Source: Paludibacteraceae bacterium (lineage in GTDB: Bacteria; Bacteroidota; Bacteroidia; Bacteroidales; Paludibacteraceae). From it: a stretch of DNA of 64,000 bases. The notes under the pieces are model-generated. The model ran no database searches, was not told the DNA's origin, and was given only the letters and a program-made list of their open reading frames with translations. Position 1 is the first letter of the stretch. The number at the start of each line of letters is the position of its first letter. Position numbers and translations under genes: made by a program. Shown piece after piece: positions 1 through 64,000 of this stretch. The stretch is from the NCBI GenBank assembly GCA_045598805.1, contig JAZLMS010000055.1:25086-89085 (forward strand), given 5' to 3'.

Positions 1-458
1 GTTCAGACGGCACTTTGGCGAATGCCAATCGAGGCGGCAAACCCGGAGAAGTGGGAGAGGACGGATATGTACGCACTAAGTTCCCTTGGTCACTGTCTAT
101 CAGTTACACAATGAACTACGGCGATAAGGCGCATACCAAAGACAACTTTGATGAGAGAAGAATGCAATACAAGATGGGACTGACCCACACCCTCAATTTC
201 TCGGGTTCGTTAGGATTAGGTGATGGATGGAAAGTGACGGGTTCGGCAAGCTACGACTTTAAGTATAAGAAACTCAGTTCGGCATCGTTTAATGTGGTAC
301 GCGACCTACACTGTTGGACGATGACGTGCAGTTTTGTACCTTTTGGTGTGTATAAGAGTTATAATTTTCACATCGGTGTCAACGCCAGTATGCTTGCCGA
401 CTTGAAATATGATAAGAGCAGTGCCGATGCTACACAGAAGTTGATAAATTGGTGGTAA
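1..458 (+). CDS. 3' end of a gene whose 5' end lies outside the window; C-terminal ~150 aa of a conserved, probably outer-membrane, protein
   Basis: Frame 3 is open from the window edge; the tracked start at 15 is TTG. Beta-strand-like alternating pattern and aromatic C-terminus (...KLINWW). Confidence 0.45.
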   Translation, partial: SDGTLANANRGGKPGEVGEDGYVRTKFPWSLSISYTMNYGDKAHTKDNFDERRMQYKMGLTHTLNFSGSLGLGDGWKVTGSASYDFKYKKLSSASFNVVRDLHCWTMTCSFVPFGVYKSYNFHIGVNASMLADLKYDKSSADATQKLINWW

Positions 459-486
459 TATATATTTTGAATTAAAGTATAAAGTT

Positions 487-1089
487 ATGAAAATAGAATC
501 AGAAAAAGTAGTTACGTTGACGTACGAGATGTACATTAACGGAGAGAACGGAAGTGAAGAACTGATAGAACGTGCCACGGAGCAACGTCCGCTCGTTTAT
601 TGTCATGGAGAGAAAATGATGTTGCCCGCCTTTGAGGAAGCCCTCGCAGGTAAAGAGAAAGGCGATAGTTTTGATTTCCGTATCGACCACCAACACGCTT
701 ATGGTGAATACGATGAGAATGGCGTTATGGAACTGGATAAACAACTCTTTTTCAATGGCGACGGAGAGTTTGACAGTGAACGCGTATATGTAGGAAATGT
801 TATTCCTATGAACACTGTGGACGGACAGATTGTTAATGCTGTTGTGATTGCGATAAGTGAGAATAAGGTTACGATTGACCTTAATCATCCCTTCGCAGGA
901 GAAGATTTGCACTTTGTAGGTAAGATTATCGACGTGCGTGAGGCAGACGAGAAAGAGCTTGACGCTATCCGTCACCCACACCATTGTGGTACGTGTCATG
1001 GCCATTGCGATGATTGCGGTTCTGAATGCGGTGATAATTGTCAAGATGAAAATCACCATTGTGGAGGCGATTGTAAACATAAACACTAA
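487..1089 (+). CDS. slyD: FKBP-type peptidyl-prolyl isomerase, SlyD-like, with Cys/His-rich C-terminal tail
   Basis: SlyD-like layout: VVTLTYEMY N-terminus, insert-in-flap region, NHPFAGEDLHFVGKIIDVREA. Tail is HPHHCGTCHGHCDDCGSECGDNCQDENHHCGGDCKHKH. Confidence 0.8.
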   Translation: MKIESEKVVTLTYEMYINGENGSEELIERATEQRPLVYCHGEKMMLPAFEEALAGKEKGDSFDFRIDHQHAYGEYDENGVMELDKQLFFNGDGEFDSERVYVGNVIPMNTVDGQIVNAVVIAISENKVTIDLNHPFAGEDLHFVGKIIDVREADEKELDAIRHPHHCGTCHGHCDDCGSECGDNCQDENHHCGGDCKHKH

Positions 1090-1107
1090 AAAATAACTAA
1101 TAAAACT

Positions 1108-2421
1108 ATGCCAAATATTGTAGCCATAGTGGGGCGTCCCAATGTTGGGAAATCGACCCTTTTTAACAGGCTGACGCGTACACGTCGGGCCATAGTAATG
1201 GACACAGCCGGAACTACACGTGACCGCCAATACGGAAAAGCCGATTGGTGCGGACACGACTTCTCGGTGATAGACACCGGAGGTTGGGTAGTTAATTCAG
1301 ATGATACGTTTGAGAGCGAGATCAATCGCCAAGTGAATCTCGCTATTAAAGAGGCTGACGTGGTGATGCTCGTGGTTGATGTTAATCAAGGCGTGACTGA
1401 GTTTGATACGGAAGTGGCTCACCTACTCCGCCAAGCCAAGAAACCAACAGTCCTTGCCGTAAACAAAGTTGATACGTTTGAGCAACAGTACGGTGCACCG
1501 GAGTTTTATAAACTGGGTTTAGGCGAACCCTTCATCATCAGTGCTGGGAACGGATTAGGAACAGGCGACCTTCTCGACGAAGTAGTATCGCGTTTCAAAC
1601 CCGAAGGCATAGCAGAGGATACGGAAGAGTTGCCCCGTTTTGCTATTGTGGGCAGGCCAAATGCCGGTAAGTCGTCTATACTGAACGCTTTTATCGGTGA
1701 GGATAGAACAATCGTAACGGATATACCGGGAACCACTCGTGATAGCATATATACTCGCTATAATAAGTTTGGCAAGGACTTTTATCTTGTAGATACTGCC
1801 GGTATTCGCAAGAAAGCCAAGGTCAATGAGGACTTAGAGTATTACTCAATAGTGCGCTCAATTCGTGCCATTGAGAATAGCGATGTATGTATCCTTATGA
1901 TTGATGCTACACGCGGTATTGAGGCACAAGACCTCAATATCTATTCCCTTGTCCAAAAGAACAAGAAAGGACTCGTTGTATGCATCAACAAATGGGATCT
2001 TGTAGAGGATAAATCGGATAAAGCGATTAAAAGTTATGAAGCCGCTATCCGTGATCGTATCGCTCCGTTTACCGATTTTCCCATTATCTTTACTTCGGCA
2101 CTTACTAAGCAACGTATTTATAAAGTGATGGAAACGGCTTTGCACGTATATGAGAATAAACAAAAGAAAATACCTACGGCACAACTGAATGATAAGTTCT
2201 TACCGCTCATAGAGAACTATCCACCACCGGCAACCAAGGGCAAGTATATTAAAATCAAGTATTGCACACAGTTACCAAACACGCAAGTGCCCACATTTGT
2301 TTTCTTTGCTAACTTGCCGCAGTACGTGAAGGAACCCTATCGCCGTTTCCTTGAGAATAAACTGCGCGAGTGGTGGGACTTTAACGGCACACCTGTGCAA
2401 CTCTTTATAAGAGCTAAATAG
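1108..2421 (+). CDS. der: ribosome-assembly GTPase Der (EngA)
   Basis: Two tandem G domains ([20 protein letters not shown] and [20 protein letters not shown]) plus a KH-like C-terminus. ATG at 1108. Confidence 0.95.
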
Positions 2422-2423
2422 AA

Positions 2424-2454
2424 TTAGACAAACTAGACCAACTAGAAAAACTAG
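2424..2454. repeat. 9-bp periodic (C)TAG repeat filling the spacer between der and the next gene
   Basis: CTAG at 2433, 2442 and 2451, with a degenerate TTAG at 2424. All TAGs are in frame with the der stop (2419-2421). Contains the 11-mer TAGGACAACTA (2452-2462). Confidence 0.85.
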
Positions 2455-2464
2455 GACAACTATA

Positions 2465-2998
2465 ATGAAGATTATTGGATTTATAGAAATTGACGGAAGG
2501 ATTGAGATGGTGCTCAAGGGCGACTCGGCGATGTTGGTGAACCGCAAACCATTCTTCATTCCGGATGGGACGAACGACATCGGCTACTCCGATTGTATCG
2601 TGCTGCGTGTATCCCGTTTAGGAAAGAACATTGCCACTAAATTTGCTGACCGCTATTGGGATGCGTGGACTTATGGTTTAGACTTTTGCGCTAAAGACTG
2701 GTTTGACCAAGCGCAAGAACGAGAAGGCAGTTGGGTAGAAGCCATCGCTTTCGACAACTCCCTTGCCATGGGTCAGTTTGTAGATAAAGAGCGTGAGGCA
2801 CGCTCCCTACCCATCGATTCCTCTACTCCCCTACTCCCCATTGCAGAAGCCATCCACTGGGCATCCCGCGTGATGACTATCCGTCAAGGGGATTATATCT
2901 ATATCCAACTCAAACAACCTTTTGTGCCTATACACAAAGAAGAGGTCATAACACGAACGATTGATAATAACGAAGTATTATATTGCAAAATCAAATGA
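2465..2998 (+). CDS. hypothetical protein (weak resemblance to the fumarylacetoacetate-hydrolase fold)
   Basis: 177-aa ORF with ATG start. Its TGA overlaps the porU ATG (ATGA at 2995-2998). The NRKPFFIPDG...DCIVLRVSRLGK segment is loosely FAH-like; product not secure. Confidence 0.5.
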   Translation: MKIIGFIEIDGRIEMVLKGDSAMLVNRKPFFIPDGTNDIGYSDCIVLRVSRLGKNIATKFADRYWDAWTYGLDFCAKDWFDQAQEREGSWVEAIAFDNSLAMGQFVDKEREARSLPIDSSTPLLPIAEAIHWASRVMTIRQGDYIYIQLKQPFVPIHKEEVITRTIDNNEVLYCKIK

Positions 2999-5900
2999 AA
3001 CGACTCATCCTACTTATTGTCTCAGTAATGCTGCTCTTGCCGCTGAATAGTCAGTCCCGCCTCAAGGACGGTCAGTGGGTTAAGATTGCGGTCAACGAGA
3101 GTGGCATTTATTGCCTTACCTATAACCAACTTCGCAAGTGGGGATTGAATCCTGCCGCTACGCACGTGTACGGATACGGCGGAGCTATGCTCAATCAGAA
3201 TCTTAATCAGCCGGCGATAGACGACCTTCCTCAGGTAGGTTGCTTACGACTGAATGACTGTATTCTATTCTACGGACAAGGTTCGTTCAGTTGGTCTTAT
3301 AAGGGACTGCATTTTGAGCACGAACGCAATCCTTATTCGGATAAGGGATATTACTTCCTTAGCGATAAACCAACTTCGGAGCCGGATATCGAAACCGCCG
3401 AACCTATCGTTGCGGATAATGCTACCAAGGTTCAAACCTTCATGGACTTGCAAGTGCACGACAAGGATATCATTAACCTTGTGGACGTAGGCGGTGTAGA
3501 AGGCGGCGGGCGCGTATGGTACGGAGAGCAGTTAGTCAATAACAAAGCGCAGAGTTTTAACTTCCCATTCACAGATATTATGGGAAGCGAAATCTATGTC
3601 AGTACAATGGTCGCCGGCATATCCAGCGCAATAGGAACTACACGGATTGCATTAGGAGACAACTCTTTCACATTGACTACGCAGCCTACAGGAGATATGT
3701 ACGAGAAAGCCACAACTGCTAAATTAGGTAAGAATCTTGCGCCCATCGGTTCCGGAAAACAAACGATTAACGTAACCTACTCTTCCTCCGTGACTACAGC
3801 AGTTGGTTACCTTAACTACATTGAAGTGCAAGCCGAGTGCGCCCTCGCCATGCAAGGAAATGCGTTCTGCTTCCGATCACCCACGAACTATACGGAATCA
3901 CAGCTCAACCAATACCATTTATCCAAAGTACCTAATGGTACAATTATTCTTGATATAACTTACTTAGATAGTATTCGTCTTATTCCTACACAGCCCCTCG
4001 GTAACGAACTTGTTTTTGTAGGTAGCAACGAGGACATGGTGCATGAGTATATAGCGATTAACCCTAACGGACAAGACTGGTTAGAGGTCGAATATATCGG
4101 CAAGGTTGACAATCAGAACCTCCATAACTTGCAAAGTATTCAGTATGTCATTATCACGCCCAAAGAGTTTATTGAGCCGTCTGAACAACTCGCCAGAGCA
4201 CACGAAGGCGATCCTTATTGGAAAGGTAATCCCATCACGTGGGCGGTAGTAACGGACGAACAGGTCTATAACGAATTCTCTTCCGGCACGCCCGATGCAA
4301 CGGCTTACAGACGATTCATGAAGATGCTTTATGACCGAGCTAAAGCAGACTCATCCATTCTCAGTCCACGCTGGCTTTTGCTGATGGGTGACGGAACGTT
4401 CGATAACCGCAAGTTACTCAATCAGTCGGGTCCGAACAAACTGCTCACTTACCAAACAATTAATTCCACTACAGAGACATTAGCGGAGTCTAACGATGGT
4501 TACTTTGGGTGTCTGGATAATGTAACCTATTCGAACGACGCCTCTGTCAAAATGCAGATTGGTGTAGGCCGTTTACCCGTCTCCACCAAAGAGGAGGCAC
4601 AAGCTATGGTTGATAAGATAGAGAGATACATCTTTGACGACACGCCTAATGGTTGGCGGCGCGAGTTACTCTTTATGGCGGATAACTACGACACCTATGC
4701 ACATATTGAGTGCGCAGACAAGCCTGCTGTCATCATTGAGAATATGTCACCCTCGTATTTGGTGCATAAGATATATCTGGATATCTATCCCAAACAAGTC
4801 AGTTCGACCTCGGAGCGTTGTCCCGTAGCCAAGACGCAGTTTGATAATCTGCTGCTATCAGGTGTTGCTATGCTCAATTACTCTGGTCATGGTGGATATA
4901 ACGCTATCACGAGCGAGGCTATGATGGATATTAACTCCATCAAAACGATGACTAACCCAAACCTTGCCTTGTGGTTCTTCGCTACGTGCAGTTTTGCGCA
5001 TTTCGATTCCGGTAAGCGTTGCGCCGCAGAGGAAGCCGTTCTCAACAAGAACGGAGGTGCGATAGCGGTTATTTCCGCATGCCGAACCGTTTATGCTTCT
5101 TGGAATATGGAACTCAATAAATCCTTCTGCAAAGAACTCTTTGCTCACGAGGACGATTATCATTACGACGTGACCATCGGCGAAGCCTTGGCGTGGGCGA
5201 AGAACCAGCATATAGGTAATACCAATAAACTGGCATATCACTTGCTTGGCGATCCCGCCTTACGGCTTCATTATCCCGATGACGTAACCGTTCATACGAC
5301 AGCCAAACAAGACACAACCCGCGCGCTGGATGTAAATACCATTCAAGGTGTGATAGCGGACGGAGAGAATGATACGTTATCCTCTTTTAACGGTATTGTA
5401 GATATAGTGGTTTATGATAAGCCACAAACCGTTACCGCTAAGGTAGGAAACGGCACTTATACCTTTAGGGATTATCCTAATATCCTTTTCCGCGGTACAG
5501 CAGAAGCCAAAGACGGTTGTTTCGAATATACGTTTATGACTCCTAAAGATATCCGCTATAACTATGACAAAGGACGTATCGTTTATTTTGCTTATGATGA
5601 AGAAAACGATAAAGAAGGTATTGGTTATGATAATAGTCTAACCATCGGCGGCACCAATACAATAGAGATAGTAGATAACGAAGGACCTACTATTGATATG
5701 TATTTAGAGAACACCTTCCGCGACTCAACCCAATCAACTTATGCCGAACCGCGATTCTATGCTTCTCTCTATGATGAACATGGCATCAACACAGTAGGTA
5801 GTGGTATTGGTCATGACCTTTACCTTATCGTAGATGATGAGACGACGATGGCATATAATCTCAATACTTATTTTGCTGCAGACCAAGGTAGTTATCAAAG

Positions 5901-6315
5901 CGGTAAGATTAGTTATCGTCTCCCGCCTTTAGAGGACGGTTCGCATAGTTTGCGTTTTAAGGCATGGGACTTAATGAATAACTCTTCCGCACAAACGCTT
6001 AATTTCTCCGTCAGTGCCACCACAAGTCCAACCTTATATAGAATCATTGCCTACCCCAATCCCGCACGCTTGTCTGAGACACTGACGCTCCACCTTGAGC
6101 ATGACCAAGAGGACGAAGTGTTGCAAACGGAGATTAGTATATATGATTTTGCAGGAAGACGTTTGTATTTGAGTCATCAAACGGATGCCTACGACGTACA
6201 AATACCGATGAGCCAAGTGGCAATTTCGACTGGTGTATATATTTATAAAGTAATCATAAAATCCTCAACGAACGGCTCTTCTACCCTATCGGGTAAGATT
6301 TTGGTCGTTCCCTAA
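2995..6315 (+). CDS. porU: type IX secretion C-terminal signal peptidase/sortase PorU (C25 gingipain-like)
   Basis: 1106 aa from ATG 2995 (tracked start 2983 is TTG). Signal peptide MKRLILLIVSVMLLLPLNSQS. His/Cys catalytic-like motifs NYSGHGG and FFATCSFAHFD. C-terminal CTD-like beta-sandwich (YPNPA...GVYIYKV). Lies directly upstream of porV. Confidence 0.85.
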   Translation: MKRLILLIVSVMLLLPLNSQSRLKDGQWVKIAVNESGIYCLTYNQLRKWGLNPAATHVYGYGGAMLNQNLNQPAIDDLPQVGCLRLNDCILFYGQGSFSWSYKGLHFEHERNPYSDKGYYFLSDKPTSEPDIETAEPIVADNATKVQTFMDLQVHDKDIINLVDVGGVEGGGRVWYGEQLVNNKAQSFNFPFTDIMGSEIYVSTMVAGISSAIGTTRIALGDNSFTLTTQPTGDMYEKATTAKLGKNLAPIGSGKQTINVTYSSSVTTAVGYLNYIEVQAECALAMQGNAFCFRSPTNYTESQLNQYHLSKVPNGTIILDITYLDSIRLIPTQPLGNELVFVGSNEDMVHEYIAINPNGQDWLEVEYIGKVDNQNLHNLQSIQYVIITPKEFIEPSEQLARAHEGDPYWKGNPITWAVVTDEQVYNEFSSGTPDATAYRRFMKMLYDRAKADSSILSPRWLLLMGDGTFDNRKLLNQSGPNKLLTYQTINSTTETLAESNDGYFGCLDNVTYSNDASVKMQIGVGRLPVSTKEEAQAMVDKIERYIFDDTPNGWRRELLFMADNYDTYAHIECADKPAVIIENMSPSYLVHKIYLDIYPKQVSSTSERCPVAKTQFDNLLLSGVAMLNYSGHGGYNAITSEAMMDINSIKTMTNPNLALWFFATCSFAHFDSGKRCAAEEAVLNKNGGAIAVISACRTVYASWNMELNKSFCKELFAHEDDYHYDVTIGEALAWAKNQHIGNTNKLAYHLLGDPALRLHYPDDVTVHTTAKQDTTRALDVNTIQGVIADGENDTLSSFNGIVDIVVYDKPQTVTAKVGNGTYTFRDYPNILFRGTAEAKDGCFEYTFMTPKDIRYNYDKGRIVYFAYDEENDKEGIGYDNSLTIGGTNTIEIVDNEGPTIDMYLENTFRDSTQSTYAEPRFYASLYDEHGINTVGSGIGHDLYLIVDDETTMAYNLNTYFAADQGSYQSGKISYRLPPLEDGSHSLRFKAWDLMNNSSAQTLNFSVSATTSPTLYRIIAYPNPARLSETLTLHLEHDQEDEVLQTEISIYDFAGRRLYLSHQTDAYDVQIPMSQVAISTGVYIYKVIIKSSTNGSSTLSGKILVVP

Positions 6316-6405
6316 AAACAAGAACAATTGCCTATGAAACAAATCTAAGTTCGTATAAATTAAACATTAATCAATAAACATTTAACATTAATTATTATTT
6401 TATTT

Positions 6406-7638
6406 ATGAAAAAGATTCTTTTATCCGCAACGGCTTTGCTTATGTTTACCGTTGCCAGCTTTGGTCAAACAAGCGATTACATGAACCCCGTCATCACGGC
6501 TATGCCGGCACTTAACATTGCTCCCGATGCTCGTGCAGCAGGTATGGGTGATATAGGTGTTAGTACCAATCCCGACCTCAACTCGCAGCGTTGGAATCCT
6601 GCTAAGTATGCCTATATGGAAAGTCATGGCGGTATCACCGGCAACTACACGCCTTGGTTGCGTAAATTAGTTGGCGATATTGATTTGGCTTACCTTAGTG
6701 GTTACTACAAATGGGATGACGTACAAGGTATTGGTGCTTCGTTCACGTACTTCAGTTATGGTGAAGTGTTTATTCAACAAGCAGGAGCGGCTGAACCCGA
6801 TTTATCCAGCTCTGTTCGTCCAAACGAGTGGTCTCTTGATGTATCGTACTATCGTAAGTTACATGAATATGTCAGTATGGCAGTTGCTCTCCGTTTCCTC
6901 TATTCGGATATCAATAACGGACACAACCAATCAACTCAAGGAGGTAATGATCTTTATCCCGCATGGACGATGGCGGCTGACATTGCGCTCTATTATAAAC
7001 AACCCATTGAGATTGGTACAGGAACGTCCTATTTCAACCTCGGTTTCAGTCTGAATAACCTCGGTGGTAAAATGACGTGGGATAAGAGCCACTACAACTA
7101 TATCCCAGTTAATTTCCGCATTGGTGCAACTTACGAGATTCCTTTCGATAAGTACAACTCTCTCAGTCTCTCGGTTGAAGCCACTAAACTAATGGTTCCA
7201 ACTAAATACTACTCCAACCTCGGTCCTAACTTTGACCCTGTCAATCGTATGCATGGAGAAACGGATACGTGGACCCTCACCGAGGACGACTACAACGACC
7301 TCCCTTATATCAAGAGTCTGTTCCAATCATTCTGCGATGCTCCAGCAGAAAAGGGATATAATGTGTTAGAGGAATTCAACGAGGTTGTTTGGGGTGCCGG
7401 TATTGAATACACCTATAACCACCAGTTCTTTGCTCGTGCCGGTTATAGCCACGAGCATCCTACCAAAGGTAACCGTCGTCTCTTTGAAGTTGGTGCAGGT
7501 TTCCACCTCAGCATCGTTAATTTCGATGTATCTTATACAATTGCTACCGCTTCCACTAATCCGCTCAATAACACCATGCGCTTTACCTTAGGTTTCGACT
7601 TAGCCGGAATCAAAGACCTGGTGAATAATAAAAAATAA
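6406..7638 (+). CDS. porV: T9SS outer-membrane shuttle protein PorV (LptO), FadL-like beta-barrel
   Basis: 410 aa with a signal peptide. PDARAAGMGDIGVST motif near the N-terminus and a beta-barrel-like periodic sequence. Canonical position downstream of porU. Confidence 0.8.
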   Translation: MKKILLSATALLMFTVASFGQTSDYMNPVITAMPALNIAPDARAAGMGDIGVSTNPDLNSQRWNPAKYAYMESHGGITGNYTPWLRKLVGDIDLAYLSGYYKWDDVQGIGASFTYFSYGEVFIQQAGAAEPDLSSSVRPNEWSLDVSYYRKLHEYVSMAVALRFLYSDINNGHNQSTQGGNDLYPAWTMAADIALYYKQPIEIGTGTSYFNLGFSLNNLGGKMTWDKSHYNYIPVNFRIGATYEIPFDKYNSLSLSVEATKLMVPTKYYSNLGPNFDPVNRMHGETDTWTLTEDDYNDLPYIKSLFQSFCDAPAEKGYNVLEEFNEVVWGAGIEYTYNHQFFARAGYSHEHPTKGNRRLFEVGAGFHLSIVNFDVSYTIATASTNPLNNTMRFTLGFDLAGIKDLVNNKK

Positions 7639-8111
7639 TGATGAGAATAGGATTAGGTTATGATGTTCACCCCTTTGCCCCTGGCCGTACACTATGGCTC
7701 GGGGGCATAGAGGTACCGTATGAACAAGGCTTACAAGGTCATTCGGACGCGGATGTACTTATTCATGCACTATGCGATGCTATTCTTGGTGCTGCTGCGC
7801 TACGCGATATAGGTTATCATTTCCCCGATACAGATGGAAACGAATATACCAATATCGACTCGAAGATACTTCTTCGCCGTGTCATGGAGATGATTCGTGC
7901 CAAAGGCTATGAAGTAGGCAACTGTGACTGTACCATATGCGCTCAAGTGCCTAAACTCAGTCCTCATATTGAGGCGATGAGACAGTGTTTAGCTCAAGTG
8001 ATGGGTGTGGATGTGAATCAAGTCAGTATTAAAGCCACTACCACCGAGCACCTTGGTTTCGTTGGACGCAAAGAAGGCATCGCCGCCCAAGCAGTTGCTT
8101 TATTACTCTAA
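7638..8111 (+). CDS. ispF: 2-C-methyl-D-erythritol 2,4-cyclodiphosphate synthase
   Basis: RIGLGYDVHPF...GHSDADVLIHALCDAILGA motifs. The ATG overlaps the porV TAA by 1 nt. Confidence 0.95.
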   Translation: MMRIGLGYDVHPFAPGRTLWLGGIEVPYEQGLQGHSDADVLIHALCDAILGAAALRDIGYHFPDTDGNEYTNIDSKILLRRVMEMIRAKGYEVGNCDCTICAQVPKLSPHIEAMRQCLAQVMGVDVNQVSIKATTTEHLGFVGRKEGIAAQAVALLL

Positions 8112-8131
8112 ACTATAAAACTATACGGCTT

Positions 8132-8158
8132 CTCTAAACTCTAAACTCTAAACTAAAC
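8132..8158. repeat. heptamer tandem repeat (CTAAACT)n in the ispF-aroK spacer
   Basis: Sequence ctctaaact ctaaact ctaaact aaac. TAA at 8135, 8142 and 8149 falls in all three frames. G-free, and ends 1 nt before the aroK ATG. Confidence 0.9.
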
Positions 8159-8159
8159 A

Positions 8160-8702
8160 ATGTCCATTATTTATCTCATCGGCTACATGGCTGCCGGAAA
8201 AACGACGGCAGGTAAGTTAGCAGCGGACGCCTTGGGCTGGCGATTCGCTGACTTAGACCAAGCTTTCCAAGTTATTCATGGTTACACTCCTGCGGAGTAT
8301 ATACGTGCTAATGGTATTGAGGCTTTCCGAAAGAAAGAGAAGTACGTACTTGAGGACTTGGCAGACATGGGAATAGAGAAAGTGATTTACGCCACCGGAG
8401 GAGGCTATCCTTGTTGGGAAAATAACATGGAGTGTCTTCATGAGTTGGGAACCAGTATCTATCTACGCTGGAAAGCGGAAGACCTTGCTTCTCGTTTGAT
8501 GCTGACCGACCTCAGTGAGCGCCCTGTCTTGCAAGGTAAGACCAAAGAAGAACTATTAGCTTTCATCAAACCTCAATTAGAAGCGCGCGAAGCGTTTTAT
8601 TTACAAGCCGATTATGTTATTGAGGCTCCCGGGTTTGTGCAGGAAGCAGACCTAATATTAGCAGAACAGATATGTCAATTAATCAAATCCAAGACGAAAT
8701 AA
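8160..8702 (+). CDS. aroK: shikimate kinase
   Basis: P-loop IYLIGYMAAGKTTAGK; size and layout typical of AroK. Confidence 0.85.
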   Translation: MSIIYLIGYMAAGKTTAGKLAADALGWRFADLDQAFQVIHGYTPAEYIRANGIEAFRKKEKYVLEDLADMGIEKVIYATGGGYPCWENNMECLHELGTSIYLRWKAEDLASRLMLTDLSERPVLQGKTKEELLAFIKPQLEAREAFYLQADYVIEAPGFVQEADLILAEQICQLIKSKTK

Positions 8703-9088
8703 TAGAAGAGTTTTCAGCCTTTGAAGACTGGTTGGATAAGTATTCGCTTATCATTGAGTATGGCAATGGTTTAGAACCAATGGCAGAGAGTGATAAGACG
8801 GAGCGCAACCTCATTGACGGTTGCCAATCGAAAGTATGGTTTACGGCTGAGATGCAAGATGGTAAAGTCATTTATCATGGTGACTCGGACGCTATCTTAG
8901 TGAAGGGCATTGTAGCCCTGCTTATACGCGTATTAAGTAATCAAACGCCCGCTGATATAGCGAGCGCTGATTTGTATTTTTTAGATGATATACAATTACG
9001 GGAGCACTTATCTCCTACGCGTAGCAACGGTTTAGTAGCGATGCTCAAGCAAATGAAACTTTTTGCCCTTACCTACTCTAACCTCTAA
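8672..9088 (+). CDS. sufE: SufE-like sulfur acceptor protein
   Basis: SufE signature region (DKYSLIIEYG...LIDGCQSKVWF). Overlaps aroK by 31 nt. Its stop codon lies inside a CTCTAAAC-type repeat. Confidence 0.8.
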   Translation: MSINQIQDEIIEEFSAFEDWLDKYSLIIEYGNGLEPMAESDKTERNLIDGCQSKVWFTAEMQDGKVIYHGDSDAILVKGIVALLIRVLSNQTPADIASADLYFLDDIQLREHLSPTRSNGLVAMLKQMKLFALTYSNL

Positions 9089-9110
9089 ACTCTCCACTCT
9101 AAACTCTATC

Positions 9111-9431
9111 CTACTCCTCTACTCTCTTATTATTATCTTCCCAAACGAGGGTATCGTTCTTAAAGTAGGCATAGGGAAGTTGACTATCTACGGTTGGCTT
9201 CACCTCATGAAGTCGTTGCCACCCCTTATTATATACATACGCGCGCGAGTTACATTGGGGTACACAAGCGGTTTGAACGACGAGGAACGAGTCGGGATAG
9301 GTCACCACTTCCACGTAGCAACTATCAGCCAAACGGATACGTGCATAGGTATCCGTTTCCACTTCAGCAACGGGACTGCCATTGAGTGCCGTCACCGCTA
9401 ATATTAGTTCAGAAACTATATCAATTAACAT
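9111..9431 (-). CDS. hypothetical protein
   Basis: 106-aa ORF with ATG start, 3 nt downstream of the ftsE stop (operon position). No recognisable motif. Confidence 0.4.
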   Translation of the reverse strand: MLIDIVSELILAVTALNGSPVAEVETDTYARIRLADSCYVEVVTYPDSFLVVQTACVPQCNSRAYVYNKGWQRLHEVKPTVDSQLPYAYFKNDTLVWEDNNKRVEE

Positions 9432-9434
9432 TTA

Positions 9435-10091
9435 TCAGCGTATCGTTCCGTTTTCGAACAATAGTTTGCGTCCCGGGTAATTCTCCAACCATTGCGGATT
9501 ATGTGTTGAAATAATCACGGCAATGCCGGCTTTACTGATAGTGTATAGCAAATCCATTATCCCTTTTCCTGTCTCGGGGTCGAGGTTTCCGGTAGGTTCA
9601 TCGGCTAAGATCAGTTCGGGGCTATTGAGCAACGCACGTGCAATAACCACACGTTGTTGTTCTCCTCCGGATAGTTGGTTAGGAAGTTTATAGCCTTTAG
9701 TCTCAAGATTTACTTGAGTCAAGACATCGTGAATATGCTCATCCATCAGTTTCTTATCCTTCCATCCTGTAGCACGAAGAACGAAACGTAGGTTATCTTC
9801 AACCGTCATTTCGGGAATGAGTTGATAGTCTTGGAAGACGATTCCCATTCGACGACGCAGATAAGGCAGTTTACGATGAGAGATGATTGTCATATCGTAG
9901 TCAAGTACTCGTGCTTCACCTGAAGCGATAGGCAAGGCGCCATAAAGGGACTTTAAGAAAGTCGATTTACCGGCGCCTACCTTTCCCCACAAATAGACCA
10001 ACTCGCCCGATTCAACGGTTAAGTTGATATTGCGTAGGACCACTTGTTCGGCTTGGTCCAGTTCTACGTTATTATACTCAATCAGCAGCAT
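9435..10091 (-). CDS. ftsE: FtsE-like ABC ATPase (cell-division type, no membrane domain)
   Basis: Walker [10 protein letters not shown], signature LSGGEQQR, Walker [12 protein letters not shown]; 218 aa. Confidence 0.75.
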
Positions 10092-11487
10092 CGATAGCGT
10101 TGATTTTAGCTTCTAAATCGTTCAAATCTTTTTTGAGACCATCAATCTTCTTCTGCATATCCTCTACCAGTTTATTGGCACTTTTGCTCTTTCCACTGAA
10201 GAAGAGGATATTATTTTCGGCAGTCTTAATCTCTTGCGTTAGGTTCTCGTACATACGAACGAGTTTATTGCGGTCGCCGGACTCCATAGCCTGTCGCCTA
10301 TTGCCTGTTGCCTTTTGCCTTTTATTCTCTTTCTCTTGTTCGCGTTTAGCGTTGAAGAACGAGTCGCATATATCCGAGAATTGTTTCCACACTTCGTCAC
10401 TATACTTGCGAGCTACGGGACCCACTTTCTTCCACTCTTGCTGGAGATTAATCAATGCCTCGGAGGTCTCTTTCCAAGCGGTACTATTCTTCAGTTCTTC
10501 CGCTTTGGCAATAAGTTCGCGTTTGAGACGCAGGTTCTCGCTGAAGGTATCGCGCAGACCTTTATAGAAAGCGGTTTTTGCCTTATAGAATGTGTCGCAA
10601 ACGGATCTATATTCCTCATATATAGCCTGATTATGCTTCTTCGGAGCAAAACCGATGGTGCGCCATTCGTTTTGTAGTTCGTCTATCATCTTTGAAGCAT
10701 CTTCCCATGCTTTATTGGACTTAAAAGAAGAGAAATCAATAGCTTTAATCTTGTCTATAATAGCCTGCTTGCGTTCGAGGTTTTCGCCTTCTTTGGCATG
10801 GAGTTCGTCGAAATAGGCTTGATGTTTCTTATTGATAACAGAGGATGCTTCTTTGAAGCGATTCCATATATCCTCGCGTAAATCGCGAGCTACAGGACCT
10901 ATCTCTGCCCATTCATCGTGCAGTTGTTGTAAAGCACGATTGGCTTCTACTATATTGGGATTCTCCTTCAACTTCTCAGCGGCTTCACAAAGGAGCGTCT
11001 TCAGTTCAAGGTTCTTCTTAAAGTCCAAGTCGCGAAGTTCGATATTGATCTTTACGAGGTCATAGAACTGCTCTTGATAGAGTTGATACTGCTTCCATAG
11101 TGTTTGCACTTGGGGTTGAGGAACGGCACCGATAGATTTCCATTCGGCTTGCAGGTCGCGCATCTTTTGGAGATTGCCCATCACATCCGCCGTTTCGGCT
11201 TGAGCCATAGTCTTCATTTGCTCCAAGATATTCTCTTTGCGTAGAAGATTTTGAGCCATCTGTGCCTCGGTAGCTTTGGTTACCTCAGCGCGTTTGGTCT
11301 TGTAAACCTGAAGCAGTTCACGGAACTGTTTCTCCGCCTCTTCGGTAAAGTTACTTACTCGGTAGAATTGGTTTTTCAGTTGTTCTACCTTCTCTTTTGC
11401 ATTCATGACAACTTCTGCAGACTGTTCTGCCAAGCCATCCACCAGAGTTTTCAACTCGTCAACGAGTGTTAATTCTTCGTTTTCCAT
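10078..11487 (-). CDS. DUF349 repeat protein
   Basis: Coiled-coil-rich with recurring EW(K/A/R)xIG(P/A)VP/ARD motifs (EWKSIGAVP, EWAEIGPVARD, EWRTIGFAPKK, EWKKVGPVARKY). Confidence 0.8.
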   Translation of the reverse strand: MENEELTLVDELKTLVDGLAEQSAEVVMNAKEKVEQLKNQFYRVSNFTEEAEKQFRELLQVYKTKRAEVTKATEAQMAQNLLRKENILEQMKTMAQAETADVMGNLQKMRDLQAEWKSIGAVPQPQVQTLWKQYQLYQEQFYDLVKINIELRDLDFKKNLELKTLLCEAAEKLKENPNIVEANRALQQLHDEWAEIGPVARDLREDIWNRFKEASSVINKKHQAYFDELHAKEGENLERKQAIIDKIKAIDFSSFKSNKAWEDASKMIDELQNEWRTIGFAPKKHNQAIYEEYRSVCDTFYKAKTAFYKGLRDTFSENLRLKRELIAKAEELKNSTAWKETSEALINLQQEWKKVGPVARKYSDEVWKQFSDICDSFFNAKREQEKENKRQKATGNRRQAMESGDRNKLVRMYENLTQEIKTAENNILFFSGKSKSANKLVEDMQKKIDGLKKDLNDLEAKINAIDAAD

Positions 11488-11523
11488 AAGTGTCGCCTAA
11501 CGGCGTAGTTCATAAAATCGCTG

Positions 11524-11531
11524 CAAATTTA
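11524..11531 (-). promoter_or_regulatory. Bacteroidota -7 box (TAaaTTTG on the minus strand) for the DUF349-ftsE operon
   Basis: Plus-strand caaattta is the reverse complement of TAAATTTG, about 37 nt upstream of the ATG at 11487. Confidence 0.5.
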
Positions 11532-11563
11532 CACTTTTTTTTGCATATGTGCAAATTTTTTCG

Positions 11564-11571
11564 TAATTTTG
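11564..11571 (+). promoter_or_regulatory. Bacteroidota -7 box (TAatTTTG) for prfB
   Basis: taattttg lies 64 nt upstream of the prfB ATG, divergent from the box at 11524. Confidence 0.5.
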
Positions 11572-11634
11572 CACCCTGAATTAGTAAAAAAACATATTTA
11601 ACCACGATATATTTAGTAAATCTTTTGCAATTCA

Positions 11635-12741
11635 ATGATAACTATCGAACAACTTAAAGACGTACAAGTCCGTGCAGACAAACTCAAACAGTATCTCGCT
11701 ATTGACGAGAAGCGTATTCAACTCGAGGAGGAGGAACTCCACACCCAAGCCCCGGGCTTTTGGGACGACCCTAAGGATGCCGAGGCGCAGATGCGTAAGG
11801 TTAAGGGTATCAAACGCTGGATAGAAGGCTATGAGGGCGTTCGTTCGACAACGGACGAACTCCAACTCGCCTTTGATTTCTACAAGGACGAACTCGTTAC
11901 CGAAACAGAGGTCGATGATGCTTATGCTAAGGCAGTGACGGCAGTGGAGGATTTGGAAATGAAGAACATGCTTTCCCATGAGGAGGACGCTATGCCCGCT
12001 GTTCTTAAGATTGTGAGCGGTGCCGGAGGCACAGAGGCACAGGACTGGGCAGAGCAGCTCATGCGTATGTACCAGCGCTATTGCGAAAAGCATAATTACA
12101 AAGTCACTGTCTCTAACTATCAGGAGGGTGATGCCGCCGGCATTAAGACGGTCACTTTCAATATTGAGGGAGAGATGGCATATGGTTATTTGAAATCGGA
12201 GAATGGTGTCCACCGTTTGGTGCGTGTTAGTCCGTATAACGCTCAGGGCAAGCGTATGACCTCGTTTGCGTCCGTCTTTGTTGTACCATTGATTGATGAT
12301 AGCATTGATATTCAGGTTGATCCGGCGGGTATCAGTTGGGACACGTTCCGTTCATCGGGTGCCGGAGGTCAGAATGTGAATAAGGTTGAGTCGGGTGTAC
12401 GTTTGCACTATAAGTTCATTAACGTGCTGACGGGTCAGCCGGATGAGATAGTGATTGAGAACACCGAGACCCGCGACCAGCCCAAAAACAGAGAGAACGC
12501 GTTGCGTCACTTGCGCAGTCAACTTTATGAGTTAGAATTGGAGAAACGCCGTCAAGCAGCAGCTAAGGTGGAAGCCGGTAAGAAAAAGATTGAGTGGGGT
12601 TCGCAGATTCGGTCTTATGTCTTTGATGACCGTCGTGTAAAGGATCATCGCACCAATTACGAGACGCATAATGTGGATGCCGTTATGGACGGTGATATAG
12701 ATGCTTTCATCAAAGCTTACCTCATGGAGTTCCCTGATTAG
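11635..12741 (+). CDS. prfB: peptide chain release factor 2 (single uninterrupted frame)
   Basis: GGQ motif (SGAGGQNVNKVESGVRL). RF2-type tripeptide region reads VSPYNAQGKR. The N-terminus aligns to E. coli RF2 across the frameshift site with no interruption (LKQYLAIDEK). Confidence 0.95.
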   Translation: MITIEQLKDVQVRADKLKQYLAIDEKRIQLEEEELHTQAPGFWDDPKDAEAQMRKVKGIKRWIEGYEGVRSTTDELQLAFDFYKDELVTETEVDDAYAKAVTAVEDLEMKNMLSHEEDAMPAVLKIVSGAGGTEAQDWAEQLMRMYQRYCEKHNYKVTVSNYQEGDAAGIKTVTFNIEGEMAYGYLKSENGVHRLVRVSPYNAQGKRMTSFASVFVVPLIDDSIDIQVDPAGISWDTFRSSGAGGQNVNKVESGVRLHYKFINVLTGQPDEIVIENTETRDQPKNRENALRHLRSQLYELELEKRRQAAAKVEAGKKKIEWGSQIRSYVFDDRRVKDHRTNYETHNVDAVMDGDIDAFIKAYLMEFPD

Positions 12742-12745
12742 TCAA

Positions 12746-13996
12746 TCATTTAAATACCGCATAATAGGTTACTGAGTGGGTCACCACCCTATCACCCGCG
12801 GTGGTGAATATGTCCGATGGAGCATTAGAGGGATTGAAGTAATTTGCTTGCTCCGTCCAACCTTGGAACTCTTTTCCATCACAAGCGGCAGGTTGCTCCG
12901 AATGACCATCAACATTCTCCGGCATTACCAATGCCGAACCTACATCCACCCTTTGACGCAGCCACTCAGTACCGCCGAACATCCAAATGACGGTCGCTTG
13001 TTGCTTATCGGTGGGAGTATAAGACTCGGAATCCCATGTTTTATGAACGTCGTTATTGTTTAGATTAAATGTTTGTCCTGCTTTACAGCCCCAGATATAC
13101 TCTGCCAATTCGGGTAGGTCGATGAAGGGGTTACGGTTGCCTTGTATTTTTTCTACACCGTTATTGCGGTTTATCTCTTTGGCAGAAACGGCATCACCGC
13201 GTGTCCAGTTCATCATAAGCGCTATGCCGTAGGGGGTAAAGCCGTAGAGACCCTCAGCGGTATAAACGCCGCTAAACACATATTGACCATACTCCTTGGT
13301 GAAGGGTTGATAGTCCCATTTATCGGCATTATCACTATCTATATTACCATCTAAATCTGCCCACGTGAGGAGGGTGGCAAAGTATCCGCGTGCGAGGTCG
13401 CCCTTGTAAGCCTCAGTAGGTTCAAAGACCTTGGACGAGCCGGTGTATGTAGCGGAAGTGATGTTGTTCAACAATGAACCTCCTGTCACAATAATCGCTT
13501 CTGCCGTACCGCAGAGGCATGTAGAGTTAGAGAAGGTTTTTGCGCCTTCGGCTGCCACCTCGCCGTAAGGGAGGTTATTGTGGGTGGAGTTGATATAACC
13601 ATCTACAGGGAAGATGTGCATCAGGTCAGCACCGGGGGTATTGGTTTTGGTTCCGCCGCCGAACCATGATTTAGGAATGGAGTGCTCGCGGTTGTAGGAC
13701 GTACCCTCTCCACGGATGATAGCACCCTGCGCAGGACCTCCGGGTACAAATTGATTACTTTCCGAATAGATATCCCAGATATACCCATCGGGGCGCACAT
13801 CAATCTCGCAATAGGCTTGCCATATACCGGGGGTATAAGTGGTAGTTCCTCTCAAATTGTCACGCAGCACTTTTTGTACTGCAGCCACGAGGTCGGCACC
13901 GGATTTGCCATTAAGGTCGGAATAATAGTTGTTATCAACCGCCCAAGCGTTGATTGTTGATGCTGTCAGTAGCAGCAAGAGATTTATTTTCTTCAT
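12746..13996 (-). CDS. secreted Endonuclease I family nuclease with a C-terminal Listeria-Bacteroides-repeat-like module
   Basis: Internal ATG at 13996 gives MKKINLLLLLTASTINAWA, a signal peptide. Endonuclease_1-like motifs NREHSIPKSWFGG and DLMHIFPVDGYINSTHNNLPYGEV. C-terminal FQGWTEQANY...TYYAVFK. Confidence 0.75.
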   Translation of the reverse strand: MKKINLLLLLTASTINAWAVDNNYYSDLNGKSGADLVAAVQKVLRDNLRGTTTYTPGIWQAYCEIDVRPDGYIWDIYSESNQFVPGGPAQGAIIRGEGTSYNREHSIPKSWFGGGTKTNTPGADLMHIFPVDGYINSTHNNLPYGEVAAEGAKTFSNSTCLCGTAEAIIVTGGSLLNNITSATYTGSSKVFEPTEAYKGDLARGYFATLLTWADLDGNIDSDNADKWDYQPFTKEYGQYVFSGVYTAEGLYGFTPYGIALMMNWTRGDAVSAKEINRNNGVEKIQGNRNPFIDLPELAEYIWGCKAGQTFNLNNNDVHKTWDSESYTPTDKQQATVIWMFGGTEWLRQRVDVGSALVMPENVDGHSEQPAACDGKEFQGWTEQANYFNPSNAPSDIFTTAGDRVVTHSVTYYAVFK

Positions 13997-14323
13997 AATC
14001 TTTGATTTATTATCGTGTTTTACAAACCCTACTCCTCTACCCCCTACTCCCCTACTCTTAATAATGCCGTAGGCGGCAGCCAAGGCGAGTAGCACCCATA
14101 CACCATTACCGATTGGCATATCCGGACCTTCGGGGTATCCAGGCAACTCATCATCGTCATAAACATCACCCCACGGGTCGTCTTCTTGGGGACTTCTATT
14201 GGGTCCGCCGGCGCGGTAACCGGTTGTTTCGTAATATTGGTCTGATGTGGTATATAATTGCTCCGGACTTGAGTTTGGTAATGTCAAACCTATTTGCAGT
14301 AAGATTAAAAGTAGCGTTTTCAT
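13997..14323 (-). other. 109-codon in-frame 5' extension of the nuclease ORF: signal-peptide-like segment, acidic/Pro-rich segment, TM segment, basic linker
   Basis: The ATG at 14323 overlaps the TGA of the giant gene (ATGA). Reads MKTLLLILLQIGL...DDPWGDVYDDDELPGYPEGPDMPIGNGVWVLLALAAAYGIIKSRGVGGRGVG. There is no stop before the nuclease ATG. Confidence 0.35.
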
Positions 14324-17300
14324 TTCGTTACCTCCTTTCCTTCGGCATTAAAGGTTGTGCCATTAACGATGATATAAATATGTCCGTCTTTAAGCATTTT
14401 CAGTCCGTCGCCTATTGCCCTTCCTCCTCCACCGTCATCAATATCGGTAGGTGCTTTGTTTTGACGAATGGCATTAATAGCGAAGCGGTTTTCTACGGCT
14501 CCGGCGGGAGCGGAGAAGATATAGTCGTCATGTAACAGATTGGTTACCGCACCATTCTCGTAGTCGTACAAGTAAAGTCCTTCGAGGTCATCCACCCTAC
14601 TCGATTCGCGGAGCGAGAAAGTGTATTCGCTTTCTGCGGGTGTACGGAGGTTGAGTGGGATAAGGGTTCGAGCGGTCTCGTCATCGACGGCGAGGTAAGC
14701 CATCTTCGTTTCGTCCGCCATCAGCCAAGCGCGGAGGTCGTTAGCGGTACCGAGTTCTTTGCTCAGGTCTGCATTTATCTCATAGTCGTTCGTATGTTGC
14801 GGACCGACAATAAGTCCGAAGCGGTCGTGCATACTTGCGCCCGCGAGGTTGATATAGGCCTTCTGTTCGGGGTTCACGTTGGCGAGCAGATAAGCGGGAG
14901 CCTGTGAAGGCGATGTACGAGGGATGGTAATTGGTTTCGTCACACCGGCTTGTACAAACACGCCGTAGAACGGGCGGATTTCCGTATCGTTATCATCCAC
15001 GGCTATTTGTTCATAACCATCTACTGTATTGGTAGGAACGGTGATATACATAAACTCGTCATTGAATGACGGAATTGCGCTCATATAGGGGTTTGCGATA
15101 AAGTTCCACGCTTTGTTCACGTTCTGAACACTCTCGTCATCTACGCCCCAAGCCGTTACTATCACTTGATTCTTTATTATCGTTGTAGTTTCCTCTTCTT
15201 CCGTTTTTGTAATTGTTATTTGTCCTTGTTCGCCGTTGGTTGTCCAAGCGTTATCTACGCTGTTCATCGAGAAGCGTAGTGATGCGTGTGTCTCGCCTTT
15301 CAGTTTCTTCGCCGTTACGATATATCCGATAGAAGGTTCTATCCAATCGCCGTTTTTGAGAGCCTTCCAGTATTTGGTTGTTGTTTGTGACTGCTTAGCG
15401 CGTTCCTCACCGTTATAGGTTGCAATATTAAAGCCTGTTCCTATTTGTGAAGACGCATCTACGGTTGGTCGAGAAGTGAAGCGCACAGAAGCCATCGTTG
15501 CGCGGAACGGCAGAGCCATCGGAGCATAATTGCCGGAACTGAGGTCGAGGTAATAATATACCGTCTTCAGTTTGGTTAGCAAGGACGCGTTGGAAGCGAT
15601 ATTGAGGCTTGGCACATTGTAGGAGGCAGCATTATCATCGGTTATACCACCATGGAAGACGAGTTGGTTAATAGTAAGCGTACATCCGTTTATCACTACG
15701 GCTGCCCCACTGCGTATATCCAGATTATGAATCGTTGCATCGGCATTTACCGTTAGTGTACCCGAAGTCACCACAATATCGAGGTTCTTGGCATCTACAT
15801 CTTCGGTCAGCAACGAACTTAGTGTAATGTCACTCTTTGCGCAGGCGGGAGTAACTACTGAACCGGTGGCAACCAATTTACTATCCTTGTACCACTGCAA
15901 CTGAATCCTCTGCTGCGTTCCAAAGGTTGTGGAAGAAGTCACATTATAAAGTTCGAAAGTGGGAGTACAAGTAGCCGTCTCAGCCGCATCTTCGTTGACG
16001 ATTAAATGGAACGCATCATGAGTCGGTATTGTTTCCGTCGTTGTAAAGGAGAAGGCGGTTTCCGTCCAGTTCGTTACCGTAATTGGTATTGTAGTAGTTG
16101 AAGTTGTAACCTTAAAGATACGGAAGAGAGTATCGTTAGTAGTTCCCGTTGCGAACATTCCGAACTTATTAGAACTATTGAACTTGAGGCTATTATTAGC
16201 CGCAGTATTGACAAAGGTAAAGGACGAGTTGTCGGTAGTGAGCAGTGTCCATAGTGAACGATTTTCCGTATCGTCACTTATTTTGCCAACTTTGATCTTC
16301 GTTTGTGCCGATGTGGTAGCACTGGTTAGCAAGGCGGTGGTGTCGGTTGGTGTCAAACGTATATGCCCGTTATCCTCTATTACATCACCGAGGTGATAGA
16401 CGGCACTTTGCGGAGCGGTAGCGTTATCTCCATTAACCGTTATCTCATAACCGGAATAGGTATTGAATGCGGTTATATCTGCCGGTAGGGCGTACCACTT
16501 ACTATCCGAACCTTGGTGAGCAATAACGAAGTCGTCTGGCAGTGATGTTCCGCGTACTTGGAATTGAACTTGTTTTTGATTTGGTTCTTCTCCAATGGTG
16601 GCGGTCATTGTTGCGTTACGGTTAACGTTTTGGGCGTTAGGGGTAAATTCAATTGCCACAGTAGCATTGAGACCCGTTTCCGCGTTCGCCTCGGCATTGG
16701 TGATAACAGCATGTAATTTACCATTAGAATTACTATCGTTCACAATCGTCAGTGTTCCCGTTGTTATATCGGGACAAGAGATATGTATTGTTTGCGAGGA
16801 GCGAATGGTCTTGCCTTTTGCGGAAGCGACATAGAGTGTCTTGGGCGTACAAACGAGTTGTGGATCCGACCAAGTGGCGATAGCTGTTACGTCGTGTGAG
16901 AGTTTATATGAGTCACCGGCATTATATTCAACTTCATTGATTGTCCAATGCTCGAAATGCTTGCCCGCCATCGTTGGTGTCGGCAGGGTAATTACTTGAC
17001 CAATGGGATCCGCTTGTTTTGCGGTTGCAGGTGCAGGAGAGTCATCTCCATTGGTAAAACTCATTGTTGCCGTTGCTGCCATGTTGCAGTTTGTTGAGTA
17101 GTCGGAGAACCAATAGCGGTTTACACACGAGAATGTAAAGCTCGATATTTCAGCTTTATATGTAGTACTCTGAGCCTCAGACGATGCTTGAATACGTACA
17201 TAATAGTCACCACAGTTTTCCAAAGTTGCAGTTAAAGTGCCTGTTTCTGGGCTAATACTATTCATTGCTATAGATTGTTGTTTAACCCAATTTTCACCAT

Positions 17301-20300
17301 CCTCTGAAATTTGGATGGCTAAAGTAACTTTGTTACTGCTCTTATTGAAATTAACTTTAACCTCCTTTAAGTCGTAAATCTTTCGGTCGGTGATGATAGT
17401 GGCAGGTTGTTCTAATTTAGTGGAAGTTTGGAAATTACCACCAACAGTTTGTGTAACATTCGTAACCTCGAACCTCATATTCTTTCCGCTATACTCATCC
17501 GTATTCGTCGAGAACATTTCACTCGGTGTTTCTGTGATAACTTTATAATATGCACCCTCCCGAACCTTTCCTCCGTTCTCTGCGGCATAGACGGCATAGA
17601 GGTTCACATCGCGGTCAAAGGTTTGGGTGGTGAAGGCCACTAATGCTGGAGCCTCTTGTCGTAATGTAGTCACTTTGTTCTCGCTCCAACCAATAAAGCG
17701 TTTAGTGCTGCACCCTTCCGCCGGACGATAAGGAATAGCTTTGCCGTCTTGTCCTAATTCGTAGCTATACTCGGGTTCTTCCTCTGTATCCGTAGCGAAG
17801 TAGTGAACATATAACGCGCAAACCGGATTAGTGGTGTAAGAAGGAGCCTTCTCCGAAACGGGATTCTGACGATCGGTATATATGGAATAACGAGGATTAG
17901 TACCATTATTATAGTTAAACCTCAGATAACGATTGCTTCCGCCTATATTTGTTTTGATAGAAGTTTTCCCATCTTCTGTGGCTATCGTCCAAACGGTAGC
18001 ATTCTCCACTTTGGTTGTTAGCAAATTATAAGTTTTCTGACTTGTTCCTTGTTCATTCGCTTGCAAATAAGCCAAAGTATCGCCGGAATGGTAGTACAAC
18101 TTTCCACTATTATTATAGAGCACCAATGCTTGCGCTTTGTCGGTTACGGCGCTGAAGTAGCGATTGGTCGAACCGGATACATACTTACCCAAGTAGTAGG
18201 TCGTCTCGTTATTGACCGTACTGAGGACGAAGCCTTCCGTTTCCAATCCGTCATAAGAATAGATGGCGTAGAAAGTGTCCTTATCAACATGAGGAACAGT
18301 GTAGGTTGTGAATATCTCCGAGTGAATTTGTGTAGTATCATTGATTGCCTTCTTAGTCCATCCTACAAAATTCCACACATTCACATTCGCCACATTGGGC
18401 AACTCAATCTCGCTGTTCCAATCAACCCTTTGCATTGCGGGTGTTGTCACACATTCGGGCACTACAAAGGTGATGGTATCTTGTTTTGCGCGGTTTGTTA
18501 GAGTATCAACAACGTTATAGGACGGCATTCTAAAGCCTCTTGTCTTAGAAACGGTATCGCGACTGGTTTCGCTGAATACCAAATAGCGGTTCGAGGTGCT
18601 GTAGCCATCATTCGCATAACCCGATAATGTAATCGTATCATTAAATGCGTAATAGTCATTCTTATCCAAACGGCCGTTAATCATATCCACGCTCTTAACG
18701 CGATAGACAGGTGTAGGAATGGTGACATATTTTGTTCCGATATGTTGATAGATAGCGAGGTCAGGAGTGGTTATATCTTGCAGCCTATAGCAAGCAAAGA
18801 AACCGTTCTCGCCCATGCTTAAGGTGTTATGTGTCGTCGTAGTGGTTGCAACTACACTCTTAGCCGTTGCACGTCCAGAAGCGTCAATAGCAAGGGTAAA
18901 ACAAGCAGAGGCTGTCTTACTGCCTGTCAAACTCAATTTATCCTTACCGCCACTTGGGGCTGCAAGATATTTCGTACTTTCACCATTTTGCTTGAAGGAC
19001 CATTCTCCAACATGATCTTTACTGTCGCTGGCATCGAGTATCCACTCTTGCACATCCTTACCAAAGGTAATCGTTTCTGCGTCATCGTTTTTGGTAACGA
19101 CGATAGCGGGCAGGGTGTCTTGTCCTGCAATGAACTCTTTACCCATCGCATAATCCTCGTCGATGGAGGCGAGTACTACGTGCGCGCCCAAGCGCAAATC
19201 CTTAATATCTTTAATGAGTTGGTATGTGGCATCACCTTGGCGGTAGAGGGCGTAGAGTGTTTCGCCGGCGGTCGTTGGCAAATATGTCTCACCCGCAGCA
19301 ATAAAGTCGTTAGGTAGATCGGTGACAGCCTCTGTGAGTTGCGTCTTGGTGAAACCGATAAAGATATTATTGACGGCACCTTGCGCGCCCTCCGGAACAG
19401 TCGTTGGCAGTACCACACCCGTCTCGGGAACGTCCATCTGGGTTGATATATTGTTATAGTTAAGGGTTATCGTCCAGTTGGTATAGGTGGCGGTGAGAGT
19501 AACATCGCTCGCCGGCATCGTGTAAGTCGAACCGGCAGCATAAGTGTTTCCATTTCCATCGCTCCAGCCATTAAACGTCTTACCAGCAACGACTTTGCCA
19601 GAGGGGAGAGTAATGGTAGTACATTTAGGACCGCTTATTTGTTCGTCACAATCCGTCGTATAACCATTGTAATGGAACGTAACGACTACAGTGGGATCGT
19701 AGGAATCATAATTAGCCGGACAATCAGTATTATTTTCTCCAAAAGCAGTGATGGTACACCTATTCCAAGTGCCATCAATAGATTTGTTGCTCGTTTGGTT
19801 CCACTTATCAGTCCAATTGGGTGTCTCACAAGTATTCTTCAATCGCACAAAGTTAACATATTCATATCCTTGTGGAATAGTAGTTCTGTAAATAGCATCA
19901 CAATCGCCATAATTGGTCATAAACTCTGACCAGCCATTATCTGTTTCGCTATTGAAATAATAAACTGCAAACTTAGCACTCCCTTTATCCCACAGTTCCG
20001 AGCCTCCGGCATCTAAATAGAGAGTGGTTCTCGCCACCGTCCATTGGGCATAAACTATCTTGTCCGCAGCGATGGGTTCTGTAGAAATCCACGGAGAGGT
20101 ACATTCTTGGTCTGTAAACCAACCAGCAAAATCATAACCGGTAGTAGTCGGTGTGGCTGGTAGTGTGGCAAGTGCTTCTCCATGAGTAGTATATCGGATA
20201 ATATCGGCTCCATGACCATTGAGATTAAAGGTCACAGCAACAGAGGCGGGGTAATCAACAGTTATATTTAGGGTTGTACTTAATTCGCCTTCTTCCGTTG

Positions 20301-22716
20301 CGTGGAATGTATATTCACCGGCAGAGGTTGTTGCGATTCCGCAGTCATATTGATTATTCTGATGAATTTTCCAATCAGTATGACTATCTTTTGTCATTAT
20401 ATTGCCATTAGTTGATAGACCATACTTAATACTTACGCCATCTGTATAACGAAACCAATATGTTGTATTTGCCTCTAACTGAACGGAATATGTCAAATCG
20501 CTATTGATTATATGAGGAGCATAATTATCTACACCACAAAGGAATGTCCAACCGACAATCCATTTAGCATAGAGGGTGATATCTCTCGTCACAATATCAT
20601 TAGCAAAATCCCATGCATTTTCACAAGTAGGCTCTTTATACCAACCACTAAATGCCCATCCAATAGCCGCCGGTGCGGAAGGCGCTGAGGTTGTTGTATT
20701 ATGCGTTACTTCTTTGGAAACCACTTGCGCTCCGTGCCCTTGATTATCAAAAGACATTGTCCACGTTGGAACGGTGCAAGTCGTAGAATAAGAGGTGTAT
20801 GTAATATTATTTTCAATTACAATACTATCAATCTGAACTTGAGTCGTATTACTATTCGCATTCCCTATAACAAAAGAAGTGGCCTTGATAGTATAACTTC
20901 CGTCTGTTGCAGTAATCTGATTTTCCCCTACTTTTACAAAGAATTTATTATAACTATTCTTCGCATATACCTTTATACCAGGTATCGTCACTCCCGCTAA
21001 GGAAGTTACGGTAATGGTATTGCCTCCATTGGCGTTTCCATAGAGGGCGATATAATTATCATTGTTCAATCCGGGTAAACTGCTACCACTATTTTTAACG
21101 CCCACTACTGACCATTTATGTTCATCTAACCCCAATATGGCAGCATCGTTATTGCCGGTCATATTTATGGTTATCCCTCTGCTATATGCCAGTTTAGTGG
21201 TGAATGTCTCTTCACTATTTTTGCTCAGTTGTGCAAACACGGCATAATAGGTTATATCTGCTGTAACCTTTTTGTCTCCGGCCTCGGTAAAGAGATCTGA
21301 AGGTCTCTCCGTACTACTGCTATAATTTTGTGTTGCCGTCCAACCGATAAAGTGATTTCGGTCACATGGTTGAGGATTGGCAGTAGGCATTACTAATGCG
21401 TTATTATAAGTATAGTCCGTTTTAGAGTCGTGCTTTACCCCATCCGCCATCCAAGTTACGGTGTATTCGTCCGAAATAGCATTTACCGCAATAGAAGCAT
21501 TATCACCGGTTATCGTCACATGCAATGTACCGGAAGTGGCGTCTTGGTCTAATGCAGGAGACCATTCGGCAGTACATCCCGACGCAGTAACTTTACTATT
21601 TAATTTATATCCCTCATCGGCAGAGATAGTGAGGTTAAATGCCGTCCCCGATTCTTGTAAACATGTAGGCCATGAACCGGAAGAAAGGGAGCAATTGGTA
21701 TAGGTTGCCTCTCCGATAGAGTATAGGTTGCTTAAAGAGCCATAGCCTTTACCGTTGGCGTCACCAGTATTCCCCCACCCTTGTAACTTAATTAAGTTAT
21801 TATTAGTTATGTCGAAGTCAACGGATTGTCCCCAGAAGTTGTCACCACTCCAACCGGAAGGTTGTGTTGCAGAAGGACTAAAGCGACCAATGGTTATTTT
21901 GTTACAAGATGTAGGAATATCGTCATAATAATAACCCGACTCACTTCCTATTCCTTCTGTTGCAAAATTTGTCATCCATTGTCCATTAGTAGCATCATAA
22001 ATACCTGTTTTAGCATTATCTTTTTTCCAATCATTAAATAGTGATATATATATCCTTTTTGTCGTAGGAGCAACTTCTGCTTCGTAGAAATTAATGCTGT
22101 CAATCATGAAGTAACAGTTATTCGCTGATGAAGCTGATGTTTCGACTTTATAATTAACTGTTATCTTGAAAAAACTCTTTGCATCCCAAGATCCTTCGTC
22201 TAAAGTAAAATCTAATGTGCCTGCAGAACTAACAGAAGGGTTGTCAATTTGTTTTGTTTTTGAAGATTCGAAAACAGATGAAATAGAACCTTCGACTTTA
22301 ATTGAATTGATTGTGATAGTCGAATTTGCACCATTTGTTGTACCGTTATGATTGATTCTTACCTTGCTAATTGCTTTAGAAGAAATCTTTTCCTGCGATG
22401 TAATAGGGCAATCCGTTTGCGTTTTATTTTTACCTCCCACTCTAACTCCAATACCAGATCCGGTTTTTTGATCTCCTTGTACTAACCAACTGATATTTTC
22501 GTATTTATAAGAATGTTGATTCGTATAACTATCAATTTTTTCCCCCGTATTTAATTTACTAAATACAAGCGTATAAACCGGAGTTTCCTCTCCCCACACA
22601 TTCCCACTCAAGACAAGTGCAAGTAAGAGGGTGAGGGTCTTAATGAGCGTCGCAAGGGTGCGAAGTGGATAGGGGGGGGGTCTTTTGCCCCATTCGCAAC
22701 AAATTTCGATTCGCAA
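14320..22716 (-). CDS. giant (about 2,800 aa) cell-surface protein with multiple Listeria-Bacteroides (Flg_new-like) repeats; candidate T9SS or adhesin-type cargo
   Basis: Uninterrupted 8.4-kb ORF. Signal peptide LIKTLTLLLALVLSGNVWG/EE. At least 7 xxGW(T/S/Y/F)...(Y/L)YA(V/I/K/Q)(F/W/Y) modules. Ser/Thr/Asn-rich beta-type sequence. C-terminal tail KMLKDGHIYIIVNGTTFNAEGKEVTK. The tracked start (22716) is TTG; see the G9 tract. Confidence 0.85.
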   Translation of the reverse strand: MRIEICCEWGKRPPPYPLRTLATLIKTLTLLLALVLSGNVWGEETPVYTLVFSKLNTGEKIDSYTNQHSYKYENISWLVQGDQKTGSGIGVRVGGKNKTQTDCPITSQEKISSKAISKVRINHNGTTNGANSTITINSIKVEGSISSVFESSKTKQIDNPSVSSAGTLDFTLDEGSWDAKSFFKITVNYKVETSASSANNCYFMIDSINFYEAEVAPTTKRIYISLFNDWKKDNAKTGIYDATNGQWMTNFATEGIGSESGYYYDDIPTSCNKITIGRFSPSATQPSGWSGDNFWGQSVDFDITNNNLIKLQGWGNTGDANGKGYGSLSNLYSIGEATYTNCSLSSGSWPTCLQESGTAFNLTISADEGYKLNSKVTASGCTAEWSPALDQDATSGTLHVTITGDNASIAVNAISDEYTVTWMADGVKHDSKTDYTYNNALVMPTANPQPCDRNHFIGWTATQNYSSSTERPSDLFTEAGDKKVTADITYYAVFAQLSKNSEETFTTKLAYSRGITINMTGNNDAAILGLDEHKWSVVGVKNSGSSLPGLNNDNYIALYGNANGGNTITVTSLAGVTIPGIKVYAKNSYNKFFVKVGENQITATDGSYTIKATSFVIGNANSNTTQVQIDSIVIENNITYTSYSTTCTVPTWTMSFDNQGHGAQVVSKEVTHNTTTSAPSAPAAIGWAFSGWYKEPTCENAWDFANDIVTRDITLYAKWIVGWTFLCGVDNYAPHIINSDLTYSVQLEANTTYWFRYTDGVSIKYGLSTNGNIMTKDSHTDWKIHQNNQYDCGIATTSAGEYTFHATEEGELSTTLNITVDYPASVAVTFNLNGHGADIIRYTTHGEALATLPATPTTTGYDFAGWFTDQECTSPWISTEPIAADKIVYAQWTVARTTLYLDAGGSELWDKGSAKFAVYYFNSETDNGWSEFMTNYGDCDAIYRTTIPQGYEYVNFVRLKNTCETPNWTDKWNQTSNKSIDGTWNRCTITAFGENNTDCPANYDSYDPTVVVTFHYNGYTTDCDEQISGPKCTTITLPSGKVVAGKTFNGWSDGNGNTYAAGSTYTMPASDVTLTATYTNWTITLNYNNISTQMDVPETGVVLPTTVPEGAQGAVNNIFIGFTKTQLTEAVTDLPNDFIAAGETYLPTTAGETLYALYRQGDATYQLIKDIKDLRLGAHVVLASIDEDYAMGKEFIAGQDTLPAIVVTKNDDAETITFGKDVQEWILDASDSKDHVGEWSFKQNGESTKYLAAPSGGKDKLSLTGSKTASACFTLAIDASGRATAKSVVATTTTTHNTLSMGENGFFACYRLQDITTPDLAIYQHIGTKYVTIPTPVYRVKSVDMINGRLDKNDYYAFNDTITLSGYANDGYSTSNRYLVFSETSRDTVSKTRGFRMPSYNVVDTLTNRAKQDTITFVVPECVTTPAMQRVDWNSEIELPNVANVNVWNFVGWTKKAINDTTQIHSEIFTTYTVPHVDKDTFYAIYSYDGLETEGFVLSTVNNETTYYLGKYVSGSTNRYFSAVTDKAQALVLYNNSGKLYYHSGDTLAYLQANEQGTSQKTYNLLTTKVENATVWTIATEDGKTSIKTNIGGSNRYLRFNYNNGTNPRYSIYTDRQNPVSEKAPSYTTNPVCALYVHYFATDTEEEPEYSYELGQDGKAIPYRPAEGCSTKRFIGWSENKVTTLRQEAPALVAFTTQTFDRDVNLYAVYAAENGGKVREGAYYKVITETPSEMFSTNTDEYSGKNMRFEVTNVTQTVGGNFQTSTKLEQPATIITDRKIYDLKEVKVNFNKSSNKVTLAIQISEDGENWVKQQSIAMNSISPETGTLTATLENCGDYYVRIQASSEAQSTTYKAEISSFTFSCVNRYWFSDYSTNCNMAATATMSFTNGDDSPAPATAKQADPIGQVITLPTPTMAGKHFEHWTINEVEYNAGDSYKLSHDVTAIATWSDPQLVCTPKTLYVASAKGKTIRSSQTIHISCPDITTGTLTIVNDSNSNGKLHAVITNAEANAETGLNATVAIEFTPNAQNVNRNATMTATIGEEPNQKQVQFQVRGTSLPDDFVIAHQGSDSKWYALPADITAFNTYSGYEITVNGDNATAPQSAVYHLGDVIEDNGHIRLTPTDTTALLTSATTSAQTKIKVGKISDDTENRSLWTLLTTDNSSFTFVNTAANNSLKFNSSNKFGMFATGTTNDTLFRIFKVTTSTTTIPITVTNWTETAFSFTTTETIPTHDAFHLIVNEDAAETATCTPTFELYNVTSSTTFGTQQRIQLQWYKDSKLVATGSVVTPACAKSDITLSSLLTEDVDAKNLDIVVTSGTLTVNADATIHNLDIRSGAAVVINGCTLTINQLVFHGGITDDNAASYNVPSLNIASNASLLTKLKTVYYYLDLSSGNYAPMALPFRATMASVRFTSRPTVDASSQIGTGFNIATYNGEERAKQSQTTTKYWKALKNGDWIEPSIGYIVTAKKLKGETHASLRFSMNSVDNAWTTNGEQGQITITKTEEEETTTIIKNQVIVTAWGVDDESVQNVNKAWNFIANPYMSAIPSFNDEFMYITVPTNTVDGYEQIAVDDNDTEIRPFYGVFVQAGVTKPITIPRTSPSQAPAYLLANVNPEQKAYINLAGASMHDRFGLIVGPQHTNDYEINADLSKELGTANDLRAWLMADETKMAYLAVDDETARTLIPLNLRTPAESEYTFSLRESSRVDDLEGLYLYDYENGAVTNLLHDDYIFSAPAGAVENRFAINAIRQNKAPTDIDDGGGGRAIGDGLKMLKDGHIYIIVNGTTFNAEGKEVTK

Positions 22717-22771
22717 CGCAAGTCATACGAGCTGATGCACGGTTGATGATGGATTGAAAAAAAGTTTTCAT
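22640..22771 (-). other. ATG-initiated 43-codon frame that would be the true 5' end of the giant gene with a tract length of 8 or 11
   Basis: ATGs at 22771, 22726 and 22693 share one frame: MKTFFQSIINRASARMTCVANRNLLRMGQKTPP. With C9 it ends at TAA 22642-22640. A -1 change in the tract joins it to YPLRTLATLIKTL... Confidence 0.55.
22672..22680. repeat. G9 (C9 on the coding strand) homopolymer in the 5' end of the giant gene
   Basis: Read directly as a ggggggggg t; encodes PPP in the tracked frame. Confidence 0.95.
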
Positions 22772-22772
22772 A

Positions 22773-22814
22773 TCGTTAGTTGTTAGTCGTTAGTTTTTAG
22801 TCGTTAGTTTTTAA
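22773..22814. repeat. 3 x 14-bp tandem repeat directly upstream of ATG 22771
   Basis: Plus strand: tcgttagttgttag / tcgttagtttttag / tcgttagtttttaa. Coding sense: AAAAACTAACGA-type A-rich leader. Confidence 0.9.
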
Positions 22815-23103
22815 CTACATCAACACAGACAACCCTACGGACAGCCACCGAAGAGCTACGCAAGTCCTACGGAAGTCCTATAATGCTACGGTAGTGCTAC
22901 GTTTACAGACACGGTGAAGATAGTGCAGACATCCGCAAATCCACCCACACAAAAAAAGAATCACTGCCTCTTGCGAGTACAGTGACACATACGCTAATAC
23001 CTTATTAAATAAAGGGATTCCATAAGCTGTAGTGTGTCCGTAGCTGTTTACTGTCTTATGTCAAAATTTATGTCAAATAGTGGATTTCCTTCGAAATCCG
23101 GTG

Positions 23104-23111
23104 CAAAGGTA
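23104..23111 (-). promoter_or_regulatory. Bacteroidota -7 box (TAccTTTG on the minus strand), candidate promoter of the giant gene
   Basis: Plus-strand caaaggta. Followed on the minus strand by a 7-bp hairpin (23082-23099). Implies a leader of about 330 nt to ATG 22771. Confidence 0.5.
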
Positions 23112-23185
23112 CAACTTTTTTTTAATCTGTGCAAATTTTTATTAACTTTTTCTGCATTTTTTCTGCATTTTTCCGCGAAGGTTGC

Positions 23186-23914
23186 TCACGCACATACGCG
23201 CGGAATATTCGCAAGCCACTTTAGGATAATCTTACCCGCTTTAGAGCAATGTTTGATATAAGAACCATGATCGGCATTGGGTACAATACAGAGATCCGCA
23301 TTGGGAATAGAAGAGGCTATCAGACGCGTGTGCTCCTCCGATATGGAGTCATGGTCACCCGCCATAATCAAACACGGACACGCTATCGTACCTAACTCCT
23401 CTACCGATATATGCGGCTCATCTAACATCATCAAGAATAACGGATTGGACTTGAACTCCTCCCTTAACTCCGCGTCCCTCTCGGCAAACTCAGTCACTCC
23501 GTCCGGCGTGATGTTAGCCCCACTCGTGATAATAGCCTTGAACAGACCCGGATGAGCTATCTCAGCCATAAGGGCTATATTACCACCGTCCGACCAGCCA
23601 TAAACAATCGGCTTATTGATACCCAAGGCTTGGCAGAAAAGATAGACATCTTCCGCCATGTCCGCATAATGATACTCGGTGATAGGTTCGTTAGCACCCT
23701 GACCGCGTGAGTCTAAAGCATAGACACGATAACCACGCAAAGCCAACTGAAGGAGTTGACGGCGCATCGACTTATGACTGCCGCCGTTGCCGTGAAGCAA
23801 GAGGAAAGGGTCGCCATTCTTGGGACCAAGGGTCACGTAATGGAGCGCGTAGGCTGTTTGGTTGTTGACGGAAATAGTTTTCATAAAGATACAGAGCATA
23901 ATTAGCAGTTTCAT
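23186..23914 (-). CDS. alpha/beta-fold hydrolase
   Basis: LLLHGNGGSHKSM (oxyanion region), nucleophile elbow GWSDGG, C-terminal ADH. The ATG at 23914 overlaps the upstream TGA (ATGA). An alternative ATG at 23884 gives MKTISV. Confidence 0.75.
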   Translation of the reverse strand: MKLLIMLCIFMKTISVNNQTAYALHYVTLGPKNGDPFLLLHGNGGSHKSMRRQLLQLALRGYRVYALDSRGQGANEPITEYHYADMAEDVYLFCQALGINKPIVYGWSDGGNIALMAEIAHPGLFKAIITSGANITPDGVTEFAERDAELREEFKSNPLFLMMLDEPHISVEELGTIACPCLIMAGDHDSISEEHTRLIASSIPNADLCIVPNADHGSYIKHCSKAGKIILKWLANIPRVCA

Positions 23915-24255
23915 TGTTGTAATGCGAGTTTGGCGGCTTCGCGGTAGGCGACGATCAGTCCACCCGTTCCAAGGAGCGTTCCTCCGAAATAACGCACAAC
24001 CACCACCAAGATATTATCCTTCCCCGCCGCATCAATCGCCCTCAAGATAGGCGCACCCGCCGTTCCGTGCGGTTCGCCATCGTCCTTCGTGCGCCATAGA
24101 TTGGGACCGAGACGATAAGCATAACACACATGACGCGCATCGTGGTACTTCTTCTTGTACCACGCAATGCGCGACTTGGCGTCGTCCTCAGAGGTGATCG
24201 GTTCAGCGAAGCTGATGAACTTACTACCGCGGTCTTTGTATATTCCGGTGTTCAT
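23911..24255 (-). CDS. IMPACT/YigZ-family (UPF0029) N-terminal-domain protein, short form
   Basis: KDRGSKFISFA...HDARHVCYAY...DDGEPHGTAGAPIL...VVVVRYFGGTLLGTGGL. Only 114 aa, with no C-terminal DUF1949-like part. Confidence 0.7.
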   Translation of the reverse strand: MNTGIYKDRGSKFISFAEPITSEDDAKSRIAWYKKKYHDARHVCYAYRLGPNLWRTKDDGEPHGTAGAPILRAIDAAGKDNILVVVVRYFGGTLLGTGGLIVAYREAAKLALQQ

Positions 24256-24299
24256 AGGGTTGAAAGGATGATTGGCTGAAAGGATGAAAGGCGGAGTGG

Positions 24300-25505
24300 T
24301 TAGAGACCAAGTTTTTTGCGGAGGTCTTTGGGGATGGCGTCCTTGTGAACAAGGATATCGTTCGTCTTATACTGCATGAACGCTTCGGAGATATACCATA
24401 TACCCTTATAATCGCTCTTTACCGCACCCCACGAGTTCTTAACCATATAATATTTCTTACCATTCTGATCCTTCGCCGTACCGAAAATCTGCAAACCATG
24501 GTCATCCGTCGTTCCCCACGTATCAAAAGCAATCTGACGCATCTGTTGGGTAATGGTCTTCTCAGGCAGCGGTTTCTCGGTGAGTTTCTCTTTCTTCTTA
24601 TCGGTGGACATATTAAGCCACTTAGCCATATCGGAGCCGGTCAAGTCGGCACCATTATCCTCATCAGGCACCACACCAATACCCTTGCGCGTGAAGCCGT
24701 TCTCACTAACATCGGCCCCCCACGCCATGGTATAACCATTGGCAATAGCGTTATCAATGATACGCATCAAGTCCTCCATCGGAACATTATACATCTGATC
24801 CATACGCCAGTTATCGGGCACCTCCAAAGCAAAGCGTGTGTAGAAAGGATGATGGGTATAAGAAGTAATAGACACATAATCGTCGGCATTAAGACCGAGG
24901 AACTGAACAAACGATTGAGGCGTATAGGTCTTACCCTCATACTCAAAGGTCTCTGGACACTTGCCTAAATAAGTGTCATAGATAGCTTGGAAAGCCTCTT
25001 TCCACACGGGAGTGAGAGTCTTTTGCGCATAGAGACCGTTGAGGAAACCTCTGGCTACTGCCACTAACTCGCCATGCACAGGCAGGGTGTCGGCAGGGGT
25101 GATACCATAACGCATACCTACCATAGCCGATTGGGGCACAAGACCATAGTTCTTCATGCAATAGATAACATCATAAGCACTACCTCCGGCAGCCCATTTG
25201 GCATCGCCGTACATACGAACACAGTACTCAGCACGATCCATCATGGTCTTGCTGACAACAAACATCTCGGAAAGGTCATAAACGCCCTTACCCATACGGA
25301 GGAGTTCGGATTCAATGAAACCGATGGTAGAGAATGACCAGCAAGTACCGGAGCGGTGCTGGTCTTTGATAGAGGTGATAGCTATGCTATCGACTGTAGT
25401 GAACACGAAACCGCTATCCTTAACGGTTGAATCAATTTTTGCAGGCTCTTGAGCCGCAAGACTGAGGCTGCACATTGCAGCCAAAATAAATGTAAGTGTT
25501 TTCAT
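24300..25505 (-). CDS. secreted C1-family cysteine peptidase (aminopeptidase C / bleomycin-hydrolase-like)
   Basis: Signal peptide; catalytic Cys context DQHRSGTCWSFS; PepC-like length. Confidence 0.75.
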   Translation of the reverse strand: MKTLTFILAAMCSLSLAAQEPAKIDSTVKDSGFVFTTVDSIAITSIKDQHRSGTCWSFSTIGFIESELLRMGKGVYDLSEMFVVSKTMMDRAEYCVRMYGDAKWAAGGSAYDVIYCMKNYGLVPQSAMVGMRYGITPADTLPVHGELVAVARGFLNGLYAQKTLTPVWKEAFQAIYDTYLGKCPETFEYEGKTYTPQSFVQFLGLNADDYVSITSYTHHPFYTRFALEVPDNWRMDQMYNVPMEDLMRIIDNAIANGYTMAWGADVSENGFTRKGIGVVPDEDNGADLTGSDMAKWLNMSTDKKKEKLTEKPLPEKTITQQMRQIAFDTWGTTDDHGLQIFGTAKDQNGKKYYMVKNSWGAVKSDYKGIWYISEAFMQYKTNDILVHKDAIPKDLRKKLGL

Positions 25506-25539
25506 TTGTGTTTGGTGTTTGGTGTTTTGTATTGGGTGT
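25506..25539. repeat. heptamer (GGTGTTT)n spacer, which reads (AAACACC)n as the sense leader of the C1 peptidase gene
   Basis: Sequence ttgtgtttggtgtttggtgttttgtattgggtgt fills the whole spacer between the S41 stop and the C1 peptidase ATG. Confidence 0.9.
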
Positions 25540-27135
25540 TTAGTATTCTAATGCTTTTTTGAGGACTTCGTCGTCACGGAGCATGAAAGCAAACTTTCCT
25601 TTTTGATAATAATAACGTGATATTATTTCCGCCCCTAAGAAAGACTTAACTTCGTCCTTATGGCGCTCTATTGCTTCTCGGAAATTCGGCGTTAATGCCG
25701 GCTCAAGAGCTTTAAGTTGAACAATAGTCATACTATCTAAGTCCTCATGTTCCGCCATCTTAATAACGTCTTGTAAATACTTACCCGTCTCCGTTTGATA
25801 GGTAAACTCTTTCTCATCCAAGAAAGCACAGAAATCTTCTATAATGGAATCCGTCACTTCAAACTGAGGTTCGGGAACAATTGACTCATGCCGTAAGCGA
25901 TAACGCGTAGCATAGTCGAAGAACATATTCTTTACATATAAGGTATAGGTTATATCCACCTTTTGACTATCCGACATCACGATATCTGGTAGAATGCCCC
26001 CTGCGGTGTCCTTACGAAGCGATTTACCCTTCTGACGCTCCGCATAATCAATAGCCTGAATACAACGTCCGGAAGGCAAGTAATACTTAGACGTAGTGAC
26101 CTTTAAGTATCCGCCATACGCAATAGGACGGAGGTTTTGAACCAGTCCTTTACCAAACGTGCGCTCACCAATGAGGGTTGCCCGATGTAAGTCTTGCAAA
26201 CTACCACTAACAATCTCACTGGCGGAAGCCGAGTTGCCATCAACGAGCACAACCAAAGGCATATCGCGATAAATAGGATAAGAGGAGGTGGTATAAGTGC
26301 GATTGAACTCACGTAGTTTACCTTTCGTACAGACGACTTCGGTACCCTTATCTACAAAATTAGAAACAATATTGAGTGCCTCCTCAACCAATCCTCCACC
26401 ATTACCACGAAGGTCGAAAATAAGACGCGTAGCACCTTGCTGAACGAGCAGGTTGAGCGTGCGTACAAAGTCGTTTGCGCACCCCGTAGTGAACTCGCGA
26501 AGACAGATATAAGCGATGGTGTCTTGGAAGATAGTGCTATACTCAATAGGATCAATATGAACCTCCTCACGAGGGAAACTAATCTCCAATGTCTTTTTCA
26601 TTCCCTCGCGTTGCAGTTTAAGAGTAACGGTTGTACCGGGTACACCACGCAAATGGTCGGATACTTCCGCCACTATATGGTCCTTCGTTTCCCAACCATC
26701 AACGGCGAGGATGCGATCCCCTGCCACAACTCCATGACGCTGTGCGGGTTTTCCCTCATAGGGGTCAGCAATGATGGTAATGATTTCCTTATTCTTCCCT
26801 ACCTCACGTTGCTGAATCATAGCCCCAATGCCACCATACTTGCCCGTGGTCATCATCTTGAGCTCATCGTCTTTACTCTTAGGATAATAGATGGTATAAG
26901 GGTCTATTTTCTTGAGCATAGCGTTAATAGCCGCCTCTGTTAAGTCCTTATAATTGAGGGTATCGACATAATTCATATCTATCTGGCGCATCACATCGTA
27001 GTAGATATTCAAGTTCTTATCAATAGTGAACGTGCGGTCCTCTCCAAAAGCGGGTTGTGCGCCCAAAGGACTATAGTGGATGGAGGATAGTAGCACAATC
27101 AACCATAAGCCTATGTTAAACTTCAAACTTTTCAC
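25540..27135 (-). CDS. S41 family C-terminal processing (tail-specific) peptidase with PDZ domain
   Basis: PDZ-like GDRILAVDG; S41 motifs DLRGNGGG and NSASASEIVSG..L. Signal peptide present. The start codon at 27135 is GTG. Confidence 0.85.
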   Translation of the reverse strand: MKSLKFNIGLWLIVLLSSIHYSPLGAQPAFGEDRTFTIDKNLNIYYDVMRQIDMNYVDTLNYKDLTEAAINAMLKKIDPYTIYYPKSKDDELKMMTTGKYGGIGAMIQQREVGKNKEIITIIADPYEGKPAQRHGVVAGDRILAVDGWETKDHIVAEVSDHLRGVPGTTVTLKLQREGMKKTLEISFPREEVHIDPIEYSTIFQDTIAYICLREFTTGCANDFVRTLNLLVQQGATRLIFDLRGNGGGLVEEALNIVSNFVDKGTEVVCTKGKLREFNRTYTTSSYPIYRDMPLVVLVDGNSASASEIVSGSLQDLHRATLIGERTFGKGLVQNLRPIAYGGYLKVTTSKYYLPSGRCIQAIDYAERQKGKSLRKDTAGGILPDIVMSDSQKVDITYTLYVKNMFFDYATRYRLRHESIVPEPQFEVTDSIIEDFCAFLDEKEFTYQTETGKYLQDVIKMAEHEDLDSMTIVQLKALEPALTPNFREAIERHKDEVKSFLGAEIISRYYYQKGKFAFMLRDDEVLKKALEY

Positions 27136-27159
27136 TTACTTTACACTTTAAACTTTCAA

Positions 27160-27612
27160 CTATAACTTTTTATTATTGGGTACGAAGGAAGAGACGTCTT
27201 GGTTATAACGGCACAAGTCACGCACAAGGGTGGAAGAAACATATGCCAACTCTGGACGAGTATAAAGCAGAATAGTTTCTATACCGCCAATGTGCTGATT
27301 AGCTTCGGCTAAGTTGCGTTCGTACTCAAAATCAGACATTCCGCGTATTCCACGGAGGATAAAATGAGCATTCTGCGCCTTAGCAAAATCAACTGTTAAG
27401 CCGTCATAGATTAAGACCTTTACTTTAGGGTTATCAGCATAAATTTTCTTAATAGCAGCTTCGCGTTCTCTAATGGGAAAAGTCTCATTCTTAACACTAT
27501 TACGACCAATACCGATGATTATTTCGTCAAAGAGTTTGAGACCACGTTGAACGATATCATCGTGTCCAATGGTGAAGGGGTCAAAGGATCCGGGGAAAAT
27601 AGCACGTTTCAT
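27160..27612 (-). CDS. coaD: phosphopantetheine adenylyltransferase
   Basis: AIFPGSFDPFTIGHDDIV (HxGH-type) and ISSTLVR-like SSTLVRDL. Confidence 0.95.
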   Translation of the reverse strand: MKRAIFPGSFDPFTIGHDDIVQRGLKLFDEIIIGIGRNSVKNETFPIREREAAIKKIYADNPKVKVLIYDGLTVDFAKAQNAHFILRGIRGMSDFEYERNLAEANQHIGGIETILLYTRPELAYVSSTLVRDLCRYNQDVSSFVPNNKKL

Positions 27613-27617
27613 ATTGT

Positions 27618-28601
27618 TTATTGCTTATTGGTGATTGCTAATTGGTGATTGATGATTGGGTTGTTATACATTTCATGTAATTTATCCATTAAGAAAGCAT
27701 CATCCTTGTTGGGGATAGTGACCTTTGATAATTGGTTCTGCAAATAGGCCTCAAATTCCGTGCCACGAGGAAAAATCTCGTAGGCAGAGTGAATCTGCTT
27801 ATCTATCTGTTTAGCCACCGCTTCCACTTGTGCGTTATGTGGCAATGAACTCAAATCTACAGTATCCATCCAGCGGTTGATGGAGGGCGTCATACGGAAA
27901 ATAACCCTGCCTTTTTTACCGCAGATACCCGTCTCCATAGATAAGATATCGTCCTGCTTGGTTTTCTTCCAATCAGGGTTGTCACGCTTTAGCTGGAACT
28001 CAGTCGCCTTGAGGTAATCGCAAGGATCGTATTCATAATTAAGGCAGACAGGACAGATATTCAAAGCTCTTATAGCTTCAATAAAATTATCTTGTCCCAT
28101 AGTAAGCATCTTAAGCACCGCCGGTTGGGTAAGGTCGTTACCATCCTTAGCCCGTCCTTCACGTTGTGCCAACCAGATAGATTTGCCACGAGAACGTAGT
28201 TTATGTATGTAAGACGTCAAAACCTGCGAGTGTTGTAATACCTCGCGTGGCATACCGCCTCTGATTACGACAAAACAGCGGTTAAAACGAACAAAGGGTT
28301 CAATCCACCACTTGCCAAAAAGGTTATTACCTATACCAATAAACGGACGAATACCATAGCGCTCGCGTAATAACATTGACAGGAAAGCCGGATCCATAAT
28401 AATATCGCGATGATTGGTTAGGAAAACAGCCCCACCACGGATATCCTCTTGTACAATCTTTCGGTCGGTATAGGCAAGTCTATAGCCCTTAGTGGTAAAT
28501 AAACCTAAAAGCCGAACCCAAGGGACTACCGTCAACCAGTCTGTAATAGCCAAGATGGCACCTGTTGCGTAAGCTCTTATATCTTTCTCAGTAGATTTCA
28601 T
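27618..28601 (-). CDS. glycerolipid/lysophospholipid acyltransferase family protein (PlsC-like)
   Basis: HX4D motif NHRDIIMD and the downstream conserved block FIGIGNNLF..; 327 aa. Confidence 0.65.
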   Translation of the reverse strand: MKSTEKDIRAYATGAILAITDWLTVVPWVRLLGLFTTKGYRLAYTDRKIVQEDIRGGAVFLTNHRDIIMDPAFLSMLLRERYGIRPFIGIGNNLFGKWWIEPFVRFNRCFVVIRGGMPREVLQHSQVLTSYIHKLRSRGKSIWLAQREGRAKDGNDLTQPAVLKMLTMGQDNFIEAIRALNICPVCLNYEYDPCDYLKATEFQLKRDNPDWKKTKQDDILSMETGICGKKGRVIFRMTPSINRWMDTVDLSSLPHNAQVEAVAKQIDKQIHSAYEIFPRGTEFEAYLQNQLSKVTIPNKDDAFLMDKLHEMYNNPIINHQLAITNKQ

Positions 28602-29298
28602 ATGTTTTTTCTATTTCATCAATAGCCGCTATCGCTTCCATTGGCAATTCGTCACACGCATTACATAATAGTTCTCCTAATCGCTTTTCTAATCCGTCTA
28701 TATCGGACACTTGGAAACCCAGATCAAGGATAGGCTTAATATTCATTACACGTTGTTTCACCGACTCAACACCATGCTTTGCCAGCTTTTCGTGGTCTGG
28801 TGTAATCGCCTGCTGAAGTGCCTCAAAATCAACATCATATAGCATCGTTCCGTGCACAATCGTGCCTGTTGGTAAGGCGTAGCAAGCATTGCCGCTGATT
28901 TTGTGGATGGTGGATGGTGTTTGATGGACTAATATATCGTTATGTTCCGTTGTAACAGCAGGGACTCCGAGTTGACATAAAGCCCTTGCCATAAGATTGA
29001 GATAATGCTGAAAGACAAGTTCGCTATGGGTAGAAGGTGAGAGGTAAGAAGTCATTAGATTGCCCTCGTCAGCATAGACGCATCCTCCCCCACTCTTACG
29101 ACGAACAAGATCCACTTTATGTTCGCGGCAATATGAGAGATTGACTTCGTTTTCCATAACTTGGTGACGGCCAAAGATAACCGTCGGAGCCACCTTCCAG
29201 AAGAAGATACACTCCTCCGTTATGTTCTTAGCGAGGTATTCCTCTGCAGCCAAATACCAACTTAACTTTTTACCCGAAGGGACGATAATTTTTTTCAT
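28588..29298 (-). CDS. lipoate-protein ligase family protein (LplA catalytic domain)
   Basis: RRKSGGGCVYADEGNL and KISGNA motifs typical of BPL/LPL catalytic domains. Confidence 0.75.
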   Translation of the reverse strand: MKKIIVPSGKKLSWYLAAEEYLAKNITEECIFFWKVAPTVIFGRHQVMENEVNLSYCREHKVDLVRRKSGGGCVYADEGNLMTSYLSPSTHSELVFQHYLNLMARALCQLGVPAVTTEHNDILVHQTPSTIHKISGNACYALPTGTIVHGTMLYDVDFEALQQAITPDHEKLAKHGVESVKQRVMNIKPILDLGFQVSDIDGLEKRLGELLCNACDELPMEAIAAIDEIEKTYEIY

Positions 29299-29302
29299 TT
29301 CA

Positions 29303-29342
29303 CTAGGACAACTAGGTGATCTAGACTTACTAGGAAGACTAG
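29303..29342. repeat. five CTAG at exact 9-bp spacing, filling the spacer between the amidohydrolase gene and the lipoate-protein ligase gene
   Basis: CTAG at 29303, 29312, 29321, 29330 and 29339. The last supplies the TAG stop of the amidohydrolase gene; the other four are in-frame TAGs downstream of it. Contains TAGGACAACTA (29304-29314). Confidence 0.9.
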
Positions 29343-30592
29343 GTTAGCGAAGGTTCTGCCAGTTCTTTACCAGCGCAGAAGCGATGTTTGATATCGCGGT
29401 CGTCACCAATAAAGATATAACGTTCTATTCGTTGATCTAATGTATATTTCTCCGCATTTAAGTAAGCATCATTCACCACCAAAGCGTCAAACTCATAACC
29501 TTTTTCAAAACTACCACATTTACCGAAGAACGAGCCTCCCGATTTCGTTGCCAAATAAAACACCTCACTAACCTTCAAAGCAGGTTCTTTCGATAGAGAG
29601 AAGGTCTGATAGAGTTTACTCATCTGCAACGCATATTGCATTACACGCAAAATAGATGCGTTATGCCCTCCACTTACATCGGTACCTAACGCCACTCGTA
29701 TTCCTTTCTTCAAGAATCGCCGTACAGGAGCGGCTCCAGAACCAAGGTTGCAGTTCGATGTAGGGCAATGAACCACCACCACATCATGCTTTTTAAGTAG
29801 CCTCATTTCCCGTCCGCGGGTGTGGCAACAATGCGCCATCAACGTTGGGGTTTGTCCCCATAAACCGTATTTAAGATACCCGTCTCCATAGGTAAGAACC
29901 TCCGGCATAAGTTTATGTACCAAGCGTATTTCACTTCTATTCTCACTTAGATGGCTCTGCACCGGTAGATTATATTCTTTTGCCAATTCGCCTAAACGTT
30001 GTAACATCTCTCTTGTGCAAGAAGGTATAAAACGCGGTGTAATAATCGGTTTAACTCGTTCCGTACCCGGCTGTTTATAGAACACCTCTAAGTCTTCTAA
30101 CGTATTTGTCAATTCTTTCGGGCAATCGCGATTCATTCCCACCAAACCCACATAAGCACCTAAACCTGCTTCATCCAACAATTTCATCAATAGTTTGGTA
30201 GCAGGAATATGGACTGTAGCAAAGATAGATGAACGAATCGTCCCTTGCATCCATAACTCATGCACAAAACGGCGGTAGATACGCTCTGCATAGTGAAGAT
30301 CACTAAACTTACTCTCCTCGGGAAAAGTATATGTTTGCAACCAAGGTAACAAAGGCAAATCCATCGCTAATCCCATATTACGATACTGCGGAGCGTGAAC
30401 ATGCAGGTCATAGAAAGCAGGAATAATTAGCTGGTCACCAAAATCGGTAATCGGCTCAGATGCTAAAGATTGAGGAAGGACCTCATATACACCCTCAATG
30501 ACTCCATGGTCATTGACATGGATATATCCGTTAGGGATAATCCTAAACTGATCAGGAGTTGGAGTGTCAATAAGATGTGCCTTGTAGATCAT
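29339..30592 (-). CDS. amidohydrolase-superfamily protein, guanine-deaminase-like
   Basis: Metal-binding HVHAPQY, LLPWLQTYTFPEE...GT..S.FATVH pattern, and downstream HL.E and D motifs. Confidence 0.6.
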   Translation of the reverse strand: MIYKAHLIDTPTPDQFRIIPNGYIHVNDHGVIEGVYEVLPQSLASEPITDFGDQLIIPAFYDLHVHAPQYRNMGLAMDLPLLPWLQTYTFPEESKFSDLHYAERIYRRFVHELWMQGTIRSSIFATVHIPATKLLMKLLDEAGLGAYVGLVGMNRDCPKELTNTLEDLEVFYKQPGTERVKPIITPRFIPSCTREMLQRLGELAKEYNLPVQSHLSENRSEIRLVHKLMPEVLTYGDGYLKYGLWGQTPTLMAHCCHTRGREMRLLKKHDVVVVHCPTSNCNLGSGAAPVRRFLKKGIRVALGTDVSGGHNASILRVMQYALQMSKLYQTFSLSKEPALKVSEVFYLATKSGGSFFGKCGSFEKGYEFDALVVNDAYLNAEKYTLDQRIERYIFIGDDRDIKHRFCAGKELAEPSLT

Positions 30593-30612
30593 TTTTATTT
30601 ACGATTTACTAT

Positions 30613-31080
30613 TTACGATTTACTATTTGCAGATTCATCTTTCTTTTTAAAGAACAACAATTGAATCAAGAAGTTTACGACACCGGCAATGAAGATGACG
30701 ATTGGACTAATAATAGCATCCGACACATTAGGAAGCCACATTATCATCAGCGGAAGAACTACTAACTGCATCACCAAGTTGATACTACGCGCCAGTATAA
30801 ATCCCCATTCATTCTTCTTATTCGGCATTGCTCCAAAGGTATAGAAGGACATGCAAAAATAGTTTGGAATCATCTCTAAAATGAAACCACCTATAAACGC
30901 CACATAGTATAACAACGAATTCTTCTCAGGTTGGTTAAGACAAAGCATTAGCATTAAGAAGAACCCCGTTTGTACAAACGTGCCAATCGTGCCCACCAAG
31001 AAGAAACGTAGCGGTTTACGAACCAAAGACGGCATTTTGCTGCTTGGCAATAGATTCTGAAAACGCTCTAACCAATTCAT
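30613..31080 (-). CDS. GtrA-family membrane protein
   Basis: 155 aa, 4 predicted TM segments, N-terminal LRFFLVGTIGTFVQTGFF. Confidence 0.7.
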   Translation of the reverse strand: MNWLERFQNLLPSSKMPSLVRKPLRFFLVGTIGTFVQTGFFLMLMLCLNQPEKNSLLYYVAFIGGFILEMIPNYFCMSFYTFGAMPNKKNEWGFILARSINLVMQLVVLPLMIMWLPNVSDAIISPIVIFIAGVVNFLIQLLFFKKKDESANSKS

Positions 31081-31083
31081 ATT

Positions 31084-31123
31084 TTAGGTATTCTAGTTTC
31101 TCTAGTTGTCCTATTTTGTCTAG
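31084..31123. repeat. 9-bp periodic CTA(G) ladder filling the alaS-gtrA spacer
   Basis: Plus-strand tta/cta at 31084, 31093, 31102, 31111 and 31120 gives five in-frame TAA/TAG codons on the alaS strand. The first of them (31122-31120) is the alaS stop. Contains the reverse complement of TAGGACAACTA (31103-31113). Confidence 0.9.
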
Positions 31124-33747
31124 AGAATGGCATTAAGTATTGTTTCCATTGCTTGTTGTAATCCTTCCGCATTACGTCCGCCGGCAGTAGCGAGCATGGC
31201 TTGTCCGCCACCACCTCCTTGGATGAATTGAGCCGCTTGTTTGATGAGCGCACCTGCGCTCTTACCTTCAGCGATTAGGGGTTTACTGAGGTAAACGGTT
31301 AGACTTGGTTTACCCTCACACTGCGTGGCTGCCACGAGAGCGAAACGCTCATTATCAAACTGCGCTTGAAGCGTAGGCACCATATCACGAGCAAAAGTAG
31401 CCGGATATTCGCCCGTCAGTTTGAGAATCTTATTGGCACCTATCGTTTCCACCTTAGATAGCAATTCTTTCGCTTTATTGACATCCTCGCGAGCTTGCAT
31501 CTCCTCAAGTTGTTTCTTGAGAGAAGCATTCTCCTCTTGAAGTTTCGCAATAGAGCCTAATAAATCCTTGGTATTATTAAACGCCAGTTTAGCAGCTTTT
31601 AGAGTATCCGCTTCTTCATTATAGAGGTTCTCTGCCACCTTTGCCGTAACGGCTTCTATGCGTCGTACACCGGCTGCGACACTCGTCTCCATGACGATGC
31701 GCACCGAACCAATATGACCGGTACTTGAAACGTGGCAGCCACCGCATAATTCGATACTGGGACCATACTTTATGACGCGTACATCATCTCCGTATTTCTC
31801 TCCGAAGAGTGCCATTGCTCCCATCTCCTTAGCCTTTGCAATAGGAGTGTGGCGAGATTCCTCTAACACATAGTCTTGACGAATCAGTTCATTAGCCAAT
31901 TGCTCCACCTGACGCAGTTCTTCTTCGGTCACTTTTTGGAAGTGTGAGAAGTCAAAACGCAGACTTTGAGGCGTAACGAGTGAACCTTTCTGCTCTACAT
32001 GTTTACCTAGAACCTCACGAAGAGCATAATGCACGAGGTGGGTAGCCGAGTGGTTACAAGCAATGGCTTGACGGCGGGCGTCATCAATGATGGCGATGAT
32101 GTGTGAATTGTCTATAATGGATTGCGGATTGGTGTAAGTAATGTGCATCGAAACGCCATTCTCACGCTTAGTATCAACAATGGGTAATAACAAATCACCA
32201 TTGGCATTATATAACCCACCGGTATCGCCTACCTCACCACCCATTTCTGCATAGAAGGGTGTTTTTGAAAGAACGATTTGATAGAAGTCTTGTCCTTTCT
32301 GACTAACTTTACGGAACTTGAGGATTTGAGTTTCGCACCTGAATTGATCGTAACCAACGAACTCCGTTTCCCCTTCTTCAAGCACAACCCAATCTCCTAA
32401 GTCTTGTTTATTGGCAGAGCGTCCCATTTCTTTTTGGTGAGCCAAAGCTTTGTTATACTCCTCCTCGTTGGTGGTAAAGTTATTCTCACGCAGGATGAGT
32501 TCGGTGAGGTCAAGCGGGAAACCATAAGTATCCTTGAGCGTGAACACATCTATACCCGAGATTACGTTTTTACCCTCCTTTTTAGCATCCAACATTAGTT
32601 TATCCAACAACGAGATACCCTTATCCAAGGTACGTAGGAAAGCTTCCTCTTCGGCTTTGATAACGGGCGTTATTTGGTTCTGCATTTTAATCAGTTCGGG
32701 GTAAGCTTGTCCCATATCCTCAATGAGTTGCGGAACGAGTTGATACAAGAAAGCATCGCGTTGTCCTAAGAACGTGTAGCCATAACGAACAGCTCGACGC
32801 AGAATACGACGGATAACATAACCTGCTTTTTCATTGGAGGGCAGTTGTCCATCCGTGATAGCAAAAGAGATAGTACGTATATGGTCAGCAATGACACGCA
32901 TCGCCACATCCGTCTTTTCATCCTTACCATATTCGCAGCCGCAGATTTGACCAATTTTCTTGAGCATGGGTTGGAAAACATCTGTATCATAGTTACTTTG
33001 CTTTCCTTGTAAGGTGCGAACGAGGCGTTCAAAGCCCATTCCTGTGTCTATCACTTTCTTAGGCAATTCTTCAAGACTACCATCGGCTTTACGGTTATAC
33101 TGCATGAAAACGAGATTCCATATCTCAATGACTTGCGGGTGATCTTTGTTGACGAGTTCACGTCCAGGCACTTTAGCTTTTTCCTCTTCAGAACGGCTAT
33201 CCACATGAATCTCTGAGCAAGGGCCACAAGGTCCGGTGTCGCCCATTTCCCAGAAGTTATCGTGTTTATTGCCATTAAGGATATGATCCTTCGGCAGGTG
33301 TTTTTCCCAGATAGCAGCCGCTTCGTTATCGCGCTCTAAGCCTTCTGAGGCAGAGCCTTCAAAGACGGTCGCATAAAGATTCGCAGGATCAATATGAAGC
33401 ACATCCACAATATATTCCCATGCAAAATCAATGGCTTCTGCTTTGAAATAATCGCCAAAAGACCAGTTACCCAACATCTCAAACATAGTGTGGTGGTACG
33501 TATCGTGTCCCACTTCCTCTAAGTCATTATGCTTTCCGCTCACGCGGAGACATTTCTGACTATCGGCTACACGGGGAGCGAAGATAGGATCGTTTCCCAA
33601 TATAATCCCCTTCCACGGATTCATTCCCGCATTGGTAAACATCAAGGTAGGGTCATCCTTGATTACCATCGGTGCCGATGGCACCACTTTGTGTCCCTTA
33701 GAGGCCATAAAGTCTAAAAAGGACTTACGAATTTCTTGACTTGTCAT
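31120..33747 (-). CDS. alaS: alanine--tRNA ligase
   Basis: 875 aa. Class II motifs, editing-domain HxxxH (HSATHLVH), C-terminal DHHA1-like GGGG. Confidence 0.97.
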
Positions 33748-33781
33748 TGTTTTATTATATTTTTAGATCGTTCGTTTCACT

Positions 33782-33825
33782 CACTGTAAGACCGCTACGC
33801 TGTAAGACCGCTGCGCTGAAGGACC
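33782..33825. repeat. 16-nt periodic GACCGCT-family repeat (intergenic copy)
   Basis: Sequence cactgtaagaccgctacg ctgtaagaccgctgcg ctgaaggacc. Same family as 57918-58011 and 60424-60487. Confidence 0.85.
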
Positions 33826-34791
33826 TTAGTCGAGGGCTTCGCCGAAGTTGTTACTCAGTTGAATCATCTTGTCATACTCCTCTGGACTAAGGTCAATGAA
33901 GTAGTAGTTACGCGGATCCACCACTTTCTTATTAAAATGCACCTCGTAGTGTAAGTGAGGACCGGTGGACATTCCCGTATTGCCAACAAGGGCAATCACA
34001 TCTCCACGTTTCACTCTTTGTCCTACACGAACCAAATTTTTGAAGCAGTGAGCATACAAGGTCTCATACCCAAAACCATGGTTAAGAACAACGGCATTTC
34101 CATAGCCTTGTTTCCACCCGACAAACGTAACAGTAGCATTACCTGTAGCAAAAACCTCCGTACCCGTAGGAGCAGTGAAGTCCATTCCTTGGTGGAATTT
34201 ACGCGTATGATAGATAGGGTGAATGCGCCAACCATAACCCGAAGCCACGCGCGTGAGGTCTTTATTAAGCACCGGTTGAATAGCCGGTATATTCTCCAAA
34301 CGTATCTCTTTGTTCTTGGTCATTTCAAGTACTTGCTCATACGATTTGGCTTGCACATAGAGTTCCTTCTCCAGCAAATCTAATTTCTGAGTCAAGTCAG
34401 CAGCCAATTGAGAGTTGGTCATAGCGGCTATGTTCTCGTAATATGCCATCTTGTGAGTTGCTCCCTGACGCACACTAAGCGGAACAGGTTCGGCTCCCAA
34501 GATGACACGATAGAGGTTATCATCACGTTGACTGAGGTCTAAGAGCACCACTTGCATTTGGTCCATTTGCTTCTCTAACATCTCCAATTGGGCAGAGAGG
34601 TTACTATTCTGTTGTTGCAGTTGTTTCTCTTTAGGAGAAGGGAAAATACTGAAAAATAGAAAGAAGAACAATAGGCCGATGCACACACCGCCGAGTAAAT
34701 ACCAACCCGAACGTTGTAACCAATATTTGAATCCGTATTGTTCACGCTCCAAAGCGAGCGTTTCAGGATTAATGACGTATTTCTTTTTCAT
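33826..34791 (-). CDS. M23 family metallopeptidase (membrane-anchored, coiled-coil N-terminus)
   Basis: HQGMDFTAPTGTEV and GNTGMSTGPHLHYEV motifs. Confidence 0.85.
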   Translation of the reverse strand: MKKKYVINPETLALEREQYGFKYWLQRSGWYLLGGVCIGLLFFFLFFSIFPSPKEKQLQQQNSNLSAQLEMLEKQMDQMQVVLLDLSQRDDNLYRVILGAEPVPLSVRQGATHKMAYYENIAAMTNSQLAADLTQKLDLLEKELYVQAKSYEQVLEMTKNKEIRLENIPAIQPVLNKDLTRVASGYGWRIHPIYHTRKFHQGMDFTAPTGTEVFATGNATVTFVGWKQGYGNAVVLNHGFGYETLYAHCFKNLVRVGQRVKRGDVIALVGNTGMSTGPHLHYEVHFNKKVVDPRNYYFIDLSPEEYDKMIQLSNNFGEALD

Positions 34792-36487
34792 TTTTGTTAT
34801 GTTTATACCAAAAGAACTGATTTTTTTGTGCTTGTTTATCTTCTTTTTTGCGAGCCACGTAAACGGGTTCCATTGTATAAGGATTGAGTCCTGTATAGAA
34901 CATTGTTGTGCTCAATGTCATGGGCGTAGGCGTAAAATCTTGCACTTGCTCCGGATGATAATGCATTTTACGAGTCCAATCTGCCAAATCGCTCATATCT
35001 CGTTGTGTACACCCCGGATGCGAGGAAATAAAATATGGAATCAGTTGCTGATTCAGTCCTGCCTCATTATTCACCTTGAGGAAAAAATCCCTAAAACGCA
35101 TAAAATGTTCCCAAGAGGGTTTTCGCATGAGTTTGAGTACTGATTCTGACGTATGTTCCGGAGCCACCTTCAAACGCCCTGAAACATGTTTTGTTATGAG
35201 TTCACGACCATATTCTTCATTCATCAAATCGTACCTGATGCCACTTCCCACGTATGAGTGACGGATATAAGGCAATCTGTCCACTGAACGATAAATATCG
35301 AGCAAGGGACCAAAATCCCTATTAAGGTTTTTGCAGATAGAGGGCTGCAAACAAGAGGGACGAGCACATTGTTCGCAAAGAGTCTTGTCCTTACCATGCA
35401 TACCGTACATATTGGCAGACGGACCTCCTAAATCGGATAAGTTTCCTCGCCACTCGGAAAGAGTACTGAGTTTCTCTATCTGCCTTAATATAGAGGCCCT
35501 TGAACGAGAAGTAATCTGTTTACCTTGATGTGCCGAGATGGTACAGAAGGAGCACCCTCCAAAACAACCACGGTGCATACAAACAGAAAAACGAATCATC
35601 TCATAAGCAGGTATTCGTTTGTCCTTATATTTAGGATGAGGCGTGTATTGGAATGGCAAGTCGTAGATAGCATCTAACTCTTCGGTTGTCATCGTTGGAT
35701 AAGGCGGATTAGCAACTACCATTTGGTTGCCGATAGGTTGTATCAAGGTAGAAGGGTAAATCTTATTAGACTCTGTCTCTATCACGCGGAAATTCTCTGC
35801 GTGCGCGCGTAAAGAAGAACACTCTTGTTCATAAGAACAGAGTGTAATGGTGTCTAGTGTCTGATGTTCCGTGCTTGGTGTTTGGTTAGATGTTAAAAAA
35901 CAGGTTTGCGGTATATCATGTTGTATGCCACGTTGAGCGATTTCGAGAATTGCCTTTTCACCGGCACCATAAATAAGCAGATCCGCTGTTGAATCCACAA
36001 GAATAGAAGGCATCAGTTTATCCGACCAATAATCGTAATGGCTAAACCTTCTCATAGAGGCCTCTATGCCCCCTATTACTATTGGCACATCGGGGAAGTG
36101 CTCTCTCAGAATCTTGCAATACGTGATGGTACAATAATCCGGTCTTGCTCCTGCCCTACCCTCTGGTGTGTAGGCATCATCCGAGCGTAGGCGTTTGGCT
36201 GCCGTATAATGATTCACCATCGAATCCAAAGAGCCAGAAGTAACCCCAAAGAAAAGACGAGGACGCCCTAATTTAGTAAAGTCACGATGATCGCCTCGCC
36301 AATCAGGTTGAGGAACAATAGCCACTTTATATCCAGCATGCTCTAATACGCGACCTATGACAGAAGCCCCAAAGGAAGGATGATCAATGTAGGCATCTCC
36401 TGAAAAAAGGATAACGTCCACCTCATCCCAACCTCGAAGTTCCAATTCCTTCTTCGTGGTAGGAAGATATGCCTTCAAATCAACCAT
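34769..36487 (-). CDS. YgiQ-family radical SAM protein (UPF0313)
   Basis: 572 aa; CFGGCSFC cluster motif; YgiQ-like N-terminal and C-terminal extensions. Confidence 0.85.
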   Translation of the reverse strand: MVDLKAYLPTTKKELELRGWDEVDVILFSGDAYIDHPSFGASVIGRVLEHAGYKVAIVPQPDWRGDHRDFTKLGRPRLFFGVTSGSLDSMVNHYTAAKRLRSDDAYTPEGRAGARPDYCTITYCKILREHFPDVPIVIGGIEASMRRFSHYDYWSDKLMPSILVDSTADLLIYGAGEKAILEIAQRGIQHDIPQTCFLTSNQTPSTEHQTLDTITLCSYEQECSSLRAHAENFRVIETESNKIYPSTLIQPIGNQMVVANPPYPTMTTEELDAIYDLPFQYTPHPKYKDKRIPAYEMIRFSVCMHRGCFGGCSFCTISAHQGKQITSRSRASILRQIEKLSTLSEWRGNLSDLGGPSANMYGMHGKDKTLCEQCARPSCLQPSICKNLNRDFGPLLDIYRSVDRLPYIRHSYVGSGIRYDLMNEEYGRELITKHVSGRLKVAPEHTSESVLKLMRKPSWEHFMRFRDFFLKVNNEAGLNQQLIPYFISSHPGCTQRDMSDLADWTRKMHYHPEQVQDFTPTPMTLSTTMFYTGLNPYTMEPVYVARKKEDKQAQKNQFFWYKHNKNEKEIRH

Positions 36488-38184
36488 TATTCAAGTAACA
36501 AATTCAGTTTATCTTTCATTGTTTGCAATGCCGGATGCGATTCCGCCAGTTGTTTATATTTTTCCTCTGCAGTATAAGCTATCTTGGATTTATCCAATAC
36601 TGCCACCTCTAATTTTAGTTGCAGTTTATCATTATGTAGAACCTCTCGCATATGGTTCATCACTTGACTTCCGTATTTTTTGAACTCATCCCGCTGCCAA
36701 GGATTAGCCAACTCCAGCACACACAAGGTCTCATCCACTAATTTAGGGCGATATTCGCTCAGCACAGCTAATAGACGCGCTTCATCCCTAAAGATGTCTT
36801 TAAGACCAGCCCACGCGTCATAGAACTGGTCATCTGTAAAAGGGGCAGAAGCCTCCTTTTTATCATTTAGTGCTGTACCCTGCTCTCTTATCGTCTGTTG
36901 CATTTTAGTATCCGTACTTTTCCCACCTTTTTCTCCAACATTAATAGACGGAATCGACGGCATTGACGGCATTGCGACAGGTTTTACGGTTGGCGGTACC
37001 TGAGTTTTTATTGATACTGAAGGTGTATTTGTCTGTACTACTTGCGCTCTTACCGGCATGGTCGATTGTTTGTTGTTTACTTCCGGTTTTCTATCGCCTA
37101 TCGTACACAACTTAATCAGCGCCAACTCCACCGTCAGCCTTTTATTTTTAGCTGTACGGTATTGAACATCACACGTATTGAGGATATCCAACGCCTGAAA
37201 CAACCATGGCGCTGCACAAGCGGCTGCTTGCTGTTGATACTGTTTCCTGATAGCATCGGAGGTTTCTATTAACGCAATGGTCGCAACATCCTTACTCATT
37301 AGCACATCCCTTAAATGTTGACTCATCCCTATCACAAAATGACCTGCGTCAAAACCTTTCTGCAACACTTCATTAAGCACTAATATCGCCTCTGTCACTT
37401 GTCCATGTAAAGCATAATCGACCAAACGGAAATAATAATCTGTATCCAATACATTGAGCACCTCTATTGCTCGTTCGTACGTAATTTCATTCCCCGAGAA
37501 AGCCACCAATTGGTCAAAGATAGACAACGCATCACGCAACCCTCCATCTGCTTTTTGAGCGACTACATTCAGGGCTTGCTCTTCGACAACAATGCCTTCA
37601 TGTTGAGCAATAAACTGCAAATGATGAATAATATCTGCTACCGTAATACGATTGAAATCATATACTTGACAACGCGACAATATTGTGGGCAACACTTTGT
37701 GCTTCTCGGTCGTAGCCAAAATAAAGATGACATACGAAGGAGGCTCTTCTAACGTTTTAAGTAATGCATTAAAAGCACCCTGCGAAAGCATGTGTACCTC
37801 GTCAATAATATAAACGCTATATTTGCCTATTTGCGGAGGAATATGTGTCTGCTCTATTAGCGAACGAATATCTTCCACTCCATTATTTGAAGCCGCATCT
37901 AACTCGTGGATATTAAACGAGCGCTGTTCGTTAAATGCCCTACATGACTCACACTCGTTGCATGCGTCATGCCCGTCCTTTGGATTAAGGCAGTTGATTG
38001 TCTTAGCAAAGATACGCGCGCACGTAGTTTTTCCCACACCACGCGGGCCACAAAATAAATAAGCATGCGCCAGATGGTTCTGGCGTATCGCATTTCGCAA
38101 GGTTTGGGTGAGGTTTTCTTGACCTACCACCGAATCAAAGGTTGTCGGACGGTACTTGCGAGCAGAAACTATATAATCCTTCAT
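36487..38184 (-). CDS. dnaX: DNA polymerase III subunit gamma/tau
   Basis: YRPTTFDSVVGQ, GPRGVGKTT, zinc module CNECESC, IIDEVHML, SRCQ. Confidence 0.9.
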   Translation of the reverse strand: MKDYIVSARKYRPTTFDSVVGQENLTQTLRNAIRQNHLAHAYLFCGPRGVGKTTCARIFAKTINCLNPKDGHDACNECESCRAFNEQRSFNIHELDAASNNGVEDIRSLIEQTHIPPQIGKYSVYIIDEVHMLSQGAFNALLKTLEEPPSYVIFILATTEKHKVLPTILSRCQVYDFNRITVADIIHHLQFIAQHEGIVVEEQALNVVAQKADGGLRDALSIFDQLVAFSGNEITYERAIEVLNVLDTDYYFRLVDYALHGQVTEAILVLNEVLQKGFDAGHFVIGMSQHLRDVLMSKDVATIALIETSDAIRKQYQQQAAACAAPWLFQALDILNTCDVQYRTAKNKRLTVELALIKLCTIGDRKPEVNNKQSTMPVRAQVVQTNTPSVSIKTQVPPTVKPVAMPSMPSIPSINVGEKGGKSTDTKMQQTIREQGTALNDKKEASAPFTDDQFYDAWAGLKDIFRDEARLLAVLSEYRPKLVDETLCVLELANPWQRDEFKKYGSQVMNHMREVLHNDKLQLKLEVAVLDKSKIAYTAEEKYKQLAESHPALQTMKDKLNLLLE

Positions 38185-38186
38185 AC

Positions 38187-39572
38187 CTAACGCTGTAAGG
38201 CTGCTTTTAATTGATATATACGCTTACGTAATAACTCATTTTCATCCAATTGTTGACTTATGCAAGTCACGGCATGAATCACCGTTGCATGATTGCGATG
38301 CCCCAACGAAGCACCAATTTCTTTGAGTGAGTGATCAGTCAGCTTCTTAGCCAAGTACATTGCTACATGGCGGGCTTGTGCGACTTCCTGTGAACGTGCC
38401 TGACCGGTAATCATGCGAATCGGTATATTAAAATGTTCACTCACTGCTCCTATGATATCAGCTAACTCTACTACTTTAGGCTCCAAATGGACAACTCTAC
38501 CGACCACTTGCTCGGTTAAAGTCTGATCTATCGGCTGAACCATCAAGGTCGAATAAGCTAATAACGAGGCTAACACACCTTCTAAATCTCGTATAGAATC
38601 TTTAACATGAGTCGCAATATAATCAATTTGTTCATCCTTAAGTTCTATACCCTCATGACGCATTTTGTAGATCAATATATCTCGTCTTAATTCAAAATCC
38701 GGGCGTTCCAATTCCGCTACTAACCCCCACTTAAAACGCGTCAACAATCGATCTTCTATATCCTTTAAATCCATTGGAGAACGATCCGCCGTCAATATCA
38801 ATTGCTTGTGAGACTGCTGCAAGTAATTAAAAATATGGAAGAACGTATCTTGAGTTTTGTCCAACCCAGAGAAATACTGAATATCATCCACTATCAACAC
38901 ATCCACTGACTGATAGAAGTTTAAGAAATCAGGGATACGTTTATTCACCGATGCCGCTTGGTACTGTAATTTAAATGTATTCGCCGTTACGTAGAGCACC
39001 TTCTTATCAGGGTGTAATAAACGCGTTTGATTACCAATAGCATATGCTAAGTGTGTTTTACCTACACCGCTTCCGCCATATATGAACAACGGATTGAACG
39101 CCGTATATCCTGGTTGTTTGGTTATCGCCAAGCCTGCTGTACGCGCTAATTTATTAGGACTGCCAGCAACAAAATTATCAAACGTATAAGAACCATTCAA
39201 CTGACTCTCAAACTCTATCGTAGATTGACTCGTACCGAAATCCGACTCTAACTCATTCTGTTTTCTTGTTTTTTCTATATTTAATCCATCAGAAGGTATT
39301 GTCGCTCCGGCACCCGTTGTAGAATCAACTAACGCCCTATACTCCAAACGCGTGCCTATACCGAACACGCGGAAGAGCACACGCGATAACAACTGAACGT
39401 AATTCTCTTCAATATATTCGGCAATGAACTGTGATTTAACACGTAATACTAATGTTGAATCCACATAACTAATTGGCACAATCGGTGCGAACCACGTAAG
39501 GTACGCACTAGAGGTCAGGTTCTCTTGCAGAATACGCTGACATTCTTTCCATTTGTGCATTAGTTCATCCAT
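38187..39572 (-). CDS. dnaA: chromosomal replication initiator DnaA
   Basis: AAA+ GGSGVGKTHL, VDDIQ, C-terminal DNA-binding helix region (ARHVAMYL...HATV). The tracked start 39632 is TTG; ATG 39572 lies downstream of a -7 box. Confidence 0.92.
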   Translation of the reverse strand: MDELMHKWKECQRILQENLTSSAYLTWFAPIVPISYVDSTLVLRVKSQFIAEYIEENYVQLLSRVLFRVFGIGTRLEYRALVDSTTGAGATIPSDGLNIEKTRKQNELESDFGTSQSTIEFESQLNGSYTFDNFVAGSPNKLARTAGLAITKQPGYTAFNPLFIYGGSGVGKTHLAYAIGNQTRLLHPDKKVLYVTANTFKLQYQAASVNKRIPDFLNFYQSVDVLIVDDIQYFSGLDKTQDTFFHIFNYLQQSHKQLILTADRSPMDLKDIEDRLLTRFKWGLVAELERPDFELRRDILIYKMRHEGIELKDEQIDYIATHVKDSIRDLEGVLASLLAYSTLMVQPIDQTLTEQVVGRVVHLEPKVVELADIIGAVSEHFNIPIRMITGQARSQEVAQARHVAMYLAKKLTDHSLKEIGASLGHRNHATVIHAVTCISQQLDENELLRKRIYQLKAALQR

Positions 39573-39602
39573 TTTCTCAACTTGTTTAAACGAAAAACGG
39601 TG

Positions 39603-39610
39603 CAAAAGTA
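39603..39610 (-). promoter_or_regulatory. Bacteroidota -7 box (TActTTTG on the minus strand) upstream of dnaA ATG 39572
   Basis: Plus-strand caaaagta. Confidence 0.45.
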
Positions 39611-39897
39611 CTTCTTTTTTTTGAATTGGCAAAATCGTTAGTTAGAATAGACAAACTATTTTTACCGTATTCAACGCATTTACAACGACTTATATTCAAC
39701 TATATCACTAACAGTTATTTACAAAAGTTATCAACATTAAAACCCTCTATTTTTGGATACTTATTAACACTTTCTCCAACTTTGATATTACTCGACTTCA
39801 GCACTCAATAATATCACTGTTCATAGGCTTTTACAAACAAATTAATTTTTCTTGTTATTTAGAAAACGTGTAAATTATCGTTACACATCGTTCCACG

Positions 39898-40794
39898 TCA
39901 TTTATCTTTTTTTCCGAATAGCGAGAAGTGAACGTAACGTTTGGGATGCGCTTTAAGGTCACGTACCAACGAATCCACAGACACTACAGTAGCGTCCACA
40001 TGAGTATATAACTCTTTACTATACAACAATTTACCTACAGTACTCTCTTCATCCGTCAGCGCTTGCTTTACCGCCGTTAACGATGTATCTACACTTGCCA
40101 ATAGGGCTGGCACATTGGCATTCCTTACACTATCTATCACTTCGCTCAAGCCATTCATTGAGTACTCGGCTTTTTGTACAATCGCAGGTACTTTTTCTTG
40201 CATTATGCCCTTCATGTCCTCTGACACGACTTTCAAGTCAGCAGACACTTGATCTACATTCGATAGCGTATTATACAGGTGATCATCTGCCAATTGGTTC
40301 TGGATACTCACAATCACAGAATCGGCATGTCTAACCACAGCACCTACCGTTCCAATGAGACTATCTTGCAAACTCTCCACCAAACCGGGAACAACCAAGG
40401 TCGGTAAAAAAGCATCATTTGGATATGCCTCCGTGAAGGCGTCCGTCGGCAAATTGAGTTCAATGGCAGTCCCCCCCATCAGTCCATCAGCAATCAACGC
40501 CATTGTCGTTCCATAAGGCAGACGAATATCCTTCTTTACCGAAATATCAACTGTAAAAGCGGTATCTCGAGTAAAATCATAACGTATATGATCTACTTGA
40601 CCAACGCGATAACCTTTAATATACACCGGCGCTTGTTCTTGCAAACCTTTCACTTGTTCATAATTACCATGATAAGCACGAACAGAAGTAAAGATATTCA
40701 CGCCTTTGAGGTAATAAAAACCAAAATACAATAAAAAGAGGCACAACAAAGATAACGCCCCAACTTTGATTTCACGAGCATATTTCATAATCAA
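39898..40794 (-). CDS. MlaD/MCE-family protein
   Basis: N-terminal TM (IKVGALSLLCLFLLYFGF) followed by an MCE-like beta domain (V.IKGYRVGQV). Confidence 0.75.
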   Translation of the reverse strand: MIMKYAREIKVGALSLLCLFLLYFGFYYLKGVNIFTSVRAYHGNYEQVKGLQEQAPVYIKGYRVGQVDHIRYDFTRDTAFTVDISVKKDIRLPYGTTMALIADGLMGGTAIELNLPTDAFTEAYPNDAFLPTLVVPGLVESLQDSLIGTVGAVVRHADSVIVSIQNQLADDHLYNTLSNVDQVSADLKVVSEDMKGIMQEKVPAIVQKAEYSMNGLSEVIDSVRNANVPALLASVDTSLTAVKQALTDEESTVGKLLYSKELYTHVDATVVSVDSLVRDLKAHPKRYVHFSLFGKKDK

Positions 40795-40812
40795 ACCATT
40801 TTATATTATCAA

Positions 40813-41811
40813 TCATTTAACCGTAATCACGAAGCAACCATCAAATTTCTGTTTTAATTTGTTCTTCGCCTCGCTCACCGCTTTTTTATCCGTTGATTCT
40901 GCAGTATAGTACTTATACCATATTCCATCTTTAATAAACTTGCATTTTTCCCCTTTCAAGCGTTCATCATTGGCAGCCAATTCTGTTTTCGACGCCAATA
41001 CTTGAACGGCATATACCGATGCCGCTCCCTTATAGGATTGTGTTTCTTCTTGAACAGATTGGTTTTCCATGGGTGTTATTTGCTGTCTTGCGGAAGATTT
41101 AATTTGAGGTTTATATACTCCTTCAAAAGCCTTAAAGATAGCGTTTGCCACACTATCTTGCCCTGCCTTCGAAGCTAAATATTTCTCTTCCTCTCGGTTC
41201 GATATAAATCCCATCTCAACGAGCACACTTGGGCAAGCAGACTTATGAAGAACCCAGAAAGCGGCTTGTCTAACGCCACGATCATAACGATGATTCGTTT
41301 GTACAAACTGCTGCTGCATCAGTTCCGCAAAACGGAGGGACTGCGTGATGTACTTATTCTGCATGAGTTCGAACATGATATACGAATCTATTGAATTCGG
41401 ATCAAACCCTTGATAGGTAGTTTGATAATCAGACTCCAACTTAATGACGGAGTTCTCACGCATAGCGACATCCAAGTTTGATTCAAGTTTTTCCGTTCCC
41501 AACACAAAAGTCTCGGCACCTACGGCTGCCGTGTTGTCAGCGGAATTAGTATGTACGCAAACAAACAAGTCTGCATTATGATTATTTACGAAGTCGGCGC
41601 GACTCTGAAGGGGCAAAAAAACATCCGTTGTACGTGTATAATAAACTTTGACATCCGGATATGCTTTCTCTATCTTTTTACCGGCTTTTAGAACTACCGA
41701 CAAATTAAGATCTTTTTCTTGACTAATCCTGCCAACGGCACCCGGATCTTTACCTCCGTGACCGGCGTCCAACACAACCACGAACGACAATATGAGCGAT
41801 AATAAGTGCAT
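40813..41811 (-). CDS. N-acetylmuramoyl-L-alanine amidase (Amidase_3) with a SPOR-like C-terminus
   Basis: VLDAGHGGKDPGA, VHTNS, E..F.SN motifs. The tracked start 41820 is TTG; first ATG at 41811. Confidence 0.85.
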   Translation of the reverse strand: MHLLSLILSFVVVLDAGHGGKDPGAVGRISQEKDLNLSVVLKAGKKIEKAYPDVKVYYTRTTDVFLPLQSRADFVNNHNADLFVCVHTNSADNTAAVGAETFVLGTEKLESNLDVAMRENSVIKLESDYQTTYQGFDPNSIDSYIMFELMQNKYITQSLRFAELMQQQFVQTNHRYDRGVRQAAFWVLHKSACPSVLVEMGFISNREEEKYLASKAGQDSVANAIFKAFEGVYKPQIKSSARQQITPMENQSVQEETQSYKGAASVYAVQVLASKTELAANDERLKGEKCKFIKDGIWYKYYTAESTDKKAVSEAKNKLKQKFDGCFVITVK

Positions 41812-41828
41812 ATTAACCAAATTTTGTG

Positions 41829-41836
41829 CAAAATTA
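41829..41836 (-). promoter_or_regulatory. candidate -7 box (TAatTTTG on the minus strand) for the amidase-mlaD operon
   Basis: Plus-strand caaaatta. Confidence 0.4.
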
Positions 41837-41952
41837 CAATATTTATTCTATATTTGCAAATCAATCATCTATTTTTCGGGGCTTTTAATGAGTAAATGCA
41901 TCTTTTTATCAAAAAAAGTTCGCGAGCGCTTGCGCGAATCAAATATTTTTTG

Positions 41953-41960
41953 TAATTTTG
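41953..41960 (+). promoter_or_regulatory. candidate -7 box (TAatTTTG) for relA/spoT; a second candidate tatatttg lies at 41849-41856
   Basis: Exact TAnnTTTG matches. Either one implies a 250-360-nt leader. Confidence 0.4.
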
Positions 41961-42032
41961 CAGCCAATTTGTATAAAAGCGGTTATCATCCCCTTTAGAT
42001 ACGACATTAAAATATAAGCAATAGTTCCTGAA

Positions 42033-42076
42033 GATTCCGATGAGATTCCGATGAGGTTCCAATGAAGTTCCAATAC
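42033..42076. repeat. 4 x 11-bp tandem repeat in the relA leader
   Basis: Units gattccgatga / gattccgatga / ggttccaatga / agttccaatac. Confidence 0.9.
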
Positions 42077-42110
42077 AGAAAGACGGATGATGCACGGCAG
42101 AAGGAGAAAA

Positions 42111-42210
42111 AACGAGAAATAAGAAACAAAAAACGATGCCCAAAGGGCTAAACGAGAAATAAGAAATAAGAAACGATGCCCAAAGGACTAAACGAGATAA
42201 AAAACGGCTA
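42111..42210. repeat. 2.5 x 40-bp purine-rich tandem repeat ending 8 nt before the relA ATG
   Basis: Units aacgagaaataagaaacaaaaaacgatgcccaaagggcta / aacgagaaataagaaataagaaacgatgcccaaaggacta / aacgagataaaaaacggcta. Confidence 0.9.
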
Positions 42211-42218
42211 AAGAGAAT

Positions 42219-44474
42219 ATGACAAGTAGAGACTTCACACCGGAAGAAGAGCAACTCATAGACCAAGCATTTGCCAATTTGCTGGCAGAGTATGCCAAAA
42301 CGCCCCACACGCAAAGAGTGGAGCGTATAACTCGTGCTTTTAAGTTTGCGAGAAAGGCTCATAATGGTGTGCGCAGGTTGTCCGGAGAGCCTTATATGCT
42401 TCACCCGTTAGCCGTAGCCACGATTGTAGTTAAAGAGATAGGTTTAGGTTCTACCTCTATTTGCTCAGCCCTACTCCACGATGTGGTTGAGGACACGGAT
42501 TATACGACAGAAGATATTCGCAATCTGTTTGGAGATAAGATAGCTCAAATTGTGGATGGGTTAACAAAGATTAGCGGAGGTGTTTTTGGAGAGCAAGCCA
42601 GTGAGCAAGCGGAGAATTTCCGCAAGTTACTACTCACGATGTCTGAAGATATACGCGTTGTACTCATTAAGATAGCCGACCGACTCCACAATATGCGAAC
42701 CTTAGGAGCGCAGCCCAAGCAAAAGCAGTATAAGATTGCCGGCGAGACGCAGTATATCTATGCTCCGTTAGCCCATCGCTTAGGTCTGTTCCCCATCAAA
42801 ACAGAATTGGAGAACCTTGCGTTCAAATACGAACATCCGGATATGTATGCCGATATAGAGGCTAAATTAGCAGTCTCCCAAACGAGCCAAATTGAGGATT
42901 ATAATCAATTCATCGCCCCTGTCTATGATAAATTGACGGCGATGGGGTATCAGTTCTCCCTCTCGGCACGTATCAAGTCCGTTTACTCCATCTACAAGAA
43001 GATGATTTCCAAGTCTATTCCCTTCGAGGAAGTATATGACTTATTGGCCGTTCGTATCGTATTTACGCCCAAGGAAGATATCTCCGAAAAAGACCAGTGT
43101 TGGATGATCTATTCCGCCTTGACGGAGATATATCGTCCGCATCCGGAGCGTATTCGAGACTGGATATCCACACCTAAAGCCAACGGATACGAAGCCCTCC
43201 ACGTGACGGTAATGGGTCAAAATGGAACATGGGTAGAGGTTCAAATTCGCACCAATCGCATGCACGACATCGCTGAGCGCGGTTTAGCCGCTCATTGGAA
43301 ATACAAGACTGGCGAGGGAGAAGAGAGTGAATTAGACAAGTGGCTACGCACTATTAAAGATGTATTACAACACCCCGCAGAGCAAAACGCACTTGAGTTT
43401 TTAGACACTTTTAAGCTCAATCTTTATGCTCATGAAGTGTTTGTCTTTACACCCAAAGGTGATATTAAAACCTTACCGCAAGGAGCGACAGCTCTTGACT
43501 TTGCCTACTTCTTACATACAGCATTAGGCGATCAGTGCTTGGGCGTTAAAGTCAATCATACCTTAGTGCCTCTCAGTTATGTTTTGCAATCAGGAGACCA
43601 AGTGGAGGTGATGACCTCTACATCTCAACATCCTCAACCCGAATGGCTCCATTTTGTAACGACGGCAAAAGCGAAAGAGTGCTTGAATAATTACTTCCGC
43701 AAGGAAGAAAGAGCTTATATTCATAGCGGAGAGAAGCGTTTTAACGATGCCCTGATGCTTATCAAGGCCGAAGACTGTCGTGACATGGCTTTGCAACGGA
43801 TGCTGAATCATTATAAATTAGTACAACCGAGCCAACTCTTCCTACAAATTGGTGAAGGAGCTATTCGTTTGGATAATATGAGCAGCATCATCTTCCCGAA
43901 GAAGAGTTTATGGAAGAAAGTACAACAACTCAATCCTTTTACTCATACGAGTTCCTCTACTTCGCCCGATACGTTAAGCATACCCGATACGGTTAATCCG
44001 TCTAATCCGCTTCCTAAGGGACACAAAATTGAACTTACCGACGAGAACCTTGGAACGCTATATCATCTGGCTCAGTGCTGTAAACCTATTCCTGGAGACG
44101 AGGTATTGGGTTATTTAGCGGACGATGGTAAGATTTACATCCACAAGGTGGATTGCGAGGAAGCTTTACTCTTGAAGAGTTCACAAGGGAAAAGGCTATA
44201 TGCCGCTTCTTGGAAAACGAATCGTATTCAGTCCTACCATGAAACGATTCATATTCAAGGTATTGATAAACCGGGCATTTTTATTCATGTGTTAACCATT
44301 ATTACAACGGATTATAACATCAATATGAGTGGTATCCATATTTCTTCTAAGGATGGCATCTTCCAAGGAACATTAGATGTCTTTGTGTATGATAAGAAAG
44401 AGTTGGAGGACTTATTTGTATCCCTCAAGAAGATACCCGAATTAACCGCAGTTCAACGAATAGAGCACTCCTAA
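42219..44474 (+). CDS. relA: bifunctional (p)ppGpp synthetase/hydrolase (RelA/SpoT homologue)
   Basis: HD domain (HPLAVA...HDVVEDT), synthetase domain (RIKS.YSIYKKM...YEALH), TGS and ACT C-terminal domains. Confidence 0.92.
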   Translation: MTSRDFTPEEEQLIDQAFANLLAEYAKTPHTQRVERITRAFKFARKAHNGVRRLSGEPYMLHPLAVATIVVKEIGLGSTSICSALLHDVVEDTDYTTEDIRNLFGDKIAQIVDGLTKISGGVFGEQASEQAENFRKLLLTMSEDIRVVLIKIADRLHNMRTLGAQPKQKQYKIAGETQYIYAPLAHRLGLFPIKTELENLAFKYEHPDMYADIEAKLAVSQTSQIEDYNQFIAPVYDKLTAMGYQFSLSARIKSVYSIYKKMISKSIPFEEVYDLLAVRIVFTPKEDISEKDQCWMIYSALTEIYRPHPERIRDWISTPKANGYEALHVTVMGQNGTWVEVQIRTNRMHDIAERGLAAHWKYKTGEGEESELDKWLRTIKDVLQHPAEQNALEFLDTFKLNLYAHEVFVFTPKGDIKTLPQGATALDFAYFLHTALGDQCLGVKVNHTLVPLSYVLQSGDQVEVMTSTSQHPQPEWLHFVTTAKAKECLNNYFRKEERAYIHSGEKRFNDALMLIKAEDCRDMALQRMLNHYKLVQPSQLFLQIGEGAIRLDNMSSIIFPKKSLWKKVQQLNPFTHTSSSTSPDTLSIPDTVNPSNPLPKGHKIELTDENLGTLYHLAQCCKPIPGDEVLGYLADDGKIYIHKVDCEEALLLKSSQGKRLYAASWKTNRIQSYHETIHIQGIDKPGIFIHVLTIITTDYNINMSGIHISSKDGIFQGTLDVFVYDKKELEDLFVSLKKIPELTAVQRIEHS

Positions 44475-44548
44475 TAAGGTTTTTGATTACGATACTGAAA
44501 CACATTAAAAACAAATCACAATATATCAACCAACAAACATTACACATT

Positions 44549-45646
44549 ATGAAAAAGTTAGTTTTTTCTTTGCTGTTCCTCTCGAGTTCCTTTGCAATGG
44601 TAGCTCAGACTATTAGTTTCCCATCTACCAAACACGATTTTGGTACTATTAAACAAGAAGATGGTGATGTAACGGCTTACTTCGAATTTAAGAACGAAGG
44701 TACTGCTCCTTTAGTTATTACCAATGTTCGCACCTCTTGCGGTTGCACACGTCCCACTTGGCCAAAGGAGCCAATCGAACCCGGACAATCGGGAACGATT
44801 TCGGCTACCTATCGCGCTTCTACTCGTCCCTACTATTTCCAAAAGACGATTACCGTTTATTCCAATGATACTGAGCATCAAACAGTGACTCTATCAATTA
44901 CAGGAAACGTAACCCCCAAGCCAACCAATCCGGCAGACCGTTATGCGGTTAATATGGGTGACCTGAGTTTGAAAGACAAAAAACTTAACTTTGGCGTATT
45001 ACAACAAGGTGTGGAAGTAACTCGTTCCATTGAGTATGCTAACTTTACAGACCATGAGGTGACATTGGATGTATTTGTACTGAGTGATTACGAGTTCCTT
45101 CGTTATGAGATTACCAATCCTACTTTACAGCCGAACCAAAGCGGAAGTGTGAACTTTATCATTGACACTAAGGCTTGCCAAGTAGGTCCTACGGATTTTG
45201 ATGCATATTTTATGGTTAACGGTCAGCTCGTTAAAACAGATGAATATAAGGCCAATTTGTCCATCAACGTTAATGAAGACTTCTCATCACTGACCGAACA
45301 AGAACGTCGTGAAGCACCGATTGTGGAAATAGAAAACAAATTAGACATGGGTGTTATTGCTTCCGGTAAATCGGCTAAGAAAACCATTACTATTGGTAAT
45401 GTCGGCGTTAAAGCGTTAAATGTACGTCGTGCTTATAGTGCCATTCCAGAACAAGTCAATGTCGTTGTTCCTCGTTCGGCATCTGCTATCAAAAACGGAA
45501 AGAAAGCGAGTCTCACCGTTAACGTCAATGCTCTGACCAGTGGTCAACCGCAAGAGCCGGGTAGTTATTCCCGTATGATCTCTGTTTATACTAACGATCC
45601 TTCTCATCCGAAGACAAACATCACCGTTTATTGGACCGTACAATAA
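44549..45646 (+). CDS. DUF1573 domain protein (secreted, tandem Ig-like domains)
   Basis: Signal peptide MKKLVFSLLFLSSSFAMVAQ. FDFGTI...F.F.N.G..PL.I..V..SCGCT signature. The tracked start 44483 is TTG. Confidence 0.8.
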   Translation: MKKLVFSLLFLSSSFAMVAQTISFPSTKHDFGTIKQEDGDVTAYFEFKNEGTAPLVITNVRTSCGCTRPTWPKEPIEPGQSGTISATYRASTRPYYFQKTITVYSNDTEHQTVTLSITGNVTPKPTNPADRYAVNMGDLSLKDKKLNFGVLQQGVEVTRSIEYANFTDHEVTLDVFVLSDYEFLRYEITNPTLQPNQSGSVNFIIDTKACQVGPTDFDAYFMVNGQLVKTDEYKANLSINVNEDFSSLTEQERREAPIVEIENKLDMGVIASGKSAKKTITIGNVGVKALNVRRAYSAIPEQVNVVVPRSASAIKNGKKASLTVNVNALTSGQPQEPGSYSRMISVYTNDPSHPKTNITVYWTVQ

Positions 45647-46731
45647 TGACTCATCCCGAAAACGATTCACAATACAAAGGTCTCACTGTCAATGCGGGAG
45701 TTGAGAACCTGCCCTCCGTGAACCCTTATACCACGTTCCATCGACGTAAGCGTACTCTTTCGGCAGAAGAATACTTTGAAGGTATTCGTCGAGGCGATGT
45801 GAGCATCTTAGGTCAAGCGGTTACTCTCGTTGAAAGTAACTTACCCGAGGATCAGGTTATTGCCCAACGTGTTATTGAGTTATGCCTACCTTATGCGGGT
45901 AATTCTATCCGCTTAGGCATAACTGGTGTCCCCGGAGCAGGCAAATCGACTTTTATTGAAGCGTTAGGCACAGAGGTTTGCAAAATGGGCAAACATCTTG
46001 CCGTGCTTGCGATAGACCCGTCGTCGGAACGAAGCAAAGGTTCTATCTTAGGTGATAAAACGCGTATGAACGAACTGTCCACTCAAGCGAATGCTTTTAT
46101 ACGCCCTTCCCCTTCGGCAGGATCGCTTGGAGGTGTGGCACGTAAGACAAGAGAGAGCATCGTTTTATGTGAGGTCGCGGGGTTTGATACTATTTTCGTT
46201 GAGACGGTCGGTGTAGGTCAGTCCGAGACTGCGGCACACTCGATGGTGGATTATTTCCTTCTACTTCAAGTCACCGGCACCGGTGATGAGTTGCAGGGTA
46301 TCAAACGTGGTATCATGGAAATGGCGGACGGAATAGCTATCAATAAATGCGATGGTTCGAATGTAGAACGGGCACAAGCGGCTCGTGTGAGTTTTAAGAA
46401 CGCTTTGGCTCTTTTCCCTCCTTCCGAATCAGGATGGAAACCGGGGGCTATATGCTGCTCTGCGATTGAGCACACGGGAGTCTTGGACGTGTGGGAGGAT
46501 ATAGAGAAATACATCGCATTTACCAAACAGAATGGTTATTTTGATGCGCATCGCACTGAACAAGCCAAGTATTGGATGTACGAAACCATCAATGGCGCTT
46601 TGCTGGATAATTTCTATCACGACGCACATATGGAAGCGCTCATCGCTCAAACCGAAGCAGATGTACTTAATAATAAAGTGAGTTCATTCATCGCAGCTCA
46701 TAACCTATTAACTGAATATGGCAAACACTAA
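45646..46731 (+). CDS. meaB: methylmalonyl-CoA mutase-associated GTPase MeaB/ArgK
   Basis: GVPGAGKST, DPSS..S.GSILGDKTRM, VETVGVGQSE, NK.D. ATG 45646 overlaps the upstream TAA by 1 nt; the tracked start 45631 is TTG. Confidence 0.85.
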   Translation: MTHPENDSQYKGLTVNAGVENLPSVNPYTTFHRRKRTLSAEEYFEGIRRGDVSILGQAVTLVESNLPEDQVIAQRVIELCLPYAGNSIRLGITGVPGAGKSTFIEALGTEVCKMGKHLAVLAIDPSSERSKGSILGDKTRMNELSTQANAFIRPSPSAGSLGGVARKTRESIVLCEVAGFDTIFVETVGVGQSETAAHSMVDYFLLLQVTGTGDELQGIKRGIMEMADGIAINKCDGSNVERAQAARVSFKNALALFPPSESGWKPGAICCSAIEHTGVLDVWEDIEKYIAFTKQNGYFDAHRTEQAKYWMYETINGALLDNFYHDAHMEALIAQTEADVLNNKVSSFIAAHNLLTEYGKH

Positions 46732-48241
46732 GAATTATAAACGTCCCTCAGTACCCCAAGTGGGTCCCAATGATTTAGGCAAACTACCACCTCAAGCCAT
46801 TGAGTTGGAGGACTCCGTTCTTGGAGCAATCATGATTGAGAAGGACGCATATGCAACGGTTGCGGATTTACTCCGTCCCGAGTCTTTTTATAAGGACCAG
46901 AACCGCCTTGTTTTTGAGGCTATTCGTTCCCTTGCAGCAAAGGATCAGCCTATTGATGTGCTCTCCGTAGCCGAGAAGCTCAAGACGCAAGGCACACTCA
47001 ATGAAGCCGGAGGTCCCGTTTATTTGAGTGAATTGACTCGTAAGGTGGCATCAACGGCACACCTTCATTATCATGCGCAGATAGTAGCACAAAAAGCAAC
47101 GGCGCGCGAACTCATTCAAATGGCAAGTCGCGTTGAAGAGTCCGCTTATGACGAGACGCAGGACGTAGAGGAACTTATGCAAGCCGCTGAATCCGATATT
47201 TTTGAGATTTCCCAGCGTGCTCAAAAGCGTGATGTAACGCAGATTGACCCCGTCATTGCTGAAGCCTTTGATAGAATGAAAAAAGCAGGAAAGAACGAGG
47301 GTAATATAAGTGGTATTCCGTCGGGATTTAAGGCACTGGATAAAATTACGTCCGGTTGGCAGAAATCGGATTTGATTATCATCGCGGCACGTCCTGCCAT
47401 GGGTAAGACGGCCTTTGTGCTGTCGATGGCTAAGAATATAGCCGTCAATTATCATAAAGCAGTCGCTATGTTCTCGCTTGAGATGAGTAATGTTCAACTT
47501 GTTAATCGTCTTATCATGAACGTGTGCGAAATAGAAGGTGACAAGATTAAGAACGGAAAACTGAGTAATGCCGAATGGTCGCAATTGGAACATAAGGTCA
47601 ACGAACTGCTCGGAGCACCTATTTATGTGGATGACACGCCTTCCCTATCCGTATTCGAACTGCGATCTAAAGCGCGCAAACTGGTAAAGGAACATCATAT
47701 CGAACTGATTATCATTGACTATCTACAGCTCATGAACGCAAGTGGAATGAACTTCGGTTCGCGTGAACAAGAGGTTAGCATCATCTCTCGCAACTTGAAG
47801 GCACTCGCAAAGGAATTGGATATTCCTATCATTGCATTGAGCCAACTCAACCGTGGAGTAGAAGCTCGCACAGGTGTAGATGGTAAGAAGCCACAACTGA
47901 GTGATCTCCGTGAGTCGGGAGCCATTGAGCAAGATGCGGATATGGTATGCTTCATTCATAGACCGGAATATTATCGCTTATATAATGATGAAAAGACGGG
48001 TAAGGACTTACGTGGTTTAGGACAGATAATTGTTGCTAAACATCGTAATGGTGCCACGGACGAGATATGGTTGCGTTTCCGCTCCAAATTGGCGAAGTTC
48101 CAAAATGAGGACGAGACATGGGATGAGAACGAACTAAACGATTATCCCACGGCTCCCCTACCCGAGCCGGGAGAGATCTCCGTCAGTTCCCGCATGAACG
48201 ACATGAGCGCAGACGGCGCTAGTATGGATGTGCCGTTCTAA
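46718..48241 (+). CDS. dnaB: replicative DNA helicase
   Basis: PPQAIELEDSVLGAIM N-terminal domain, Walker A ARPAMGKTAF, IIIDYLQLM, LSQLNR. Confidence 0.95.
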   Translation: MANTKNYKRPSVPQVGPNDLGKLPPQAIELEDSVLGAIMIEKDAYATVADLLRPESFYKDQNRLVFEAIRSLAAKDQPIDVLSVAEKLKTQGTLNEAGGPVYLSELTRKVASTAHLHYHAQIVAQKATARELIQMASRVEESAYDETQDVEELMQAAESDIFEISQRAQKRDVTQIDPVIAEAFDRMKKAGKNEGNISGIPSGFKALDKITSGWQKSDLIIIAARPAMGKTAFVLSMAKNIAVNYHKAVAMFSLEMSNVQLVNRLIMNVCEIEGDKIKNGKLSNAEWSQLEHKVNELLGAPIYVDDTPSLSVFELRSKARKLVKEHHIELIIIDYLQLMNASGMNFGSREQEVSIISRNLKALAKELDIPIIALSQLNRGVEARTGVDGKKPQLSDLRESGAIEQDADMVCFIHRPEYYRLYNDEKTGKDLRGLGQIIVAKHRNGATDEIWLRFRSKLAKFQNEDETWDENELNDYPTAPLPEPGEISVSSRMNDMSADGASMDVPF

Positions 48242-48274
48242 TAGATTAGAGTTGAAGAATTAAATAAGATAAAT

Positions 48275-49699
48275 ATGTTAAAAAGAACAGAAGTCATTAA
48301 CGCCCTTCAGAGCAAAGCGTTAGGAGAACCCATTAACGTTCGCGGTTGGGTTCGTAGTCGTCGTGGCAATAAGAACGTCTCGTTCATTGCCCTTAACGAT
48401 GGTTCAACGATTAAGAACATTCAGATTGTCGCTGATCTTGCCAAGTTTAGTGAGGAGCAACTCAAACCCGTCACCACAGGTTCGTGTATCTCCGCTACCG
48501 GTATTCTTGTTGCTTCACAGGGAGCAGGTCAAGCCGTAGAAATTCAACTTACGGATTTAGTTATCTATGGTACAGCCGACCCCGACCAATATCCTCTTCA
48601 AAAGAAAGGATTATCTATGGAATATTTGCGCACAATCGCGCACTTGCGCCCGCGTACGAACACGTTTGGTGCCGTCTTCCGTATTCGTCATAATATGGCG
48701 ATGGCTATCCACACGTATTTCCACGAGCACGGATATTATTACTTCCACACTCCACTCATCACCGCTTCGGACTGTGAAGGTGCCGGACAGATGTTCCAAG
48801 TTACCACTAAGAACTTATACAACCTCAAAAAGAACGAGGAAGGCAAGATTGATTATTCGGACGATTTCTTCGGTAAACAAACTTCCCTCACCGTGAGTGG
48901 TCAATTGGAAGGCGAGTTGGGCGCAACGGCATTAGGTAAGATATATACTTTTGGTCCTACTTTCCGCGCTGAGAACTCCAACACGCCGCGTCACTTGGCT
49001 GAGTTCTGGATGATTGAACCCGAGATAGCCTTCATGGACCTTGAGGAACTCATGGCATTGGAGGAAGACTTCATTAAGTATTGCGTTCGTTGGGCATTAG
49101 ACAATTGTATGGATGATCTTGAGTTCCTCAATCAATTTGTAGATAAGGGTTTGATTGAGCGTTTACGTTCCGTGATTGATAAGGACTTTGTTCATCTCCC
49201 TTATACAGAAGGTATTCGTATTTTGCAAGAGGCTATTCAGGCGGGGCACAAGTTTGAATTCCCGTGTGAGTGGGGCGATGACCTCAGTTCGGAACACGAG
49301 CGTTATTTGGTTGAGGAGCATTTCAAACGTCCGGTTATCATGACCAATTACCCGAAGGAGATTAAAGCTTTCTACATGAAGATTGATGAGAAAGAGAGCG
49401 GTTATAATGGTAAATCCGGTCAGACGGTACAAGGAACCGACGTTCTCTTCCCGCAGATTGGTGAGATTATCGGTGGTAGTGTTCGTGAAGAGAGTTACGA
49501 AAAGTTGATGGGTGAGATTGAGTCTCGTCATATCCCAATGAAGGACATGACTTGGTATCTTGATACTCGTCGATACGGTTCATGTCCTCACGCCGGTTTT
49601 GGCTTAGGCTTTGAGCGTTTAATGCTGTTTGTAACGGGTATGCAGAACATACGTGACGTCATTCCCTTCCCGCGTACCCCAAAAACTGCCGAATTTTAG
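48275..49699 (+). CDS. asnS: asparagine--tRNA ligase
   Basis: OB anticodon-binding N-terminus. Class IIb motifs [16 protein letters not shown] and GFGLGFERL. Confidence 0.95.
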
Positions 49700-49781
49700 C
49701 GGAGTGCCTCTGCGGGCATATTTGGTAAGTTAAACAACACGTTTTTAACGAATAATACTAATCACTTAATACTAAATAACA

Positions 49782-52700
49782 ATGAGAAAACTTCTTTTCC
49801 TCGTCTTTGTGCTCCTTGCTCCCCTTGGTGCGCAGGCACAGACGGCTCTCAAAGGAAGATTGGTATCGGATCCATCCGGCGCACCGATAACGAACGCCAT
49901 CGTGACCCTTGCCAATCAAGCTATCTCCACTTCTACTAACGATAACGGAGAATTCTCTCTTATCTACTTGGAAGCTGGAGATGACGAACTAATCATTGAA
50001 GCTGATGGATTCATCGGCACCATCGAGTTAGTATCCCTTGTGGATAATCAGACTACCGACCTTGATGCCATCAAGCTTCAACCCAACATCATTCGTGAAT
50101 CCCAAGAAGAGATTCTTCTCACCTTGGGCGAAAACGACATTAACGATGATGAAGGTAAGTCCCAAGCACAGTCCTCGGCTGCGTCCGCTTCTACGGATGT
50201 GTTTAACTCGGTTACCTCGTGGGCGTGGTCAACCGCTCGTTACCGCAATCGTGGTTATGCCCAAACGTATGAGCAGAGTTACATCCAAGGTCTGAACTTC
50301 AACTCCGCGGAACGTGGTATGTTTAATTTCTCTGCCATGGGTGGTTTGAATGATGCTACACGTTATAGAGAGGTTGTTCAACCTATGGAAGCAACCAATT
50401 TCAGTTTTGGTGGTTTAGGTTCGGCTACGAACTATTTGCAGAATGCTTCTAACTACGCACAAGGTTGGAAAGTGGGTGTAGCCGGAACAAACCGAAACTA
50501 CAAGGCGCGTGCGAACACCACCTATGCTTCCGGTCCTTTAGCAAAAGGCTGGTCTTTTGTTGGACAAATAGCCTACCGTTTCTCGCCTTATGTAGATAAC
50601 CAAGGTATCATTGGTGAGGGTATCCGTTATAACTCCCTTGGTTATTTCTTCTCCGCAGAAAAGAAATGGGATAACGGTAAGTTTAACATCCTTACTTTTG
50701 GCGCTCCGACGGAGCGTGGACAGTCGGGTGCAGTAACGCAAGAAGCTTACGACCTTTATGGCTCCATCAACTACAACCCGTATTGGGGTTATCAGAACGG
50801 CAAAGTTCGTAACTCTCGTATCGTGCATAGTTATGACCCCACGGCTATTGCTTCTGTAGAGTTGAAGATCAATGATAAGAACATCATCAAACTGGCAGCC
50901 GGTTATCACTACTCTATGTATTCCAACTCGGCTATTCAGTTCTTCAACGCTCCTGATCCGCGTCCCGATTATTATCGCCAACTCCCCTCTTTCATGTGGG
51001 ATGGACAAATAGTTGATTCCTATTCATCGCAACTCTTTAACGATAACGGCGAGCATTATCCTTATGGACTCTTTGCCGGAGCAGACCTTGTTGGTCGTTC
51101 GTTAGGTCAAGGTTTTGTTGGTGCTGATGGTAATATTATCGGAGGTTCGATTGATCCTACCGTTTATAACAATAAGGTTAATGCTTGGCATAATCGCGAC
51201 CCGAAGGTTACTCACATTGATTGGGACGCCCTTTATGCTGCCAACTATGCACAGAACGCTATTCATCCTGATGGTATTGCCAAGTACATGGTTGAGCGCC
51301 GCCATAACGACATACAAGAAGGCGGAATCAATATCAACTATGCCTATAATAACCAAAATAACCTTAAGGTTACCGTTGGTCTCGAGGCTAAGCAGAGTCA
51401 AGGTATTCATTTCAAGACGATTGATGACCTCTTAGGAGCCAACCAATGGAAAGATATTGACCCGTTCGCTGATCGTGATATGCGCGAACTGAGTAATAAC
51501 ATCGGTCTCACGCAGTCGGATATCAACTGGACGATGCAGAACGACTACCGCTCGTGGATTGAGAACGGACAAAATCCTAAAGACATCAAAACAGGCGACC
51601 GCTTTGGTTACGACTATCGCATTAATATGACCACCGCTAAGTTGTGGGCACAGAACGAGTGGAAGTTCCAGGATATAGATGTGTACTACGCACTCCAAGT
51701 GACTTACTCCAACATGATGCGTTCGACCAACATGATTAACGGTCGTGCACTCTATCTTAGTCTCTTAGCCGAAGGAACGGATAACGCCACTAAGTATTTA
51801 GGTCGCGACAATAATTTTGCTTCCGTTTTTGCTAATCGTCCTGCTACCCTTTTGGGCACATGGCACCACTTCATTGACCCTGCCTTCAAAGCCGGATTCA
51901 CGTATAAGATTGACGGACGTAATCACATTAAGTTCAACGCTCTGGCACAAACCACCGCTCCCCTCGCGCGCGATGCCTATATATCGCAACGCGTGCACGA
52001 TCGCGTAGTGGATAACATTTACACCCATGATGCAGCCAAGAACCTCAAGGATTATTATGCTGCTTCCGAGAAAGTGGTTGGTGGTGACCTGACCTATGAA
52101 TTTAACTACAATATCGTTCGCGGTCGTGTTACGGGTTTCTATACACGTTTCTGGGACGGAACCGAACTCAATGGTTATTACGACGATGAAGTTCGCACTT
52201 TCGTTAACCAAGCTATTACCGGTATCAACCGCCGTCACTGCGGCGTAGAAGCTGCTGTAGCAGTTAAACTCGGAACGTACTTCACGTTGACCAGTGCCGC
52301 TTCCGTAGGTGATTACCGCTATACCACCAATGCTTTCAGCGTTACCTCTGCTGAGAACGGAATGTCTATGGGCGAGATGTATAACAAGACAACGAATGAT
52401 ATCACTCCTATTTATGAGGTACGTGATAGTGTCTTATTCAAAGGTCTTCGCGTTTCTACCGGCCCGCAAGTTAATGCTTCTCTCAAACTCTCCTTCTTCC
52501 ACCCGAAGATGTGGTTTGCCGACGTTACGGTCAGCTACTACGATTGGAATTTCCTCGACATTGCTCCTTCGCGCCGTATGAAGGGTCTATTCACCGGTGT
52601 ACGTGCAGACGGAACGACAGTGAACGGTTGGTACGGAGATACCAATAAGAAGTTCCCCGAGACACCTTCGGCTATTGCCACTTCCGATGGTATGAAGTTG

Positions 52701-53102
52701 AACCTCAATAGCGAGGAGCGTGTTAACGGCTACCCTGCTAATGCTATCTTAGATGAGAACGGCGTTCCCGAATTGCGTTATCCGTATAATATCCTCTCCG
52801 AACAGGAGTCTTTATCGGCTACAAATCCGCTCAATCGTTTCATTGTGGATGTTAGCGTGGGTAAACTCATTTATTTGCCTAATCGTCAGTCTCTCTCCAT
52901 TAACTTGAACGTGACGAACCTCACCAATAACACGCATTTCAAGACCGGTGGTTATCAACAGGCTCGTCTGCCACGTCAGTCGCTGCAAGCAACAACAGAT
53001 GGTGAGAATTCTGTTATCACACCTAATGCATGGAAGTTCCCCTCTAAGTATTATTATGCTTGGGGCACCAATTTCTATTTAACCCTTACGTATAAATTTT
53101 AA
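49782..53102 (+). CDS. TonB-dependent-receptor-like outer-membrane beta-barrel with a carboxypeptidase-regulatory-like N-domain
   Basis: Signal peptide; GRLVSDPSGAPITNAIVTL...TNDNGEFSL N-domain; 1106 aa; terminal ...YLTLTYKF aromatic residue. No SusD-like partner follows. Confidence 0.7.
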   Translation: MRKLLFLVFVLLAPLGAQAQTALKGRLVSDPSGAPITNAIVTLANQAISTSTNDNGEFSLIYLEAGDDELIIEADGFIGTIELVSLVDNQTTDLDAIKLQPNIIRESQEEILLTLGENDINDDEGKSQAQSSAASASTDVFNSVTSWAWSTARYRNRGYAQTYEQSYIQGLNFNSAERGMFNFSAMGGLNDATRYREVVQPMEATNFSFGGLGSATNYLQNASNYAQGWKVGVAGTNRNYKARANTTYASGPLAKGWSFVGQIAYRFSPYVDNQGIIGEGIRYNSLGYFFSAEKKWDNGKFNILTFGAPTERGQSGAVTQEAYDLYGSINYNPYWGYQNGKVRNSRIVHSYDPTAIASVELKINDKNIIKLAAGYHYSMYSNSAIQFFNAPDPRPDYYRQLPSFMWDGQIVDSYSSQLFNDNGEHYPYGLFAGADLVGRSLGQGFVGADGNIIGGSIDPTVYNNKVNAWHNRDPKVTHIDWDALYAANYAQNAIHPDGIAKYMVERRHNDIQEGGININYAYNNQNNLKVTVGLEAKQSQGIHFKTIDDLLGANQWKDIDPFADRDMRELSNNIGLTQSDINWTMQNDYRSWIENGQNPKDIKTGDRFGYDYRINMTTAKLWAQNEWKFQDIDVYYALQVTYSNMMRSTNMINGRALYLSLLAEGTDNATKYLGRDNNFASVFANRPATLLGTWHHFIDPAFKAGFTYKIDGRNHIKFNALAQTTAPLARDAYISQRVHDRVVDNIYTHDAAKNLKDYYAASEKVVGGDLTYEFNYNIVRGRVTGFYTRFWDGTELNGYYDDEVRTFVNQAITGINRRHCGVEAAVAVKLGTYFTLTSAASVGDYRYTTNAFSVTSAENGMSMGEMYNKTTNDITPIYEVRDSVLFKGLRVSTGPQVNASLKLSFFHPKMWFADVTVSYYDWNFLDIAPSRRMKGLFTGVRADGTTVNGWYGDTNKKFPETPSAIATSDGMKLNLNSEERVNGYPANAILDENGVPELRYPYNILSEQESLSATNPLNRFIVDVSVGKLIYLPNRQSLSINLNVTNLTNNTHFKTGGYQQARLPRQSLQATTDGENSVITPNAWKFPSKYYYAWGTNFYLTLTYKF

Positions 53103-53118
53103 TTAGGAGGACAGCATT

Positions 53119-54471
53119 ATGAAAAAGTTCATTATATTAACTTTCACTTTCACTCTCACTCTTCTCTCTTGTACAACCAAAGCGCCGGAACCTGAGTCTA
53201 TCTTCTTCACAGAGGAACAGGTGGCGGATATTACCGCTGATGGACATATTTACACCATTCATGAGTTTATTGATAAATACATGACGGAGGAAGGAAATTA
53301 TTTGAATGACTCTATTCATCGTTATCGTACGCGTGCCACTAAAGGCGATGGAGTATATCTTTTCTCTATGGATACACTCCCCTCTGCGGGCGAAGGTATC
53401 TATATCCGTGCTCGCGTTGAGACGGACGATGAGGGAGGTAACTTCTACAAAACGTTTGTATTGCAGCAGATTGTCAACGGCGAACAACAGAACCTCCGTG
53501 TGGGTGTTGATGCCGGCTCTATTTCAGGCCTTTATCCGCGTGGACAAGAGTTGATTATCCGCTGTAACGGATTGGCTATAGGTCGTTATGCTAACCAGAT
53601 TCAACTCTGCACGCCATCCTATAACAACAATATCTACGCCAATAAGGAGTCTGAGAAAGTAGGTTGGGCACCGGGTAGGATTGATGTGGCTACGTTCAAA
53701 CGTAATTCATGGCGTATCGGCATGCCCGATGAGAGCAAACTGCAGATTGATACCATTCTTATCACCGATTACATCAATAAACTCAATATTGTTGAGAATC
53801 GTAAATACGATGGCCGATTAGTTTGTATTACGGGTGTACACTACACCGGTCAACTTAATGATAACGGAGATATCAAGAACTGCTCCTTCAATAACCCCGA
53901 AACGGCTACGGATGCAAACGTCTTTGCACCTACAACGGAGAATATGAACTACCCGCAGTCTCGTTATGTTGAGGATATAAACGGAAACCTCATCTTAATC
54001 TCCGTTTCCGAGTATGCCAAGATGGCGCGTTTCTATATCCCCGGAGCCGGCAGCGCGTATGATGGTAAATATCAGTACACTATCTCTAAGAACGACACGC
54101 AACAACCTACAGAAGGAACCTACCTTCCCGCTTCTATCAATGGCACTACGTATTATATTATGGTGCCCGAGGAGCGCGTAGCAGAAGGCTTCCACACGGA
54201 TGATGTTATTTTCATTCCTGATGCTACCAAGGAGGAAGAGAAGGCACTTATCTACGATGGTTCACAATGGGTGAATAAAGTAGGTATCCTGCACTGCCCC
54301 GAGTATTCGGGTTCGGTTAAGGGTGTGTTGTCTTTCTATATGGATAATGCTAAGTACGATGCAGAGAGTTCCGATTGGGCTATCTCTATTTGCGATATCT
54401 CGGATATCCAAATGAAAACCGCAGAAGGCACTCCTTGGAATCCCACTGAATATTCTAACAAAAACAAATAA
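53119..54471 (+). CDS. lipoprotein, possible OB-fold/DUF5689-like N-domain
   Basis: Lipobox LLSC. GIYIRARVETDDEGGNFYKTFVLQQ...GQELIIRCNGLAIGRY resembles OB-type domains of Bacteroidota surface lipoproteins; assignment from memory only. Confidence 0.5.
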   Translation: MKKFIILTFTFTLTLLSCTTKAPEPESIFFTEEQVADITADGHIYTIHEFIDKYMTEEGNYLNDSIHRYRTRATKGDGVYLFSMDTLPSAGEGIYIRARVETDDEGGNFYKTFVLQQIVNGEQQNLRVGVDAGSISGLYPRGQELIIRCNGLAIGRYANQIQLCTPSYNNNIYANKESEKVGWAPGRIDVATFKRNSWRIGMPDESKLQIDTILITDYINKLNIVENRKYDGRLVCITGVHYTGQLNDNGDIKNCSFNNPETATDANVFAPTTENMNYPQSRYVEDINGNLILISVSEYAKMARFYIPGAGSAYDGKYQYTISKNDTQQPTEGTYLPASINGTTYYIMVPEERVAEGFHTDDVIFIPDATKEEEKALIYDGSQWVNKVGILHCPEYSGSVKGVLSFYMDNAKYDAESSDWAISICDISDIQMKTAEGTPWNPTEYSNKNK

Positions 54472-54476
54472 CAGCC

Positions 54477-55997
54477 ATGAAAAAGTTCATTAACAAACTC
54501 TCACTCTCGTCATTCACCGGCCTAATGGGCATCACTTTCACGCTCTTGCTGCTTTGCGCAGTAACGAGTTGTAAACCGAAGGACGAACATCACGACTATA
54601 GCAAAGACCTTATCGGTAAGTGGAAACTGGTCAAATATAACGGTCACGCTATTGAGACTAATAACCGCACTATCTTTACTTTTAACAGCGATAACACCGG
54701 TACCCAAACCGAGGCTTCCATTGACAGTGTTGATTTACTCAAAGACCGCACTTGGCGTGCCGCTTGGCCTTTGGCTTATACCGTGGATCAAGATGTCCTC
54801 ACCACTCTTTGGCAACGTACATCCGATGCCCGTAAGTGGGTGGCTCCTAAGATTAAGGTTGAGGATGGTCGTCTTTATGCAGACCCTTCTACTGTCTTCA
54901 TCAACTCGCTCCCTACTCCACTCGCAGCTGCTGAGTATGTTTCCGTTACCGATGTGGCTCACTATGCGGAAGATATTATCGGCACTTGGGTTGGTAAATC
55001 CGGCTCCGGAGGCGCTTATGGCGACATCAATCACCAATGGGTTTACCTTGCTGACGGAACGTACCAATACTTGTCTAAGAATGAAGAGGGCAAATTCGTA
55101 CAAGACCCGGGAGATGTACTCAACGAGTATATCCTGGATGGTGATTTCTTCATCACTCGTTGGGTGAACGAAACAGGCGAACACCGTGAGGCATGGGATG
55201 TTACCCTCTTTGGCAACGATATGGTCTGGCGCGGTCAACGTGCTAATGGCGTTCGTGACTCGTTCTTCTTGGAACGTATTACGCCCGTCAGAGCCGATAT
55301 TGAACCGATTCTTCCCGGCAAGTGGATTGTGCTCTTGCAAGACGGAGACTCGGTTCTCACCAACGAGAAGTCCGTTCATACGTTTGACGGACAAGGCAAA
55401 GTCAAATATACGGTTGCACAAGCGGGTAAACTCAACCACCAATGGGAGAACCAAACGGTCCTCAATTACACGCTTATGGGTAACGACCTTACCGAAGTGG
55501 GTAAATCCGTTTCGGGTTCCGATATCGTTTATCATAGCCAGTTCCTTTCGGTTAGTCAGAACCGCTTAGAGGTCCGCTCGGACATCGGTCAACGGGAAGG
55601 AACGATCGTTCTCGAGCGTGACTTATCCGTAGATAATGACAAGAAGATTCTCGGTTTCTGGGAAGGTGTCTCCATGGAAGGTCTCGGTACTTACGGCGGA
55701 GCCGATAGCGTTGCTTGGGAATACTTTAATGATGGTACGTATAACTACTATACCAAAGATGCTGCCGGTAACTGGATTGAGCAAGCAGGAGAGCATGATT
55801 ATATGGTCGATGGTAAGTACCTTGCCTTCCGCTGGGCGGATAAGGATGACCCCCAACAGATGGACTGTGAATGGTGGGATTTGAGTTTCAGCGAAGGCAG
55901 TAATCCTGAATATATGTATTGGGACGGTTATCGTATTTTAGACGGTAAGAAGTATCACAATATCTTCACCATCAAGCGTAGTTCACATGCTAAATAA
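54477..55997 (+). CDS. lipoprotein with four lipocalin-like repeats
   Basis: Lipobox AVTSC. Four recurrences of a (I/L)xGxW..... G(T/K)Y.Y pattern: LIGKWKLV, IIGTWVGK..DGTYQY, LPGKWIVL, ILGFWEGV..DGTYNYY. Confidence 0.55.
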   Translation: MKKFINKLSLSSFTGLMGITFTLLLLCAVTSCKPKDEHHDYSKDLIGKWKLVKYNGHAIETNNRTIFTFNSDNTGTQTEASIDSVDLLKDRTWRAAWPLAYTVDQDVLTTLWQRTSDARKWVAPKIKVEDGRLYADPSTVFINSLPTPLAAAEYVSVTDVAHYAEDIIGTWVGKSGSGGAYGDINHQWVYLADGTYQYLSKNEEGKFVQDPGDVLNEYILDGDFFITRWVNETGEHREAWDVTLFGNDMVWRGQRANGVRDSFFLERITPVRADIEPILPGKWIVLLQDGDSVLTNEKSVHTFDGQGKVKYTVAQAGKLNHQWENQTVLNYTLMGNDLTEVGKSVSGSDIVYHSQFLSVSQNRLEVRSDIGQREGTIVLERDLSVDNDKKILGFWEGVSMEGLGTYGGADSVAWEYFNDGTYNYYTKDAAGNWIEQAGEHDYMVDGKYLAFRWADKDDPQQMDCEWWDLSFSEGSNPEYMYWDGYRILDGKKYHNIFTIKRSSHAK

Positions 55998-56004
55998 TCA
56001 ATAG

Positions 56005-56295
56005 ATGAAACACTATTCGTTTATATATGACCTTATCATCCTCGCGCCGGTTCTTTTCGGACTGGTACGAGGGATAGGTAAGGGCGGCAACGCATTTGGC
56101 CGCATTTTCGAAGCCACTTGGGGTGCAGTTAAGTATGCCTTAATCGTAATGGCACTTATTTTCGTCTTGAACCTCATTGACGGTTTCTTCCCCTTTATGC
56201 CGGAAGAGATTAAAATGCAGTCCTTCCTTTATTCGCATATCATTGAGTGGTGCAATGCTCTATTATCTCTCATTGGGGTCAAATTTGGGGAATAG
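56005..56295 (+). CDS. small membrane protein (2 TM), hypothetical
   Basis: 96 aa with two hydrophobic segments. Its 3' end overlaps folK by 41 nt. Confidence 0.45.
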   Translation: MKHYSFIYDLIILAPVLFGLVRGIGKGGNAFGRIFEATWGAVKYALIVMALIFVLNLIDGFFPFMPEEIKMQSFLYSHIIEWCNALLSLIGVKFGE

Positions 56296-56686
56296 AGAGG
56301 CTACTATTGAGAAGGCCTTATGTCTGTTAGGCTGTTCTCAGTGGTCTTCTTTCTATTATTCCGAGGCGGTAGATTTTGAATCATCAAACGAGTTCTGCAA
56401 TTGTTGTGCGTGTGTGGAGTCCAAGATGGAACCGTTAGAGTTCTTATTGTTCACGCAGCAGATTGAGCGAGAACTGGGACGGGAGCGCAAGTCGGTTAAT
56501 GGCGAGCACTTCGATCGTGAGATTGATATTGACATTTTACTCGCTTATCCCTCTCAACCTATCAGCCTTTCAGTCTCTCAGTCTATCAGCCTTTCGACTC
56601 CAGAATTGACGTTGCCACACCCTAAAATGCATAATCGTCCTTTTGTTATGCTTCCTTTGCAAGAAATTTTACAAAAAAACGCATAA
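56255..56686 (+). CDS. folK: 2-amino-4-hydroxy-6-hydroxymethyldihydropteridine diphosphokinase (HPPK)
   Basis: From the internal ATG: MLYYLSLGSNLGNRE...IERELGRER...DIDIL...LTLPHPKMHNRPFVMLPL. Carries an in-frame 24-bp repeat insertion (PISLSVSQSISLST). Confidence 0.8.
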   Translation: MLYYLSLGSNLGNREATIEKALCLLGCSQWSSFYYSEAVDFESSNEFCNCCACVESKMEPLEFLLFTQQIERELGRERKSVNGEHFDREIDIDILLAYPSQPISLSVSQSISLSTPELTLPHPKMHNRPFVMLPLQEILQKNA

Positions 56687-56713
56687 TTATTTGCATATAT
56701 GAAAAAAAAGCAG

Positions 56714-56721
56714 TACCTTTG
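56714..56721 (+). promoter_or_regulatory. Bacteroidota -7 box (TAccTTTG) for tRNA-Thr
   Basis: Exact TAnnTTTG match 30 nt upstream of the tRNA 5' end. Confidence 0.55.
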
Positions 56722-56751
56722 CACCCGCAATTGAGAGATTGCTCTTATTTT

Positions 56752-56824
<73 letters not shown>

Positions 56825-56833
56825 CTCACAATT

Positions 56834-56862
56834 AAAAGGGATTCATTTTTTGAGTCCCTTTT
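56834..56862 (+). terminator. hairpin terminator after tRNA-Thr
   Basis: Stem aaaaggga / tccctttt, 8 bp (plus tc/ga), followed by a T-rich atcatttt. Confidence 0.55.
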
Positions 56863-57021
56863 ATCATTTTCCCTACCCTATACCCAAGTACGATAGTGCG
56901 AGGATGGGTATCCCTCGGGCATCACCTTAGACAAACGCGGTAATCAGGCGGTAATCACGCGGAGAAGATAGCGTGATGACTCTGTGACGACATGGTGAAG
57001 GCATAGCGAAGACTGCTACAG

Positions 57022-57076
57022 TAACCGAGCAGATACCGAGCAGTTACCGAGCAGATACCGAGCAGATACCGAGCAG
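57022..57076. repeat. 5 x 11-bp tandem repeat (WTACCGAGCAG)
   Basis: Units taaccgagcag ataccgagcag ttaccgagcag ataccgagcag ataccgagcag. Confidence 0.95.
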
Positions 57077-57163
57077 ATAGTAAGTGCTGAAAGCAGGGGG
57101 ATAGGAGGGGAGAAGGAGCGCCCTTCGGTCACAGACCGTACTCCCAAGAGCGAGAGGGAGAGG

Positions 57164-57195
57164 TCGATATTTCGAGGACTCGATAATTCGAGGAC
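57164..57195. repeat. 2 x 16-bp tandem repeat
   Basis: Units tcgatatttcgaggac / tcgataattcgaggac. Confidence 0.9.
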
Positions 57196-57207
57196 GAGAA
57201 ATAAGAG

Positions 57208-57632
57208 ACCGCGGTTACGAGCCGCGGGAGATAGACACCTAAACGGCGAAAATATATCGGTGTGCGCGGACGCACCGCCGAGAAGGGACAGGGTACAGAA
57301 GCGCGACCAAAGGGAGCGGAGCAGCGCAGCAAAGCGCGACAAGAAGAGCGAAGAGGCGGAGGGGCAGCGCAGCAAAGCACAAAGAAACCCGCATACAATG
57401 CGGGAACAAAATGGACGAAAAGCCCGCGGTTACGAGCCGCGGGAGGAAAGACACTCCCAAATGGTCGCCCAAACGGCGAAAGACTTTCGCCGAGAAAGGA
57501 CAGGGTACAAAGAGCCACTCGCGGACGCTCGCGGAACAGGACGGTACAACGGAAAGACGGACGTGGCAGCGGCCGGATTTCCGATGGCGTGATACCCGCA
57601 TACAATGCAGGGAGAAAAGGACAAAAAAAAGA
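57208..57632. repeat. degenerate ~210-230-bp tandem duplication of a four-module non-coding unit
   Basis: Four modules recur in the same order. They are (C)CCGCGGTTACGAGCCGCGGG (57208 / 57423), AAACGGCGAAA (57241 / 57471), GCCGAGAARGGACAGGGTACARA (57277 / 57489) and ACCCGCATACAATGCRGG (57387 / 57594). Confidence 0.8.
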
Positions 57633-57720
57633 ACCCGCATACAATGCGGGGAGAAAAGGACAAAAAAGAACCCGCATACAATGCGGGGAGAAAAGGACAA
57701 AAAAAGAACCCGCATAAGGA
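57594..57720 (-). terminator. 3.3-copy tandem array (37-39-bp unit) of hairpin + U-tract elements, about 50 nt downstream of the SpoIID-like gene
   Basis: The minus strand reads CCCGCAT-TGT-ATGCGGG followed by TTCTTTTTTTGTCCTTTTCTC in each unit. Units at 57594-57632, 57633-57669 and 57670-57707, with a partial unit at 57708-57720. An orphan copy lies at 57387-57421. Confidence 0.5.
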
Positions 57721-57771
57721 TAAACGCTATGTATAGAAACAAACACATATATGCAAATAAAAATGCACTTT

Positions 57772-58896
57772 TCAATCAAAAAGCGAGATTTCGGTATTTC
57801 GATAGTAATGAGCCAAGATTTGACGATAAGTGAACCCTTGCTCTGCCATGACAGCGGCTCCTATCTGACATAAACCTACCCCATGACCCCAGCCTTTTCC
57901 GCGAAGGCGGAGCTTCGCAGGACCGGCTTCGCCTGAAAGACCGCTATCACTGAAGGACCGCTGTGCTGAAAGACCGCTATCGCAGACCTGTGGTCTGCCG
58001 CTGAAGGACTTTTCGACTTCGAACCACGAACTGTATAGGGTCGTTTTTGAAAGGGTTTGACGGATACGCAGCTCCTTACTTATCACCTCCCGATGCTTAG
58101 TGCCTACTATCTCCAACCTATCGATTCGCCCACTCGCACCACGATGCAATGGGATAAGGTCGGTAATCAAACCAAAATCAATTCCCGTCTTCTCACGCAC
58201 AATAGCAGAGAGTTCCTCTTGCGTATATTCAACAATCCAATCGTGATAATTGACCGTAGAACGGTCGTAATCGTTCATATAAGAGCGGCGGAGAGCCTCC
58301 GCAGGCATATCAGGCGTACAATAAGAACATTCAACGGATTGGAGATAAGGATAGTCCTTGTCCTCCCAACAAGTAGAATAGAGTTCCGTGCGTCCACCGC
58401 AACACTTATGGTAGCGGCAATCGCATATGTCTTTAGGGTTTAGAGTGGAGAGTGGAGAGTGGAGAGGTATTAGAATTTCACCTTTTGTTTCGTTGACCGC
58501 TTGAAGAGCGAGGGCAGAGCGGCGACGGATACCGTTATACCGCTGACAATGGTCATCGGCACAGACATCATATCCTACGTGTCCCGTATGACCGATATTG
58601 CGTAAGACCCACGAACGGGAGATAACAGCGTGCGCCTTCAATAACTCAAGAGGACTATCCGCAGACATCTCCGAACAAATGACACAAGAGATATACGACT
58701 CGAGGTCAATGATATTGACCGCCGTCTCGGTACCATCTGCATTATGCAGAATTTCCAACTCACCCTCGAACTCCTCGTCTTCCGTTTGATCCCAATGAAA
58801 GCCAATGCCGATACGCACATTATGAAGAACGAACGTGTGCTCCCTTAACTCATAATCAATATGCGAAGCCGTCAATATGCCGACACGGAGATTCAT
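57772..58896 (-). CDS. SpoIID/LytB domain protein
   Basis: AHAVISRSW...YDVCADDHCQRYNG...GKGWGHGVGLCQIGA motifs. Carries two in-frame repeat insertions. Confidence 0.8.
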   Translation of the reverse strand: MNLRVGILTASHIDYELREHTFVLHNVRIGIGFHWDQTEDEEFEGELEILHNADGTETAVNIIDLESYISCVICSEMSADSPLELLKAHAVISRSWVLRNIGHTGHVGYDVCADDHCQRYNGIRRRSALALQAVNETKGEILIPLHSPLSTLNPKDICDCRYHKCCGGRTELYSTCWEDKDYPYLQSVECSYCTPDMPAEALRRSYMNDYDRSTVNYHDWIVEYTQEELSAIVREKTGIDFGLITDLIPLHRGASGRIDRLEIVGTKHREVISKELRIRQTLSKTTLYSSWFEVEKSFSGRPQVCDSGLSAQRSFSDSGLSGEAGPAKLRLRGKGWGHGVGLCQIGAAVMAEQGFTYRQILAHYYRNTEISLFD

Positions 58897-58940
58897 AGGT
58901 TTAACAGGTTGAGCAGGTTTAACAGGTTGAGCAGGTTTAA
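58897..58940. repeat. 2.4 x 18-bp tandem repeat filling the GT2-SpoIID spacer
   Basis: aggtttaacaggttgagc x2 plus aggtttaa. The GT2 TAA stop (58937-58939) is part of the third unit. In-frame TAAs recur at 58919-58921 and 58901-58903. Confidence 0.95.
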
Positions 58941-60265
58941 TGCAGGCGGGCTTGGAGTTCCCATGTGCGGAGACGGTCTTTATAGAAATTATTGCGATTC
59001 ATCTCCTCAATACTGCAATTAGCGTCCGAATTATGCTCCCAACGGCGGCAGTTATACACCACATCGTAGATACGTCCAATCTTATATTCGCGACTGATAC
59101 GCAACGCTACCGCATAATCTTCACCGTACTTAGTGGTCGGGAAGTCAATGGTCTTCAGCAAGTCCGTCCTAAAGGCACGCGGTGCACCTAATCCGTTGAT
59201 ACGCAGAGCGTTGTTCATACCGTTTTCTGCTGTCCATTCAGCGTGAGAGATAATCATCGGATTAGGGGATAGAGGGTTAAGATTAGCATCTACTATCTGA
59301 TAGGTGCCAATAACCATAGCATAATCGCCGGACTCAAAGGCATCAATAAACCGCTGAACGGTAGTCTCATCAAAATAGACATCGTCACTATCCAACTGAA
59401 TAGCAATCTGTCCGCAACGCGGATCGTGAATAGCGTTATTCCAGTTACCACCAATGCCGTGCCATGTTTTGTCTTGCTGAAGCAAGATGAGTTTAGAGTT
59501 TAGCGTTGAGAGTTTAGAGATTTCTTCTACCGTGCCATCGGTGGAATTATCGTCCACGACTATTACATTATATGTATAAGGTTCGCGTACGCATTGCGCG
59601 AGCGCGCTCGTGACTGCATCACGAATCGTCTTCACCCGATTGCGGCAAGGAATGATGACGGAGGCAGTCGGCGGTGCGCCTTCGGCGGTAGTTGAGAGTG
59701 ATAAGTTGATAGGCTTTAATGTGGTATAGTCAATGAACGCACCAAGGGCTTTGAGGTGAGCCGTGACACAAGCTTCCATCTCTATCTGCACCGCACGATT
59801 AGCCGGATTGACATAGTCAAACAGTTTCTCCCCCGACTTGCGGTTATCTTCCTCCACTTCGTAATAGAGATACTCAGGTATATGCACTATCCGCCCTATC
59901 CTACTCACGCGCAAACGGAGATCATAAAAACCGGCATACTCGTAGTTCGTATCCATTTGCGCTACAGCTTGCAAGAACACTTCCCGATTCCACACCGTAA
60001 CAGCACCGAAATCGAAATCGTCACGGAGTGCTCCCATTTGATAGTCAATCACAGGCGATGCCTGTCCGTTAGCAAAGCGGTCTGAATAGACCATAGCGGC
60101 TTTCGTATAAGAAAGGACTTGCTCCAAACGCTGCTGAGCACGATAAACCCAATCTATGTGAGGTTTCGTGGACAAGATAACATACTTATCCGTAGAGAAA
60201 GTGACTTGGTCGGCTATTTGCTTAATGAGTTCCGTAGAACAAAGACGGGAAGGAAGGAAGTACAT
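58937..60265 (-). CDS. family 2 glycosyltransferase with an extra N-terminal domain
   Basis: SVIIPCRNR...[14 protein letters not shown]...QLDSDD motifs. Confidence 0.8.
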
Positions 60266-60278
60266 ATTAGTTGAAAGT

Positions 60279-61178
60279 TTAAAGAGTTGGGACTAAATCT
60301 GACTTATGGTAGGTTTTCAGACCCTCAATGGGGTCTTTCATAATAGTGCCTAAAGTAAGGCCGTTATCTAATAAAACAGCCTCCAATATATCTTTATAGT
60401 AATACGCAATCGAACCTACGAAAGAGACCGAAAGACCGCTGTCGCTGGTCGCTCCGGCGACTCCGATACTCCGCTGCGCTGAAAGATATTGCAATAGATT
60501 GCGCTTAACAAAAGCATCGAAATGGTCGTAAACGAGTTGGCGGATAGCAGGTTGCGCTATATGCCGTGCGCAGAACTGACTGAGTTCTGCCAAGAACCGA
60601 TTGGGCATAGGTTGACGATAAACGCGGTCAATGACATCTGCCTGCGTAATATTGTACTCGCGTAACAACGCCTCTTTTAATTCAAGCGGTAGTTGATTCT
60701 TGAGCGCATCGGACACCAATCGTTTACCCAAAGTAGCACCCGAACCTTCGTCCCCTAAGATAAAACCTAACGAGGGCACGGTAGCGGCAATCTGTTCGCC
60801 GTCATAGAAACACGAGCCGGAACCTGTTCCTAAGATACAGGCTATACCCTGTTCGCATTGGAGTAATCCGCGTGCCGCTCCAAGCATATCTGATTCTACC
60901 TCGACAGCAGCCTTCTTAAACGTTTGCGACAATAAGTCGCGCACCACGATTTTCTTCTCGGGCGTACACCCTGCCCCATAGAAAAAGACATGGGTAATCG
61001 TCCCTGCCCACAGAAGCGGACCTATTTGGGAGAGGAGGTGGTCAATTGTTTGTTGAATGAGTTCTGGCGACTGCAGAACGGGATTGATACCCTCAGTATA
61101 GAAATCTTGGGAATGACCATTGGCGGTCATCAGTGCCCAATGCGTTTTAGTAGAACCTGAATCAGCGAGTAGTATCAT
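60279..61178 (-). CDS. BadF/BadG/BcrA/BcrD-type ATPase (N-acetylglucosamine-kinase-like)
   Basis: [27 protein letters not shown] motifs. Confidence 0.75.
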
Positions 61179-61179
61179 A

Positions 61180-63063
61180 TCACTTCGTATTTTGCATTTC
61201 GACTAATTTCTTATAGTGTCCGTTAAGGGCGAGGAGTTGTTCGTGCGTGCCTTGTTCAACGATATGACCATTATCTAACACGCAGATAAGGTCCGCTTTG
61301 CGAATAGTAGATAGGCGGTGCGCCACTACAAGCGTCGTTCTATCCTTCATCAGTCGTTCCAAAGCCTGTTGAACGAGTTGTTCGGACTCAGTATCAAGAG
61401 CAGAGGTTGCTTCATCCAGAATGAGAATAGGCGGGTTCTTCAGTATGGCACGGGCAATGGAAATACGCTGTCTTTGTCCGCCACTAAGACGCGAACCGCG
61501 GTCTCCGACACAAGTGTTATAGCCCTCCGGCGTTGCCATGATAAAATCGTGCGCATTGGCAATACGCGCTGCCTGTTCTACCGCCTCCTGCCATGTGCCT
61601 CCGTTAGGAGCCGGTTGCGTGGTATCCACACCGAAGGTAATGTTATTGTAGAAGGTGTCGTTAAAGAGAATGGCTTCTTGGTTCACTATTCCCATCAATG
61701 AGCGCAGATTGCGCGGTTGCACCTTGCGAATATCTATTCCATCAACAAATACGCCACCTTCGCCTACATCATAGAAGCGCGGGAGTAAATCGGTTAAAGT
61801 TGTTTTACCGCTACCCGACTGACCTACGATGGCTACCATCTTCCCCCTTGGGATAGTGAGGTTGATATGCTGCAAAACGGGAATATCCGCTTGATAGGAG
61901 AATGAGACATCGCGATACTCTATCGATGAGTTTAGAGTTGAGAGTTTAGAGTTGAGAGAAGCCGTCTGGTTTGATAGTTGAGAGTTATCAAGGATATTAT
62001 TTTTTGTATTGAGGATCTTATCTATCCTTTCGAGGGAGGCTTGACCGCGACGGATACCATAGGAAGCCTTACTCAAATCCTTTGCCGGATTGATAATCGA
62101 ATAGAAGATAACGAGGTAATAAATGAACGTAGCCGCATCAATGAAAGAGTGCTCACCTAAAATAAGCGAACCGCCATACCAAATAAGAATAGCTATCAGT
62201 GCCGTACCCAGAAATTCCGACACGGGGTGAGCAAGGTAGTAACGGCGATTGATACGATTAAACGTAGCCCTTGTATCATTGATGAGTTTATCAAAACGTG
62301 CTTTCAGTTTATCTTCCGCATTAAAAGCCTTAACCACTCTCAGTCCGCCAAGCGTCTCCTCTATCTGCGTTAATATGTCCGCCGTCTGCTCTTGTCCTTT
62401 AGTTGATGAACGCTTGAGACTGCGCCCTATCCTACCAATGATAAATCCCGCTAAGGGCAGCAGCACCAACACAAAGAGCGTCAGTTTCCACGAGATAACA
62501 AAAAGCGTAATCAGATAGACCGCAATCATAATCGGATCCTTGAAAAGGATATCTAAAGAGGACATAATAGATGCCTCTACCTCATTGACATCATTGGTCA
62601 TGCGGGACATAACATCACCCTTGCGCTCCTCCGTGAAATAGCCTATCGGTAACGAAACAACCTTATCGTAGAGTTGTTTGCGCAGGTCACGTAGCACGCC
62701 CGTTCGGATAGGAACCATATAATAATTGGCAAGCCACGCTAACAAACACTTAAGACCGGTCAGCACCACCAACACTACACCCAGGAGGAAGAGTACAAAA
62801 CCCGCCCCGTGAAGTGCGATGAGTTGGTCTAAATAGAAATACATATTTCCTTTAATCGCCATCAGCCATTCGTCTAACGGCATACCACTTGTCAATGCCG
62901 TATAGGAAGACTCCACGCTATTGAGACCAAAGAGAATCTGGAGCACGGGAATGATCGTAGCAAACGAGAAAAGGGAGAATAAAGTCGATAGTAAGTTAAA
63001 GAAAATATTAAGACCTACCCACGAACGATAAGGCGGTATAAAGCGACGTAAGATTTTTAGCAT
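61180..63063 (-). CDS. msbA: ABC transporter, fused permease/ATPase, MsbA-like lipid exporter
   Basis: Six-TM N-domain; GQSGSGKTT, LSGGQRQR, ILILDEATSALD. Adjacent to lpxK. Confidence 0.7.
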   Translation of the reverse strand: MLKILRRFIPPYRSWVGLNIFFNLLSTLFSLFSFATIIPVLQILFGLNSVESSYTALTSGMPLDEWLMAIKGNMYFYLDQLIALHGAGFVLFLLGVVLVVLTGLKCLLAWLANYYMVPIRTGVLRDLRKQLYDKVVSLPIGYFTEERKGDVMSRMTNDVNEVEASIMSSLDILFKDPIMIAVYLITLFVISWKLTLFVLVLLPLAGFIIGRIGRSLKRSSTKGQEQTADILTQIEETLGGLRVVKAFNAEDKLKARFDKLINDTRATFNRINRRYYLAHPVSEFLGTALIAILIWYGGSLILGEHSFIDAATFIYYLVIFYSIINPAKDLSKASYGIRRGQASLERIDKILNTKNNILDNSQLSNQTASLNSKLSTLNSSIEYRDVSFSYQADIPVLQHINLTIPRGKMVAIVGQSGSGKTTLTDLLPRFYDVGEGGVFVDGIDIRKVQPRNLRSLMGIVNQEAILFNDTFYNNITFGVDTTQPAPNGGTWQEAVEQAARIANAHDFIMATPEGYNTCVGDRGSRLSGGQRQRISIARAILKNPPILILDEATSALDTESEQLVQQALERLMKDRTTLVVAHRLSTIRKADLICVLDNGHIVEQGTHEQLLALNGHYKKLVEMQNTK

Positions 63064-63098
63064 GGTTGGTGTTTGGTGTTTGGTGTCTGGTGTTTGGT
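63064..63098. repeat. heptamer (GGTGTTT)n spacer, which reads (AAACACC)n as the sense leader of msbA
   Basis: Sequence ggttggtgtttggtgtttggtgtctggtgtttggt fills the lpxK-msbA spacer. Shares ggtgtttggtgttt with 25506-25539. Confidence 0.9.
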
Positions 63099-64000
63099 TT
63101 AGCCAATATAAGTGGTCAGTTTCTTGATGAGTTGATCTTCTTCTTGCAACAACTCAACCTCTATGGGCAAAACGTGCAGTTTATTTCCTAACGCTTCCGT
63201 TACGCCGGCAAGTTCCAAGCGAGGCAGGTCTTTTTCCGTAGTGAGGACATAATCGTAATGCTCCGACAAGGCAAGAATCCGATTCACATCGCGCTGCGTA
63301 AACACATGATGATCAGGAAAAGCCAAGAGTTCTGCTTTCGGAGTTTGCGCTTGCACATGTTTTACCAAGGGTTGAGGATTGGCAATGCCCGTCACAATAA
63401 GCGGAGTTCCATCTGCAGGCAGGGGCGCATAATGGTAGGTAGAGAAATAGAGTTGTTGGAAGGCCGCCTTATGAAGACTGGTCTCCACTACCCTACGGTC
63501 TATCGGGAGCATTGTATCAGGACACTTGGTTACAATAATAATATTCGCTTTATGCGCGCGGTAGCGAAGGTCTCGCAATGTACCTAACGGCCAGAGATGG
63601 TCATTAACATATAGTTTATCATAGGCAGAGAGCAGTATCGCCATACCGCAACGGATAGAGCGGTGCTGCATGGCATCGTCTAAGAGAACCACTTGCAAGT
63701 CAGGGAAGAGTTGTTGCAATTTATGTACTCCTTGTGCCCTATTCTTACAAACGGCTACAGGAATAGACGGGAACTTACGTGCTATCTGCAGCGGTTCGTC
63801 ACCTATTTGTGCAACTGTCGATTCGGGAGTAGCGAGTACAAAACCACGACTCTTACGACCATACCCTCTTGAGAGAACGGCTACACGATAATGCTTACTG
63901 AGTTGGCGAATCAAATACTCCACATGAGGCGTCTTACCCGTTCCACCTAAGGCAAGGTTTCCTACACAAATAGTAGGGATGTTTACCGAATGAGAATGTA
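63099..64000 (-). CDS. lpxK: tetraacyldisaccharide 4'-kinase (5' end outside the window)
   Basis: The frame stays open past the tracked ATG to the window edge and encodes ...GNLALGGTGKTPHVEYLIRQL (P-loop). LSRGYGRKS follows. Confidence 0.85.
   Translation of the reverse strand, partial: HSHSVNIPTICVGNLALGGTGKTPHVEYLIRQLSKHYRVAVLSRGYGRKSRGFVLATPESTVAQIGDEPLQIARKFPSIPVAVCKNRAQGVHKLQQLFPDLQVVLLDDAMQHRSIRCGMAILLSAYDKLYVNDHLWPLGTLRDLRYRAHKANIIIVTKCPDTMLPIDRRVVETSLHKAAFQQLYFSTYHYAPLPADGTPLIVTGIANPQPLVKHVQAQTPKAELLAFPDHHVFTQRDVNRILALSEHYDYVLTTEKDLPRLELAGVTEALGNKLHVLPIEVELLQEEDQLIKKLTTYIG

Follow-up and report, generated by a model that had tools for sequence, protein, structure and literature searches.

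How does an 8.4-kb gene without internal stops come to have all its upstream ATG codons in the wrong frame, and does the homopolymer that separates these codons from the rest of the gene act as a switch? The question is raised by a 64,000-nt stretch of DNA (the window) from an apparently metagenomic contig assigned to a Paludibacteraceae bacterium; the best matches of its AlaS, at 76% identity, belong to uncultured rumen Bacteroidales and Paludibacteraceae MAGs, confirming the Bacteroidales affiliation. The giant ORF lies on the minus strand (14320..22716) and, as sequenced, encodes 2,798 aa. The first start codon in its frame is a TTG at 22716; upstream, the frame is closed by a TGA at 22722-22720. 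Three ATGs, with first bases at 22771, 22726 and 22693, share one other frame, which reads MKTFFQSIINRASARMTCVANRNLLRMGQKTPPLSTSHPCDAH and terminates at a stop at 22642-22640, yielding a 43-codon ORF (22640..22771, minus strand) as the putative truncated 'off' form. Within both frames lies a run of nine Gs on the plus strand at 22672-22680, that is, nine Cs at 22680-22672 on the coding strand, which is read as CCC CCC CCC (Pro-Pro-Pro) in the frame of the long ORF and as ACC CCC CCC C.. in that of the ATGs. The tract, the TTG, the three ATGs and the stop of their frame had been described in a first-pass annotation of the sequence, and translation of the ORFs bears them out in full.

The same annotation had held that the loss of one C or the gain of two would fuse the ATG frame to a normal signal peptide. 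A tract-length simulation spanning C5-C13 and four candidate starts shows this frame arithmetic to be exact: at C5, C8 and C11 the ATG frame is joined to YPLRTLATLIKTLTLLLALVLSGNVWGEE... in products of 2,815, 2,816 and 2,817 aa, respectively; at C6, C9 and C12 the TTG frame alone stays open; and at C7, C10 and C13 all four candidate starts are dead. Over the simulated range, the tract is placed as a translation-switching tract should be, and because it lies after the start but ahead of the signal peptide's hydrophobic core, any frameshift would be a complete null from the ATG. Elsewhere the 8.4-kb ORF carries no lesion, so the frameshift must be recent or reversible.

Initiation contexts, assessed by the rules established for Bacteroidetes (PMC6847099), point to ATG 22771 (22769..22771, minus strand) as most likely the native start of the giant gene. 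A accounts for 50% of the 20 nt upstream of this codon and occupies positions -6, -12 and -13, and the local folding energy is -3.5 kcal/mol; these values match those of 25 genes of the window (dG -2.6 +/- 2.2, A fraction 0.46). ATG 22693 is atypical in context, sitting in a hairpin of -10.3 kcal/mol. The worst context among the four candidates is that of the TTG (22714..22716, minus strand), the sole long-frame start upstream of the signal peptide at C9: A makes up 20% of its upstream region, none of A-3/-6/-12/-13 is present, local structure amounts to -6.1 kcal/mol, and it places a U at position 0, which is a negative determinant of initiation (PMC6847099). An A/C-rich 5' leader composed of three tandem 14-nt units (22773..22814, minus strand; six heptamers, CTAACGA/CTAAAAA) abuts ATG 22771, and its AACTAAC motif recurs in the homologue P0001 (locus L098), 22 nt upstream of its true ATG. 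No canonical Bacteroides promoter was found between the terminator of an upstream sRNA and ATG 22771, which casts doubt on whether the gene is transcribed. Four distant homologues (P0145, P0146, P0147 and P0149) carry Met/Asn/Lys-rich n-regions of 17-38 aa before the h-region, with an AWG cleavage site, an architecture that the long Met-rich n-region of the restored N-terminus resembles; similarity between the ATG-frame peptide and these n-regions is not significant (z = 1.3, p = 0.11). The initiation context, the shared AACTAAC motif and the long Met-rich n-regions of the homologues together favor the ATG frame as the one in which the gene natively starts.

The protein that would be switched begins with a signal peptide and a CBM-like N-terminal beta-sandwich, contains Flg_new repeats and shares its C-terminal region with homologues of 1,400 aa. 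The signal peptide (22591..22671, minus strand) comprises the end of a basic n-region, a hydrophobic core and a cleavage-like site (YPLRTLATLIKTLTLLLALVLSGNVWG followed by EE), and directly precedes a conserved N-terminal domain of ~180 aa (22045..22590, minus strand; 46-54% identity to P0001-P0004), the same layout as in the homologue P0004. The AlphaFold model of this domain (pLDDT 83) gives weak fold matches to carbohydrate-binding modules. Listeria-Bacteroides repeats (PF09479) are matched in 3 stretches with E = 4e-36 and 123 bits, against a gathering cut-off of 27. The host, an uncultured rumen/gut Bacteroidales, has a type IX secretion system, with PorU/PorV encoded within the window, and neither the whole protein nor its last 200 or 800 aa matched a T9SS sorting domain (TIGR04183 / PF18962) at E<=1; instead, the C-terminus bears a family motif common to P0145-P0147. 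On the strength of the signal peptide, the Flg_new repeats, the weak CBM-like fold and PorU/PorV, the giant protein belongs to an exported or surface class with glycan-binding-like features, the profile of a secreted or surface interaction factor, and its location would be the cell surface.

The tract itself is exceptional in this sequence. Runs of G or C of at least 8 are prone to slipped-strand mispairing during replication in Campylobacter, Neisseria, Haemophilus, Helicobacter and Bordetella. C9 is the longest homopolymer of the window and its sole G/C run of at least 8, followed by a C7 at 40471-40477 and a C6 at 24716-24721; it falls within the hypermutable range for G/C runs (~7-8 or more) and stands well apart from the other run lengths. 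From composition or a first-order Markov model, ~0.13 G/C runs of at least 9 would be expected per 64 kb. Runs of G number 338, 51 and 6 at lengths 3, 4 and 5, with none thereafter before 9, and by our own arithmetic the extrapolated decay leaves ~0.01 expected runs of 9. Other Bacteroidales loci contain two 9-runs in 1.56 Mb (~0.08 per 64 kb), both intergenic. We estimate the probability that such a run would fall by chance within the ~90 nt between start and signal peptide of the largest gene at roughly 1e-4.

Together these features suggest, at about even odds, that the 5' poly-C tract is hypermutable and works as a slipped-strand switch captured in its ATG-off state. Translation would begin at ATG 22771, after the A/C-rich leader, and pass through an unusually long Met-rich pre-signal region that holds the poly-C. 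At C8 or C11 the ATG frame would run on through the signal peptide into a preprotein of 2,816 or 2,817 aa, the ON state. At C9 ribosomes starting at the ATG would stop after 43 codons and the weak TTG alone would feed the long frame, so that expression would be off or very low; at C10 no product would be possible. That tract length changes at high frequency, reversibly and under selection, and that the start codons are used in this way, is what we infer from these features. Contigs of the same species (95.6-99.5% identity), in which tract lengths might be compared, end ~1.5 kb or more before the tract. The first-pass proposal of a translational ON/OFF switch is upheld in its frame arithmetic, its signal peptide and the better ATG start, but the alternation may not be a clean one: since the frame opened by TTG 22716 at C9 retains a usable signal peptide, C9 may stand for low expression and only C10 for a true null.

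A downstream gene may be drawn into this regulation. The ATG of a co-oriented ORF of 525 aa (12746..14323, minus strand), which combines an Endonuclease_1 domain with a Flg_new-type C-terminus, overlaps the stop codon of the giant gene (ATGA), and the two are probably co-transcribed. With translation stopping prematurely, 8.3 kb short of the operon's end, polarity would then probably reduce expression of the overlapping nuclease gene whenever the giant gene is untranslated. The proposal might be extended, though this is rather improbable, to a three-state rheostat in which C8/C11 would provide strong expression from the ATG, C9/C12 weak expression from the TTG and C10 none, setting how much of a giant glycan-binding surface protein is made and, through polarity, how much of a secreted nuclease.

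Several other explanations deserve consideration, and two of them, a one-off frameshift and a miscalled C8, would fit the sequence equally well. In the first, which we regard as possible but rather unlikely, a recent +1 C frameshift in a C8 tract created a young pseudogene, so that the locus is mutation-prone and not an evolved reversible switch. Such an origin accords with the gene being an orphan: searches of a protein database (5.8 billion protein clusters), of GTDB genomes, related ones among them, and of JGI metagenomes found no orthologue. The gene also lies at a variable site, beyond a hydrolase and the sRNA on the downstream side, where relatives carry other cargo, and the starts of homologous genes at loci L098, L102 and L103 lack a G/C tract, which is therefore not a family feature. 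Accidental mutation-prone tracts can mimic phase variation, a caution raised in the literature (PMC11868660). However, with the rest of the 8.4-kb ORF intact, the inactivation would have to be very recent; C8/C9 runs are strongly avoided in the clade, which argues for maintenance of the tract; and reversion by slippage is mechanistically as likely as the forward event.

The second is an assembly or sequencing miscall, the true tract being C8 (or C11) and the gene constitutively intact; this too we judge to be on the unlikely side. Indel errors are commonest at homopolymers, and a single-base change repairs the gene perfectly. Yet there is no sign of general homopolymer error in the window: its 46 ORFs cover ~98.8% of the sequence without a split gene, and ~40 runs of 6-8 bases, including the C7 and a T8 (A/T runs reach 8), lie inside intact ORFs, a pattern that does not resemble error-prone long-read assembly. 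Moreover, a consensus of C9 would still represent the real majority allele if the tract varies in the population.

Should the gene instead be translated from TTG 22716, the tract would simply encode Pro-Pro-Pro in the n-region, the ATG frame would be non-coding and there would be no switch. The nine Cs do form exactly three CCC codons in the long frame, and the product, (M)RIEICCEWGKRPPPYPLRTLATLIK..., would be export-competent, since the n-region ahead of its hydrophobic core carries a net positive charge. Against this stand the poor initiation context described above, the A-rich AACTAAC leader, which adjoins ATG 22771 instead, and the three in-frame ATGs with their long Met-rich n-region, which fit the family architecture only in the ATG frame; we consider a TTG-driven gene quite unlikely.

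Recoding on a fixed C9, whether by +1 frameshifting of tRNA-Pro on CCC_CCC_C ahead of a slow codon or by transcriptional slippage on the C run, would give full-length protein from the ATG at a low, constitutive level. CCC-C sites are known to be +1-prone from work on EF-P and m1G37; spontaneous shifting at them is normally ~1% or less, and A/T runs are the main sites of efficient transcriptional slippage. A +1 shift is indeed what would carry ribosomes out of the ATG frame into the long one, re-pairing from CCC to CCC would be perfect, and the ATG-frame codon that follows, CTA, is the least used of the Leu codons in the window (6.9% of Leu); in the putative shift site CCC_CCC_CUA, however, CUA is not very rare, at 5.7 per 1,000 codons. 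Set against recoding are the low spontaneous rate and the preference of transcriptional slippage for A/T runs, the absence of an identified stimulatory element, and the homologue starts at L098, L102 and L103, which are unshifted and devoid of the G/C run, so that the site is not conserved. The prfB gene is likewise a single unshifted ORF and so offers no evidence of a +1-prone translation system. We regard recoding as very unlikely.

Finally, an invertible promoter with an incidental tract, suggested by a 14/15 inverted repeat (22752-22766 / 23113-23127; 15 nt) that brackets a 346-nt upstream region including a -7 box and by the prevalence of invertons in Bacteroidales (PMC11868660), can practically be dismissed, as such repeats occur at chance level (2 seen vs ~2.6 expected per window), one arm is an A8 spacer that recurs in canonical promoters here, including that of tRNA-Thr, the bracketed promoter belongs to the conserved sRNA with its own terminator, inversion would take away the ATG, and no recombinase was present among the window ORFs scanned, although an invertase encoded elsewhere in the genome might act in trans.

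The slipped-strand switch that we favor has well-documented counterparts, as 5' homopolymer switches are established for surface-protein genes (PMC2831843, PMC11868660). In Listeria monocytogenes, indels in a 5' poly(A) tract of inlA restore the frame at ~1,000-fold the point-mutation rate (PMC2831843). The inlA tract (Orsi et al. 2010) likewise lies within the first codons of a gene for a large surface protein, its frameshift yields a very short peptide, and InlA and the giant protein both belong to the world of internalins and Listeria-Bacteroides repeats, as the Flg_new match indicates here; the two differ in that inlA carries A7 rather than C9, resides in a Firmicute and varies in length by measurement in several strains, whereas our case is drawn from sequence only. 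Closer in tract type are the contingency loci of Campylobacter jejuni, Neisseria, Haemophilus and Helicobacter, where G/C runs of at least 8 occupy the 5' coding regions of surface or host-interaction genes (PMC11868660, PMC8355987), ON lengths are spaced 3 apart and sequenced genomes often show an OFF length. Those species, however, possess tens of tracts per genome (a 'phasome'), and several of the species lack mismatch repair, as compared with one tract in 64 kb and no sign of a repertoire here, in an uncultured member of the Bacteroidales. The NanH3 sialidase of Gardnerella (cited in PMC11868660), a recently recognized case of slipped-strand mispairing in a commensal that is not among the classical model pathogens, is also secreted and glycan-directed and has its homopolymer switch in the 5' region, but it is a different protein from another phylum and was validated by sequencing of colony variants.

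Within the order itself, phase variation is known mainly through invertases, a point on which the first-pass annotation agrees with the literature searched (PMC11868660). The Mpi/Tsr invertible promoters similarly impose stochastic on/off expression on surface structures, but do so by recombinase-made inversion between inverted repeats, and neither a significant repeat nor a recombinase was found here. Slippage in B. fragilis has been raised only as speculation (PMC3090145), and for surface proteins of Bacteroidales, slippage is not an established route to phase variation.

The proposed mechanism is a textbook one and opens no long-standing question; what the locus offers is a candidate instance, known so far from its sequence. 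An annotation of the giant gene with a TTG start, or as a pseudogene, is probably wrong, and a one-base change could restore its product. If the rheostat were true, no slipped-strand contingency locus for a surface protein would have been documented earlier in this order, whose phase variation is attributed to invertases. If the tract varies, switches of this kind may go unnoticed in MAGs, where they would look like 5' truncations or odd TTG starts in giant adhesin-like genes, and Bacteroidales would diversify their surface by replication slippage besides DNA inversion.

The nine C's of the tract (22680-22672 on the minus strand, a G9 at 22672-22680 on the plus strand) lie between the start region and the signal peptide of the giant gene (14320..22716, minus strand), flanked as GAATGGGGCAAAAGA - C(n) - TATCCACTTCGCACCC, and the coding strand around them reads ...cga ATG GGG CAA AAG ACC CCC CCC C TA TCC ACT.... 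The long frame, an ORF of 2,798 aa, opens at TTG 22716 and is closed upstream of it by a TGA at 22722-22720; three ATGs, at 22771, 22726 and 22693, share another frame (hereafter the ATG frame), which stops at a TAA at 22642-22640 after 43 codons. When tract lengths from C5 to C13 were simulated, C5, C8 and C11 let the ATG frame run on into the signal peptide, for a protein of 2,815-2,817 aa, C6, C9 and C12 left the TTG frame alone open, and with C7, C10 and C13 the long ORF was reached from no start. Sequence read-out, ORF listing with translation, and the simulation agree with the first-pass annotation on the place of the run, on TTG 22716 as the first start of the ORF, on the three ATGs of one other frame running into that TAA, and on the fusion that C8 or C11 makes between ATG frame and signal peptide.

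The C9 tract is the longest homopolymer of the 64-kb window and its sole G/C run of at least 8. About 0.13 G/C runs of at least 9 are predicted per window, whether from base composition or from a Markov model of first order, and the decay seen in the window (338 G runs of length 3, 51 of length 4 and 6 of length 5, the next being the 9-run) is steeper than that expectation and extrapolates to about 0.01. Across 1.56 Mb of other Bacteroidales DNA, runs of 6, 7, 8 and 9 numbered 89, 6, 3 and 2, and both 9-runs were intergenic. Because these counts are low and the other 9-runs lie between genes, a 9-run in a coding 5' end is rare in the clade. Among the homologous genes no G/C tract was found, and the tract is therefore not a family trait.

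On the most economical reading, an extended signal peptide contains a hypermutable poly-C tract in its n-region; C9 has both the tract length and the frame-switching position of a contingency locus. In the sequenced C9 allele, ATG-initiated translation would end after the 43 codons, and the protein would be regained if replication slippage took the tract to C8 or C11. At C9 there might still be a trickle from TTG, the product of which would keep a positively charged n-region, while C10 would be a full null, so that the tract system could have three expression levels and not two. The ON/OFF switch proposed from the first reading of the sequence is supported in part: tract length and frame-switching position agree with it, and it might have three states instead of two. 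The stop codon of the giant gene overlaps the ATG of the Endonuclease_1-domain ORF (12746..14323, minus strand), which suggests that the two form an operon, and translation lost so far upstream should also lower expression of this overlapping nuclease gene via polarity.

Apart from this the giant ORF is intact for all of its 8.4 kb, so the frameshift can be reversed or else happened very recently. The latter would be explained by a one-off event in an accessory gene, a rival that we regard as improbable, if still deserving of attention. The giant gene is accessory cargo, since relatives hold different content at the variable spot, which lies downstream of the alpha/beta-hydrolase gene and of the small RNA described below (23186 and downstream, compared with two relatives found via the hydrolase gene). 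Here it holds the giant gene and the nuclease; in L086, with a hydrolase gene about 90% identical, it holds unrelated sequence, and in L088 toxin-antitoxin-like and DUF262-like genes. The protein P0129 is identical to the hydrolase of the window. A miscall in the assembly, with a true tract of C8, would leave the ATG frame joined to the signal peptide; it is unlikely given the internal control offered by the window, where intact ORFs contain some 40 runs of 6-8 bases, among them a C7 (40471-40477) and a T8, and where stop-to-stop ORFs of at least 150 aa span 98.8% of the sequence with no gene visibly split. The window is not like an uncorrected long-read assembly.

If TTG were instead a functional start, the tract would simply encode three Pro codons, a reading that we consider quite doubtful because initiation context and leader speak against it. 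Initiation in Bacteroidetes proceeds without Shine-Dalgarno pairing, and what matters is low structure together with adenines at -3, -6, -12 and -13, an A at the first start-codon position also being helpful (PMC6847099). At ATG 22771 the adenines at -6, -12 and -13 are present, A makes up 50% of the 20 nt before the start, and local folding comes to -3.5 kcal/mol; in these respects it cannot be told apart from 25 other window genes (mean 46% A, -2.6 +/- 2.2 kcal/mol). TTG 22716 lacks all four adenines and has only 20% A, with folding at -6.1 kcal/mol; ATG 22693 sits inside a hairpin of -10.3 kcal/mol in which GGGG is paired with the tract. Adjoining ATG 22771 is an AACTAAC-rich leader of three tandem 14-nt units (22773-22814, minus strand; six heptamers CTAACGA/CTAAAAA). 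The motif AACTAACAACTAAC also stands upstream of the homologue P0001, 22 nt from its true ATG (L098 397-410), and AACTAAC has no general enrichment in the window. The leader is itself a short tandem repeat, the copy number of which could vary. Four distant homologues (P0145, P0146, P0147 and P0149) have Met/Asn/Lys-rich n-regions that are unusually long (17-38 aa) and contain several in-frame Met, followed by a hydrophobic core and an AWG cleavage site, and the restored N-terminus MKTFFQSIINRASARMTCVANRNLLRMGQKTPPYPLRTLATLIKTLTLLLALVLSGNVWG has the same architecture. Compared with shuffled sequences, the ATG-frame peptide showed no significant similarity to the homologue n-regions (z = 1.3, p = 0.11), and family support is therefore counted as architecture only, and as weak. 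Initiation context, leader motif and family architecture together favour the ATG frame as the native one.

Recoding, by a +1 shift on CCC_CCC_CUA or by transcriptional slippage, is compatible with the sequence, CUA being the rarest Leu codon of the window, but it finds no support in conservation and strikes us as very improbable. An inverton built on a 14/15 inverted repeat (22752-22766 / 23113-23127) can be dismissed: such repeats occur at chance frequency (2 seen, 2.6 expected), one of its arms is the A8 spacer that strong promoters of this genome share, and among the ORFs scanned no recombinase was found. The window's only other 15-nt inverted repeat with at most one mismatch (41827-41841 / 41948-41962, TGCAAAATTACAATA / TTTTGTAATTTTGCA, 106 nt apart) overlaps two promoter-like matches placed back to back (41823-41860), where a short gap separates the amidase gene (40813..41820) from the ORF 41865..42404.

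No canonical promoter of the giant gene was found. The sole upstream match to TTTG-N17-23-TAnnTTTG (23135-23104) is that of a small RNA with a terminator of its own, and the best candidate left is a -7 box at 22837 with one mismatch. This candidate conserved sRNA gene (22950-23135, minus strand) lies directly upstream of the giant gene and consists of a strong promoter of the Bacteroides type, TTTGCACAGATTAAAAAAAAGTTGTACCTTTG, a hairpin at the 5' end, an invariant 40-nt core (23060-23021, CATAAGACAGTAAAC...CACACTACAGCTTATG) the ends of which pair as a 6-7-bp stem, a variable segment, and a GNRA-capped terminator hairpin with T7. Two syntenic relatives (L087; L088 10730-10910) share this arrangement, as do nine JGI metagenome contigs (L089-L097) in other contexts; covariation is uninformative because the core is invariant. 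A search of 22300-23400 against Rfam 15 gave no match at E<=1, and across the whole window Rfam returned tRNA-Thr only. The promoter pattern occurs 10 times in the window against 1.8 expected, with copies at 11524-11555(-), 23104-23135(-), 39603-39633(-) and 56690-56721(+); one copy drives tRNA-Thr (56752-56825) and one stands upstream of dnaA. Intergenic copies have in common the extended form TTTGCA..(A)8G..GTAC.TTTG, which explains four of the five A8/T8 runs of the window, the fifth (57623-57630) lying within an ORF. CGTAG(C/G)A occurs in five spaced copies after the sRNA terminator and ahead of the leader of the giant gene (22830-22905, minus strand); at the equivalent place the two syntenic relatives carry a tandem array of five CACGTAGCACC units and a copy of CACGTAGCAC (L088 11519-11573; end of L087). 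These may be binding sites for a regulator or an integrase arm, bordering a variable region.

The "endonuclease" ORF itself looks like an in-frame fusion. Its first ~117 aa (signal peptide, acidic region, PIGNG, hydrophobic helix, KSR) resemble separate genes of 125-135 aa, ending ...P(L/I)GD-TM-RRKRA*, that stand after homologous giant genes in relatives (L102 7280-7657; L103 7192-7599), and the nuclease proper begins at a second signal peptide, MKKINLLLLLTASTINAWA. Either a stop codon would have been lost, or the nuclease would have its own internal start. The C-terminal motif resembles a sorting signal of the PEP-CTERM style.

The giant protein carries Listeria-Bacteroides (Flg_new) repeats. 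Its N-terminal domain of ~180 aa is 46-54% identical to domains of P0001-P0004, of which P0004 and the corrected P0001 have an ordinary signal peptide followed directly by the domain; an AlphaFold model is a beta-sandwich (pLDDT 83) with weak matches to carbohydrate-binding modules. The C-terminal 900 aa are 25-35% identical to proteins of 1,400 aa, three of six of which share a C-terminal motif ending ...TGKKV..INK. Type IX sorting-domain (T9SS C-terminal) models did not match the giant protein, and PorU and PorV are encoded within the window. Protein searches returned only domain-level matches (<= 54% identity) for the restored N-terminal 667 aa and only homologues of <= 35% identity for the C-terminal 900 aa, scans of GTDB species genomes and of JGI metagenomes gave no relative, and none of these collections yielded an orthologue; as judged from them, the gene is a species-level orphan. 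Exact look-ups of the giant ORF, the 43-aa ORF, the hydrolase and UPF0029 returned no record. Same-species contigs found via coaD (95.6-99.5% identity) stop at ~24,200-24,990, short of the tract; the species is present in the runs SRR18398360, SRR18398380, SRR21151010 and SRR17543907 and in the reads underlying ERZ27247122. By its best AlaS matches (76% identity; RUG715, RUG13776 and Paludibacteraceae MAGs) the organism is placed among uncultured rumen/gut Bacteroidales; these closest genomes have gene order in common only up to lplA and contain no giant-gene homologue. GC composition had no anomaly flagging the gene as foreign.

Elsewhere in the window, dnaX, dnaA and dnaB are all present (36487-39632 and 46718-48241), the promoter copy at 39603-39633 being a canonical strong one for dnaA, and the window probably adjoins the chromosomal replication origin. 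The prfB (RF2) gene (11635-12741, plus strand) is one uninterrupted 368-aa ORF covering the full TIGR00020 model, and so has no programmed +1 frameshift site; Bacteroidia prfB is described in a recent paper as typically keeping that site (PMC10798248).

Classical homopolymer contingency loci include the poly(A) in Listeria inlA (PMC2831843), poly-G/C genes in Campylobacter, Neisseria, Haemophilus and Helicobacter, and NanH3 in Gardnerella (PMC11868660, PMC8355987). The tract would work in the same way as these loci, for which length polymorphism and reversible high-frequency switching are the deciding traits. The literature searched agrees with the first-pass annotation in crediting Bacteroidales phase variation to invertases; it yielded no case in the order of a surface protein made phase-variable by a homopolymer, and slippage is mentioned as speculation only, for a B. 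fragilis acetyltransferase with a C4/C5 run (PMC3090145). Members of the giant Flg_new family (P0145, P0146, P0147 and P0149) have pre-signal regions that are unusually long, are rich in Met, Asn and Lys and include several in-frame ATGs, and at L102 and L103 (from 3001) giant genes of ~2,100-2,170 and then ~1,400 aa stand in tandem with a small sorting-signal-like gene; the family may form an "extended signal peptide" class in Bacteroidales. If validated, the tract would be no new kind of system, but would modestly extend an already known mechanism to a further order.

What the first reader, a model, noticed from the sequence alone, without database searches (positions are those of the whole stretch)
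57080..57771. Purine-rich, hairpin-dense non-coding island with a degenerate ~210-230-bp duplication between tRNA-Thr and a convergent gene
Seen in the sequence:
- About 950 bp (56825-57771) lack any credible ORF. The ORFs tracked on both strands are low-complexity read-throughs of repeats.
- From about 57080 the + strand is conspicuously A/G-rich.
- Four modules recur in the same order with offsets of 207-230 bp: hairpin (C)CCGCGG-TTACGAG-CCGCGGG (57208 and 57423), AAACGGCGAAA (57241 and 57471), GCCGAGAARGGACAGGGTACARA (57277 and 57489), and hairpin ACCCGCA-TACAA-TGCRGG (57387 and 57594).
- Further strong stems include CGGCGAAAG-A-CTTTCGCCG (57474-57492) and a duplicated GCAGCGCAGCAAAGC (57321 and 57364).
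- I found no TAnnTTTG box on either strand inside the island.

Inference, several possibilities: a structured 3' UTR or ncRNA made by read-through from the SpoIID-like gene; a REP/BIME-like extragenic element cluster; or a decayed remnant at a tRNA integration hotspot. Nothing I recognise (RNase P, tmRNA, SRP, 6S, CRISPR) fits.
Basis: partly seen in the sequence, partly recalled or inferred. Interest (0 to 1): 0.65.

Follow-up and report, generated by a model that had tools for sequence, protein, structure and literature searches.

The report
Mosaic purine-rich intergenic repeat island
The 900-base non-coding stretch is the largest of about two dozen patchwork clusters of small hairpin repeats and short tandem repeats scattered through this uncultured gut Paludibacteraceae genome, so it is repeat DNA of the REP/BIME, NIME or BOX kind and not a gene for a structured RNA.

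Summary

The stretch is not a unique locus. Its modules recur at about 30 places in the same 1.75-Mb MAG, and about 12 of these are multi-module islands, many at contig ends. All modules except one hairpin (M6) keep a single orientation on the purine-rich strand. They often follow the order M4-M2-M5-M1-M6-M3, a unit of about 215 nt.

Single modules, not whole islands, also occur in a minority of same-genus genomes (9 of 120). Stem pairs are kept through compensatory changes.

In the nearest relative examined (G252), neither flank carries an island, and the two flanks lie 33 kb apart. The island therefore sits at a rearrangement junction, next to the dead -33 half of a promoter.

I found no promoter, Rfam family, tRNA att duplication, phage similarity or Y1/RAYT transposase.

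Best reading: a REP/BIME-, NIME- or BOX-like mosaic repeat cluster, grown by local duplication. Its hairpins plus U-tracts probably terminate the convergent SpoIID-like gene.

The scan has already noted similar families in other gut Bacteroidales.

The parts
56752..56825 (+). tRNA-Thr(CGT), left neighbour (context). Its promoter -7 box TACCTTTG is at 56714.
56833..56863 (+). 13-bp hairpin followed by a T-rich tail: intrinsic terminator of the tRNA gene
   Evidence: (I2)
56906..56990 (+). Pre-header repeats, including ACGCGGTAATC x2.5 (56935-56962). Also found at C35, C13, C22, C24 and C29.
57000..57032 (+). Header module M8 (GGCATAGCGAAGACTGCTACAGTAACCGAGCAG). It stands at the 5' edge of six islands and contains TAG and TAA.
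57024..57079 (+). 11-bp tandem repeat ACCGAGCAGAT x5.1
57076..57099 (+). Module M9, GATAGTAAGTGCTGAAAGCAGGGG (3 copies in the genome)
57119..57159 (+). Module shared with C56:897-937 (90% identity)
57164..57195 (+). 16-bp tandem repeat TCGATAWTTCGAGGAC x2
57208..57228 (+). M1 hairpin, copy A (ACCGCGG-TTACGAG-CCGCGGG). On the minus strand it is terminator-like.
57241..57297 (+). Composite: the 5' half of M3, then M6 in reverse orientation (57256-57276), then M3b (57277-57297). The same composite is found at C42:12-53, C15:19811, C19:182 and C42:39658.
57311..57378 (+). M7 module twice (25-nt direct repeat, 84% identity, offset 43)
57386..57406 (+). M2 hairpin, solo copy (CCCGCAT-ACA-ATGCGGG)
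57423..57443 (+). M1 hairpin, copy B
57472..57509 (+). M3 hairpin (CGGCGAAAG-A-CTTTCGCCG) plus M3b (GGACAGGGTACA), copy B
57515..57544 (+). M5 module, CCACTCGCGGACGCTCGCGGAACAGGACGG
57594..57716 (+). 37-bp tandem array x3.2 of the M2 hairpin plus a purine tail. On the minus strand each unit is a hairpin plus U-tract, starting about 50 nt after the SpoIID-like stop.
57746..57771 (-). Remnant of the -33 half of the genus-wide promoter cassette (GCATTTTTATTTGCATATATG). The -7 box is destroyed: TACATAGC instead of TAnnTTTG. In G252 the intact promoter drives the next gene.
57772..58896 (-). SpoIID-like gene, convergent right neighbour (context)

Best explanation
The island is a composite cluster of a lineage-specific family of small non-coding repeat modules. 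These are GC-rich hairpins of 17-45 nt with purine tails, plus purine-rich tandem repeats of 7-16 nt. All are joined in one polarity, so one strand is purine-rich.

It is not a gene. It has no promoter of its own, no coding potential and no conserved position.

It grew in place by duplication at several scales (11, 16, 37 and about 215 bp). It also grew by copying or recombination of modules with the other islands, and it lies at a junction where gene order differs from the nearest relatives.

Its likely local effect is incidental. On the minus strand, the M2 and M1 hairpins are followed by U-tracts and should terminate the SpoIID-like transcript before it runs antisense into tRNA-Thr. The tRNA gene has its own terminator.

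Shown: the repeat family, its mosaic nature, its polarity, hairpin conservation, absence at the orthologous flanks, and absence of a promoter. Inferred: the terminator or insulator role and the mode of spread. No transposase was found, so recombination or slippage is presumed.
For: - Dispersal: 65 BLAST matches in the own genome. About 30 places and about 12 multi-module islands, several at contig ends.
- Polarity: modules M1-M5 and M7-M9 (3-11 copies each) are never found in the reversed orientation relative to the local purine skew. Only M6 (27 copies) occurs both ways.
- The recurring order M4-M4b-M2-M5-M1-M6-M3-M3b explains the ~215-bp periodicity.
- Single modules are 81-98% identical in 9 of 120 same-genus genomes, and islands of the same build occur there.
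- Stems are 95-97% paired, with G-C/A-U/C-G alternatives.
- G252 has no island after tRNA-Thr: a convergent gene follows about 40 nt later. It has none after SpoIID either: an intact promoter and genes follow. These two loci are 33 kb apart. The G252 neighbour gene maps to C44 in this genome.
- Six terminator-like sites were found against 2.0 +/- 1.6 in shuffles, five of them on the minus strand inside the island.
- Both strands fold far better than shuffles, z -10.9 and -6.0.
- Assembly looks sound. The longest exact repeat is 50 nt to the rest of the genome and 43 nt internally. Contig ends overlap by 141 nt, which indicates k=141.
Against: - No reads, strains or RNA data could be examined. 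There was no exact-protein contig and no metagenome hit. Hypervariability, transcription and termination are therefore untested.
- The strict common polarity, a recurrent 5' header and compensatory stem changes could also indicate a strand-specific (RNA or ssDNA) function or mobilisation mechanism that 'junk' repeat DNA does not require.
- The genome is only 75% complete, so a mobilising gene could be missing.
Confidence: 0.72

Rival explanations
1. The purine-rich strand is a functional multi-hairpin RNA. It could be a 3' trailer of tRNA-Thr, a protein sponge of the CsrB type, or an mRNA-stabilising or insulating element. The modules would be selected at RNA level.
For: - Fold z-score is -10.9 on the + strand against -6.0 on the - strand.
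- Stem pairs show compensatory changes.
- All modules share one polarity.
- Genome-wide, strongly purine-rich intergenic tracts lie sense to co-directional flanking genes 53:13, and sense to the upstream gene 83:22.
- M6 has a UCCG (UNCG-type) loop.
- In some islands the purine strand must be transcribed, because C44 abuts a start codon.
Against: - There is no promoter in or before the island, and a terminator sits directly after the tRNA.
- There is no positional conservation and no Rfam family.
- Content is mosaic and variable, with microsatellites between modules.
- No CsrA was found.
- Module islands are sense to the upstream gene only 14:7.
- One-sided stem changes are G.U 7 against A.C 5 when relatives are included, so there is no clear strand signal.
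- Compensatory changes in DNA palindromes can arise by template switching without RNA selection (established knowledge).
Confidence: 0.1
2. The modules are REPIN/REP-type elements mobilised as single-stranded DNA by a RAYT (Y1/HUH) transposase or another dedicated enzyme.
For: - The hairpin modules are short, GC-rich, dispersed and strand-specific.
- M6 also occurs solo and inside genes.
- A Y1_Tnp-type ORF exists in relative G185 (34.8 bits), and G193 has a marginal hit.
Against: - No Y1_Tnp was found in G000 (tblastn), nor in G252, which is 95% complete and carries the modules.
- The G185 gene is not flanked by the modules.
- Modules do not occur as inverted pairs with fixed spacing, as REPINs do.
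- No GTAG/CTAC-type conserved head was seen.
Confidence: 0.07
3. The island is the decayed scar of a mobile element that integrated at the 3' end of tRNA-Thr.
For: It lies directly downstream of a tRNA gene and at a synteny breakpoint relative to G252 and JAKSNF01.
Against: - There is no duplicated tRNA 3' end in the 64-kb window.
- There is no integrase or phage-like sequence and no match to 50,697 phage records.
- The content consists entirely of modules that occur at many non-tRNA sites.
Confidence: 0.05
4. The island is an assembly artefact: a chimeric join or a collapsed or expanded repeat in a short-read MAG.
For: - Several contigs of this MAG end inside sister islands (C33, C44, C19, C31, C42).
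- The tRNA-Thr/SpoIID adjacency is not seen in relatives.
Against: - The longest exact repeat shared with the rest of the genome is 50 nt, and the longest internal one is 43 nt. Both are well below the 141-nt overlaps that mark the assembler's k.
- The island lies mid-contig in a 116-kb contig.
Confidence: 0.04

Closest known systems
REP / BIME clusters of enterobacteria and pseudomonads (PMC3333891, PMC2817692, PMC3116915)
   Same: Short GC-rich extragenic palindromes are clustered with other conserved motifs into mosaic intergenic elements. They lie after genes, act as hairpins at 3' ends, and are lineage-specific and rapidly evolving.
   Different: BIME REPs alternate in orientation and are tied to RAYT genes. 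Here all modules but one keep a single orientation. One strand is 65-78% purine and microsatellites are integral parts. No Y1 transposase was found in G000 or G252.
Neisserial intergenic mosaic elements, NIME arrays (PMC1797815)
   Same: Long arrays of a small hairpin repeat are interspersed with many families of 20-200-bp repeat sequences. The arrays are dynamic in length, are associated with recombination and variable gene neighbourhoods, and no function has been proven.
   Different: NIMEs are built on one 20-bp dRS3 inverted repeat that brackets RS elements and serves as a phage integration site. Here there are about ten different hairpin modules, no bracketing repeat, a purine strand bias and tandem microsatellites.
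BOX elements of Streptococcus pneumoniae (PMC3049150)
   Same: The build is modular (boxA-boxB(n)-boxC), with a variable number of tandem internal modules and extensive secondary structure. No transposase is known. Large elements create spurious ORFs on both strands. They are judged parasitic but affect co-transcribed genes.
   Different: BOX has fixed terminal modules and one family. The islands here have a looser order, many module families and a strong purine asymmetry.
BrickBuilt MITE with internal minisatellite in Porphyromonas gingivalis (PMC4596501)
   Same: It comes from the same phylum and is a non-coding dispersed element that contains a tandem minisatellite and sits in intergenic regions.
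   Different: BrickBuilt has terminal inverted repeats and a defined MITE body. No terminal inverted repeats or target-site duplications were seen here.
Rickettsia palindromic elements (own knowledge: Ogata et al. 2000; mentioned in PMC10969869)
   Same: The M6 hairpin plus heptamer repeats lies inside long coding ORFs without breaking the frame. The SpoIID-like protein carries species-variable repeat-derived inserts.
   Different: This applies to sister copies and not to the island under study. There is no sequence relation.

Membership tests
REP/BIME (REPIN-RAYT system) | Short GC-rich palindromic units present in many extragenic copies | tested here: met
   M1, M2, M3, M4 and M6 hairpins have 8-27 copies each in 1.75 Mb, mostly intergenic. 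Copy numbers are low compared with the hundreds of classical REPs.
REP/BIME (REPIN-RAYT system) | Units in alternating (inverted) orientation at regular spacing within clusters | tested here: not met
   Modules M1-M5 and M7-M9 all lie in the same orientation in every island. Only M6 flips.
REP/BIME (REPIN-RAYT system) | Cognate RAYT (Y1/HUH transposase) gene in the genome, flanked by the repeats | tested here: not met
   PF01797 is absent from G000 (75% complete) and from G252 (95% complete, module-bearing). The G185 hit is not flanked by modules. There is no homologue in G000. Absence in incomplete MAGs is not proof.
NIME-type mosaic repeat arrays | Arrays of one bracketing 20-bp inverted repeat (dRS3) separating diverse RS elements | tested here: not met
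   No single bracketing repeat exists. Different hairpins follow one another with purine linkers.
NIME-type mosaic repeat arrays | Arrays differ in length and content between genomes and sit next to variable gene neighbourhoods | tested here: met
   The island is absent at both orthologous flanks in G252, and the SpoIID neighbourhood in JAKSNF01 is different. Gene order differs. Strain-level variation could not be tested.
BOX-like modular repeats | Fixed terminal modules with a variable number of internal tandem modules | tested here: inconclusive
   A header (M8 plus an 11-mer array plus M9) stands at the 5' edge of six islands, and internal modules vary in number. No constant 3' terminal module was found.
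MITE | Terminal inverted repeats and target-site duplication | tested here: not met
   The repeat finder reports only two inverted pairs in the island, neither at its ends. No flanking direct duplication was seen.
Structured ncRNA gene (any Rfam family) | Match to a covariance model, own promoter and terminator, positional conservation | tested here: not met
   Only the tRNA passes in Rfam. The best other hit scores 25 bits against a gathering threshold of 49.5. Sister islands have no hits. There is no TAnnTTTG. The island is absent at the orthologous sites.
tRNA-targeted integrative element remnant | Direct repeat of the tRNA 3' end (attL/attR), plus integrase or cargo remnants | tested here: not met
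   There is a single copy of the tRNA 3' 23-mer even with 3 mismatches allowed. There is no phage match and no coding potential.

The most novel reading that the evidence does not exclude
The islands may be a distinct, polar class of bacterial repeat element found in gut Bacteroidales.

- They start with a header that carries stop codons in three frames and often supplies the stop codon of the upstream gene.
- They extend in the sense direction as purine-rich microsatellites and then as one-orientation hairpin modules.
- Related pieces invade coding sequences in frame.

Such polarity would imply a strand-specific, transcription- or ssDNA-coupled mechanism of insertion or expansion. Candidates are R-loop-associated slippage or an unidentified enzyme. 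It would also imply a function of the purine-rich RNA, such as insulation between transcription units, rather than passive junk.
Probability: 0.15. Interest if true: 0.65.

Novelty: new variant of a known kind. Interest (0 to 1): 0.35.

Why it matters
The finding explains why MAGs of this lineage fragment: contigs end inside these islands. It also explains why spurious 100-200-aa ORFs are called on both strands, and why gene order differs at such sites.

It adds an uncultured herbivore-gut Paludibacteraceae clade to the bacteria that carry mosaic intergenic repeat arrays. This family has unusual traits: a single polarity, purine asymmetry and built-in microsatellites. No transposase was detected.

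If the polarity reflects a mechanism, the family could reveal a new way in which small repeats spread or insulate transcription in Bacteroidota. These bacteria use non-canonical promoters and translation signals.

As it stands, this is descriptive genome biology of moderate interest.

Tried and rejected
- **Rfam:** an E-value scan of the island and eight sister loci found only the tRNA and sub-threshold noise.
- **ORFs:** Pfam on the two longest island ORFs gave nothing. A dicodon coding-potential filter rejects them.
- **G.U versus A.C asymmetry:** I tested one-sided stem changes as a test of the functional strand. Within G000 the count is 5:1, but with relatives it is 7:5, which is not significant, so I dropped it.
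- **Orientation versus replication or gene strand:** island orientation against local GC skew and gene-strand majority follows no rule, 12 positive against 8 negative.
- **Orientation versus flanking genes:** only 14:7 sense to the upstream gene, not significant.
- **Candidate partner genes in G000:** CsrA, reverse transcriptase and Y1 transposase are all absent.
- **Independent assemblies of the locus:** the exact-protein look-up found none, and two metagenome pattern scans gave 0 hits.
- **Synteny test of a second island (C33) in relatives:** inconclusive, because the flanking genes lie on different contigs in G193 and were not detected in G252.

Full report
**Observation**

- From 57080 to 57771 the + strand is 67.6% purine (A 251, G 217, C 153, T 71) and 53% GC. 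The genome is 45.5% GC.
- Across the whole assembly, 300-nt windows have a purine fraction of 0.502 +/- 0.043. This is the longest skewed tract, 944 nt.
- All named modules are at the stated coordinates, with offsets of 207-230 bp.
- Tandem Repeats Finder adds 37 bp x3.2 (57594-57716), 11 bp x5.1 (57024-57079), 16 bp x2 and 11 bp x2.5.
- Aligning the two ~220-bp halves shows near-identical modules separated by unrelated linkers. In the first half one hairpin is interrupted by another module in reverse orientation. The 'duplication' is therefore a repeat of module order.
- ORFs on both strands have no Pfam hit and fail a dicodon coding filter trained on this genome.
- No TAnnTTTG box occurs after 56714 on either strand.

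**Not a unique locus**

- BLAST of the 946-bp spacer against the window's own genome gives 65 matches on many contigs. The genome is a 1.75-Mb, 59-contig, 75%-complete MAG.
- Merged, these make about 30 places and about 12 multi-module islands. Several lie at contig ends.
- C33 and C44 overlap by 141 nt and are one island broken by the assembler.
- I defined eleven modules and searched for them with mismatches. Copy numbers:

| Module | Sequence | Copies |
|---|---|---|
| M1 | CCCGCGG-TTRCGAG-CCGCGGG | 11 |
| M2 | CCCGCAT-ACA-ATGCGGG | 10 |
| M3 | CGGCGAAAG-A-CTTTCGCCG | 8 |
| M3b | | 11 |
| M4/M4b | | 9/8 |
| M5 | | 6 |
| M6 | GGTGCG-TCCG-CGCAC | 27 |
| M7-M9 | | 3-6 |

- M1-M5 and M7-M9 always lie in the orientation that puts them on the locally purine-rich strand. 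None is reversed. Only M6 occurs both ways, also solo and inside ORFs.
- The order M4-M4b-M2-M5-M1-M6-M3-M3b, about 215 nt, recurs in C33/C44, C56:41941-42200, C31 and C33:14071-14262. This explains the periodicity seen in the window.
- Between and beside the hairpins lie purine microsatellites: GGCGGAAG, AGGAGAA, GGCAGAGA, GAGAAAC and ACCGAGCAGAT.
- Six islands begin with the same header, M8 plus an 11-mer array plus M9.

**Relatives**

- Record titles place the lineage in Paludibacteraceae MAGs from horse faeces and rumen.
- The whole spacer finds only short weak matches in 10 of 24 same-genus genomes, and none in 16 other families of the order.
- A canonical unit finds single modules (40-80 nt, 81-98% identity) in 9 of 120 same-genus genomes.
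- Fetched regions from G193, G245 and G252 show islands of the same build and polarity, with additional modules.
- M6 is found in 4 of 151 family genomes. In G185, 17 of its 20 copies carry C-G at the loop-closing pair and the other 3 carry T-A. G000 copies carry mostly G-C there.
- M3 has G-C and A-T sub-families in four genomes. M2 has CCCACAT/ATGTGGG and TCCGCAT/ATGCGGA variants.
- Formal counts give 95-97% of cells paired, and cells changed on both sides exceed nearly all shuffles.
- The hairpins are thus maintained. In DNA palindromes this can also come from template switching (established knowledge), so it does not prove RNA function.

**Position**

- In G252 (SpoIID 78% identical), the gene is followed by an intact promoter, TTTG-N20-TAATTTTG, and small genes.
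- The homologous 26 nt in the window (57746-57771) is only the -33 half. TACATAGC stands where the -7 box should be.
- In G252, HPPK-tRNA-Thr lies 33 kb away on the same contig. It is followed by a terminator and, about 40 nt later, a convergent gene. The orthologue of that gene sits on C44 in G000.
- In JAKSNF01 (82% identical SpoIID) yet another gene and valS follow.
- The island therefore fills a rearrangement junction and is conserved at neither flank.

**What it is not**

- Rfam gives only the tRNA. Eight sister loci give nothing.
- There is no second copy of the tRNA 3' end and no phage similarity.
- No Y1/RAYT, reverse transcriptase or CsrA gene is found in G000.
- G252, which is 95% complete and bears modules, also lacks Y1_Tnp. 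G185 has one such gene, but it is not flanked by modules and has no homologue in G000.
- Artefact is unlikely. The longest exact repeat is 50 nt to the rest of the genome and 43 nt internally, while contig ends overlap by 141 nt, which is the assembler's k.

**Function**

- Both strands fold far better than shuffles: z -10.9 on the + strand and -6.0 on the - strand.
- The consensus scan finds six terminator-like sites against 2.0 +/- 1.6 expected. One follows the tRNA on the + strand. Five lie on the minus strand inside the island, three of them in or beside the 37-bp array that starts about 50 nt after the SpoIID-like stop.
- I infer that the island now supplies the terminators of the SpoIID-like gene and shields the tRNA gene from antisense read-through.
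- Island orientation shows no rule relative to local GC skew or gene-strand majority, and only a 14:7 tendency to be sense to the upstream gene.
- Genome-wide, strongly purine-rich intergenic tracts are sense to co-directional flanks 53:13. This parallels the coding-strand purine bias (143:51).
- One-sided stem changes give G.U 7 against A.C 5, which is no strand signal.

**Comparison with known systems**

- The closest known systems are REP/BIME (PMC3333891, PMC2817692), NIME arrays (PMC1797815), BOX elements (PMC3049150) and the BrickBuilt MITE of Porphyromonas (PMC4596501).
- The island works like these: mosaic, hairpin-rich, lineage-specific, at variable sites, and creating spurious ORFs.
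- It fails the defining tests for REPIN-RAYT (alternating orientation, cognate RAYT), for NIME (a single bracketing dRS3) and for MITEs (terminal inverted repeats and target duplication).
- Its single polarity, purine asymmetry, integral microsatellites and stop-bearing header set it apart.
- Earlier notes of this scan describe similar families in other gut Bacteroidales (e1-3033473, e1-4106776). I used them only as leads.

**Limits**

- No other assembly of this species was found.
- Transcription, termination and strain-level variability therefore remain untested.

**Verdict**

The island is a new variant of a known kind and of moderate interest.

Noticed in passing
window 57000-57032; G000 C17:28380-28430, C42:13256-13300(-), C33:259-300(-), C49:5978(-), C56:15876(-): The header module (..ATGAC/ATAGCRAAGACTGCTACAGTWACCGAGCAG) carries TGA, TAG and, in the GTAACC variant, TAA in three frames. 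In C17 and C42 it supplies the stop codon of the upstream co-oriented gene.
   Followed up: partly
G000 C28:54266-54286, C52:15448-15468, C25:13014-13034, C13:16969-16989, C17:46814-46834: The M6 hairpin, flanked by AGTTTAA/AGTTGAA heptamers, lies inside long ORFs with coding potential without breaking the frame. This resembles Rickettsia palindromic elements.
   Followed up: partly
window 57772-58896 (-): The SpoIID-like protein has two low-complexity segments (IPLHSPLSTLNPK; SFSGRPQVCDSGLSAQRSFSDSGLSGEAGPAK). They are absent or different in orthologues from G252, JAKSNF01, JAZRWG01 and G193, which indicates repeat-derived in-frame inserts that vary between species.
   Followed up: partly
G000 C2:5700-5830, C32:14420-14550, C56:12790-12920, C59:10020-10150: A conserved element of about 100 nt surrounds an M6 hairpin (..tacatctcgtgagcgatggcgga[M6]atatccgcaggcaaat..ccgatgccggtcaatcataggcggg) in four copies. 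It has no Rfam match.
   Followed up: partly
window 56667-56734 and dozens of sites per genome in G185, G193, G245, G252, G271: A promoter cassette of about 60 nt, TTATTTGCATATATGAAAAAAAAGCAGTACCTTTGCA (-33 TTTG, -7 TAnnTTTG), is conserved at 80-95% identity at dozens of loci per genome across the genus.
   Followed up: no
G000 contig ends (C33/C44, C5/C58, C10/C11, C13/C50/C57 and others): Many contig ends share exact 141-nt overlaps, so the assembly graph could be joined further. C33 start and C44 start form one repeat island between two co-directional genes.
   Followed up: partly
L128 (G193:C38:1-330), L134 (G193:C9): In relatives, some islands lie between a partial promoter copy (the -33 half plus an A-run) and a complete promoter of the downstream gene. 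This echoes the orphan -33 half at window 57746-57771.
   Followed up: no
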